A stretch of DNA of 59,440 nucleotides, the filler included, from Basidiobolus ranarum (Eukaryota), in assembly GCA_040143965.1 (NCBI GenBank). It is 4 parts of 4 records of this genome, joined end to end, with 100 filler letters (N's around TTAATTAATTAA, not from the genome) between each part and the next. Parts side by side here need not be neighbours in the genome. Positions count along the whole stretch, not along the records: positions 44,689 to 59,440 come from JASJQH010000413.1; 3 more parts are not named here. One strand, written 5' to 3'. The notes under the pieces were generated by a model. The model was given only the letters and a program-made list of their open reading frames with translations, did no database searches and was not told the origin of the DNA. The translations under genes were made by a program, and so were the position numbers. Shown one piece after another: positions 1 through 59,440 of the stretch (position 1 is its first letter; the number at the start of each line of letters is the position of its first letter).

Positions 1-352
1 CGGCATCATTCTTACCGCGTGGGCTATTGCTGGTGTCGGAGGTGGAGTGGTCTTCACTGCCGTGTTCCAATCACTCAAAGACACCCATGGCCCCAAGAGC
101 CCAATTCTCTACTCCACAAACGTGTATTGGATCTTGGCATTTGTGGTGGTTGGACTAATTCTGTGCTGCTTTGTACGTGTTACCATTCAAGATCGCCTGT
201 TCCCCGCTGTTCCAGGGCAAATCCTTCGTTTTCGGGCATTTGGCAAGATCGTGCGCCTTGTCAAAGGAGAAAATGGAATGAGATTCGAAAAATGCAGTAA
301 AGAACAGGAACATGCCGAATGGACACAATTCTTGAATCAACGCTCTTCTTAA
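1..352 (+). CDS. 3' end of an MFS transporter (oxalate/formate antiporter-like), 5'-truncated by window edge
   Basis: Frame is open from base 2: GIILTAWAIAGVGGGVVFTAVF...YWILAFVVVGLILCCFV, i.e. two TM helices with the G-x-x-LTAW-x-x-AG motif seen in OFA-family MFS proteins; TAA at 350-352. Confidence 0.65.
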   Translation, partial: GIILTAWAIAGVGGGVVFTAVFQSLKDTHGPKSPILYSTNVYWILAFVVVGLILCCFVRVTIQDRLFPAVPGQILRFRAFGKIVRLVKGENGMRFEKCSKEQEHAEWTQFLNQRSS

Positions 353-448
353 TAACCTTGGGTTAATTTGTATTTATCTCAGTTCTATTCAGCTTCACAT
401 TAATCCTATCTATTAACCACTTGAGGATCATTTTGACCTTATCCTTAT

Positions 449-590
449 TGCATCTAAAAATCATCTTTAACTCTCAACCAGGTTGTTAATAAAATTTTAA
501 TTACCGGATTCAAGTATATTTCTGCATCTAAAAATCATCTTTAACTCTCAACCAGGTTGTTAATAAAATTTTAATTACCGGATTCAAGTA
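449..590. repeat. Perfect 68-bp direct tandem duplication (period 74 bp)
   Basis: tgcatctaaaaatc...ggattcaagta at 449-516 and 523-590. Confidence 0.95.
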
Positions 591-714
591 AAATTATTTG
601 ATAAAGTGAATTCTTCTAGAAGGGGATGTATAGAAATACAGTAATTAATGTACAATTTGTAAATCAGGTAAAAAAGGGGTTTAAATGTCCTAGATTAGAC
701 ATCCACTGCCTAAA

Positions 715-3049
715 TCAACGTCTAAGTCTCATGAAAAATGCATTTTTACACAATCGGCTGCCCTCTGGTAGGTACTTGTCATAAAAATTCACGAAAAACT
801 GTTCAGGTTTGAATCCAAATTTCTGATATAGGATCTGTGGATGATGATGATGTGATGAGCTACAAGCTGTATGTCTATTAACGAGCTAAGATTCACTTAC
901 CATGGCTGGATTGTTTGCAAACACATGCAGCGTTACATCCTTACCTATACTGGTCTACAAATGGATAAACATGTTAATGCGTGAAGATCAAGAGTTGGGG
1001 ATGAAGGGGACTTACCTGAATCAAATGGTAAAGCATAAATCTAGCATTGTAATTGTAATATAGGTTATTAATGCATCAAACCGTGTTTATCTTAACACAC
1101 CACTTACTGGCCAATTCCGCTTCCTTCCCAGCCTTGGTCTACTGCGATGTAGGTGATGTACGCATCAGCAGTCATAAAAGCGCATCCTATCACCATTCTC
1201 TTGTAGAGTGCAACGATACTAAAATCGGGAAATAGAAGAGCCTCTGACACTGATAGAAAAGATTAGCATCGGTTCAGAATCCCAGTGTTACTTCGAATAC
1301 ACCTACTGTCAATTCCAGGCCAGAAACACCGACACAAGCAGTCGTTGACTTGTTGTAAATGTTGAGGTTGAAAATAACAATAATCAATAGGTGCCGATGG
1401 AGGTGGATTCCAAGTTGGGTCAAGTCTAGTAAAAGAAAATCATCAGTAATGCTTGTATAGGTCCAACTAAACATCCCAAAGATAACCTCACCGCTTAGAG
1501 TATCCAACAATATTCTCCAACAACTGTAGTTTCGGTGGTTTGGATTCATAATCCCTTCGAATATAAGGTCGAAGTTTACGACCAAAGTAAGGGCTAGTCC
1601 AAGTCTGGAACGATGTCAATGTGTTGGACAGGTCAGGGTGGCCATAAAGCCTTCGAGCGAACGAATGCCTATGTTGGGTACATGTATACTAAGCAAGGCG
1701 ATGAGTATAAAGGAATTGAGCCAAAGAAGCATTATCAAATTGTACCTTTTGAAGCTGCATGATCTTTTGATCCGTAATCATCCCCTCATCTTTATCTGAC
1801 TTTTCAGCCTGCCCTCCACGCTTTGGTCTCACCGTTTTCTTTACTCCCTCAACTCGTACTTGTGATCTTAGATAGTCGTTGATTGTCTTGTCGATATCAA
1901 AGATGGAAATGTCTAAGCCTCGTTTAAGCTAATAGAGAGTTTAGACGGTATCCTTGGAAGATGTAAGATATAATAAAAACATACTCGACGCAAATGTAGT
2001 TTTCGTTTTAGCCGCAAAGCTTTAGCAGTAAGGGGTTTTCTAGAGTGCTCGAGTTTTTGAAGCAATTCCCATTCCTCTTGTTCATCAAGGGTTTTTTTGG
2101 AACTAGTATCGATATTGATGCATTCTTTGAAGTTCTGAATTAAGATTCCGGTTAACCCGTGGTTCTGTTGTCAAGTTGCTAGGAGGTTCACTTACTTTAG
2201 CTCTATATATTACTGATGATGGAATTCCCGAGTCAAGGAATGTAGTTTCACCTAGTATGGTATCCTAAATATCGATATTTGTAAATATAAAAGCGAGGAA
2301 TGGATGATATCTTAGTATTCAGATTACATTTGGCTCAGATTTAGGTCGATGTTCTGGCGAAAGGGGTGTCGAAATAGGCAAGTTAGTTGAGACTGGTATA
2401 ACAGTTGAAGATCGTTCGGCTCTTTCACTTGCACCAAACATGTCCGATTTTTCAACAGTAACCTCTTCTTTAATCAAAGGGGTTATAGCGGAAGATGCTA
2501 AGCATTCACTCATGGAGGTATTGGTTTCCACGATCTCTATATTAGTAGGAGGTTCTTTTTCCAAACTGGTGGAGTTTTTACTTTCCAAATCAAGTGTGGA
2601 GTCTATTGTCGTAGATACAGTTTCTTTTTTGATGAGGAATTCTTCTTGTAAGATAGATCTATTGTTTGTATTTAATTCTTGTATTCTTATTTGAAGTTCC
2701 TTTGAAGCATCGTTGTCTAATAGATTATGTGGATCAAAAAGTAGATCATAGTCTTGTGGTGTATGTAGGTTGGATTCGGTCAGAAATTCAATGGCTTGTT
2801 GGAAGCTAGAATTAGACGTTACTCTCCGACGTTTCCTGAATCGGAAGTCAGCACTTTCAAAGTCAACCTAATACCATATGATATGTAAAGTGGATCAATT
2901 GACTAATAAATATTGGTTTGTTGATAAATACTTTCGATAATGACAAAAGTAGTTGAACTTACAACCGCGTCCTGAACACCTTCCTCCATTAACCTCAAAT
3001 CACTACTTCGTCGCGTACGAGTTCTTCGAGTGGTTTGTTCCCGATACAT
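715..3049 (-). CDS. KAT14: KAT14/CSRP2BP/ATAC2-like GNAT acetyltransferase (multi-exon, missed by the ORF track)
   Basis: Spliced translation SPYFGRKLRPYIRRDYESKPPKLQLL...PIDYCYFQPQHLQQVN...FWPGIDMSEALLFPDFSIVALYKRMVIG...FMLYHLIQTSIGKDVTLHVFANNPAMILYQKFGFKPE...FYDKYLP...CKNAFFMRLRR* closely follows the recalled KAT14 C-terminus; the ATG at 3049 (MYREQTTRR) is less certain. Confidence 0.88.
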
Positions 3050-3392
3050 ATTGAACAAATACAAGTATTTCTAAGATTTTCGTGGTAAATATATCAATGT
3101 TTTTGTTTCTAAAGGAATATGATATCTTGGTGATTTCTGAGATAATAAAAGTAGATTTTAATAACACGCTTAAAAAAAGGCTTCTTAATCATAAATCTAA
3201 AGTGGTTTGGGTAGTTTGGAGGCACGTGATTTAGGGTTATTATATAGCTAATTGGAATGAAATGGCTTGATATACTATGCTAATTAACATTCTACAAATG
3301 TTGAAGAAGAGAATTCGAATAATTGCTTAATCTCGAAAATCAAATCCACTATTTAAATCTAGACTTTATGTCGCAACAATTTCAAGCATACA

Positions 3393-6300
3393 CTATGATG
3401 CCTCCAAACGCTGCCTTTTACTGGCATACGACGAGGGTTGGCCATCCTCACCCTACGAATGGTTCAAAATAACTTGTAAGCAGGGAGTCATAGAGATACC
3501 AACTTGATGTATTACCTGTTCATCAGTATCCATTGTTGCCTCATCAGCTTCCATATCAAGGTGCTACATATTGATTTCAACGTTAGAAGAAGCGTACAAT
3601 GAGAAGATCCAAGCAAACATACCTTTTTGAGATCCTCGTCTGATTCTGATATGTCAGAGTCATGTATATTTTGTACTTGGATTCTAAAGTCGCGGGCGGT
3701 ACTACGTTTCAAGTATTGCATCAGGTTAACCTAGAAAATTTAGAACATGCTTTCAGGGTCAACATAAAATTCTAAACATCCGAAAAAAATCCATTCTGTT
3801 TACATTGGATTTCTGCGAGAGTTGGATTAAATATCTTTCAAACTGCTCCAATGAGAAAATAAGTGTCGGGATGAGTCTTGATTCTCGAGTAATTCTTGCC
3901 TATAACACAATTAAATTGGCCATGAGTATTAGTTCAACGCTCAAGTAATGAAAGATCATCATGCAACCTTTTGCTTCGTGTTTCTTTTGGCACCTTTCTT
4001 TTTTTTGTTACGATTCTCCTCGGCATTTTCAGCATCAGTTTGTTGAAGCCATGGTATAAGCATATATAAGTACCGAGACAAAGGCCCTCCAACAATCTCA
4101 ACCAAGTTAATAAACTCTTTCTCGATCATTCTACTGCCAACGATTTTCTAAAAACAGTATTGGGACTAGTCAAACTAGGTGCATGGAACGTAGATGACTA
4201 GAGTTGAACTTACGTATTTAGTTAATATAGTAAGGACTTTGTACACCTTATTGACGGCACGTAGAAGTTGTTCAGCGGGTGGCCCGATGATACATGCCTT
4301 TTCAAATTCAACAATGACCTCTAAATGGACAGCTAAATGTCTGGATATCTGTTTTTCTAGACCACTCAACTGTAGGGATAATTCATGCGACTCTGGGATG
4401 TGAACAATCCAGTTTAAGGTGAGCAAGTCGATTAGATATCAATTTCCGTAGAACGCTTTACCTTGTAACGAGCAATTGAGTCGTAAATGGGAAAGACACC
4501 ATTCCAATTCATCTAAAACTTGTTCAACGGATGAAAGAACAATAGTCGAAGTAGTATTCCAGGTTTTGGAGTTGATAATCGCAAAGTGTTGCTCTGATGT
4601 TTCCTCGACATCCTCTTCAGGAGGAACTATATCTCCAAGTGCAATATGAATATCCTCAGCAAATTGAAGTGCGTTCTTGAAATTGGATACATTCTTAGAT
4701 AACGATATCAGTAATGCCACAGTAGCTTTTGCAAAGCTAGTATCTTCGATTGCGTGCTCCATACATATCTTACTAAGCCAATCGATCATGGCTGTCATGT
4801 TGGTGGTGACGGAGTGGGATGAACATATTTTGACTAATATTGACACGCAGTTCATCAAGCTAGTGGCTTCTTTGTATAAAGGAATCCTCTCAGTTATCAA
4901 TGCATCAATATATTCCTGATCAGATATTAGTTAAATCTGTGGTCCAGATAGCTCTCTAAGCCCTCATAAGATAGAAGTTACCTTGCATGTGGTGAGATGG
5001 CCCTCAACTAAATCCTGCAATCTACTTTCAGACGGACCTACTTCTGCGACAAATCGTGATGAGGAAAGAAGAAAAGCTTCAACATGGTCAGGATAAAAGC
5101 TGACTGCTGCTTGAAGAATGGAGCAATAAGACTCGATGAAAATTGTCAAGAATGATTTCCCCTGTGTAACACGTTGGTTAGAATTCTAACATAAACAATG
5201 ATGCAGCAAAGATCCTACTCTTTCTCTTTTCCCAGAAGATTCCGAGCTTTCATCGTCATGATTTCCAGATATACCCTCAGCAATTTGCTCTAAAAATACT
5301 GGTGCAAGAAGTTTGATGTATTTTATAGTAAAGGAGTTATGTGAGGTAGAACTCGAGGATATCTAGAAGATTTTAGAAGTAAAATGGTTATTCTCTTATT
5401 GGAAAATTAAGATAATCAATGCATACCTTCGCTAACGTGCCGTGTAAATTATTGAGAACGTGTTTTAAAAAGTTTGTCTCATTTCTGAGTATTGTGACTG
5501 CTTGTTGATTGCTATCTTCATCTTTACTGAACATATGGATACACGCTTTTGTAAGGAAATCAAAGCTTAGAGTGGAGCTTTCTGATGCTTGCGCGACACT
5601 TTGTCGGCCTGAAAACAAAAATGAGTAAGATAAAGATTGTTTCAGGGGGGATTCGAGCAACATACATACCTCTAGTTGCGGTGGTTTTTGATTTAATCAT
5701 ATCAGAGAGACTATAGTACTTTTTGAAAAGCTCGATGATTGTAGTGGCGGACTCTATCGTATCTCCTTCGCTAAGGAAACAATACTCAATAACAGCCTGT
5801 CATTTGTAAAGGGTAAGCGTTTGAAATACTGAAAATAAAAGTAACGCAAAAACCTCGTAAACTCCTAACAATAATGTAGCAAAGATATTATTTCGTGTCC
5901 CAACGTTGGTAGTCAAGGAGTAGTCGGCTGATTTATCAAGTTCGAAGTCCTCCATATCAGCACGTGTTAATCGCTGAATAATCGAAATAAATGTGGATTT
6001 GGCGACAGAGTAATGAGCCGAGAAAGCTATAAATGTATAGAAACTAGTAAATACTATGCGCAACCTAGCCGTTGGTGTCCTTTTCCCACAAACCTTGGTC
6101 TAAATAATCCGCTGATTTCTCTACAAGTATTAAAGACCTCGCCAAACATTTAATTAACCAAGGGAGTGGTTCGATGACTCTTGGAAGACCTCCCGATGAA
6201 CCATTTTCGACACAACATTCCAATTTTACTGCAGTTGAGATATTTGTATCCAACTCGTAATATTTTTGAAACTACTCAAATTAAGATGTTAATACTGGGC

Positions 6301-9174
6301 AAGTAACATTAGCCATTTCTAGTACTGGTACCTGTGGATATAAGATCTCAAGAATAGGTGGAACTAAATCCATACGAGTGTTCATGATTTCTATTAGTGC
6401 TTCGTACAGCCTTAATCTAATCTCAGGTTGTTGACTAAAACATCTACGCAACATTCCTACACAGCACATATGTTACAACAGAAAAGAAGAAAGGAGTGTT
6501 CATCTCTTTACATACCCAAAATCTCGAGTCCCAGTGGGTCCGAATGTACGGTTTTAGAGTTGCTCGGCTTTACTGACTCCTCTGTCAGCAGTTCTATGAA
6601 ACCTGCTAATGCGATTTGTCGCCCTTCAGAATCTCTATTTCATATTAAGTAGGTATACGTAGAATGGATATTGAGGAATTGGAAATTTACCTAGAGAACA
6701 TCCCCTTTCTGAGCACAAGCATTAAACTATCTCGAAAAGAGGAATTCATCATAACAATGGGCTTTAATCCTTTCAAAAGATGCTCAGCAGCAGGGAAAGA
6801 TAGATAGGAAAGATAATCCAAAGCCTCCTTTATCTATTCAAAATAGCAGTAAAATGAGTTAACGATGTGCAGAAATGAGTCTCAATAGATATAATAAAAA
6901 CATACCCTCGATATATAGTTTGTTAAAGTCTGTGGACACTCCTTCACGATGATATCTAACAGATTTAGGAAGCTACCAACACTGTTTGCTTTGGCCACAA
7001 CTCGTGCAAGAATCTGATCAAGAATCTCAGTTCGGACCATGTCATGAAGCTGTAGAGAAGTTAATTAGCAAACATTCGAAAAGATTTCAATATCTACAAA
7101 CACAAAGCACTTTGAATAACTCCTTCAAGACTTCTATGGCCAAATCACAAGCGTGGTCATTAGGTGATAAATTCGTCACTTTTTTGACGTAAGGTCGGCC
7201 TATACATATGTATATAATCAATGAAATGCTTTGAAAAATTATCTTGGGGCATTTTCATAACGCTACCTGCTGTTTTAAACCCGAACGAAGAGGTCGAATC
7301 AATAATAATCATACACAACTGTACCAGACTTTGGGTTGCCTGATCCCATCCATAAGCCGTTTTAGCAACAATACTCTGAAATATTTTGAGTATAGGAACG
7401 TAGATAAAATCGGAATATTCTTGGGATCAAATTGGTTAGTAAACCATGACTTGACTAAGTATGAGAGACATAACCCACCTGACATCCACTGAATTTGCTC
7501 CAGTTTTTCAGCATCGCGAAACACAGTGAGAACAGTAGATTTGAGGAAATCAATGGTCTAGCACAACTAATGAGATTTGTATTGTACACGATAAATTTGG
7601 CTATTAAAAAGGATAACTAACCGCGTCCTCAAATCTGTGAATACGAGCGATAGAGAGTAGACAGGATATATTGAAGACAGTAAGGAATCTCGTTTTCCCG
7701 CTCTTGACAAATTTCAAAAATTCCGAACCAAGATCCTAATCAAAGCGATAATAATAAGTAATTGTCTGCTTGACTTCATCCCAACCTATGCATACCTGGT
7801 CTTGTTTGATCGCGAAACAAATGTGCAATATTACGGTCCCTTCCATATGGCTTAATTGTGCAAATGAAAGATTTCTGTCGTTCTCTACACTGCATCATCA
7901 CAACTAGTTTAAAAATTGGTCGAGTATTTGGACTAAACTAAATGGTGGATACCTTGTGTGTTTTCTATCCAACTGATTGAAATAGTAAGTTATTCCTTCG
8001 ATGATAAGACGTTTACAACCCTGTTGAAATCGATCAAGGAGTGTTATTGAGATTGGATCATAATGGATTGTGATTCTTTTATTGACTTTACCTTCTTGGA
8101 TAATACTAGCAATTGATAGACCAGAGGCGGGATCTCGTTAATGTCTACTGAATCGAATTGCCTATCTCTTATTGTAAGCATTTTGATACAATGTCAAAGT
8201 TAAAATGATAATGTATACCTTATGATCTTGTTCACCACAAATTCTGTCTGCTTGGGAGTCATAGTAATATCACGAAAGATCGATGCAATATGTATGACTA
8301 TATCTGCATTCCAACGATATGAACATATTCTATCCAGTAAAAAATCTTTAAAACTCTGGCCTGAAAGAACCGTAGTTTCTCCGGTATGTTCTTTGACAGT
8401 GACCTCTTCTTGGGGGGCAAGTAATTGAAGAAACTTGGGGATAAAATCAAAAACTTTTCCAGATATATTTCCCCCTTGTCGAAGATAGTCCATAATAATT
8501 GTTGTTCCATCAACTATAATATTGGATGAAAGTTCATCAGTCTGTATCAAGAAAAAATTAGTCAATAACTTCCCCACGTTGTAGAGTACTGAATTCAGTC
8601 AAACCTCGGGTATAAGAAAGTTTATCAGGTCTGTTATGAATCTCTCGGAACTACTGCTAGAATTCATTATTTCTTCTGAGCATAACCTGAAGAATAAATT
8701 ATGTTAGTCTTACTTTTGAGTATGTATGCATTGACAAGACTACGTACCATTGTAAGATCAAAAGAAGTATTTGACCCCGTCGAGTTAAACCACTCTCTTC
8801 TTCCACTGGAGATCCTACGTAATGGTTTTTGTGAGACAAGTTTTTAAACGTGATACATTCTCTTAGAAGTAGTTCAAATTGAATGTTGGTGACAGGTCTC
8901 ACACGTATTGTTGGAAAGAATATCTACCATGGAAAATAGCTCTAAGGAGTATCAATAGCTCAACGATGTCGTTTTCTTTGTCTAGTGAAGACAATTTTTT
9001 TCGGATAATTTCTAAAGGCTAATATTTACAATGTTCAAAATTAACTTGTGAACGTTAAATGTTTTTTCATATATGTCTATTTGAACTAACAGCTTCCTCA
9101 TCCTGTGTTTGTAAGAATTCTTTTAATTGTTCAAGATCGCCTTTCTGAGCGAATTCAATTATCTTGAACTCCAT
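3393..9174 (-). CDS. FANCI: Fanconi anemia group I protein homologue (many exons)
   Basis: C-terminal [45 protein letters not shown] matches the FANCI C-terminal signature; internal LRRCFSQQPEIRLRLYE; helical solenoid exons; ATG 9174 (MEFKIIEFAQKGD), TAG 3393. Confidence 0.9.
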
Positions 9175-9427
9175 GATAAGCTATCGATACTGGCAAGCGG
9201 TGTGTAAAAGAAATCAAGCTTATAAACAAATCTACTTGAGACATTAGCATTGGTGAATATTTAGCAGTCACAGATTTTTGATAAACACTGCCGCAGCAAC
9301 GATCATATTTTGTGTACAATTTAGATCAAGAACAAAACATTACAATGTAATCGAGGGCAGGGGACCCCAATGAAATAAAAAGAAACACCACAGTCACACC
9401 GCTTGTACACAATAAGTTGCTGTTAAC
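9175..9427. promoter_or_regulatory. Probable bidirectional promoter between FANCI and PC4/SUB1
   Basis: Divergent start codons only ~250 bp apart. Confidence 0.5.
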
Positions 9428-10027
9428 ATGTCCAAGAGAAAAGTACACACAGAAGAATCTGACGATCAGGATGCCGAATACAAGGTATTTTTATAGAAAA
9501 AATTGCATACACACACAATAACCGATATTCTTTTAGGAGGAACTTGATTTAGATTCTGGAGATGAAGAAGTGGCTAAGGTTTTATTGTTTTGTATTACGG
9601 CACCTTATACCAGTAGCTGACTATTATATTCTATTCTTTATAAGGGTGCCAACAAAAAGGCTAAAGTCCCCGCCGGGAATAGTAAAGTAAACGATGACGG
9701 AGAGCAGTATTTTGAAGTAAGTTGATTCAAACTATGAACGTTTCTGTTCAGCGTATTGACTTTTCTTAAATTGCATAGCTTTCCAGTAAAAAGCGAATGA
9801 GTGTTAGAAAATGGAAAAACATGGTTCTGGTTGATTTTCGCGAGTTCTATACCGACTCCAATGGTGTTGTTCGGCCTACGAAAAAAGGTATGACAATGTA
9901 GCCATGGGAGGATATTTTACACTTACATTGACCCATTTCGAATGTAGGCATTACTTTGTCTCTTGACCAATGGAAAAAACTCAAAGAGCTTGCCAATGAA
10001 GTTGACGATGCCATTGATCAATTGTAA
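9428..10027 (+). CDS. SUB1: Transcriptional coactivator PC4/Sub1 (5 exons, missed by the ORF track)
   Basis: Spliced MSKRKVHTEESDD...QYFELSSKKRMSVRKWKNMVLVDFREFYTDSNGVVRPTKKGITLSLDQWKKLKELANEVDDAIDQL* is a PC4 ssDNA-binding domain. Confidence 0.93.
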
Positions 10028-10516
10028 ATATCAATCGGTCAAATATCTAGAAATCGCGGTGTAGATTGCACAAGTTCATCAAATTTAGTAGCATATTTCT
10101 CTTCTGCATCAACCAAAATCCTTTTAGTAGCTACTCATCTTTTCGCTAGAGAATGCATATTGAATTCGACTGTCCAAATTGACTTAAATAAATGAGGTTA
10201 TGCTACACCATTGTGAGTTATAAGTTTACACATTGCTCTTGAGTAGAAAACGAGCCAACAAATCATTTACAGAGTGTTCACACATTCGCATTCACAAGTA
10301 ATCCAAATGTACAATCTATCCATCGAAGACTTATAAGCGATTTATACTTAAAGCATTAAGCAACATGACAGCCCTTTGGAAAAGTTTATCCAAAACATCT
10401 TGATACTAGACCAAGCTAATAGAATCAAATTAAAGTGAACTATATTACAATATACTTTCAGTGAAAAAATCCCAAAAACTAGAAGGAAATGAGTGACTTC
10501 GCCAAATAGATCGAAG

Positions 10517-11012
10517 TTAAATTATGCTAGAAATTTGGAAAGTTCGTTTCATTATAACGCCAATCTGTGTCTTCCAAATACTCTAAAGCTTTTTTTAGCG
10601 ACTGAGCTAAGAGTTTCTCTTGTTCTTCAAAGAAAACCACAAGAAAATGGTTAGAAAGAGAAAATAGAGATGAAACCAATGGATCCTTACCTTGCTGAAA
10701 ACTTTCAAGACCCTCTTTCCATATTAATTCTTGGTTGGCCAGATTTGGGACCTCTGCTGTTGAAGTAATAATATTTCCTTAGAACGGTTTATCACTGATG
10801 GGAAATGTACACTACTTCTATTTACCTGGAGAGAGAGAAGAACTTCTATTACTATCAATGGAGAATTCGGCTTGAGCCGAGTCATTACTCCGACCTACAA
10901 GTGGAGTATGAATTTCTGGTGAACTAATGCTAGCAATTGGTGTTCTAGCAAAAGAATCCTCTCTGTCATCACTTTCATTGCCAAAAAGTAGTCGACGTGG
11001 TCTAATTGACAT
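10517..11012 (-). CDS. Small protein with APC16-like motifs (putative anaphase-promoting complex subunit), 3 exons
   Basis: Spliced MSIRPRRLLFG...QEKLLAQSLKKALEYLEDTDWRYNERTFQISSII*; two GT-AG introns keep the frame; resembles APC16 PPRKALF and LEADEWRF. Confidence 0.55.
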
Positions 11013-11312
11013 TTCGATAGTATCGCTCGACAAGCCTAACCTCTGGATATATCAATCGAAAAAAACGAATATCGGACCATTACGCTGCTCATCAATACTT
11101 GGTTTATATACAGATTGATCATTGTAGTCACTAATACCTAAATAAGGCAATAAAAAACAAATCGAACTGGAAACTAGTTATAATTGGTTGTGAATTCGTT
11201 CTAGTAACTTGTGTAATGATGATAGGTTTTATTATATTTATGTATAATTGAAATAATGTAGTTTGATAGATTTTATTGTTTCTACTTGGATGAATGGAAT
11301 AACGTTGGTATT

Positions 11313-12746
11313 CTATTGGTCTTTGGTCTTTCCTCGCCATTTCTTCAGAGCTACATTTGAGCCGGTGACCTATAAAAACTCATTAGATTTGAACGATTAA
11401 GCTTGCAATGTTTGCTTTACCTGATGAGCCAAATTCTTCACCCAGTTGGGGGTCATCCTTAGAAGTGGTGTGAAGTTGACATAGAAAGGAATCTTCATTT
11501 CGTTTCCAACATTTGATTCTAGAATAGTTTCAATTTCCTGTACAACTTCAGCCGGTTCCAAGGTAGTTAAAAAGAATTTGAATGGATGGGTCACTCCAGC
11601 AAACATTCCAGTATTGATCAGTCCAGGGATCAGAATTGAACAATGAACATTATCTACTTCGGGATACCTAGTTGAGATGTTAGATATTTGTACGGACATT
11701 TGTTTGTTCACAGAGATTACCTGCAAGCTAATTCCTCACGGAGCGAATCGTGTAATGCAATGATACCAGCTTTAGAGGCTGCATAATCAGCTAATGAGAG
11801 TTATAGATGTTAGTAATACTATGTCAGCCTACGTATTTCATATGTAGTTGAGTATACCGGCTTGAGCTGCACCAACAAGTCCTAGGGCGGATGACATTGA
11901 TACCTACCAAAAGGTCAAGTTAGTGAAGGAATGGGAGAAACTGTATTCAAATATTGCCTACTATATGACCATGGTTATTTTTAATCATCGAAGGAAGAAA
12001 TTCCTTGATAGTCCAGAATTGCGAGGCCAAGTTGACATTGAGAGTTCTGTTCAGATGAGTATTTTTGTTTTCCATAAACCATCGTAAAAAGAATTTCTCA
12101 CCTTTCTATATCTTCGATGCGTGCATCTAACAAAGTGTTAGGGATAATGATGCCAGCGTTGTTGATGAGGATCGTTGGAGCGCCTACCTATTTTGAATTC
12201 AATAAAGTAATAAACTTTTAATTTATGTATCGAGTGAGTTTTCATCCTTAACAAAGAACTTACTTCATTTCTAATTTTCTCAGCAATAGCAATGACTTGC
12301 TTACTGTCGGCAACATCACATTGGTAAGCATGTATATCTATTTGGTGGAGGATAAATTTTAGCCTAGTTGATAAATGCACTCGCAATTAAATGAACACTT
12401 AACACTGACTGTATTCAGACTTCATTTCTTTAATATCCAAAACGATAGTTTTGATGTTTCTAACGGCCAAGGTTTCAGCTAACATAAAACCCACTCCACT
12501 AGCGCCTCCAGTAATTAATACTACCTCATCTTGCCAGTCAAACTTCTTTTTACTTTTTGGATGAAGTAAATGGTAGCCAAGAGCCGAAAATATCACTATC
12601 AGTCCATACGCGTATCCTATACCACCCCATCCGCTGATTGGAACACCGGTGCTTAAAAGGTACCATAATAAACAAATACCAAATCCGTAGTAAAATAGAC
12701 TTACACGCAATATGCGTAACAAATAATCCAAGTTGAAGTTGGCCAT
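11313..12746 (-). CDS. Membrane-anchored short-chain dehydrogenase/reductase (SDR16C/Tda5-like)
   Basis: N-terminal TM helices, VLITGGASGVG Rossmann motif, NNAG, catalytic YAASK; last exon VTGSNVALKKWRGKTKDQ*. Confidence 0.9.
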
Positions 12747-13489
12747 TGCAAGTTGCGAAGAATTGACTCGTACAAGATATAGGGCAAGATGAACTATCCG
12801 TCATTCATATGATTTTCTCAACTAATTAGTAGATATTATTGGATTCCATATTGGGAAAAAATTAGGCATTCATAAATGAGCAATTTATTATATGGTGAGA
12901 AGTATGGCATTATCATAGAAAGCACGTCTAAAATTCTCCGTGTAGTGAGTGCAAGCTTGATTACCGTTTTTGAAACGATTAGCGTGTGCTTTGGGCGTAG
13001 ATGACAGTTTGTAGCATTATATCTTTATTCATATTCTGGGGGTTTTTACTCAGTATGTCAATACTCTCCAATTAGAGATATCCAAGCCATCTATCACCTG
13101 CTTTAGGGGCCAGAACTCTATAGTAAAGGGATTCAACAACCCTTAATGAAGGCAGATAACGAGACAGTTAATCTTAACGTACGAATCAACCAGAAATTAA
13201 ATTTGTAGGTACTAAGGGTGCGCTAAGGGTGCACTAATGTTATCGATCAACAAAATAATATTTCTCGGGGAGTTTTATTAACAAGTTGTTTACTCCAAGG
13301 GCCTATCTTGTGGACGGAAATAAATGACTTTGAAACCTAATGGAGATTGAATCAACCCATTTCATTGTATCTAGCCAAATGAACATATAACTAAGTGCAT
13401 CCAACCCTCTCTATTCTCTATCCCGTCATTCAGCCTAAATACTTCCAGCGCTTGTCTTTAAAGCCTACTGACATTGAACTTTTTAAGGA

Positions 13490-14809
13490 ATGAGATTTTC
13501 TGCTGCATGTTCCTTGGTGCTTCTTACTGTCGGAGTAAGTCAGATATGCGCAGATTTCAGTTTCGTCAACTCTGACATCCACATCCTGTTAGCCAACAAA
13601 CGCAAACTCCAAGCAGGTGACCAAGAAATGGTATTTGCTTCCAAGAATCTAATGGAGCGAGCACAGAAAGCGTTGGTACGCAAAACTATCTATACTGTTG
13701 TTCAGAAAAATCAAACGGCTCCTACAAAGGACATTCATGACTATTTAAGCTTGGCTAGGTACTATTGGCCTGATAAAACCAAACCTAAGGGGCTGCCTTA
13801 TGTCCGGAAAGATGGTCACCCAAATCCAGAAACTCGACAAGTGGCAGATTACAAGCTCTTGCATGATTTGGTAACAACATTACTCTCATATTCTCCCAAA
13901 CAAGCTCTAATCAGTGGACTTTTGAAATCAGATTAACGATATTCGTGATTTGGGTTTTGCTTTTTTCTTCACCGGGCACAATAAATATGCCGTCAAAGCG
14001 ATTGCCAACTTGCAGAGTTGGTTTATCAACGAAGAAACAAAAATGAACCCAAATCTAAACTTCGCAGCAATGATAAAAGGACACAAGTTTGGTAAAAGGA
14101 CTGGGCTTCTTGATATGAGAACCATTGGGGATTTGTTGGACGCGTTACCAATCTTACAAAAATCGCCCAGCTGGAAGCCAGAGCATACTGACGGTATCCA
14201 AGTTTGGTTTAATTCCTATCTAGATTGGCTTAACTCTACTCCATTCAGTATTGAAGAGCAAGGATCCATTAATAACCACGGTATGTTGTTGAATATGGTG
14301 ACTTCTTCGAACTTAATTAACACTTTCATTTAGGAACTTACTTTGACTACCAATTAATATCTATTGCTCTGTCTCTGGGTAAAACTAATCTTGCCGTTGC
14401 TACAGCTCAGAATGCTACTACTCGAAGAATAGCTGCGTATATTAACCCACAAGGTGTTCAGACTGAGGAAGTAAAGCGTCCGAATTCGTGGGGCTATTCA
14501 ATTTTCAATATACAAGGGCTTTGTCTGTTGGCCAGAAGTGCCAAATTAGCATCCATCGATTTGTGGGATTACTCAACTTCGGATGGGCGCTCCATTCGTA
14601 CAGGGATCAATTATTTAATCCCTTTTGCTTTAGGAAAGGCTAAATGGCCTTACAAAGATGTCATCAAAAATTCCACTAACAATGAATTTGTAGCTGTATT
14701 GGAAATGGCAGGGAGAACATATAATGACCCAGTGTATCTGAATGCTTTTGATGCGTTGAAAGAGAAGTACCCTCCTAAGATAAATTACAGTCGTTTGACG
14801 TTACCCTAA
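13490..14809 (+). CDS. Secreted alginate lyase-family polysaccharide lyase (PF05426-like)
   Basis: Signal peptide; HDYLSLARYYWP...GLPYVRKDG and NNHGTYFDYQ motifs; introns 13871-13931 and 14281-14333. Confidence 0.85.
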
Positions 14810-14836
14810 AGGCGCTACCCTAAAGGCGCTACCCTA
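14802..14836. repeat. 14-bp tandem repeat (taccctaaaggcgc) running into the gap
   Basis: About 2.5 copies overlapping the lyase stop codon. Confidence 0.8.
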
Positions 14837-14936
14837 NNNNNNNNNNNNNNNNNNNNNNNNNNNNNNNNNNNNNNNNNNNNTTAATTAATTAANNNNNNNN
14901 NNNNNNNNNNNNNNNNNNNNNNNNNNNNNNNNNNNN
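14837..14936. other. Assembly gap with TTAATTAATTAA linker
   Basis: 44 N + 12-nt all-frame stop linker + 44 N. Confidence 0.99.
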
Positions 14937-17900
14937 TGGAAGAGCTGGAAAACTAAGAAAACTTACATTTGTTTGCAAGTGTACCAAGAATGTTGGGATT
15001 ACTCTTATGGAAGATATGCTTGGAAAACTCAGAACCCCCTCCCCACATGTGCTCTATAATAAACCTGAATATCGTGTTTTTGCGTTAGTATGAACGATTT
15101 TTTTGATTTCTCAAACAACTCCTCGTAGTCACAGTACAATCGGTGCATTACTACAATAGATCCTTGTTTCAACCTTTGGTTTCGATATCTGATAAGGTCA
15201 ATTAGAATTGGCATCATGTCGGTTTCTCTATTAATGTAGTGAGTTTCCATGAATATTCTCTTGATAATTATTTCAATAGCTGATTCCCATGATTTGATAC
15301 TGTCGCCCTTCTTCGAATCCAGTATATTTAAGCGCTTCTGATCTCTAAAGAAGAGTTAGGTTTCTTGGTTAGTGAATGACGGTTTCATGACTAGACTTAG
15401 GGTTAGGGTTTAGTGAATGCCGGTTTCATGACTAGACGTACCCTTCATTTTTCAACCAAATATACAAGAACTTTCTGACTCGAATTTCGGTTCTTAAGTT
15501 GAAGAGTAGCTCTAGAATGGAGCAGATTTCAATCTTGATATCTATGATCATCTTATTTTTCTCCTTGTAGTGAAATCGTTCATCGCTATCCATTCAACAT
15601 GAGATTCCTTGTTAGGACAAAATTCACATTGTTCTTCATAAAATAGTATAGATAAGATAAAAACCTGGTTGTGTGTCTACCAATAACCTTTTTAGATTCG
15701 TCAATCAACCCGTATTCACTAGTAAGATGATTCATTTGAGTATTCAAGCGTGATTACCAAACTGTATGATTTTTAGAGCTTACTCGGTGTCTGTACGACC
15801 ATCAAGAAGAGTATTCAAGGTACAAATCAAGGAGACAATAGCGGCATGCTCATGGTAGAAGCCGAAGCTAACAAGTGCATTGACAAGCTTAAGAACCGAG
15901 AAGATCAGTGTATTGAGCTTTTCATCTCTGGTCACCTGATACAACAGTCAGTACATTTAAGGTGATAGTTTTGCAAATGATAAACAAACCGATACCTTCG
16001 AATGAACACCGAAAAATGTTCGAATCCATTGCGCCAATTTCTTGATACTTTGGATGTTTGCCAGAGATCCCTCTACCGAATAATTAGACGAGTTGGTAAT
16101 CTCGGACGCGATAAATATGAGATCTTCTGAGATTGGGGACATAGGGTAAACGTCCACATACAGTACTATACTCAGTAAAGAGTTAGAGGGCTGGCAGAGA
16201 TGTTGCATATAGAAATGAAATCTAGTAAGATGATACCTCTGATAAGATTGCAATACTGTGTTCGTATTTCTATTGGCAATTTCTCATTAAACAAGCAAAT
16301 TAGACACTTTTCTAATGAGATTTTGAGATAAACCTCCGTGACGAGATTCAGCGAATTTTCATTCCTTCCCAAGCAGACTGCATTGATAAACTTCAACATG
16401 GCCTCAAAATATCTGGCTTTTGTAGGTACACGAGTAAGGTATTCGTGCATCTCGATAGAGGAGTCTCCTGTTTCATCAACAACGAACACTTTGTCATTGC
16501 GGCCTTCGATCTGAGGAAAGTGAATTTTGCTGAGTATTTGGTAAGCAATATAGTCTTGATGTTGACGGATCGGCGTGTCATTACAGGAACAAAGGGTGAT
16601 CAATATATCTAGAAATATGGGATCTTTTCCAGTAAGCACTGCTTCTACAAAAAAATCAGTTTGTTCGGGCGTAATTTTTTCAATCAACTCTCGATTCCCG
16701 TGTAGAAGTCGAATAATGACTTGGGCCACTTCAATATTATGCTGGATATGCTGACACAAGGTGGGCAGATAGTCAAACACATATTTTTGGTTTACCAGAT
16801 GATCTCCTAAAAGAAATTGTGAAGTTAATCGATAAGAGAGAAACAACATCTCATTTAACATCGGATCCCGTTTCAATGCGGCCAAATCCACCTCTGCTTC
16901 CCCCTCTGCCTCTATGCCAGCCTGAAGGCTGTTGCGCAATTTTCTTCTGACATTCAGAGAGAAAGGAACCCGCAGGATCAGTAAAATCTTAGCCATGATG
17001 CCACTTTCCCTGAGGATGTCCTGGTGAGCTGTTAGATCACAATGAAATTAGCTACAAACAGGATGATGTAAATCACAGTTCAACCTACCAACAATCGGCA
17101 AACCGATTCGCCTACTAGGATCCATCTCGCCAGACTTTGAGGAGAAGTATATCAAAGAGATCTTCAAAATGAAATGGGTTAAAATAAGCTTTGTTGCGCC
17201 AGTGTTGCGTCAACTGTGTTACCAATATCTTTTTGATCTTTTCGTCTTCATTAATATCAATGGGAAAAGCCTTATGAGCGGTAGCAGTCCGAGGTTTTAC
17301 CAAGAAATGATCTAGATGCGGTGCCATACTATTAACAAAATTGAATGTCTCGCCTAGCTCACTGCCAACACGAGTGATCGTAAAGCAGTCATCAAAACTA
17401 GTTTGATTAGTTGCCATGACGGTGAAGCCATCATTACAATCAGTGTGAATCAAGAATGAATATTGACGTTGAAGCTGACTGAGTGCCTTGTCTGGGTTAG
17501 GCGTGTCGATGTCATGCAAATGAAGCCAAGTTTGAGTCTTCACATGGCGAAATTTAGTGTATGACCCGGTAATAATGTTTGTATCATCAAACTCCAACGA
17601 TTGTAATTCGAAAAGAGTGCTATCATCGTCAGGGTTTCGAGGCCCTAGGATAATTCTGTATAAAGTCTTTCCAGAGATGGGATCATGTGTTCTAGAACTG
17701 AGATCCACTTGCAAATATAACCTTGAGATTGGGCATTTGATTCGACACCGAACTCCGCCCTTCAACAGACCGCCATTAAATGCTGACTCCATGATAATTT
17801 GCCAAAAAGTGAGCGACGAGTCACTTTCCTGTGGGTTTAATGGGTTAAATACGTGCGGTCTCACAGTGACCCGATTGGTTCCAAGGAGATTTTGTAAATA

Positions 17901-18766
17901 ACCCTCCTTCTCCTTATGGTAGAGTCGAACAAAATGCCCACCTTTAAGTCGTCTACTATTGAGTGATTGAATTGGACTAAAACAATGAACTTTCCAGCCG
18001 AAAGAATTCAGTGAGTTATAAACCTCATGAAGCTGAGTTTTGAAGACTTCGTGGGTGAAGATGGATAATCCAGCTTTCAGATACCCTTCAGTTTTGATTG
18101 ATTGTAATATCACTAGAGAACCTCAGATATTAGCGATGAAGCAAGTGAGTAATTAAGAACAAATAAAAATAGGGTTTATATACCTGAATCGCCAAGGCGG
18201 ACAGGCTCGCCTTCTCCACGAATTCGGTGTTTAGGTAAGATTCTAAAGAAATTTTTTTTACTAGTCATTTTAGACAAGTCTACGATCAAGGTGGTCCCTT
18301 TATGGGTGGTAGTTTGGTTGGTATTTACTCGTAAATATTTGTTGTAATGAATATTTCTCAGCTGAATCACTTGTCCGTAAAGTAATACTTTACTTTTAAG
18401 ACGTTGACATTCAGCCTTATTATATTCGTTTTCTGCCAAAGCCGCCCTTCGTAGTTTCTCTAACTGCTGGTTAGTCTCCTCCAGAACTTCTTCCGAATTC
18501 AGTACCTCTCCGGGTGCTTCGAAGATCAGGGAGTTTTTGAGAGCGGTGAAAATCTTCCGAAGCGTTTTGTTAGCTTCATAGTTATATTGAGGCTCTACTC
18601 TAAAGACGTATGCGTTAACATCTTGAGAGAAATCGTTTTGACTAGTGTCATCTCTCAAATAAATACGAGGTTGTATGGGGCCTTCAGCGAATAATAAACC
18701 ACCAATCTCTGAGGATAATAGGATATCGTCCCCTATTCTAAGGAACTCTTCGACTTCCCTTTTCAT
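14937..18766 (-). CDS. IP3/ryanodine receptor-family Ca2+ channel, N-terminal part (suppressor, MIR and RIH domains); 3' part cut by the gap
   Basis: FLRIGDDILL, VFRVEPQYNY, LLYGQVIQL, FRILPKHRIRGEGEPVRLGD, MIR LKGGHFVRLYHKEKEGYL, RIH HQDILRESGIM and LLHGNRELIEKIT, FLDILITLCSCN. Confidence 0.88.
15369..15437. repeat. 28-bp duplication flanking TTAGGGTTAGGGT inside an intron
   Basis: Copies at 15369-15396 and 15410-15437 (1 mismatch); filler 15397-15409. Confidence 0.9.
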
Positions 18767-20769
18767 TCCACAAGCCAGCTATATTGGAAGCAAACCTAGC
18801 AATGAAGAAAGATATTGAATTTACTTTCTAAGCCATAGGACGGCTTAAGCGTTCCACAATCCACATCTAGAGATAATTATAGCCAATAACGATGTTTCGA
18901 TCCTACAATCTTTGTATATATATATTGAACATGCGTTGTAACGCCCCTCGAAACCAAGTTGCTTATTCGCCATATATCAGTAATTCAATGCCTGTTACAT
19001 GTAAATTCTGATCCTTTTGAGGAAATTCTAGTCATATCAAACTCAAGAAATTCAACCATATATGTGCACTCAATTAAAGATCAATTATAGTGTATTTAGG
19101 TATTTTTGCTGGTACTTTGGGAGACGGAAATTCCTTTTCCAGTGCTTGACCTGGGAAACAATGCCAAGTTTATGGATGCGAGTGATAAAAAACCCATAAC
19201 TATAAGATTGTGCGCATGAGCATCTCAACAATGAATCCGTCTTTGGATTGTGATACTACGGGTTGGCCTGGCCGAAGGCAAACAGAAAATTGGTTGATCG
19301 TTGGGATAAGAATCGGATCAATGCGTAGCCTGAGACCTTGTCACATCTCGCACAACTCACTTCACAAAACATGCTTCTAATTGAAGATATGCCAGTTGAC
19401 TTGCTTAGTAGCCATTACTGTTTCAGAACGTAACACAATCCCTGGGCCAATGGAGTGTACGGATTTACTCGTTTTTATTTGGTTGCTAATCACCGTATTG
19501 CACTGCATAGTGACGTTTGCTGCCGCTCCTGGTCACTACCGACCCTATGCCTATTGTGGCTGAAAGTAAAATGAGATTTTTTACATATTTAGAAGATTCT
19601 GCTAGGTCTCTGCTTTAGGTGGGACTGATCTGTAGGACAAGAGCACATTGAATTCTGATCTTAAAAGTAACGAGGTAGCCTATTGTTACCTTATAAGGAT
19701 GGGAGCAATTGTAAGCCTTTTATCAAACCTGACATGTGGCTTTTGAGGGATGAATATATGGTATTTGGCGAAACAATGACGGCTTACAGTGGTTGAATTT
19801 CCATAAAAGATACGGTTGGAAAGGAAAATTCAGCATTAGCAGCATCTACTTGTTCAGAGCCAGCAACGTTCGACGATAACTGTAATTGTCTATGGCAATA
19901 TATTGCTTTAGTGATTTGGGTCAATTTTGAAGGGCTTGGAGTTCATCAACTCCAAAAATCAATGTATATGTATAGCCCGGAATCTGTAGGTTTTGTTTTT
20001 AGTGTGACGATGAAAGCGATAGTCTCTAAGGATTCTCGTCTAACTTCGATACTGAAAACCACTCCATTACATTCAATGAGCTCTCCAACATAAGATGACT
20101 GATTTACCTATGTCTTCTGATAATATTAAATCTAGTGTCTCCGTCTCCTTAAATGTGGAGTTAGACTTTGTGTCTCAGGCATAAAAAGCACTCCAACAAA
20201 GCATCCGTTTAACACATGTGCCACGAGAAGTTCTTTTGACCATCGATAACGATACCCTTTCCTCTTTGTACGGCTGGCATTATCACCTCTTGGGCTTAGC
20301 AAGCTGGTGTGAGTAAATTGTGGTCATGCAAGTCACCAATAAGCACTTGAACTTTACGCTCTGATTCTTTTGGGAGATTATCAGTATTACGTACCATCAC
20401 AGAAACATTAATTAACCCCGTTATTTGAAGCAGAGTTGGAACAATGTATTACTCAAAGATGCAGAATCGGGGTTTTATCAATATTCGATATGCTTCTAAT
20501 GATAGCATGAAAATAGATGATGTTTATTGATCTACGTCACTGGAATCGGTTATGTAGCTTCTCATAAGACAATCATTGCATTCCAGTATATATTAGAAAG
20601 GAAAATAAGCTTTACTTGAAATACTCATATAGCTTAAGATGTGCAGTGACTTTCATTTAGGTATCCCAGGTTTTGTTAATAGTAGTTGTTATAGATTAAG
20701 ATTATATCAAGACAATTGAATACATTAACTAGCATCTACTACCACTAAACAAGTAAGTGTTAAAGTTTT

Positions 20770-21725
20770 TTGAGAGCCTGTTGGAAGTGGTTTGGAGAAT
20801 TAGAGAAATTGGTGGTTTTCACTTATTGACTTATTGAGGATTCAGTTGGCATTTATAGTTTTATCACAATGTAAACAAACTAACGTGTAGAATGTGTCAA
20901 GAAAGGTCCCAGGAACATGTGTGCCAAGTTTGGGGCTTGTAGCACAAGTTATCAAAATCTATATATCTGAGAACTTCTGAGTAAATTCCAATTGGGAATA
21001 ATGGGTGATATCTTGGTTCAATATAGGATAACAAAATAATATGCTATATATGACTATATAGATGTTTAGGTAATGCCAATTTCAACACAAATAGCAACCA
21101 CAAACACATCTTGTCAATATCTTAGGATATTCTTCCAATGCTTCCAAATATCTTACATATAGATTACACAGAAATGTAATTGGTGAAAATCCCAATCTTT
21201 CCAAACCATCCAAAATGTTAAGGAAAATTTTGCAGAGATCTCTCTCTTGATATTTAGAAACAAGAGTAGGTACTTATAACATTACAAAAAGATACCTTTC
21301 TCAATACCTCCAAATGGTGGGGTTATGTCTTTGAATATCACACAATCATCAATATATTCAGTATCCCAGATATAGGAATAGTTAATGTTATGTTGAAATT
21401 AGCATTGCCTAAACACCTATATAGTCATATATAGCTTAGCACTTTTTGACTTATTGAGTATTTAGTTAGCATTTATAGTTTTGTCACAATGTAAATAAAC
21501 TAGCATGTAGAATGTGTTTAGGAAGGTCCCAGGAGCATGTGTGCAAAATTTGGGGCTTCTAACACAAGTCCAAAAAAATCTATATATCTGAGAACTTCTA
21601 AATTGGTAAAGATATTGTAAGTAAATGCCTCATAAGAATAATGGGTAATATCTTGGTAAAATATAAGATAACTAAGTACTAAGCTATATATGACTATATA
21701 GGTGTTTAGGCAATGTATTTCAACA
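20770..21725. mobile_element. Degenerate, nested non-autonomous repeat (MITE/foldback-like)
   Basis: Direct copies 20770-21088 and 21447-21725; ~54-bp inverted copy 21391-21444; a further copy at 44266-44448; no credible ORF. Confidence 0.75.
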
Positions 21726-22387
21726 TTTAAGAGTGTAAGTACTTCCGTTGAATACAAGATGTCAATGAATAGGATGACAGCTTTGTGATAGCCAAGAGAA
21801 ATATATTTACTGTCCACAATTTGTTTGGTTTATTAGGACATAGTTTATATAACATAAGCATAAATCTGTCTTACTATGTGTCTAGTGGAAAATGGTAATG
21901 AGATACTGAAACACTCAGAGCCTCAAATAAGAATTATTATTCTTCAGTCACAATTATGTGTAACAGATCCCGAGCATTCACTCGACTTGCAAGATACATA
22001 AAATGGTAAGCATGAAAGATCAAACTTCAATGCAAAGTCTAAATATGGAATACCCTTCACACAAGAATAACTCACAAATTGGTATCCCTGTGATGACCCC
22101 TTAATTTTAATTTTACGCCCCTTCTTTCGCTTGTATAAACAGGACTAACTCTGTTCATAAAGAAACCATTTATGCTTAAAGTTAAGCATCTTTCGCGAAC
22201 TCTCACCCATATAACCTCACTGTAAATACAGTTCAAATATCCTTCAAAAACTGTATCTCGGTAAAGTGGCATTGCATTCTGATTAGTATTATTTACGAAA
22301 TACCGAGAATAATGATTACTACTAGCTGTTACTCACTACATAACACTGCAAGTACCCTTCGATAAAAATCATTTCATCAACAAAACG

Positions 22388-22710
22388 TTAATGAACGAGT
22401 TGGCCGAGTGGGTTCACTAAATCAATCAAATTTTCCATTAGCAAACAAAAGAGTAAGCCACTTTCATTTAACAACGCTCGCAGGGAATTAAGCCGACCTA
22501 CTATTACTATAATAGGTTTAGAGCAATGAACTGCGGAGAGGTAGGATACTGATATAGACCTCAAATAGGCCACAGCTCCTTTGCTATTACCACTACGGGC
22601 TCCCCTAGCAAAAAGGCAACAAATAACGCTTTGCCATCGGGAATAAGACAGGGTGGTGACCCTCTCCATGCACCAACGCTACCCTGGTAGGAAATATGAG
22701 ATTCTGATTT
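22388..22710 (-). ncRNA. Candidate structured non-coding RNA, family unidentified
   Basis: Long-range stem 22419-22461/22656-22710, several internal hairpins and a terminal hairpin 22388-22420; many pairs are G-U on the minus strand only. Confidence 0.45.
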
Positions 22711-22954
22711 GGAAGAGAAACATGTATAAATCCCATTGAAGCATTGGTATAGTAGCAACGAAACAAAATGTTGGAGTTGAAAGCGGAACCAATGAAATTC
22801 CTTGAATCACCTATATCTGAAAAGTATCCATATACCTACGCCGATTCAACGTGACACAAAAATTTTTTCACTCTCCAATTCTCAATAAATGAAGGGAAAA
22901 TTTCTATCGATTTTGTTTAGGTTTCTTCCTAAAAAATTACTGCCAACTTCAATA

Positions 22955-23731
22955 ATGTCTTTCAGAAACGCTCTTATTCGTTCTTTACGCCCAGTTGCTG
23001 GTTCCATCGTACGTAACTCAGTTGTTCGTGCCACTCCTTCCATTTTACGCACTGTCTCCCCTGTTGCCACTCGTTCATTCTCCGGTAGCAGTCAACGTTT
23101 TGGCAGCGGTTTAGTTGATAAAGATTTTGCCCACTCTCTCCAAACTGAGATCTCTTATGAGACTGAGAACGAGGAAACTGAAGTACCAGAATTTTTGAAA
23201 GAATTCCAAGATAAGAATGTCTTCACACTCGAAGAGACTCCTGGACAAGCTGAAGTTACCTTGACCAGAAAGTTTGGTAACGAGACCATCCAAGCTGTCT
23301 TCTCTATCACCGATATCAACAATGCCGAGGAAGATATGATGTACGAAGAAGAAGAAAGTGAAGAGCCCGCCGAACTTCCTTTCCCTGTTCGTTGCAACAT
23401 CTCCATCACCAAGGGTGATAACAATGGTTGCTTCACCATTGATGCCATCGCTGAGGATGGTGACTTCGGCATAGAAAGTGTTATTTTCTACAAGGATGCC
23501 AAACTTGCTAGAGATCGTACTGGTGAAGCTGACTGGAATCGTCGTGGTTTCTATGTTGGCCCTAATTTCAGCAACTTAGATGAAAGCGTCAAGGAGAACA
23601 TTCAAAAGTATCTTGAAGAGCGTGGTTTCGACGAGTACTTGGCCAACTTCCTTCCTGACTACATTGAGTACAAGGAGCAAAAGGAGTATCTTCAATGGTT
23701 GAAGGACGTCAAGAACTTTGTTGAAAAATAA
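22955..23731 (+). CDS. MAM33: Mitochondrial acidic matrix protein (MAM33/C1QBP family)
   Basis: Arg/Ser-rich presequence, LTRKFGNETI, YVGPNFSNLDE, YLEERGFDE, EYKEQKEYLQWL. Confidence 0.95.
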   Translation: MSFRNALIRSLRPVAGSIVRNSVVRATPSILRTVSPVATRSFSGSSQRFGSGLVDKDFAHSLQTEISYETENEETEVPEFLKEFQDKNVFTLEETPGQAEVTLTRKFGNETIQAVFSITDINNAEEDMMYEEEESEEPAELPFPVRCNISITKGDNNGCFTIDAIAEDGDFGIESVIFYKDAKLARDRTGEADWNRRGFYVGPNFSNLDESVKENIQKYLEERGFDEYLANFLPDYIEYKEQKEYLQWLKDVKNFVEK

Positions 23732-24371
23732 GTCATGAACTCGCGGCATCATATGTACTAAACAATCAATTAATATCAAATAAACAGTATAACTCTTTGC
23801 ATTGTATTCAAAGCTCCTACTAAGAGAATGTTGAGGTTAGATATAGTGCTCGTTAAACAGGTTAATTTGGCTGAAAAAAGCATAGGTTACTAAGAGAATA
23901 AATCCTGATGAGCCACAATAGAGTCGTATCTACCAGCATATTCAAACAGATTAACGGTCACTCCTTGAATCGAAATGCAGTTAGGAAACATATTCTACGT
24001 ATTCAATACAATGTCATATCATTTGCGCCTTAGATCATTCAATTCTGATCGATATCAAATGTTAGCTTATGAGCAATAATTTGACAACCCACTTTTATTG
24101 GCTAACAAAATTACCAACAAACAAGATGATCAAAATTATCGTTATTTAAAATGCGCGTAATAGATCAGGCATGTTCAAATATGGGTTTATTTCTGACAAT
24201 TTTCAAGGTTATGATTTACACTTCAATGTTAGCATGATTGTCCAGTGAGATATAAATAATTATGTTGAAATAATAATACAGGGTTATTAACAACCATTCA
24301 AGTAGCTTCAGATAATGTATAAGATTGCGCTCGGAAAAGGCGAGGAAAGCATGCTTTAGCATAGAGGTTAA

Positions 24372-25265
24372 CTAGTGCGCACTTAATTGTGCTTGTTGCG
24401 TTTCTTTTTGTTTTCGAAGGAATGCAGAGCGCATGGAAAAGTAATCTTTGTGAAGTCCACATTCTGTTTTGCCAGTACCTGACCATCTACCACTCCGTTC
24501 ATCAGAGAGGTCTAATGTGGGTTTAGTACTATGCCAGTCTCCAATGGATCTATAACCTTTATCAAGCAGAGCATTGTAAGGGACGCCATTGTTACGGATG
24601 TAAGTCCACACCTCATCGAAGCTCCAATTAGCAAGTGGATTTAATTTTAATAAGCCAGTTCCGGCTTCCAGTTCAAGGATATCGATGCTGGAGCGGGCCC
24701 CCTTTTGAGTTCGCCGTCTACCAGTAATAATGGCAGTGACATTTAGTTCTTGATAAGCACGGCGGGCGGGTTCAACCTTGACAAGATAATCATAACTATC
24801 CTCATCAGTCTCCCATAACTTCTCTCCATGAACTTTTTCAAACTGATCGGCAGAATCAGCTCCATCAGGTTTGAAGACGTGGAGGGGAACCTTGTAATGG
24901 CTTTCACATTTCTGTGATAGCTCTATAGTTTCTGAAAAGTGAAAAAGTGTATCGATGAATATCAACGGAATTAGATGCTTGGGTTGTTGTGGGTTAGGAC
25001 TCCATTCCGGATGTTCGGCGCTAATCTTGGAGATCAAATCTAAGGCAACCAAACCTAAGCACATATTGCATCAGTACCCAGTAGTGCATTAACAACATAC
25101 TAAGAGAAACTTACCAGATGGACCGAATGCAGTGGTCTGATACAGATTAGGAAGAGTGAGAATGGCCCATTCCAATATTTGCTGAGGGGAAAGCTTTGCC
25201 AATTGCTGGTTGATGTGCTTGAGGTGGGCGGGTGTGAAAAGAGATTGCAAGTCAGAAGAACCCAT
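24372..25265 (-). CDS. MET16: PAPS reductase (1 intron)
   Basis: QTTAFG, FIDTLFHF, TGRRRTQ, KLNPLANW, GYRSIGD, RSGRW, ECGLH. Confidence 0.96.
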
Positions 25266-28200
25266 TGTGATGTTGAAAATTGTAATAAAGTTAAAACTGA
25301 TATGATGTATAAGAAAGCTACTAGGTACAGTGGTTGTGAGTGAATAAGAATGGACCAACCTCGAGCTTTATATGATCCCAAAGCGGACATTAGCCAAGTA
25401 CAAGGAGAAATGGCGTGATTCCATGATGAGAAATACAGATACGATGACTAAATGAATGGAGTAGTCTTATTAGTATTAGATGCTATTAAAGCGGAGATTC
25501 ATTCACTAGTCGAGTCTGTATTTCGGAATAGATTGTGACGGATGTATCGTTTGAATGTGATGACACAGAATACCAGAGAGCTTATCTAACGATCAGAATA
25601 AGCCATTTCCCGAATATTCGAGTATACCTGGAGGGGATGACCAATTTGTGCTCTTAGAGTTTGAAGTATTGTTTGCCCACATACATAATCAAGTACATTT
25701 CAACAAGGATTGATGAAAGGCCAGGGTTGCAATGGTAAATCCGAGCGAAATATTACGCCATTCAGACCCAATCATGAAGGGGCCTCTTAACCAACGGTCC
25801 AAAAAACCTATCACTAATTTTAGGATGCGGCTTTCCAGACGGATTATTAGCCTACGTCAAACATTGCCAATTCAATATTCCCTTCAATAGTGAACGAATC
25901 TGGAATAAACAGCATAAGAACGGATTAGCAACGAATCTCCACCTATTTCCCGAACGTTCTTCATACAAATCTTGTCGAACAACTATTCTCGCTGTGACAG
26001 GTGATTCATAACGCAAGTTTTCGACATCGATAATGCATGTCAACGAGCCCTGGGAAGATAGCGAACAATTCATTCTGAAATACTTTCCGGGCACAGCAAT
26101 GGCTAGTATATTTTGCGTGATGATAGTATACGACGAAGTACGCTAATCAAAGCCCGAGCCCATCACAAGAGAAGAAAATGACTTCAGAATTGGATTCGAA
26201 CCACAGCTTATCGTAGTCGAAATTTCCAGTGATAATGGCATCATTTCGATTTCTCGTGTCAATTGATTCGTGATTTCCATTGCCACCAAATACCCCTCCA
26301 TATCTTAGATAATACAAGAATGAACCCTGTACGAATCGGATATTTGATGAAACGATCATAATCGAGATATCTCTAAACTTTGTTAGTTTGTGTAAAGTAT
26401 GCGGTATTTTAATGCGAGATAGGTTGCCTAATGCGACAGAATCTGAATTTTTAAGCTACATAACTTGCCATGTATGGACAACTTGAGTAAATTGGCATGT
26501 AGATGACAAGTATGGCAGTCCCTCATGCTATGCCTACACTGAAATCTATACACGAGCTCGGATGCTGTTGATAGCAAATATTATGCATAAGCCTTGTTGT
26601 TTATTCAACATATCTCTAACTGGCCACTGGAGGTTAGTCAACAGGCGATTACTTTCTTACTCAGAATACTTAGAATTTCGCATACAGAGCTCTGAATCTA
26701 TTTCACGAATGCATCCATAGTACACTCTTGACTCCTTTCTGATGTAATTCTCAGCCATTTGGTAGATTAGTCATATACCACACATTTGATCGATCTTCAC
26801 GAGATTCCGCAATCCGACAGGAGAGATCGACGTGGATTCAAATGTAACAGTAGCACTATAAACGTTATTATATTGAATCACATCAGTGTTTTCCACTGGC
26901 AATTCATAGTTGGCAAGATATCTCCATCATACTATTCTTTGGACGATCATATATATGAATGTTTCTAACTTTATCTACCGATTTCCATATATAAGGGTCA
27001 CTTTTTAGCATACGTTTACTAATTTTGGATGGGATACTTCGCTAATCGTCTTTACATGGAAGAAGAAACGCAATTGATTTCTCTATCGACAGGGGCACAA
27101 CGATGTAACATAGGGAACCACGTGTTGAGTGCTTCCCTATGAGCAGACTCTTTTTATCTACTTTTTATTCATATTCTAGTCACAATTAGGTACTGATTTG
27201 AACTCCATTTGAAAGTTGTGAAGGTTGTTAACTTGCTCTTTCACAGCCTCTGAAAGCCTGATTGTTACCTGAAAAGAAAGGAATTTCAAATTATAGGTGA
27301 TTGAGTGCTACTTGCATACCATAGCAATTCATCCTTTCTTCAGATGCTTGCACCTGGGGCCGAGTCCTCATCAGTTCGCACATGTGTATGCTTCCAAAAG
27401 AGCATTGTTAATGTTCCATCCCTATACAGTGATGCTTGCATTTTTACCTACACCATTCCTTGATATGTCCCTATCTTGCCGCTTAAATCAAGATCAATAT
27501 TTTTATGATATCAAATTATAAATATCTTCACTTCCTAACTTTGGGTCAGTTTTTTTAAAAACACCCAAGTAATCTATAAATATTACCAGAATAGCCATTT
27601 ACTCGCCTGGCCCAAAGGACCTCTTTTGGAGTTGAATGGAAAGTTTCTTTCATACAATCTAACCCATTTAATTGGACCACTATCTTTCATCTTTTGGCCC
27701 CCAATTTCCCATTTCAATGCATCTATATACGGTAGCAAACATAACTGATCCATGCCCATTCTTGGAAGGTGGATCGTCATCGTGATGCTCGATTCAATAC
27801 TAGATTGCTGGAGATGATACAAACATCGAAATTCCATTTCTTTTTTATTATCAATGAATCGGGTTGGGAAAGTTCCTTTCTACCGCTACTCCTCTCTCAT
27901 TCTCTACTCTTATATTTTGAATATTCTATGGTTTAAAATGGAGAATTTACAACCAACTGGTTATGATGAGTGCGCAGGTTGAATAAATCGGTAGATATTT
28001 TGTATTTCTAAGTAGTTTGTAATGGATTCTAAGTCGAATGGTTGAAAAGGATAATCAAGGGGATGAGGGGCAAGGGTTTACAGGTCCTGTTACTGTATAG
28101 AGGGAGGGGGGAAACTCAGTCAAAATCATGACAAACAGATAGGAGGGTCATGAAGTTGGTTGATTTTCAATTACATACATATATATACGGTCGATATTCA

Positions 28201-28449
28201 CGCGCAGGAAAATAAAGGGTTTGGTTGGAAGGAACAGTGCCTCAGTTCAGAAAATCAAAGAGTGTCTTAAGTTCGAGTAGTTCGGCTAGAGAGATCATAC
28301 TTGGAGTACTTGAAGATATAGATATCGTACAACGTGCAAAAGGCCATGTACCATGTCTGAAAGCAAGTGTGGTTAGTGAATAGGCTCGTAAATGTGAACC
28401 CTCCTGGGGTTTTCCTCATGAAAGAATCTCCTGTTCCTATCCATGTTTC

Positions 28450-29734
28450 TCAATTGTTGTGACCTTCTATTGGTACAGTGGTATCTACAAGCTGTTCAGT
28501 GCGAATTGGATAGTGGCCCATGTCTGTATAAGCAGGTGGCTCAGTTAGATTGATGACGGATGAGGATTCCGAGTGCTCATGAGGAATGTCTATAGAGACG
28601 TGACTCGAGTCGGGTTCGTGGTCATCATCCGACTCATATGTAATCAAGGATAAGAGATCTCTTTGTGAACCCAATGAACTTCCCTGGCCTATAAACACAT
28701 CACTTCCATTATGATGGTAATGTGTCTTACGAATCTCTGGATTGGAGAGTGACATTCGGAAAGAAATAAGTTGCTCTTCTGTTAGATTGCTACCAGATTG
28801 TAACAACACAGAGTCACGTTCTGCGCCATAAGCAGGTGGTGGTAAAAGGTTTCCAATCGTAGGTGCTAATCCCCACTTCTTCACATTCGCCTCAATAAAT
28901 ACAAACCCAAGCTGTCCAAAGTTCACTTGTAGATTACATGGTCCATTGGCAGCAACTGTTGGGAAAATATTGAAATGAACTCCAGTCACAGCATTTCCCA
29001 GCTTCACTCCATTTCGGGTGAAAAAGATAGTACCGGATTGAGTACGATAGCCGCATCCGATCACATCGCCCTCATGAAAAGGAATCCCATATGGTTTTCC
29101 ATCAAGTGGGTCATTACAGTATTTTCGTCCGTTCGAATGATACCCAACAGAATGTCTATTACGACCTAGAATTCCCATTTGATGATTAACATGGAAGAGA
29201 TAGAATGATTAAAGTCATGATGGAATCTTACCTGGAAAGCGCCAGAAAGGATAAGGCTTGGTTGCTACTCCAATACTAACTGAAGTAGTTTCGGGTTTTT
29301 CGAACATTTTAACTTCAAAGTAGTACACTGCCTCACGACGGGGTAGGGGAATATTGGTTTGAACGCAACATTCACCCTCGTAAAAAGCAACCTCTGTTCT
29401 GTCTTGAATGATGGCGCTAATATCCGAGCTGGCTTCAAATTCCCAAGCAGCTACTCCTTTCTCACGTATCAAAGCTCCTTGCTCAGAAGTTAATTCGTAG
29501 GATATACTCCCAGGTGGGTACGCTTCTTCAAAAGATCGAGATAACTCGAAGGCTTGGCGCTCTGAGTCTGTCCAGGATTCAGATCGTCTATTTACCAGGT
29601 TGTAATCGATATCTGGAAGGAGATCAGTATCGTCACTATCTAATTGAATGGCTCGATAAGCACCGATGGCCCATAACCTTCCACGACAAGCGATGAGAAG
29701 AATTAAGACTAGTAGAACAGCTCCTATGCCCGAG
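28450..29734 (-). CDS. SPRY-domain membrane protein, Ssh4/Ear1-like Rsp5 adaptor; 5' end in gap
   Basis: TM segment GIGAVLLVLILLIAC, IREKGVAAWEF, YYFEVKM, GVATKPYP, GDVIGCGY, NFGQLGFVFIEANVKKWG, two PPAY motifs; one intron at ~29168-29231. Confidence 0.9.
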
Positions 29735-29834
29735 NNNNNNNNNNNNNNNNNNNNNNNNNNNNNNNNNNNNNNNNNNNNTTAATTAATTAANNNNNNNNNN
29801 NNNNNNNNNNNNNNNNNNNNNNNNNNNNNNNNNN
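29735..29834. other. Assembly gap with TTAATTAATTAA linker
   Basis: N run with linker. Confidence 0.99.
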
Positions 29835-30142
29835 ACTTCATTGATTGCTGATCGCTGATCTTGATTGATAGGAATTCGTCGTCGTTAAGTGAATGTCATT
29901 GGCTTATATCATCAAACTGTTGTAAATAGATCGTGATTCATTCATGGAATGGATGGACACGTCTAGCCATACAATATGAATAATTTAATCCATCTATAAA
30001 CTTCAAACTAGCATATATTTAAACATGCACGCTCCATGAGATCACCGTTATCCTGAGAAAGTGAATTCCACAAAAAAAACCAAGGGAATAAAATTGAAGT
30101 AGAAGTGAAAGTGTAATAGGAACTTGTCGCGTCATATTTAAT

Positions 30143-30864
30143 ATGGGTAAGAAAGGTGGTTCTAGTGCTGGAAAAGCTAAAAGTAATAAAGGTATATTTC
30201 TTCAGTTCTTGTTCAGCCAGGGAACTATATCAATTTTACTGATATTTGTATTGTATAAAAAGGTGAAGCAAGTGAAGGTGGTGCTAAATCTGGAAAATTG
30301 AAAGCCGCTAATGCGATTAAAGTTCGTCACATTCTCTGCGAGAAGCACTCAAAGGTAAACAAACTTTAGAATATAGTTTATTTTCGGAATTCACTGTTGC
30401 TAATCCTTGTATACGTCTAGTGCATGGAAGCTTTGGCGAAACTGACCCAGGAGAACATGCGATTTGATAAAGTAAGTGAAATGGACTTTTATATTGATTC
30501 AAACCAAGTTTCTGATCTTGATTAATTGATATTCAGGTTGCCGAAGTGTATTCCGAAGGTATATCATAAATGCGCGTTTAGAGCTCAATTCTTGTTGCTA
30601 ACTTTTTTTTGTGATTAATTGATATATTAGATAAAGCCAAGGCTGGAGGTAAATATATCTCTTTCTCGTTTATTCAGGGTCTTTATTTACATTGATATTG
30701 GTATAGGTTCTCTTGGTTGGATGGTTCGTGGGTCTATGGTTGGTGCTTTCCAAGATGCCGCTTTTGCTTTACAACCCAGTTCTTGTGATAGTCCTATTAT
30801 CACTAATCCCCCTATCAAAACCCAACATGGTTATCATATCATTATGGTAGAAGATCGTAAGTAA
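30143..30864 (+). CDS. PIN4: Parvulin-type peptidyl-prolyl isomerase Par14 (6 exons, missed by the ORF track)
   Basis: Spliced MGKKGG...[18 protein letters not shown]...[35 protein letters not shown]...[15 protein letters not shown]. Confidence 0.95.
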
Positions 30865-31043
30865 CGCATTAGTATGAGCTGAAAGGACAACTCATCATAA
30901 ATCATATATAATGTATCGAAAATTGATTTAATTAAAATGACAAATAGGGATAGATTATACAATGTGTCATACAGTTAGTGTCATAGTCATATAGTGTACA
31001 GAGAGTAGTGTAGAGTATAAACGGGAAATGGGTCCTTCAAGAT

Positions 31044-31448
31044 TTAGCATTTTCCTTCTTTGTGTATTACTGGATAGCTTACACTTGATTCGTAAGAGGG
31101 TGGCAGCTCTTGTGCATCTCTAGCCTCTTCAGCAGTTACATTTACCCAAGATTGTTGTTTGAGTTGAGCAATAGGTTGTTCTTGTTTAGATTGAGCGCCA
31201 AGTTGTTGCTCATTTAATCCTAACTGAGGGTTAGGGGTTGGAACTCTCTCAACAGTAGTAGGGGAGTGGGAGCATTGTAAAAATCCGCCAAACTTACGGC
31301 TCAATTTCCGACCACATTTAGAGAGTTTTCGTTGAACTTTGGCTTTTTTGCTTTCAAGTTTACGTAATTTACGTTGAGACATTTTGTCCTTGCACAATTT
31401 TGCTGCCCCTAGGCTCACGGCGACCACTGCGATGGCTGCAAATAACAT
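31044..31448 (-). CDS. Small hypothetical protein with N-terminal hydrophobic anchor, basic region and PPSY motif
   Basis: 134-aa ATG ORF; LPPSYE near the C-terminus. Confidence 0.6.
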   Translation of the reverse strand: MLFAAIAVVAVSLGAAKLCKDKMSQRKLRKLESKKAKVQRKLSKCGRKLSRKFGGFLQCSHSPTTVERVPTPNPQLGLNEQQLGAQSKQEQPIAQLKQQSWVNVTAEEARDAQELPPSYESSVSYPVIHKEGKC

Positions 31449-31816
31449 ACTAAAGGATGGATAAGATCAGGTAAATAGTGTAACTGTAGAATGATAACTT
31501 GTTAGTAGAGTTCATTTCCTTTATGTACTTCTCATTCATGCAAGGTCTTGGCTGAAACGAATAGCCATCCAATCATCCATACTGTACCTTCTACGGATTG
31601 TTTCTCTTGGCAACTGGATACATGTGGCTCGATTTTTAGATAAGACCCGAAAAAGAATAACGAATTTCTTCCAAGTCATTTTCTGATCAGAAATTTGGAA
31701 AATAATTCCATGGGATTTTAATATCATTGGTTTGTTACTTTCACCATTTTTAGTTATTCATACATTTATCCCTATCTTTAAGTAAACCTTTCTTAAGAAT
31801 ACTAAAGTTGAACACA

Positions 31817-32350
31817 ATGCCACCTAAAAACCTTACCCCATATCAATTCAGTAAAAATCTTTCATATGTTCAAGATACACCGAAATTCCTCCAGATGTTA
31901 ACTGGAACTGACTCACTACATTCCAAAGAACCACATATTCGGGACAAATTACAACCAACCGAGTATGAAAACGATGAATATGAAGAAAACGACGAAGAAA
32001 AACCTCAGATTGTAGTTTTGAAGTCAGGTAAACATCTATCAGCTGAAGAAGTGGAGAAATTGAAACAGGAAGAAGGTAAATATATTCAACACTCTAAATA
32101 AGTGGGCAAATTTTGATGGAATTAACCTTTTGGTTAAACAAAAATAGATCTTACATCTGATACACCCGAGGACGGTAAAGTTGTATTTCGTAAACCAACT
32201 AAACAGAAGATAAGTGAGATCGGAGTTGGTTCTAAACGTAAAATACCCTCTAAAGTAGACCACCCCGTTGAAACGGTATCCGTGGCAAAAGAAAAAAAGA
32301 AGAAAAAGAAAACTAACAAAGTTTTATTATCTTTCACTGAAGAAGACTGA
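31817..32350 (+). CDS. DUF4604 / KIAA1143-like protein (1 intron)
   Basis: LSYVQDTPKFL, EEKPQIVVLKSGKHLSAEE, DGKVVFRKP, C-terminal LLSFTEED*. Confidence 0.85.
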
Positions 32351-32854
32351 ATTTTAGAAAGGCATATAGAATATATTGGATAACTTACACCGTAGTGGTG
32401 AGTAACATATAGAAGTAACTAAGATTGCTTTTACATACAATATAACACACGTGGACACGTTAAAAAGAGATATTATTCACTTAAAATGAACAATATATTT
32501 ATAATTTGATGATTACCCGAGAAACTTGGAAAGTGATTCACATGTTGAATGAAAACAGAACATCGTCAACTTCAAAAAACCTACAACTATTGATGTATAT
32601 TTATTACTTGATTTGTCCCTCTCTGTGACACAATGTTGAATTTTGAGTTTATTGGTCTAAAAAGATGGGTAAATAATCACAGAAAAAGGAACTGGATATA
32701 GAAAATGACTTGTGAATGTATATTCCAGTAGGGGAAAGTATGTATAAAGAATCGACGAAAGGGAGGAGGAATGGGAGATAGGAGGTTTTCAATTTCACTA
32801 TCAATAGAATGGCTTGAGTTTGCAATTAAAGAGGTTGGGAAGCGGGGGGGAAGA

Positions 32855-35726
32855 TTAGGAAGAAAGGCACTGAACTAATAAAGGTGGACTTCAGATAGTC
32901 AAAGAGGTAATTATCAAAAGAACTCAATTACTGAATCCACACACATTACAGAGTCTTTCCGAACCTTTCAAGCTTCTACGCCATTCTGGAGATCCCTTAC
33001 GGAGACACATGCTACAAACCTGCTCGTGTTTACTCTTTCGTTTTCGCTAAAATTGAGGAACGATTGAATTTCGATTTATAGTTGGAAATTTAGAGCAAAG
33101 TTGCCTACCCTTCTTCCATTCATCCCCTCCAAACTATGGAGCTCATCCCGTAACTTTCTGTTCGCTATTCTCAGCTGATGTAGCTCATATTGCCAATTAG
33201 TTTGATTCTCGATTGAAAGCATAGAAAATAAATTATCAGTCTCTGAAGCGATTTGATTCGTGAGCGGGGAGGGGGCTGAGGAGGATCCATCTGAGCTAGA
33301 GGAGGAATCATCGCTGATCGGTATGACTTTAGATTGGCACAAAACAAATGGAACACAATCATCAGACTCGTGAGAGCTCGGATAAAAGGTGCTGACCACA
33401 TCAATATATTGCCCTTTACTATTCCGTACATTGTGTTGCAGCTTAACTGTTATACCTTCTCTGGTTTGTTGCAGAGCTCTAGTTAGCGCTGTGGTTCTAT
33501 CCGATCGGACACATTGGTAAAGAGAAGTTCCCTCTAGGTCTTGTGGTACGATGCTGAAATTGGATTGACAAAAACTAGTGACATGAATAATCATCCCATC
33601 CAAAGATAACTTGGTCCAAAACTCATTTTCAGTCAGACCTCCACAAGCCTCTACTACCTCACGCGAAAGGCTGTACATCGGGCGCGGTCTACCAGACAAA
33701 ATGGCATACTTTCTGTTTTTACTTTTGTCATTGTAGATTCGTCCGCTAGCTTCGAACCACATATATCCTGACTTCTTTCTTTTAATTCGATACACTAAAC
33801 TGATCAAATCTGCATCGCTTGCTACCTCTTTGAGCTCACGAAGCACCGGGATTAAGTCATTAGGTTCGCAAATCGAAGAGAGACTGGTGCTAACTAACTC
33901 CTCCGGTTCATATTCCAACATTCGTTTACAACTGGTGGAGCAATAAAGGAAGACTCCTTTAAGGGATAACACGTGGATGAAATCATCGGACTCTTCTAAA
34001 AGCAACATGTTCCACATACGGGCTGCCGTATCTACGTCTACATTGGAAGATACCCCCATTATGTCAAAAATATCTCTCGATGCAGCAAAGTTCTCTGAGA
34101 TGATTGGTGCACTCGCAGGGCGATGCTCAATAGCATTGATGCCAAGCCCGCTACTTAATATCGAGGTGTTCGTTGGGAATGAATACCCAGGGTAGTAAGT
34201 CCCTTCTATTCGGAATGTGATTAGACATCGAGCAAGTAAAAGTGTGGGGTGGCATTAGCTTACCTCGCATTCTCTCCAGTATCGCATGTGGCTGCTCTAC
34301 CATATCCTATGCAACAGAGAACGTCAATAAAACGAATCAATTGCAAATGGGAATCAATGTTTGTCCATTTACCACTTGAAATCCTACAAAATGAGTGATT
34401 TCTTCACCATGCAATGAGATTGGGATGATTGTAACGAGATTAACAAATGGCTGGGCAAGAAAGTTAACTCTACATCTGAAGTAAATCATGGATTGTTCAT
34501 AACCCTAACCTGTCCTCCTTTCTTATAATTCACTATAGAGATTTGAATTTCTTTGCTTTGCAAAATGTGATTCTTAATATCCCAGATTGCATTGTTATCT
34601 GTAAACCGTCTACGAGACCCAAGGGTCACTTGTCCGTCAGGTGCTTGAAGAAATCGACAGTTTCTACCAATCACCTCGGCTGAACTATACCCAGTCAACT
34701 TTTCAAAAGAGTGACTGGCATAGACAATTGGGAAATCAAATTGACGCGCATCGACTACAGTAACGCTCACTATTTAGCATGTTTTCTAACTAGAGTGGAG
34801 AGTCATGAACCTACCCGCAATAAAGGCACAGCACATATCAATGGGTCCTACGTGAATTTGAGGGTTGGGCCTCAAAGCGCAATAAAACGTTAGCTACATT
34901 GATGGCCAGCACAGGGTCGAATAATGGCAATATATAGTGATTTACCGTGTAACTACTTTAGACTAACATTGAAATAAAACGTTAAATCAAATATTCATCC
35001 AAATGGGAATTATCCATCAACATTTACCAATACTGTAATCATATCAAATCCGGAACTAGAGTAGAGCCCTGGGAAATTGTCTAGCGACTTTGAAGCCAAA
35101 TCTAAGCGCATATTGATGGATTAGAATTAAACTTTCGAACAAAGTGTTGATAAATCTTCAACGCCTACCAATATCCTCCGAATCTCCATCGTATTTAGAA
35201 CGATCTTTCTGGGCTGGTCCACTTTCTGGAGAAGCTCTGCTATCTTTGAAAGCTGCTGCTGCTGCTAAAGCATCGAGACAATTATCTGGTAAATTCTGCT
35301 GGTCACTTTCCCCGCTTGAAGTAGAATTCTTGTGCGAGGGTGATCTTACTGAAGAGGAAGACCCGGTGTCCCTATCAAAAGTATGCAGTTATTAGCTTGT
35401 TATATTTTACAAATACTACTAAACAACAAATGGGCCCAATTAAGCTATCTTATGCACAACTCAACAAACTTTTCACAATAATGAAACTTCTTTACGGCTT
35501 GTAAGTACTGATGTTACATAATCTCAACAAATAAAAACGATACAAAAGAAATGAGGTTAGAAAGCGACACTTACGGATCAGAACCAGTCTTTTGGTTTGA
35601 CAAGTAGGAGATATTGTTGGAGTTGGTGAGCTCTGTGCTTCCATTTAATATAGGGCTTGGGTCGTATTGTGAAGCAGAGTCGGAGGGGAATAATAAGTTA
35701 TCGAGATCGGAATCTTCTTTAGACAT
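32855..35726 (-). CDS. White collar-1-like blue-light photoreceptor (LOV-PAS-PAS-GATA finger)
   Basis: LOV GRNCRFLQ, YSSSGFDM, VGPIDMC, DFIHVLSLKGVFLYCS, WQYELHQLRIANRKL, finger CSMC-x18-CNVC; 3' end is 32855 if spliced or 32924 if unspliced. Confidence 0.92.
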
Positions 35727-37078
35727 GTGAAGTAAAATAATCAAAGTAGGATTTATCGTCTAATGAATGTCTGAGGTATTTGAAAATACCATGAATACGG
35801 AAAATTAGAGATATACTAAAAGAATAAAGAGAATAGCACTACGAAGTGGTTGCAAAATACAACTAAAAGGGAGAGTTGGGTACGAGAGAATAGTTATATT
35901 TGTATGGGTGTAAAGGATAGCTGGTGTTGAAACACAAAGAACAGGTGCTAGATAACTAAAGTTCGCAAGCAGTTGCCCAGACAATGTCTATATAAATAGG
36001 GCCCAACGATATATGGAATTTTTTAAGTGAAACGACGATGGTACTTAAAAGCTATATAAACGTAGGTAAATATCTTCGCGATGCTAGGCTTTAGAGATAT
36101 TCATCAGAAATAATTACATTGTCCTGTACGATATAAATATACATAGAAACATAACTCAACTGAATGGAAAGTTCAAGAAAAAAGAGAATATTGATCGATG
36201 ATCTAATTTTGAAAAACGCTAAGTTACATCGATCGTAGATTCCACTACGAGTTACGATGAAAGTAGAACTATGAGATACCATGTATCCAAAGTTGTCATA
36301 TGATGCGACAAAAGATAATCATTGAAAAGTTCTTCAAAAATACTGAATTTGAATCCCTCTTTTCCGCTCATTTCCGTGAATATTTGATCGGAAAATTCGA
36401 AATTGGAATACAACTTGATTCAGCGAGAAATGGTCTCTAGATCGTAGAATGTCGTAGAAATGTGCGATACCATGCCAAAAGGAATTAATCCGCATCCTCA
36501 ACTATGACGATCACGAGTTATATTACTAGCTATATAATTTGAACTCGGAGAATGGTTAGAATAGGCCAAGGAGCTAAAAGTGTTAATATGATGAGTGTGC
36601 GGGTAGTGAGTGGTTTTTTTCGATATACTACTTCAACCACACCTTCAACGAACCCATCGATCATCTAATTCTGAGGAATTTAGCCATGCAAATACCACTT
36701 ACATCGGGGCCAGAAAGCCCGTGCACAGTAAAACACCGTTTGAGATCAAAAGAGTCCCCGATGTAGGTTGTCGACCATCTCAGCAATTGTGACAGTAGTA
36801 CCTTAATGGTGATCGAATCGATCGACACTTACTACATTGGATATGTGGTGGTGCCCAAATTGGAGACGACTTCAGTTAGAATTTCAATGTAATAACTATT
36901 TTGGGGTTAGGGTTTCCTTAATTCAATTATGATTGGTAAGAATATATTATTGGTGTTATGTATTCAATGTTATGAACTAAGTACTTGGATAAAATACATT
37001 AGAAATTGATGCTTTGGCATTCATTTAGCCGATAGTCAACTCAGATATACTTTCCTTAAGGATGCGAGTAGGTCCATG

Positions 37079-37151
37079 TACTTATTTCGTCATCGTCTAC
37101 TTGTTTAATTTAGGGGTTACTTATTTCGTCATCGTCTACTTGTTTAATTTA
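37079..37151. repeat. Perfect 34-bp duplication with TTAGGGGTTA junction
   Basis: 37079-37112 and 37118-37151, spacer ggggt. Confidence 0.9.
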
Positions 37152-37719
37152 TGTCTATTCATCTAAACAAGGTTTAAAGATCCATGATTAGAGTTGGATT
37201 ATTTATGACATTTACCTATCATTATCACGTGATATTGCTTTCAAATGTAGTTTAGGGTTAGGTTATTGAATGATGAAGCATATAAAACCATAATTTTGGA
37301 GGTGTAAAACGTCATGACCTAAAGGTGAGAAAACCGCTGTTAATTGGCTCCACTGTGATTGAGTAAAAGCTCACTTTCTTAATTAGTATATAGGTGAATA
37401 CAAATGAATCCCATTATTGTTGCGAAAATGCTAATGAATACAAGTTAAGAGTAGTTCCATTATTATTGGTAAAAATGCTTATGTTGTAAGCTACACTGGC
37501 ACTGGCTCTGGCTCTGGCTCTTATATCACAATTTCTATGTTTACGGATCATGTCATACTGTAAATCGTAGAATTTCTGCTATAAAAAGTAACTCAGAATT
37601 GAAGTACAGTTTCAGTGGACACTTAGAATTCCCATAGTATTCCAGAAAATATGAAAAATTGTTCATATATAAGTCTCTGACGTAGGTCACATAATACTTC
37701 ACTACAATCAACTTTTACC

Positions 37720-39275
37720 ATGTCTCTAGAAAGTCTTTTTAAATATATTGACCAACACAAGAAAGACTACATTGAGCGTCTAGCTGAAATTGTGGCCATC
37801 CCAAGGTACTCTCCGTCTTTTGTTTTTTATATTGAACTATAGGTATTAATACTTTGCTTATGTAGTGTTTCTGCTGAAATAACTAAGAGACAAGATGTTG
37901 TACGTATGGGTGAATGGTTGAAGGACGAATTGGAAAGACTTGGTGCCAAGTATGTTGAAAATATAAGATAGTGCCCTTCTAGTTTGAATGTGTATAGACT
38001 GACTTATTGTTAAATAGAACCAAGCGCGTTGACCCAGGTATGCAATCTATTGAAGGTCAAGAAATTCCATATCCTCCTGTAATTCTTGGTTCCCTTGGTG
38101 AAGACCCCAACAAAAAAACTGTACTTGTCTATGGTCACTATGACGTTCAACCTGCTTTGAAAGAGGATGGCTGGAATACTGATCCTTTCACTTTGACTGA
38201 AAGCAATGGTCGCTTATATGGTCGTGGGTCAACCGATGATAAAGGTCCAGTTCTTGGCTGGTTTTTGATGATTGAAGCCCACCAAAAACTCGGCATTGAA
38301 CTACCAGTGAACATTAAAATGTGCTTTGAGGGAATGGAAGAGAGTGGATCTGAGGGATTAGACGAGGTGATTGAGCAAGAAGCCAATGGATGGTTCAAAG
38401 GGGTTGACTGTGTCTGTATCAGTGACAACTACTGGTTAGGTCGTAATAAGCCCTGCCTCACTTACGGTCTTCGTGGAGTATCATATTTCCGAATTGTAGT
38501 CACTGGACCTGGAGCAGATCTTCACTCAGGCGTCTTTGGTGGAGCAGTACATGAACCTATGACTGACTTGATTCATTTGATGAGCAAACTTGTTACACCT
38601 CAGGGCAAGATTCTTATTCCTGGCATCATGGACGAAGTCGCTCCATTGACAGATGAGGAGAAGGCCACTTACAGCACATTGGATTTTAGTATTGACGACT
38701 TGCAATCCTCCATCGGAGCTCAGAATAATATTTATGATGATGTTCCCAATACCCTGATGGCACGTTGGAGATACCCATCTCTCTCCCTTCATGGAATCGA
38801 AGGAGCCTTCTACAATCCAGGTCAGAAGACAGTGATTCCAGCCAAGGTTTCTGGAAAATTCTCGATCCGTACTGTCCCAGATATGACTGTAGAGAAGGTG
38901 ACAGAGATTGTAAGCGATTATATCAAGGCTGAATTCGGCAAACTTGACTCCAAGAATCAGCTCTTTGTTGAATGTATGCATGCTGGACGTCCTTGGATGA
39001 GCTCACCTAACCACTGGAATTATGTAGCCGGAGCACAAGCCGTTAAGAAGGTCTTTGGACTTGAACCAGACCTCACTCGCGAAGGATGTTCAATTCCAGT
39101 TACATTAACTTTCCAGGAAGTTCTCCAAAAGAACGTCCTTCTCTTACCAGTTGGAGCCTGTGATGATGGTGCCCACTCAATCAATGAGAAGTTAAACGTA
39201 AGTAACTATATTGAAGGCATTAAACTTCTTGGGGCTTATTGTCATGAATTGGCTACAGTAAAAAAGACTGATTAA
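37720..39275 (+). CDS. DUG1: Cys-Gly metallodipeptidase (M20A; Dug1/CNDP2), 2 introns
   Basis: [42 protein letters not shown]; 5' exons [11 protein letters not shown]...AIPSVS. Confidence 0.95.
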
Positions 39276-39619
39276 GCTGGTGGAAATGAATGTGATTTAC
39301 CCTTTAAAACTATGCCTGATTCGTGTAAATAAAATGCATTAATCAAGATTCCCCACATTACCTTTCTTAAAACTTTATGACCAACTTCCGTTCATATTGG
39401 AAGTTCTCTAACATCTTTCTTCCTGGCTCTTCATTTTCTTTATCATGACAATATGGTTAGCAATATACAACTAATAATACTCCATCGATTTTTTCCTTAA
39501 GCGAGTAAAGAGTAAGATGATTGGTCGGAAATTAAGTAAATGAAATGTTGGTTTATTAGTGAAATATATTAGCTTACTGGCTAAGCATTTAAGATTGAAC
39601 AATAAAATTAGAAATAGAT

Positions 39620-40303
39620 CTAGATTGAACGTTTCTTAACGGAGCCATTAGCGTTAACAACCAAAGTCTTGCGCTTGTTGAACAAGCTCATACCATCGTC
39701 ATTCCACTTGTAGTAGAATTCACCTACGGTAGGCTTACCCTTAACATTGGCAACAAGAAGTTCCTTTCCAGTAAGAGAACCACCTTTCTTGCCACCAGTG
39801 ATCTCGATATCAGAGCAACCCATGTAGTATTCACGGATACCTTGAGCATTGATCCAGGTCCAAGCAAAGACAGCGTGCTTGGTAGGAGGGGCACTGGAAG
39901 GAATGGTAATGCTGAACTTCTTTCCACTAGAGGTGAGACATCCGTAAAATACATCCTTAAGCACAACGAAATTCTTGCCATTATCGTAGGAAAGAGCGAA
40001 TTGGCAATGACCACCTTTGTGGGTGTTGGGTCCAGTGATCTCAACTGGAATGGACTTACCAGCCTGGGCAACGTATTGGTTGGGACCCTTGGGCCAGCCG
40101 TGGCATGGGTAAGTACGAGTTCCTCCATAACGTCTGGCAAGACCGAGAGGAGAGGCAAGATCCCAATCAGGTTGGTTTTTCTTGTAGTAAGGACTGAATT
40201 GAGAATGTCTGGGATAAGGGAATTTCATTTCCATGTGAGCAAGTGCAACTTGACTCATGGCAATCACCAGGAAGGCCAAACTGAAGAATTTAGAATTGAA
40301 CAT
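39620..40303 (-). CDS. Secreted lytic polysaccharide monooxygenase, AA11-like (chitin-active family)
   Basis: Signal peptide ending ALA then His1 (HMEM), HKGGHCQFALSYD, FAWTWINAQGIREYYMGCSDI (His-brace and axial Tyr pattern). Confidence 0.85.
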   Translation of the reverse strand: MFNSKFFSLAFLVIAMSQVALAHMEMKFPYPRHSQFSPYYKKNQPDWDLASPLGLARRYGGTRTYPCHGWPKGPNQYVAQAGKSIPVEITGPNTHKGGHCQFALSYDNGKNFVVLKDVFYGCLTSSGKKFSITIPSSAPPTKHAVFAWTWINAQGIREYYMGCSDIEITGGKKGGSLTGKELLVANVKGKPTVGEFYYKWNDDGMSLFNKRKTLVVNANGSVKKRSI

Positions 40304-41586
40304 GGTAGTAAAGTAACTGATGATTAATGTAGGAGATCAGACTCGCTATATATACACCGATGTCGCAAGACTTGAAGGTAACTGAGAGAATATTGCCACC
40401 AGCAGTACTATAATAAAAACGAAGTACCCCATCCGCTGTCATACATTAGATACATTCAAACTTATGTTAATTCATCAGACTTTCGTAAACTAGCAATATA
40501 GTACAAGCACCAGGTATTGTATAGAAGATCAATCGAAAGAATCTTCGATTTAATTAAAGTGTCACAAAGAAATCTTAATTTCTAAAACCTACATCTTGCT
40601 TGAGAGGACTAATCAGGGAGTGGCGATTAGAGAGTGTGCTACTTTGGGTAGAATCTTCGTAGCATATGAAATTCAAGAATGCGTTGATAGCAATTATCTT
40701 GGATGTCCCCGAGTGGTTTAGCTTTGAGTACAAATCGGGAGTCACGGCATTTAAGCTTAATTTCACTTTAGGAGGTACCAAGGGGGAGTTGAAACCTACT
40801 TTATATTAAAGCCAACTACTGCATCTGCTTCGTTATTGTTAATGCCTGGCCAAATTTAGGTCTACAATAGCTGGACATTGTTTGAGCTAGAAGAGTAGAG
40901 AACTTGATTATTTGATGTGCATGCAATATATCTTCTTAGTACCCTTGGCATTCACTGATGTTTCAGTTTAGGTAGCATTGATTTAATTCGGTGGAGGTAC
41001 AACTAAAAACCAGTTTAGTGTAATGAGCTGATTCGTTTCAACAGTCGTTTTCTTGAAAAACTGTAAAAAACCCATTTTGTTGCTGTTACTGGGATTTCTT
41101 TAGATAACGAGTACGGAGTTATTGTGAGATGTTTAACCATTCAATCATATTTCAAACACTCGGTTATCTCTTCCGGTTAGCAGCAAGCTGTGAATAGGAA
41201 ATTACTCTCTTCATTTGTGTAGCTTGTCTTACACTCGCATGTGTTATGAACTGACTAGTAAATTCAGTAAATCACCCATCCTTGTGTCTCTGGGTAATTA
41301 CCGTTAATAATGAAAACCCAAACGGTAAGTTACTTCAATCTTACCGAATGCGTGTTATATATCACATAATTCCTACTGGATCATATTCATATTGCAGAGA
41401 GTTTTAGACATGAATATCCCAAGCTGTACATTGATTAATATTTGGATTAATGATAATAATATATGCACTAATGATAACATTTTTTATTTGCTAGCCTGTG
41501 GAATGTGGCATGATTTATTTACATAAAGCATCATAACGCTGAATTTCAGGAGCCATAAACCATCAATTACATTGAATCTCACATGC

Positions 41587-41808
41587 TTAGTTTTTCATGT
41601 AGTTATGGTTACGATCTTCAAGTTTGGGATCACTTACTGCAGGATTTTGTGCCCTTCCAGCTGATCCGCCTTCTCTAGGATTGCCTTTATCATCAACATT
41701 CGCTAGTCGTTGTGCTTCACGTTCGGCAACTTCCTCTGCAGTGGGGGGCTTGATCTTGTGAATTTCAGCTTTGGTGGCAAGGTTGTCTCCGATAAAATTG
41801 CGTTCCAT
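41587..41808 (-). CDS. Small hydrophilic protein (hydrophilin/SMP-LEA-like), 73 aa
   Basis: ATG 41808 with TATAAAAG ~70 nt upstream; charged, no Cys/Trp; GGSAGRAQ motif. Confidence 0.55.
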   Translation of the reverse strand: MERNFIGDNLATKAEIHKIKPPTAEEVAEREAQRLANVDDKGNPREGGSAGRAQNPAVSDPKLEDRNHNYMKN

Positions 41809-42010
41809 AGTAAAGGTTAATTGATATTGGATAAAAGTAGATAGAATGATGATTAAAGAGCAATTATCGTTCACTTTTATAGTTTCCAGAGAACTGAATC
41901 TTCCGTCATTATGACTGCTCTATGCATTAGCTTAGGCAGTATTTCACTTGATTCTTGAAAATAGCTGACATCATGATATCCAAAGGATGACACAACACTA
42001 TAGTATTTGT

Positions 42011-42046
42011 TGCGGTTAATCATTCAAATGCGGTTAATCATTCAGA
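42011..42046. repeat. 18-bp tandem duplication
   Basis: tgcggttaatcattcaaa / tgcggttaatcattcaga. Confidence 0.85.
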
Positions 42047-42842
42047 TGTATCAACTAGACTCATAGATAAGTGGCATAACCCATATGCTATGACGAAACA
42101 TGCTCTACTATCAAATTGTTTACTTAGATTGATCACTCAACCCTTAGTAACTTAATCAAAATACTAACGAAACCTGTTTTAATATTATGCTATCGACCTA
42201 AATTCCTGACCACTTGGTACTGCTTCTAACTAGTATAATGATAGTAAACAATCCCCTCTGGTAGTATCAATACGTCTTCAAACCGATAGTAGTTCATTCT
42301 TATTAACTAACCTAACTATAAAGCGGATACCCCAGCCCTGTATCATTCTCGATGTTGAAGGTGAAGGCAGTCTCCAGGTGTGAATTGACAGCTCTCAAAG
42401 ACCCTGGCTCATTGTGACTGAATCAATTACTAAGCATGTAGTCACGTGATGAGATAACATTGCAAGCTTTATTCATATAGAGAATTCATTGCATTTCAGC
42501 GAACCCTCCATCTTTTTATATCCCTAACATTTCCTGGAATGAATAATCTCTGCTTAAATGCTGCCATTAATAGATCCTTGTGGGGTTAGGATCCATGAGA
42601 ATAATTCATCATTGCTTTGTGCTGATCAACGATAATCTGATATCATGTGCGATTCCAAACCTATGAAAAAATTTCGCAGCCTAGCCAATCATGATGGCAA
42701 GAGGTGAAGGTGAGATCAGTCATTGCGGCTGAAAGAACTGAATGGGGGATATAACTCCCCCCAATTCCAACTACAACTTGAAATATTTTCCACCTAAAGA
42801 CTAATATCTTGCGAAAATACTTTACACTAACAGTTTAACAAT

Positions 42843-43313
42843 ATGCTTCGTACTCTTGTCAATCCTTTCTTTCAAGCTCGTCAACAAATCCTTAACACAC
42901 CTAAAGTGTTAGGAAGCGTTCGTCGTTATCACGAAAAGGTCATTGACCATTATGAACGCCCTCGTAACGTTGGCTCTTTGCCCAAAAATGATCCCACAGT
43001 TGGTACTGGGTTGGTCGGTGCACCTGCTTGTGGTGATGTTATGAAATTGCAAATCAAAGTAGACGATGCGAGTGGGAAAATAGTGGACGTCAAGTTTAAA
43101 ACTTTTGGTTGTGGATCAGCTATCGCTTCTTCTAGTTATGTCACTGAACGTATCCGTGGACTTAGTTTAGATGACGCCGGCAAAGTAAGAAACACCGAGA
43201 TCGCCAAAGAACTCTGTCTTCCACCAGTAAAGCTTCATTGTTCCATGTTGGCTGAGGATGCTATTCGTTCAGCTATCAAGGATTATCAAAAGAAGAGAAG
43301 TGCTCAAGTCTAA
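42843..43313 (+). CDS. ISU1: Mitochondrial Fe-S cluster scaffold IscU
   Basis: YHEKVIDHYERPRNVG, GAPACGDVM, FGCGSAIASSS, LPPVKLHCSMLAEDA. Confidence 0.98.
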   Translation: MLRTLVNPFFQARQQILNTPKVLGSVRRYHEKVIDHYERPRNVGSLPKNDPTVGTGLVGAPACGDVMKLQIKVDDASGKIVDVKFKTFGCGSAIASSSYVTERIRGLSLDDAGKVRNTEIAKELCLPPVKLHCSMLAEDAIRSAIKDYQKKRSAQV

Positions 43314-44265
43314 ACTTCCTACAATACTAGAAGCACTTTGCTACTTGGATACCAATCCCAGTTCACATATCTCTCCATTATCACTACACATCAATATTCT
43401 ATATTTTTCATATCTGCGACGTTTATCCAGTACACTGAGCATTACAAGTTAACCTTGGTATTCTTGGATATCTTCCTATTCTGACCGGCATTTCAGCTTG
43501 TATCAACTGTTGGTCAAGATAAATTAGCGTCATACTGTATATACACAGTGGCTTTGCAATCTATTTTTCATATCCCTTATTTCATTATCGAGTTGTTTCT
43601 ACACTTTAGTATTTTCGGAAGCATCTTCAATAAACAACCTTGGACTTATGATAAACAACTGAAAGTAATTTTAGCCAGATATCTTCTTTCGATGACTGAA
43701 GCTATATATTGATCCTATTGTTAATCACATTCATAAATGTAAATTCATTTTACTACTATTTCATTGGGTGAACCGAATCCATTCCTCAAAATCTGATAAT
43801 AATAAACACTTGTAATCAGATAATGGCTTCCTAACCCCATCATTTTAACTTGGATGACGTGTTTCTTGTGAGATGTATCGGTACATCCCAATTGGTTAAA
43901 TGCTGGTTTAGGATATTGCGATATTTCATATTACTCGAAGACTATTGTTAAGAGTATTTCTTCCCTGTGCTGTCTTATAGCCTTTATTGTAATAGTGTAG
44001 TAAATGATCTGAGATAATTGTATGTTATGATTGCACCTTGTTAAAAATTCAGTACCCCAAGGTTAATTTCAGAATTGGCAAATTACTCGCAATAAAAAGT
44101 GGTATATAAGCTAAATCATGATAAATAGCAACATTAGGATTTAGTTAACTAGCCAATTTAATGAATATATCTATATTTTATATTGTTTATGTAGTCTCAA
44201 TCAACCAAGATATTTCCATGAACCTATAGTACTTTTCTCAATGTTTGCTTATATTGTTCAATTAT

Positions 44266-44448
44266 TTGAGAGCCTGTTGGAAGTAGTTTAGAGAATTAAA
44301 GAAATTGATGGGTTTCACTTATTGATTTATTGAGTTGAAAGTTGACATTTATAGTTTTGTCAGGATGTAAGCAAACTAACGTGTAGAATGTGTTAAGGAA
44401 GTTCTCAGGAGCATGTGTGCAAATTTTGGCGCATCTAGCACAAGTTAT
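44266..44448 (+). mobile_element. Dispersed copy of the 20770-21088 repeat family
   Basis: ttgagagcctgttggaagt...catgtgtgcaaattttgg...agcacaagttat aligns with 20770-20952. Confidence 0.85.
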
Positions 44449-44588
44449 ATGCAATATGCACTTGTTATTTTATTGAATTGAGAATAATTATTTACACTGA
44501 CATTGGAAGTGATGACAGGGATGTGTTAGTAAGGTATTCAGAAACTTGAGTCTAAAGGTTGAAAAACCTCTATCTTTTTGAACATTTC

Positions 44589-44688
44589 NNNNNNNNNNNN
44601 NNNNNNNNNNNNNNNNNNNNNNNNNNNNNNNNTTAATTAATTAANNNNNNNNNNNNNNNNNNNNNNNNNNNNNNNNNNNNNNNNNNNN
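44589..44688. other. Assembly gap with TTAATTAATTAA linker
   Basis: N run with linker. Confidence 0.99.
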
Positions 44689-44799
44689 ATATATTGTTGC
44701 TAATATATATAAACCAAAACTTTGTAACTCTATTCCTAAAAAAAAACTTACTAAGTCATAACTTGATATTAAACTAGTCATTCCTAATGTTGTAAATAG

Positions 44800-47700
44800 C
44801 TTGATTTGTACAAAGACATAGGCAGTGGTGGACTCGGTAAGTTTAGCGATTTTAAGATCCCCCTAATAAGCCGTTGAATAACATCTTCATTTGTAGTTGA
44901 CAAGGTTATAATGGCGCAAGATTGCCTTGAAAGTCTGTGTAACCATATTGTCGCCAATAGCTACGCTGAGCTCACGCATGTTAACTATCATGCGCTAGAT
45001 CAGAGGACTATCAAACTCTTGGGGGTATATGGAAATCGCCCTGCCATCAGAAAATTCGTTACCGATGTTAGCGATATCTCTCAGCAAGATGCAGAATCGT
45101 TAATGCCAGACAGTGATCTTACCTTCAATCATGAGAAAAATAGTATCGATGTCCAAGAGGGTGCACTGCATGCTGGACTATACTTACTGTTGATAAATTC
45201 ATCTGACGAGTTAAAAGGGTTTGTTATTCATTGGCCTGAACCCCAATGTTACAGCGATAAAGCCACAAGCAATACGAAGAAGAATTGCATAATGTTTCAT
45301 CGGTACGGTGTTTGCAACAGAAAACTGAGCTCTTGTTCTTTTGTGACTAACCAGCGCTATGAATTTAGGTATCTTTGTAAACTTACTGAGCAGCAACTCT
45401 GTCTTGTATCTGATGATGATTTGAATAATTTCGAGTTTCAATCGGATGAAGATAATTTGTTGCTGGATGCTTGCTTTACATTTGAAGTCAAGAAAACACA
45501 AGAGCAGAAGGAAGATTTTCAAATATCTACGGGATTTGTGGTAAAATTTAGCATGGTATTCTATTTTAAGTTCTCGCGATAACAAAATCTTCATAGATAC
45601 CCGTGAAAAGTGACACACCGATAGGTCCTGTAACTTCAACTCATCATGATATACAAAAACATTTGAACCCGCAAGTTGTAGATTCCGAAACGAAACAAAG
45701 CTTCCTCACGTGCCAGTTTGTTCCTTCAACAATCGTCGAACGATGTGAAAACAAAATTTTCTATAATAATGGAAGTACTCGTAGTTTCTTGGAAAAGAAA
45801 CTGTCAGCAGAGAAATGTCGCTTAGTATTTGATCCTTCTCTTTCGCACCACACGTGCAAGGAAGTTATTGAATGCTTAAAATCACTTACTGACTCACCAC
45901 TTGGCAATATTGATGACGAGTACCAAGAGGTGATGGCACAAATCGAGGAGGATAAAAGCAAAAGAGGAATTGAAATCAAAGAGAGATTTAGCAACTTCCA
46001 AAGTGACATCAAAAAGCATGCACGGATAGTGACTGATAACATACTAAGTAAATCCTATCCGTAAGTACCATATGCGTGTATATTTTTAAACCCCCATTGC
46101 ACTATTAACTTCTTTGTAAAGTGAATGGTATGCGTACTTTATCAATGCAAGAAATGCGACCACGATGGAAACCTCAAGATCCGAATCACCTTTCGAAAAC
46201 GAAACTGATGCATTGGAATCTGTATCTGTGAATATTCTAGAAACCGAAAACACCACTAGTACGGATGATAGCGAGCATACCAAGAATGCAGAATTGGACA
46301 GTCTTTCCCAAGGTTCGGTCTGTATTTTATCATTCAATCCAAGAAGAAACTAAAACCATCGTTATAGAATTAGAACTGGTAAAGACAAATGATGATACGA
46401 CTCTCTCTGTGAATCTGAACGAAAAGATCGAGGAAATAGGTTCGACTGTGGATTCGTTCGATGATAGCGATGAATTAATCGAATGCCAAGCTGATGTCGA
46501 TAAACAATCTCCAGAAAAGATTCCAGGGGATACCGAATATCAAAAGTCACTCAAAGGTTGTTTTCTTTAGTTTGATACAGCATAAGGATGAACCATACTA
46601 ATTTGTTTTTCAAACTCAGCTTTATTGAAGCACGACTCCAATATACTTACTTTTATTAAGAACAAACTGAAGAGAATTGGAGATCAACAGTGGATAGAGC
46701 AAAAAACGAACTTCATCCTAGCACATGATATGTATAAGCGGCAGAAAACAGGATCATTCAGTGACGCCATATTAAAAACATGGGGACCCTCAGGTAAAGA
46801 GGATTCTTCGCTTAATGTTTTAAAAGGTTGGCTGTCCCACCTATCCTCAGGAGTCTTCAACATGTTTAAACCTGAGACAAAACAAACAGCCAAGAGTGTC
46901 AAAAGGGCACGAGGTATGTCTGATGCTGACTTTATCACTATGCTGTTGAAGGCTACCAAGGACGATGTGCTCGATGATAGAGAAGCCAAAGTGATTCACG
47001 CGATTATGATCGTATTTAATAATATCTTGATGGAATACTGCGAATACATAGTGGACGAGATTGCTGATGAGCTGAGATATTTATTGAGACGAGAAATGGA
47101 TAGCCTAAAAACAGAGATAGAATCCCAAACACTAGCATATGAAAAAGAGTATATAATCAAAGCAAAAAATCGATTGGAAGAGTGCTACTCGGGAGTCGGT
47201 CGACCATTTAAGATAAAGAGCTTTGATACCAACCGAAATCTCAACAGCATATCTTACTCCGAAGAAACCAAACAGCCGGACATCATTCGATATTACCTTC
47301 ACTTGACCTACATCCAGGAATCTGATATTCGCGAATTGGAACAAGGGAGTGACAAGATACTAACACCCCAATTTGAAGGCAATTCATCCAAACAACTACC
47401 CTACCATTTCGAAGTGCAGTATGAGGACCAATATCTCAAGTATGTTCAAGTCACAATCAAGTTTTTGACATCGTTACTAAATATCAGTGATTTAGGCATA
47501 TTTATCAGACTAATAATGGGAAGTTTCTAGTCTTTTTGTCGTCATACACCGAGAATACTCTTAAAGTATATTATGCCGCTGCGTCCATGATTGGAAGGCA
47601 AATCAAGGAAAATAATTTTCTCAAACGATTCCAGATACATCCAGAGAATGCCATGGTTGCCGTAAACGAGGCTAGTCAGTTGATTGCCCTATATGACAAG

Positions 47701-50700
47701 TCGAGTGCTGAGGTATGTAGCATTATGTCAACTTAGTTAAACTTCAGGCTTATCTGACATGTATTCTTATTAGGCAAATATATACATATTTGACGAAGAA
47801 TGCGAAACGCTTTGTAATCGCTACAGCAACATTCAAATTAAACTTTGGTACGATCTCCAAACTCCCAATATCAGCCATATCCTGTTCCCTACTGGTAGTG
47901 AAGAGCTATGTTTCATTGAGAGCAATGGAAAAGCGCGCATCTACAGCATGATTCAACAACAAATTCTCCCCAACTCAATGCTAATTCCAGAAAATGCCAC
48001 CCGTGTAATGTCCACTCCTGATGGCTCTTGTCTAATAGCTCTTTTAGAGGAAGTCGAACCTATCTGTATGAACTCAGAAAACAATGATTTGACGAACTCA
48101 GTCATCTTGGATAGCGAAGTTACTATATGCGAGGGCCCAGATGCTCCCAAACAACTTCCAGTTAAAGAAACTCGAAAACTAATGGCTTATGTCTGGTTTT
48201 GGAGTGATTTTGGACAAACCGAAAAAGTACGCAAAATCGAACTTCCTCACAACGTTGCTTCACTTGATTCAATCTCAACTTCAATGGTTGGAGGTCAACA
48301 AGTACATTTAACAAGCTTCAACACGGAGCAGCATATCTTCACGTCTGCTTACGTTGGGATCACACTGGAGAGAAATCAATGGCAATTCAGAGAAAAACTT
48401 GCACCATCTAAATTCAGAGGTAAAATCTCTCTCGCAATCAATGAAGTTGCAGGAAATACGTTTTTCTTTACTGGAAAAGACACATCGTTTAAAAGAGATA
48501 TCAAGCCCAATGGTCATATTATATTCGTCGGCAATCGATTCACAGTCGAAGAGGTCATATCTGACATACTGCTTAAGGTTTCTTTTGTGAGCGAACATTC
48601 ATGGATACCATTGGAAAAGCTTCGCACGTTTGATATTTATCATTATGAAACCCCTTCCAAAATAAACGATCTCCTGGATTGTTACAAGTCCATGTGGGAG
48701 CGCTATCCCGTCAATAGCTTCATAGAGCAAGAAAGCGGATTGGTTGACATGAAAAGTATGCAATATCTGAGGATTGGAACGAATACGAGTCACATCTTGA
48801 ATGACGGAACCCTCCCAGACTACAAAGCGTTGTTTGAAGCCTATATGAACAGACAAATTCATAACTTGGATAATGACACGAGGAAACCAATCTCCAAGCT
48901 CAAGAATGATTTCAAGGTTGATGTCGTTGATGCCAATTCTATTGATTTTACCAACTTACCTGAAAGCTGGTTTAATCAATACTATTGCGGCAGGTGGTTG
49001 ATTAAGCTTGGCTGTCTGCTGCCAATCCAAATTGCAGTTGCTAGAGAAAATCAATTTGTTCCGCTCAAGGACGGGATCTCTTGTCACGACCTCGATAATC
49101 AATTAGCTGGTGGTGACATTCCTACCTTAGCAGCAAATTGCACTCTGGGATGGTACGAGTCAATATTTACATACTATTGTGATTATCCAGTTAAAGTCAT
49201 CAGCTCGATGGGAAGCCAATCCCTTGGAAAAAGCTTTCTACTGAACCATTTGGCCGATTCTTCTTTTGCTGGTGCGGCAACTAGATGTACCGAAGGAATT
49301 TGGCTGTCACTCACCCCCACCAGAGATGAGAGTGGCCCATATCTCTGTGTACTTCTTGACTTTGAAGGGCTCAAATCTATTGAAAGGACACCACAAGAAG
49401 ACGTACTGATGAATTTATTCAATGCAGCGATCTCGAATTTAATATTGTTTAAAAACGATTTTGCCATTGGAAGAGACATTCATGACCTTTTTCAAAGATT
49501 CCAGTCGGGCGCCACTATCTTCGACCCCGCCCAGAATCCCTCATTGTTCCATTCTCATATGGTAATTGTCATTCGGGATGTTCCTAACAATGATCGGTCA
49601 GAGATAGTGCGAGAATTCCAATCTAAATTCTCACAAATCGTATCCAAAGAGGGAGAGGACAACTTCATTACGAAACTCCACGGATCTCGACTGAGTATAT
49701 TACCATGGCCTATGTTTAACGATCCACAGTTTTACACAACCTTCAACAGTATTAGCAAAATGCTTAATCAGCAGAAGTTCACCCACAGCAATGCTAGACA
49801 ATTTTTGCAAAATATCAAAGTACGTTCATGCAACAAAAATATAACTTTACTTACTATTCAGCATTATCTAACCTTAGCCTTAAGGTTCTCATGTGCAAGA
49901 TGAAGATATGCGATTGGTCGTCTTTAGATAATAATCTCATACAGATACGCACCAAACATCTATCATCTTTCCTAACTTATGCCATTGCTACTGGTACAGA
50001 GGAAATGGAGCCGTTTGTTGAACCTTTAAAGGTTAGGAAGGATCAGCATACCAATGCATCATATACCAGTACTGACCACTTCTTTACTCTTCTAGAATTA
50101 TGATGATGGAACTGTACTAGCCGAGGAAGCTATAATCTTTGAGCACAATTTAGATATTGACGATGAAACTCATTATGTTGAGCTGCCTTGTGATTCTGGA
50201 CTATTGCTAGACTCGGAGGAAACATTCAAGGAAATGAGTATGCATATTCGCGAATGGGTCGATACTTACATATACAACCGACAAAAATGGCCGAAATCTG
50301 ATGTAAGATGGTTCGAAGTGTTTTCCTCTTTGACACAAAAATTGATCCAGCGAAGACGCACGCGAGTTATCAATTGGATAGATCAAAACATCGGTCGGTT
50401 CCCACCAGAAAATAGCGACATCTCAACACTACAACATAACCTTAGTCAGAGCATATCCCAATTCGAAAGTAAATGGGAAATTTGTGGGCTAACGTGCTCT
50501 CACTGCAATCTGAGATGTCTTTTGAATAGGTTCCACAATGAAGAACATGACTGTTGTACTGATCACACATGTCATCACGCTTGTTCATTTTCGAGTCAGC
50601 ATGAAGGGAAGTCTCTTATTGGTGGCACTCTTTGTGGACTTCATGCAGGGCATGATGAAGCTCATGTGTGTGACACCGCCATCCATTTATGTGGAGCACC

Positions 50701-53116
50701 CTGTGTCCTTCATAAAAGGAGAAACTGTCTAAAAACCTGTGCAAAAGCTGCGAATCATAAGGATGAGGAGCACAAATGTCAATCAAGTGTACACTTTTGT
50801 GGCCAGGTAAGCCATTTATATATCCCTACTATCTTAGTAGCACCATTATTGACCTTGTACTGTGATAAAACGTAGCCGTGTTCTCTGCAAGGGGTAATCC
50901 AACATGACTCCACGGTTTTCAACTGTAATAATCTTTGTATCATTCCTTGCGAAACGCCCCATGATACTCATAAGTGTGAAAACCAATCATCATGCCCGCT
51001 TACATGCCCACTTGGCTGCAATCTCACTTGCAAGAGTCGGGATCACTTCCATGCTCTTACTGAAGATGCACATCATTTTTGCGGGTAAACTTCTGGATGA
51101 GAAACTTGAATTTTAGCGAAGAAATATGCTCTAATACAGTGAAATTATTTGCGCAGGAACGAACACTCTTGTCCTGAGTTGTGCGAGGTCAATGGCATTT
51201 GTGAAATCAAACTAGAACCTCAGGTTGCAGAGGAGATGTACTCCAACAAGCATGGAAGCTTCATGTATACCAAGGTACACAGTAGTAGAGTAACTTGAAG
51301 ATATGATTCATAATGATTCTTATAACTTCTCAACTGTTAGTACACTCAAATTGCGCATAAGCTGAGGTGCTGCAAGAAAATCCCGCCAAATAGTTACACA
51401 CATCGTGGTATTCATCAGCACACCGTAGATACAAAACTCTTTCATCATTGCCATAAAAAAGTAAGATGATCTATTACGATGACATGTGATGCATTTTTAC
51501 TGACATTGGTTTACATTAGTGTCCTAATTGTGAATATTTCTGCACACTTCCAATCGGACATCCACAAAAGCTTCATGAAACCTCTCATGGAAATATGATC
51601 AACACTAGGTTTTCTGCTGTTGACAATGAATTTGAACTTCAATCCCATACATTCAATGTGGGCGATAGTGGATCGTGCTTCCTTTGTAACATGGTAAGCA
51701 GCTCTTTTGAATGAATAAGGGATCTGTCAATACTAAGCGATGTTCTATAGTACTGTCAAGAGTTGGGTCCACACACTCATATCGAATATTGCGAGATAGG
51801 ACCCTCACATTCTACAATCGCCGTCGATAAAGAACGACAGCACGTCCAAGGTCAGCTCAAGCCCTTCCCTGATCGCCCCAAAGATTTTATCACCCACAAG
51901 CTTTTCTGGGAAAGAACAGGATTTAAAGGTATCTTGGGATTAATAGTAGGCACTTAGTACGATACTAAGCATTAATAACATGTATACATTTAGATCCCTA
52001 CGGAAAAGAGAAGCAAGACTTATTCGGTAGATGTGACGCCTTTTGCCCAGATGAAAAACATAAAGACAAGAACTCTAATCGTTCATATTGCACACTTCGA
52101 ATGTTCCATGCTCCACTAACCTCTCAGGGTGGCTCTTTGCAGGGAACACAAGGATATATCTCTAGTATGGTTTATCGAAGTGTTTACATCTAAAATTTCT
52201 TTGTTCTAACTTCGTGACATTTTGCATAGACGATGGACATTTCTTTGAATGTGCCAATCCTACAGTAGATAAATCGAAATATCACATCATCTTCTGTTTA
52301 GATACCTCATCCTCCATGTTGAGCTATGACTTTAGGCCTATTGTTGGCTCGCCGTTACATAGAAGACTGCAGTCAGGCTATGATAATCGATTTGGTGCAG
52401 TTCTTGATGCTACATATCGATTCCTCCAGTCTAGACAGAGTACCTGGTCCAATGAGCCAGATGGACGAGATGCAGTCTCTGTGGTGCTGTTTAGTACTTC
52501 AGCCAGTGTGCATTTACAAAATGATACAAACTTGGATGCCATGGAAATAATTGAAAGTATATTAAGTTCGAAAATATCCCACCATGGTACTGATTATGAT
52601 AGTGCAATGATGACTGCCAGTCGGTTGATTCAATCGAACTGGGACCCGAAAATGTCGGTATGATTTCAGCGTTATTTCATTGACTCACACCTAACCATCA
52701 TTTACCACTAGGCCAGCAGTTATAATCTTTCTCTCAGATGGCGAATGTGGATATGATCGTGAATTGCATACAAATATCTTTGAGAATCATGCATCGAAGG
52801 GGTAATATACATAAGAACATGTTCATTAGATTCCCATTAACTCTGACTCTATATTAGACAAGCTACTGGATTTTTCTCCATCTTGTTCTCGCCTACTGAG
52901 AACTATAGCTCATCTTTGAAGGAGATGGCTCAAATTGCCAAAGCCCAATACCGCACTATGCTAAAGCAGAAGTCAAGCAACTCCATACTTAGTCACGATG
53001 AGGACAAGATACCATGTGGCTATCATACAGCCATAAATGAGGTAGACTTGAGCCAACATTTCTTGCAACTGGCCAAAAGTTTACGAGAACAGCACCCTTC
53101 GCTCATGCGAAACTGA
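44800..53116 (+). CDS. Giant (>2000 aa) protein: N-terminal region, GBP/VLIG-type GTPase, Cys/His-rich Zn-finger array, C-terminal vWA domain; 5' end probably in gap
   Basis: G1 GSQSLGKS, G2 RCTEG, G3 DFEG, GBP-type RD (VIRDV); repeated H-x-C / CGxxC units at ~50480-52250; v[25 protein letters not shown] introns join the ORF-track fragments; upstream exon 44800-44836 splices in frame. Confidence 0.85.
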
Positions 53117-53408
53117 TCAATATCGTCAGCTATGCTCAGATGAAAATGAAGAAGTTTCCAGCTCATTATGTATTAATCTCAATCATATATGAGTTCTTAC
53201 CGGGTAATAAAATGAAAAACAAATCTCAAGATGCACAGGTCTAGGACTGTATAGACTAGGTTTCCATTCACGATTGTTTGAAAAGAGAGAGCAAAAGGCC
53301 ATTATTTTACTTCAATGTAAAACATACCCCAGCAATAAGTATATACAGCATCACCATGGTTGGATGAATGGCAGGAGGTTTAAGGGGCGGGAGAGAAATA
53401 TACAAAAT

Positions 53409-54380
53409 TTAGTGTAGTAGAATCTGATCTGGATCTATAACCTTATCAAGAAAAAAATCATATTCATCTAGCAACATTAGAACCACGACTATCCCATCGC
53501 TTGAATAGCAAATACCAGCTTTCATATTCAACTCTCCCAAGGGTGAGAGAAATGTAAACTCAATCTGACTGACTAACGAGTGAAACTTCCCTGTCTTTAT
53601 GGTTCTCACCTCCTCCTCCACCAAATCAAGCTCACTCTTCTCAACATAGCTATAGAACGAAGTCCCCAAAAGAGTTTTCGCGCGTATCCCTAAGGTTTTA
53701 TCCGTATCTCCCACACAATAAATGATGTGACAGTAGTCGGAAAAATGATCCAGAATAAATCCCACGCGGGGTTGTTTTGGTGGATACGGGGGTATAGTGG
53801 CTGCTATAGTATGGTACACATTTCCCTTTATCTTGGTTATCCCTTCTGGACCCTACAAGTGCGCAACATATTTAGCTAAAGTGCACAAAGGGTAAAGCAA
53901 TAGATTTCAACTTCACCCAGATATAAATATCTTCATGGTCAACCCAGATGACAGTTTCCGCCATGCAGGTACTTTCTTAAAAAATAGCAAAATTCAATAT
54001 TAGTGAAAAGGTAAGAGAATTACTGTTCAGAAAAACCCACCAATTAATAAATCATCTTCGAAATCACTTTCTGTAAGTTTTCTACTAACACAAAAGTGTA
54101 AATCTTCACAACAGAAGAATATGGTTTGTAATAGAATATCTCCTTTCGCCGTTCGGATATTATTATACAAGATCGTACCAAATGCTTGAAGATCCGATAA
54201 GCATTGTAAGGAAGTATACCACGCAGCTTTATTTGGAAAAGCCAGAGTAATTTTTTTATCAACCAACTCATTTTCGTTATGGCCAATCACTTCACCAAAA
54301 CTTGGCGATAGATAAATGAAAGTAGGATCTTTGCCATCTTCCCCGGTGGTCGAGACAGAAATGTAGGAAAGAGTGGACAT
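53409..54380 (-). CDS. Stand-alone tandem PAS-like domain protein (2 introns)
   Basis: FIYLSPSFGEVIGHNENELVDK (PAS start); second domain PRVGFILDHFSDYCHIIYC...LLGTSFYSYV...SSDGIVVVL. Confidence 0.7.
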
Positions 54381-56916
54381 AAAAAATTCGATTGTGTGAA
54401 TGGTATTAGATGTAGTACATCTTCAATATTAACAACGTAAAGGCCTTTAGTTTAATATATATACGGTATTTTTACTCTATCCGATTTGTCCCATTTATGA
54501 CCGCTTGCAGTTTTCCTGTTCATTCCTATTGAAAGGGAAAACCGGAAAAAGCATCTTGTACGAAGAAAAAGAATTCCACACAAGAGTGCTTAATGGTTGC
54601 ACCAAATTTCTTTACTGGTGTGTAAAATTCGGTACGTCGACAATTGAACCGTTCACAGAGCACAATCTGGAATAAATTCCAAAAGTGGAGCGGTTTAGGA
54701 TATAGTTGATGTTTTAATGAAAACCAGAGTGTATCCGTATTAGCGTCAGGTTGTATCGATGAAAATACCACCATGCAAGGGGAGGCGCGTTGAATTAAAT
54801 GGGAAAGTGTATCTATTTGGGGAATATTAGCTGATGCCTATAATTGGTAGATTTACGCCCATTATTACTAGTGAGAAAATCCCTAATTTCGTATTGAATG
54901 ACGCTTGGGTGTTCGTATCACGCTTCTACCCTAGTAAGCCAATTAAAAGAGCCAGGCAGCAACCGTCTCCATACTTTAAAGATCTTGGTTTAATTACGTG
55001 GAAACCTAATGCCACCGCTAATTATTGCTCCAATCTAAATGGATGCACGTGAAGATTCAATACATATTGATGAATCAATACTTTGTGAAGTGTCACCTCG
55101 ATTAGCTACATGATGGACATAATTGGGGAAGCACAACACGACATACCTGGTGAGCATTACAAGAATGCATGCGGAAAAGAGGATTTCCAGATTGTTGGGA
55201 ATCGAACTGGTACACATTGTGCCCACACTTGCTATTTCATATATCGCTTAGATACACCAACTTCCGGAGACTCCGTCGTTGCGAATGGATGATCGTGATC
55301 TTATTAGAGGTTCGCTAATTCCAAGAAAGCCACCCACTCCGAACATGGAAGAGAGCTGGTATCTCCGATTCCTCCAAACTCCGCATATATCTGGCCACTG
55401 GTTAAGTCTCACCAATTGTGGAGATGCATTCCGAGCAAGAAAGGCATCGCCACCGGAAAAAGGCAATTCTATCTATTCCTAAAAAGTAGCCGAATTGCCA
55501 AAATCACTGGTCTGGCACGTAGCTAAAGAGTGGTCACAATGAGATAGGGGCTAGAGCCAGGGGCTGTAGGATCCGAACTCTTCCAAATCAGTGCAGAGTA
55601 TACTAGCACAAACAGGGCCATTGGTATTCTGTTGAACTCGAAAGTAAAACAGTGATTCATGGGGCGATATATTGGAATCCTTCTGATTTACAACCAACCG
55701 ATGACTCACCGTTCTGAAGTGAGCAATCAATCAGTTTTACTTTACAATGTATCTGAATCAAGAAGGGTTGTTTGGTATTTATATCTATCAAAAGCAGGAT
55801 ATTCCCAATGCTGCTTTGCTTCAAGCGGAGGTAGATGCGTTCATTTAGCGGCATCCCTTGATTGGTGTAGCTCTGTGTGACTTTTGCAGACATTGGTAGC
55901 AGGGTGACACTTCGCAAACACCCAAGATAGCCCGCATCAAGATTTGCTGTTAAGATTTCTATTTGCCGCTTTCCATGTACTATATAGACACCATTAGCAT
56001 CAATAGCAGGCCGCTGGAGTGCCAAGTTGATGAATTCCTAAGTTGGGACACCTGGAGCTACCAATATGGTTCTGGCTTAACCTGGAAGGTTTTAGTAGGA
56101 CGTGATGTATGGGCAGAACCGGTACTCACGGTCTACAGACTGCCATTTACATGCGTAGAAGGATCGTACTGCAGTGACCTTGTTTTATGTTTCATTATGT
56201 TGATTTTCGTATCTAGTTAGAGGCTAAAGTGGATCCAAACCAATCCACAACAAGATTATTCTAACTGGCCTCATTCCAGAAATTATCTGACTATTTGTGG
56301 CATCTTAGTTTCATTCAAGGAATATAGAGGTTACCTTGCGTTACCTGTGACTCCCCAGAAACTGAATATTGATGGGTCATCTAGTTGTAACGTTTAATAA
56401 TAGTTTTGGATTACTCTAACCTGATAGGACCATGCCATAGATCACATGCCGATTACTCTGGGCTTGACAAAATGCCCCACGGCTACAACAATGGAGCTTC
56501 ATGGTGTTGTTCCAGGCTCATGTAATAATGGGCAGTGGATAGGGGGACATACGATGAGGACATTAACTACTTTATCTTGCTGAATTTATTCTGGTCATTC
56601 TCAATGGACAAGGTCTTTGTAATGCCGTAATAATGCATCGGTGAATGAAGTAGCCGTGTATAGGTGATATTTAGGATAGCTACTATGCTGATACAGCCTA
56701 TGATTGCAAGAAGATTTGTACATGTTTACGAATAGAGTTGTATGGATTTCCGGTGCCTATTTGAAATTCAAATGAAAGAGAAGATAAGCAGGAGGCCACG
56801 CTCCTACTATACAGAGCACAAGAATATTCAACTACGAAATCGACTCCATATGAATTATAATTAGTTTGTTACTTAAGCCAACTACATATCTCAGAGATAA
56901 ACCTTCTTCGATAATA

Positions 56917-58122
56917 CTACAAAAATGCTAGCATGTCCTGAAGATTACCATCGATAAGACTACTGTTCATGTCCGAAGCTTTCCGTTTAACTGAGGAGAG
57001 TGGTACGAGGTTTGTGGCGTCTTCAAGACATGGCTTCATCTTCAAACGATCTTCAAGAATTCCTGATGGTATTGACCCTGTTGACGAAATTGATGAGCCT
57101 CGCATCTCTGGTGAGCAAAATAAACTAGATCGTTGTGATTCTTGTTGACATTCGTATGTTATCGGTACTACGCCTTCATTTTTCTGTTGATGCTCTGGGC
57201 TTAGGAAGTACAGTGTGTTGGATGCTGCTGATCTCTCGGATTGTATCGACTCTTTATTGCTCATATAATGGCTCATTATATGGTCCCTTGGATATGCATT
57301 ATAGCCCGAGTAGTCAGAATATTGTGAATATGATGCTGAGCAAGTAAATGTATTAAGCTCAGCTGTATTAGAGTAATTGTGTGTAAATCCATACGAGGGT
57401 TTTTCCAAATGATCCGTTCCATAGTCTGATGGGCGTCCTTTAAGAGCTACTAATAGAGTTAGAGTGGTTTGGATAAATCGATTCTACGTCTTCAACTTAC
57501 CTTCCAAGTTTAGGCTGCAATTGTAGTCTACCGAATCAACTGAGGAGCCTATCGATAAAGCATATTCTCCACCATCTGAAAGACGTGAATTATTTACCGG
57601 TGAAGTTGAAGACCGATCATGGAAATGAAAAGAAGGCGACTGATGAAAACTCAATGGAGTGCTAGGACAGTGAGGTGAATTTGAATGCTCAAAAGAACTA
57701 GAAGAAAGGCTGAATGGATTATGGACAGCCTCGTCAGAATTAAAGGTACATTCTCTCAGAAGATAACTTGACTCGACCAGGAAATTCCCTTGCTGTTCCT
57801 TCTTTAACTTTTGACGCCGGTTCTGAAACCATATTTGAACCGCACGTTGATGCATCCCAAGCTCTTTAGCGAGTGTTCTCCTAACTTCGGTTCTTGGTTT
57901 GGTTGTTTGTTCAAATACCTGCATCAACCGATTAACCTGTTGCGGGTTGAGACGATTTCGACGTTTGATTTCTCGGTCAGTGTCTTCCATTTGGAATTTC
58001 ATCGATTCCTTAGAATTCCTATTTTTTATACTATCAATGGTCTTGATTTCGCTGGCGGTGTCAATGCTCAACTGTGGGTTATCCAAGAGAAACTCGGGAA
58101 GGTGGTGATTGAATTTCGTCAT
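56917..58122 (-). CDS. Homeodomain transcription factor (Q50), 1 intron
   Basis: KRRNRLNPQQVNRLMQVFEQTTKPRTEVRRTLAKELGMHQRAVQIWFQNRRQKLKK followed by a Ser-rich tail. Confidence 0.92.
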
Positions 58123-59440
58123 TCAAGAGAGACTTGGGAAGAGGACTGAAGAAGAAGTTAATTTCGTGCTAAGTACCATTCTTTGGATTATATACTGAGG
58201 GGCAGTCTATTCACCAAATACGCAGCTCTCCTGATGATCCAGTCCGCATATTCTAAAGTGCAGATGTATACAATATGAAGAAGCACTGATAAATCGATCA
58301 AAGTATGGCTGATCGATCGAATCTCCAGTGCTGGCTCTCTGCATCATCATATTTGAAAGTGACCTACAAATTGAATGATCGGGCAATCATTCATCATCTG
58401 CTCCGATGATCTTTAACGCATTCTTGAAATGTGCCTGAACCTAATATGAGGCGACTGTAGGATTCCCTCAACGTGGTCACATAATAGATTTAAGCTCCAT
58501 GAATGAGATGTATCTGAAGATTCAATGCAAAGCCATAAATGATAATCTTTGAGTGACTCTGAAGGCTGTGATTTCGCCACTTGAAGGTGTGCTTTTCAAT
58601 AAACCAAGTATTGGTACCATCTTCATGTATGAATTGCGGCGGCAGTAAGTCTGGGCTACTTTATCAAATGAATTGAATCGAGTCCGCTACTCGTCCGAGC
58701 ACACATCCCCTAAACCATCAGCACCCTCCACTCGAAAATGGATTGGACTAGGTTCTAATCTAAGATCATGGGTGCAATTGAATCTAAGATTTTTATGTTT
58801 ATTCGTATATACCATTTACTCACAAAACAATACCCTGCTCCCATTGGATTTAGCCAACATCACCCATTTCTAGCCTCTCATCGAGATTTGCCCCTTAAGC
58901 ATGCATCAGCCAGATATTACATTGCCTTCTAATCAGCCCCTCTCCCCCTGCGATTACCGACAATGTATAGCTAGACGCTTCTTCATAGGGATGATTATGA
59001 ACGAAGCCGTGTCTATCAACCTACCTGCCGATGAGTTCTCTAACTGCGAGTATCGGCTATTAGGCTAAGAAAGTCCAGAGTTAGACAGGGAACGATCAAC
59101 TCGAATATGCACTTCCATGTTTGATATGAAAAGGTGACGAGAACTGATTGTCTCAAGGGAAATGCAAAGATGACAAATTTAAAGGATGAACGTACAAATC
59201 TCGGAGCATTCCATAACCGACAGTATATGATGTCAGTTCTCCCTTATACCATACTGTAGTGTAAAAAAAGACTACACGATACTTCAAAGTGACCAATCAT
59301 TCGAAACATTCCATTCTTCACAAGGTCTATTTTTCACTAGCTTTCCTAAACATGCCCATTTCTCCATGGTTTTCTTCTCCTTTTCTCACCGAACAAGCCT
59401 TGACTGTGGTTCGTGGATTTCTCATTCCAATGCATACATA

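What the first reader, a model, noticed from the sequence alone, without database searches (positions are those of the whole stretch)
44800..53116. Giant GBP/VLIG-type GTPase + Cys/His Zn-finger array + vWA protein: candidate fungal innate-immunity or non-self sensor
Seen: one multi-exon gene of >2000 codons with intact GTPase motifs ([19 protein letters not shown]), a long run of Cys/His units (e.g. [36 protein letters not shown]), and a vWA domain with a complete MIDAS (DTSSS...T...D). Known: GB1/RHD3-family GTPases of the GBP and VLIG type are cell-autonomous immunity effectors in animals; NF-X1-type Zn-finger arrays occur in the antiviral ZNFX1; MIDAS vWA domains bind ligands through a metal ion. 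Inference: this is a single-polypeptide sensor/effector for antimicrobial, antiviral or allorecognition defence. It lies next to a repeat copy and a gap, as fast-evolving accessory loci often do. I know of no functional description of this architecture in fungi.
Basis: partly seen in the sequence, partly recalled or inferred. Interest (0 to 1): 0.85.

Follow-up and report, generated by a model that had tools for sequence, protein, structure and literature searches.

The report
Giant GBP-like GTPase with zinc array
This is a real, intact fungal gene for a very large GTP-binding protein that also carries a long zinc-binding stretch and a metal-dependent adhesion-type domain; it belongs to an old, widespread eukaryotic family that nobody seems to have studied, and an immune role is possible but unproven.

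Summary
The gene is real. It is GenBank 'hypothetical protein K7432_007905' of Basidiobolus ranarum: 19 exons, 44911-53116, 2363 codons. One more upstream exon lies at 44800-36, so the true 5' end lies beyond the contig edge.

Folding and fold search confirm two domains: a GBP/atlastin/Sey1-class G domain plus middle domain, and a vWA domain with a complete MIDAS. Between them lie 69 family-conserved Cys/His residues, enough for about 17 zinc sites. Pfam does not call them NF-X1-type.

Upstream lie a novel alpha/beta domain and a split WD40-like propeller.

The 'gap' is an artificial contig spacer, and I found no repeat copy beside it.

The architecture is conserved across fungi, where no named hit was from Ascomycota, and the G-Zn-vWA core occurs in plants, red algae, amoebae, a malawimonad, an oomycete, dinoflagellates and an acoel.

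Copies are tandemly amplified in some Agaricomycetes and numerous in Glomeromycotina. I found one copy in each Basidiobolus species, and no hypervariable sensor region.

The immune reading remains plausible but untested. I found no paper describing the family.

The parts
44589..44688 (.). Artificial contig joint (N44-TTAATTAATTAA-N44). Not a biological gap and not part of the gene.
   Evidence: the identical spacer is at 14837-14936 and 29735-29834; the contig length recorded for P0001 is 14752, equal to 44689..59440.
44800..44836 (+). Upstream coding exon missing from the deposited model ([12 protein letters not shown] plus 1 nt). It is followed by intron 44837-44896. Earlier exons lie beyond the contig edge.
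   Evidence: sequence read directly; tblastn of P0002 starts at its residue 196 at window 44800; P0002 reads ...[27 protein letters not shown].
44911..53116 (+). Deposited CDS of K7432_007905: 19 exons, 2363 codons plus stop. Exon coordinates are listed.
   Evidence: the spliced translation equals P0001 exactly; 18 GT..AG introns of 55-72 nt.
44800..45429 (+). N-terminal alpha/beta domain 'N1' (P0001 residues 1-151 plus the upstream exon). Family-conserved residues include GLVDK, WPE and RNR..F.RYL. No known family.
   Evidence: conserved columns; alpha/beta fold in the homologue P0229, residues 38-210, block-mean pLDDT about 75-95 apart from one short dip; mapping to P0001; no consistent Pfam family in 0 of 23 members; no PDB sequence hit for this region.
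45511..45767 (+). First set of beta-propeller strands (P0001 179-245).
   Evidence: Propeller matches span model residues about 246..1012 of P0229, so they include these strands. This is inferred for P0001 through alignment A4.
45780..47161 (+). Helical/acidic insertion of about 400 aa (P0001 250-650) inside the propeller. It is the most variable part of the protein.
   Evidence: long helices 309-703 in P0229; mapping; identity 35% between the two Basidiobolus proteins and 69% among five Phellopilus paralogues, the lowest of all segments.
47249..48628 (+). Main part of the WD40/NHL-like beta-propeller (P0001 about 680-1100).
48641..50028 (+). Pre-G helices plus the large G domain (P0001 1105-1545). 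P-loop 49211-49234, RCTEG (switch I Thr) 49283-49297, DFEG 49358-49369, RD 49568-49576.
50029..50473 (+). Helical middle domain after the G domain (P0001 1546-1672).
   Evidence: helices at model residues 426-508, pLDDT about 90; the GBP1, Sey1p and atlastin alignments run to model residue 510.
50483..52255 (+). Cys/His array (P0001 1676-2115). 69 family-conserved Cys/His, enough for about 17 tetrahedral Zn sites. Recurring unit: C-x3-C-x5-H-x3/4-H-x-C-x4-H-x-C-x3-C.
   Evidence: near-invariant C/H columns in 74 sequences; count and spacing; mostly coil with short strands, block-mean pLDDT about 70-93 with a few short dips to about 55-60. Fold class not tested.
52268..53113 (+). vWA domain with a complete MIDAS. 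D2131-x-S2133-x-S2135 at 52301-52315, T2227 at 52589-52591, D2257 at 52737-52739.

Best explanation
The region is one intact gene. Its 5' end is cut off by the contig edge. It encodes the Basidiobolus orthologue of an ancient, uncharacterised eukaryotic family of giant soluble GTPases.

Domain order:
- a variable N-terminal extension (not on the contig)
- a novel alpha/beta domain
- a WD40-like propeller split by a helical/acidic insertion of about 400 aa
- a GBP/atlastin/Sey1-class large G domain with a helical middle domain
- a Cys/His array with about 17 zinc sites
- a vWA domain with a complete MIDAS

Most likely mechanism:
1. GTP binding closes two G domains on each other, as in every studied member of this G-domain class. 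This step is inferred.
2. GTP binding and hydrolysis move the middle domain. This changes how the rigid zinc array and the vWA domain are presented. This step is inferred.
3. The MIDAS metal then captures an acidic side chain of a protein ligand, while the propeller and N-terminal domain hold a second target. This step is inferred.

The protein would thus act as a nucleotide-gated assembly scaffold.

Shown here: the gene structure, the folds of the G, middle, vWA and propeller domains, the motifs, and their conservation.

The phyletic pattern is old, with vertical descent, many losses and local tandem bursts. That pattern fits an accessory rather than a core housekeeping role. Conflict, defence or symbiosis surveillance is the single most likely setting, at about 40%.
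For: Gene:
- An exact 19-exon match to P0001.
- An extra upstream exon.

G domain:
- Pfam GBP is above its cut-off.
- PDB sequence hits are GBP5, GBP1 and GBP2.
- The AF2 model has mean pLDDT 82.7.
- Foldseek: hGBP1 1.2e-10, then RNF112, GBP2/5, atlastin-1/3 and Sey1p.
- G1, G2, G3 and the (K/R)D motif are near-invariant in 74 sequences.

vWA:
- The MIDAS residues DxSxS and Asp are near-invariant in 74 sequences. The MIDAS Thr is present in P0001 and stands in the family consensus 'GGT'.

Zinc array: 69 conserved Cys/His.

Propeller.

Solubility: the highest 19-residue Kyte-Doolittle mean is 1.38.

Architecture conserved among the 228 stored relatives: G 228, pre-G 208, N1 157, Zn 153, vWA 130. 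Many of those sequences are fragments.

Age and descent:
- Named relatives occur in Chytridiomycota, Endogonales, Glomeromycotina and Basidiomycota.
- Outside fungi they occur in conifer, fern, liverwort, red alga, Amoebozoa, a malawimonad, an oomycete, dinoflagellates and an acoel.
- A G-domain tree of 40 rows gives a fungal clade and a non-fungal clade, each with 100/100 support. Groupings within them largely follow taxonomy. I chose those rows from the roughly 300 stored proteins because they carried taxon names.

Accessory character:
- None of the named hits is from Ascomycota, out of 88 + 19 + 61 hits listed (a few of them unnamed) and the named clusters.
- Five Phellopilus copies lie on a contig of the same length, 743,496 nt, with per-segment identity 69-95%.
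- At least 8 clusters come from Tulasnella sp. 403 and 9 from Rhizophagus irregularis.
- One relative, P0083, replaces the fungal N-terminus with three B-boxes and a RING.

Principle of G-domain dimerisation-stimulated hydrolysis in this class: passages of PMC12012479 on RNF112.
Against: - No biochemical or expression datum exists for any member that I could find.
- The GBP, atlastin and RNF112 P-loop arginine finger is replaced by Ser (GSQ-S-LGKS against GLY-R-TGKS; alignment). Catalysis cannot simply be copied from GBP1.
- The fold class of the zinc array and of the N-terminal domain was not tested, because both fold-search lists were filled by other domains.
- The propeller and N-terminal folds come from an Endogone homologue (P0229, mean pLDDT 70.4). 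They are carried over to the window's protein by alignment.
- The taxon sampling comes from word-seeded searches with length limits. 'Absent from Ascomycota' and 'single copy in Basidiobolus' are therefore weak negatives.
- The family's high conservation would also fit a conserved cellular job: about 50% identity in the G domain across fungi, and invariant Cys/His.
Confidence: 0.5

Rival explanations
1. The protein is a dedicated innate-immunity or allorecognition sensor-effector. The propeller or N-terminal domain recognises a microbial, viral or non-self cue. GTP-driven oligomerisation follows, as in GBPs. The Zn/vWA tail or the N-terminal domain then executes the response.
For: - The G domain's nearest solved relatives by sequence are the immune GBPs.
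- Recent tandem amplification in Phellopilus (5 copies on a contig of the same recorded length, 69-95% identity per segment) and many copies in Tulasnella, Rhizophagus and Rhizoctonia.
- Patchy distribution with apparent losses.
- The N-terminus is swapped for a TRIM-like B-box/RING module in P0083.
- A WD40 propeller occupies the place where fungal NLRs carry repeat sensors. This last point is recalled knowledge, not tested here.
Against: - One copy per Basidiobolus species among the hits.
- No hypervariable recognition domain. The propeller is 89% identical among the Phellopilus paralogues and 65% between the Basidiobolus species, while the disordered linker is the variable part.
- The G domain is structurally just as close to the non-immune Sey1p, atlastin and RNF112.
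- No hit in PADLOC.
- No NACHT, NB-ARC, HET, TIR or HeLo domain in Pfam.
Confidence: 0.2
2. A GTPase-coupled zinc enzyme or nucleic-acid binder. The Cys/His array would be the business end. It could be an atypical E3 ubiquitin ligase or an RNA/DNA-binding module, as recalled for RNF112 (RING plus GBP-like G domain), RNF213 and ZNFX1. The G domain and vWA would regulate it or recruit its substrates.
For: - 69 conserved Cys/His with a recurring 8-ligand unit. This is the second most conserved segment between the Basidiobolus orthologues, at 78-80%.
- RNF112, a RING-bearing dynamin-like GTPase, is among the best structural matches of the G domain. Its E3 activity is described in PMC12012479 (passages).
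- P0083 adds a RING and B-boxes to the same core.
- Among the best vWA matches are TFIIH subunits, which pair a vWA with zinc fingers. The match is; the composition of those subunits is recalled.
Against: - No RING, RBR, HECT, NF-X1, CCCH or other zinc-finger Pfam family hits the array in P0001 or P0002 at E<=1, or in P0089, P0086 or P0172 at E<=0.01.
- The protein-atlas search of the array gave no usable hit.
- In RNF112 the E3 and GTPase activities are reported to be independent of each other.
Confidence: 0.15
3. A housekeeping membrane- or organelle-remodelling GTPase of the atlastin/Sey1 kind, with extra domains used for tethering.
For: - RHD3_GTPase is the best-scoring Pfam G-domain model, at 31.6 bits.
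- The P-loop GxQSxGKS without arginine resembles Sey1/RHD3. This is recalled, not tested.
- The G domain is highly conserved.
Against: - The RHD3_GTPase score is below the curated cut-off of 42.4 and covers only profile positions 1-87 of 245.
- No transmembrane-grade segment (highest 1.38).
- The C-terminus shows no CaaX-type lipidation motif (sequence).
- The family is missing from all named Ascomycota hits and is multi-copy elsewhere. This is unlike a core single-copy function.
Confidence: 0.1
4. An annotation artefact. Two or three neighbouring genes (N-terminal/propeller gene, GTPase gene, Zn/vWA gene) were fused by the gene predictor.
For: - No RNA evidence could be obtained.
- Many database relatives are fragments that carry only some of the segments.
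Against: - The same order of N1, propeller, G, middle, Zn and vWA recurs in independently annotated genomes of several phyla and in transcriptome assemblies (Soliformovum, Gefionella, Dracoamoeba).
- All 18 introns are short and canonical, and the reading frame is continuous.
- The single exon 8 alone joins the propeller to the G domain.
Confidence: 0.03

Closest known systems
Human guanylate-binding proteins (GBP1, GBP2, GBP5)
   Same: - Large G domain followed by a helical middle domain.
- The best PDB sequence hits: E 6e-4 for the single protein and 5e-5 with a family profile.
- (T/R/K)D in place of NKxD.
- Pfam GBP above its cut-off.
   Different: - About 2,550 aa against about 590 aa.
- No P-loop arginine finger (Ser instead).
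- No CaaX box.
- Carries an N-terminal domain, a propeller, a zinc array and a vWA domain that GBPs lack.
- Sequence identity is only 12-16% in the structural alignments.
Sey1p/RHD3 and atlastins (ER-fusion dynamin-like GTPases)
   Same: - RHD3_GTPase is the top Pfam G-domain score.
- P-loop of the GxQSxGKS type. The Sey1/RHD3 side of this comparison is recalled.
   Different: - Below the Pfam cut-off (31.6 against 42.4).
- No transmembrane hairpin.
- Not single-copy and not universal.
- About 1,900 extra residues made up of other domains.
RNF112 / ZNF179 (RING-bearing dynamin-like GTPase)
   Same: - A GBP-like G plus middle domain combined with zinc-binding modules in one chain.
- Foldseek 2.5e-10.
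- Its G domains dimerise in the transition state, and dimerisation stimulates hydrolysis (PMC12012479, passages).
   Different: - RNF112 has one N-terminal C3HC4 RING and an arginine finger.
- This protein has a C-terminal array of about 440 aa with no RING signature, no arginine finger, and an added vWA domain and propeller.
VLIG / GVIN1 and URGCP (very large inducible GTPases of vertebrates)
   Same: - Giant size with the G domain in the middle of the chain.
- A partial URGCP_GTPase Pfam match: 28.9 bits for P0001, up to E 2.9e-10 in relatives.
   Different: - Below the curated cut-off of 55.
- Only profile positions 188-263 of 396 match.
- That VLIG and URGCP lack a zinc array and a vWA domain is recalled, not checked here.
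Intracellular vWA proteins with zinc modules or MIDAS (TFIIH p44/p34, Rpn10, midasin, integrin I domains)
   Same: - Complete MIDAS as in integrins and midasin. The midasin and integrin side is recalled.
   Different: - None of these is fused to a GTPase.
- That the TFIIH and Rpn10 vWA domains lack a full MIDAS is recalled.
- The top rows differ by less than 1 Z unit, so no single vWA subfamily is singled out.
ZNFX1 / NF-X1-type zinc-finger arrays
   Same: Long tandem Cys/His units that contain H-x-C-x3-C. The spacing here is; the NF-X1 consensus is recalled.
   Different: - No zf-NF-X1 Pfam hit at E<=1.
- The unit here has 8 ligands with the spacing C-x3-C-x5-H-x3/4-H-x-C-x4-H-x-C-x3-C.
- No helicase domain.

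Membership tests
GBP/atlastin/RHD3/VLIG class of dynamin-like large GTPases | P-loop GxxxxGK(S/T), switch I Thr, and DxxG | tested here: met
   GSQSLGKS at 1295-1302, RCTEG at 1319, DFEG at 1344. These columns are near-invariant in 74 sequences.
GBP/atlastin/RHD3/VLIG class of dynamin-like large GTPases | G4 reduced to (T/R/K)D instead of NKxD | tested here: met
   VIRD at 1413-1416 at the end of a beta strand. The Asp is near-invariant and the family consensus is IIIKDV. Its equivalence to the GBP1 motif is inferred from position, not from a printed alignment.
GBP/atlastin/RHD3/VLIG class of dynamin-like large GTPases | Large G-domain fold followed by a helical middle domain | tested here: met
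   [not shown]
GBP family proper (Pfam PF02263) | Score above the curated cut-off | tested here: met
   25.5 bits against a cut-off of 21.1, but only profile positions 18-95 of 264 match.
GBP family proper (Pfam PF02263) | Catalytic arginine in the P-loop (GBP1 GLYRTGKS) | tested here: not met
   In the HMMER alignments to GBP5, GBP1 and GBP2 the Arg column is Ser in P0001 (GSQSLGKS).
Sey1/RHD3 (Pfam PF05879) | Score above the curated cut-off | tested here: not met
   31.6 bits against 42.4; profile positions 1-87 of 245.
Sey1/RHD3 (Pfam PF05879) | C-terminal transmembrane hairpin | tested here: not met
   The highest 19-residue Kyte-Doolittle mean in P0001 is 1.38. The usual threshold of about 1.6 is recalled.
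VLIG/URGCP (Pfam PF25683) | Score above the curated cut-off | tested here: not met
   28.9 bits against 55; profile positions 188-263 of 396.
Dynamin-superfamily mechanism | Nucleotide-dependent G-domain dimerisation that stimulates hydrolysis | not testable with these tools
   Needs protein biochemistry. The principle is taken from RNF112 (PMC12012479, passages).
vWA domain with MIDAS | vWA Rossmann-like fold | tested here: met
   [not shown]
vWA domain with MIDAS | DxSxS ... T ... D metal-ion site | tested here: met
   D2131, S2133, S2135, T2227 and D2257. DxSxS and SDG are near-invariant in 74 sequences.
NF-X1-type zinc finger (Pfam PF01422) | Match to the family model | tested here: not met
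   No hit for P0001 or P0002 at E<=1. Short zinc-finger models are weak, so a remote relationship is not excluded.
WD40/NHL-like beta-propeller | Propeller fold | tested here: met
   [not shown]
Fungal NLR / STAND immune receptors | NACHT or NB-ARC NTPase domain | tested here: not met
   No such Pfam hit in P0001 or P0002 at E<=1. The NTPase here is a GBP-class GTPase.
MACPF/CDC pore-forming domains (lead for the N-terminal domain) | Detectable similarity of the N-terminal domain to MACPF/CDC | tested here: inconclusive
   The only support is language-model feature scores of 0.77-0.83, a range the tool says shuffled proteins reach a third of the time. No MACPF Pfam hit in 0 of 23 members at E<=1. 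No PDB sequence hit. The fold-search lists were filled by the propeller.

The most novel reading that the evidence does not exclude
The G-Zn-vWA core is a LECA-age, cell-autonomous defence module. In this reading it is a giant GBP-like GTPase that oligomerises on a recognised target and uses its roughly 17-zinc array and MIDAS domain to seize or modify that target. Lineage-specific N-terminal heads supply recognition or execution: the novel alpha/beta domain plus split propeller in fungi, and B-box/RING elsewhere. That would make it a missing relative of animal GBP and VLIG immunity, and a new, non-NLR arm of fungal innate immunity. It would also fit the bursts of copies seen in mycorrhizal Agaricomycetes and Glomeromycotina.
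Probability: 0.25. Interest if true: 0.85.

Novelty: new variant of a known kind. Interest (0 to 1): 0.6.

Why it matters
GBP-class GTPases are central to animal and plant cell-autonomous immunity, and their relatives atlastin and Sey1 drive ER membrane fusion.

This gene shows that the same motor is built into a quite different machine of about 2,500 residues. That machine also has a split propeller, about 17 zinc sites and a metal-dependent vWA domain.

The machine is old. It is found in fungi, plants, red algae, amoebae, a malawimonad, an oomycete, dinoflagellates and an acoel. I could find no study of it.

If the family proves to be a defence or surveillance device, it would open a non-NLR branch of fungal immunity. 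It would also give a deep evolutionary context for GBP and VLIG proteins.

If instead it has a cellular role, it is still a new type of nucleotide-gated scaffold, and the N-terminal domain has no known relatives.

For this particular genome the practical points are two. The deposited model lacks its 5' end. The apparent 'gap' context is an artefact of how the window was assembled.

Tried and rejected
- **Own-genome search for paralogues.** No genome is held for this window.
- **Expression evidence.** No RNA support could be obtained for the model or its 5' end.
- **MACPF/CDC lead for the N-terminal domain.**
  - It came from the protein atlas with scores of 0.77-0.83.
  - It was not borne out by Pfam on 23 members, by profile searches of PDB sequences or by the fold searches.
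  - The domain was never searched on its own, so its fold class stays open.
- **Atlas search of the zinc array** (P0172 residues 500-905). No usable hit.
- **PADLOC and NCBIfam on P0001.** 0 families each.
- **Complex prediction.** I sent two copies of the G domain (residues 60-400 of the typed stretch) with GTP and Mg. The verdict was 'no answer', score 0.00 in both runs, the alignment was not used and the controls were not run. This is no evidence either way.
- **Earlier findings of this scan.** Nothing by words or by sequence.
- **Literature.** Nine searches found no paper on a GTPase-Zn-vWA family. Only the RNF112 paper was opened, as passages. The others were seen as listings only. Subscription-only papers and supplements were not searchable.
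- **A hypervariable recognition domain among tandem paralogues.** Not found. The helical linker is the least conserved segment.
- **A repeat copy next to the gene.** Not found.
- **A first, larger alignment (A1, 74 rows).** It was too big for the folding machine, so I used a 44-row one.

Full report
**Where the window comes from and what the 'gap' is.**
The window holds three identical spacers of 44 N, TTAATTAATTAA and 44 N, at 14837, 29735 and 44589. It is therefore four contigs of about 14.8 kb joined artificially.

Nothing upstream of 44689 is physically linked to the finding.

A blastn of 40001-44588 against the window returned only itself, so I found no 'repeat copy' either.

**The gene.**
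The 709-aa stop-free frame 47774-49900 is 99% identical to P0001. P0001 is 'hypothetical protein K7432_007905 [Basidiobolus ranarum]', 2363 aa, and UniRef calls it a VWFA domain-containing protein.

A script that walked the protein along the DNA reproduced P0001 exactly from 19 exons, 44911..53113, with a stop at 53114-53116. The 18 introns are 55-72 nt long and all have GT..AG ends.

The B. meristosporus orthologue P0002 has 2552 aa and is 75% identical over the query. It carries about 210 more residues at its N-terminus. Its residues 196 onward align from window position 44800.

Reading the DNA shows an exon at 44800-44836 encoding [19 protein letters not shown]...TAG intron follows at 44837-44896. 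The frame then runs into ...[12 protein letters not shown].

So the deposited model starts at an internal Met. The true 5' exons lie beyond the contig edge, and 44689-44799 looks intronic. No RNA evidence could be obtained.

**Domains, C-terminal half.**
Pfam gives the following for P0001:
- VWA_2, 4.9e-12.
- GBP, 25.5 bits, above its cut-off of 21.1.
- RHD3_GTPase, 31.6 bits, below its cut-off of 42.4.
- URGCP_GTPase, 28.9 bits, below its cut-off of 55.

All three G-domain matches cover only the stretch from the P-loop to switch II. The only PDB sequences hit are GBP5, GBP1 and GBP2, at E 6e-4 to 1.4e-3. In those alignments the GBP P-loop arginine aligns with Ser.

I folded residues 1165-2363 with a 44-row family alignment. 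The mean pLDDT was 82.7.
- Foldseek against the PDB gave hGBP1 at 1.2e-10, followed by RNF112, GBP2/5, atlastin-1/3 and Sey1p.

The MIDAS is complete (D2131, S2133, S2135, T2227, D2257) and near-invariant in 74 relatives.

Between the middle domain and the vWA domain, residues 1676-2115 carry 69 Cys/His conserved in at least 85% of relatives. That is enough for about 17 zinc sites. A recurring unit reads C-x3-C-x5-H-x3/4-H-x-C-x4-H-x-C-x3-C.

No zinc-finger Pfam family, NF-X1 included, hits the array. Its fold class could not be searched separately.

There is no transmembrane-grade segment.

**Domains, N-terminal half.**
I could fold only a homologue short enough for the tool: P0229 from Endogone, 1116 aa, with a 51-row alignment and mean pLDDT 70.4. 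The model shows three things.
- A well-predicted alpha/beta domain at residues 38-210, which maps to P0001 residues 1-151.
- Long helices at 309-703 inserted in between.

The alpha/beta domain has strongly conserved residues (GLVDK, WPE, RNR..F.RYL). It has no consistent Pfam match in 0 of 23 members and no PDB sequence match. A search of shorter proteins found it only in fragments of this same family (19 hits).

A language-model lead to MACPF/CDC pore formers scored 0.77-0.83. Nothing else backed it, and it stays an untested lead.

**The family.**
- With the 709-aa exon as query, 88 long relatives were found.
- An exhaustive phmmer search found 998 representatives at E<=1e-3 and 255 at E<=1e-30.
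- BLASTP of P0001 segments against the 228 proteins then stored found the G domain in 228, pre-G in 208, N1 in 157, the zinc array in 153 and the vWA domain in 130. Many of those proteins are fragments.

The whole architecture is therefore the rule in this family, not a Basidiobolus oddity.

Named fungal members come from:
- Basidiomycota, chiefly Agaricomycetes
- Glomeromycotina
- Endogonales
- Chytridiomycota

Named members carrying the G-Zn-vWA core come from:
- Cryptomeria
- Galdieria
- Soliformovum and Dracoamoeba
- Gefionella
- Lagenidium
- Convolutriloba

G-domain searches also returned relatives from a fern (Adiantum), a liverwort (Riccia) and Symbiodiniaceae. Their precomputed Pfam or segment hits include vWA.

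None of the named hits was from Ascomycota.

I built a G-domain tree from 40 named rows chosen out of the roughly 300 stored proteins. It separates a fungal clade from a non-fungal clade, each with 100/100 support. Inside them it largely follows taxonomy. Basidiobolus sits next to Basidiomycota with 97/93 support.

That pattern reads as old vertical descent with many losses.

One unnamed relative, P0083, has three B-boxes and a RING in place of the fungal N-terminus.

**Does it look like an immune gene?**
For:
- GBP-class motor.
- Patchy distribution.
- N-terminal domain swapping.
- Bursts of copies. Five Phellopilus genes are recorded on a contig of the same length and are 69-95% identical per segment. 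At least eight 90%-identity clusters come from Tulasnella sp. 403 and nine from Rhizophagus irregularis. Adjacent locus tags occur in Coniferiporia, Collybiopsis and Tulasnella.

Against:
- Each Basidiobolus species contributed only one protein in the two searches that could have shown paralogues. This is weak evidence, given the tool's word seeding and length windows.
- The G domain is 92% and the zinc array 78-80% identical between the two species.
- Among paralogues the least conserved segment is the helical/acidic linker, not the propeller.
- The G domain is structurally no closer to GBPs than to Sey1p.
- PADLOC gives nothing.

I therefore rate an immunity or conflict setting as the most likely single role, at about 40% in the broad sense. 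The strict sensor-effector model gets about 20%. Neither is shown.

**Mechanism.**
Shown: the folds, the motifs and their conservation.

Inferred from the G-domain class:
- GTP-dependent G-domain dimerisation with stimulated hydrolysis. The RNF112 paper documents this for the structurally closest zinc-bearing relative (PMC12012479, passages).
- Movement of the middle domain.

Inferred from the complete, conserved MIDAS: metal-mediated capture of an acidic residue of a protein ligand.

The missing arginine finger means the catalytic details must differ from those of GBP1, atlastin and RNF112.

A homodimer prediction job returned no verdict and is not used as evidence.

**Literature.**
Nine full-text searches found no paper on a GTPase-zinc-vWA family in fungi or elsewhere. 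The searched library omits most subscription journals, and supplements were closed, so this is not proof of absence.

**Verdict.**
The molecular observation is correct, and the gene is a genuine, intact member of a large, ancient, unstudied family. The genomic-context argument is an artefact. The NF-X1 label is unsupported. The immune interpretation is a reasonable hypothesis with circumstantial support from other fungi but none from Basidiobolus itself.

I class it as a new architectural variant of the GBP/atlastin/Sey1 kind of GTPase, of moderate to high interest.

Noticed in passing
window 14837-14936, 29735-29834, 44589-44688: Three identical N44-TTAATTAATTAA-N44 spacers. The window is four contigs of about 14.8 kb joined artificially, so any argument from synteny across these points is void.
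   Followed up: yes
window 14800-14836: The first contig ends in tandem copies of a unit of about 15 nt, (TACCCTAAAGGCGC)n, which contains CCCTAA. It could be a telomere-associated or subtelomeric repeat at a contig end.
   Followed up: no
window 56920-58122, minus strand: Downstream neighbour on the same contig. It is a homeodomain protein gene (Pfam Homeodomain 2.3e-16 in the 212-aa frame 57487-58122), probably continuing in the frame 56920-57483.
   Followed up: partly
window 53412-54422, minus strand: Two open frames (147 and 131 aa) directly downstream of the finding look like exons of a convergent gene. No Pfam hit at E<=0.01.
   Followed up: partly
P0083 (unnamed ENA protein, 2623 aa): A relative of the G-Zn-vWA core that carries three B-boxes and a C3HC4 RING at its N-terminus, a TRIM-like head.
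   Followed up: partly
P0068, P0211, P0282 (database names): Family members are mis-named in the source records. Two are called 'Vacuolar protein sorting-associated protein 13A' (Ceratobasidium, Serendipita) and one 'root hair defective 3 GTP-binding protein' (Rhizoctonia solani).
   Followed up: no
P0149 (Serendipita sp. 399, FRC17_007456) and P0155 (FRC17_007458): P0149 begins with a vWA-like segment (residues 1-213) ahead of a normal N-terminal half. Its locus tag lies two away from another family member on the same 42-kb contig. This suggests a tandem array with a fused gene model.
   Followed up: no
P0215, P0257, P0258, P0084 (Cryptomeria japonica): A conifer carries at least two or three neighbouring loci of the family on one chromosome-scale record (LOC131038022, LOC131038025, SUGI_0691170). 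So the family is also multi-copy in a plant.
   Followed up: no
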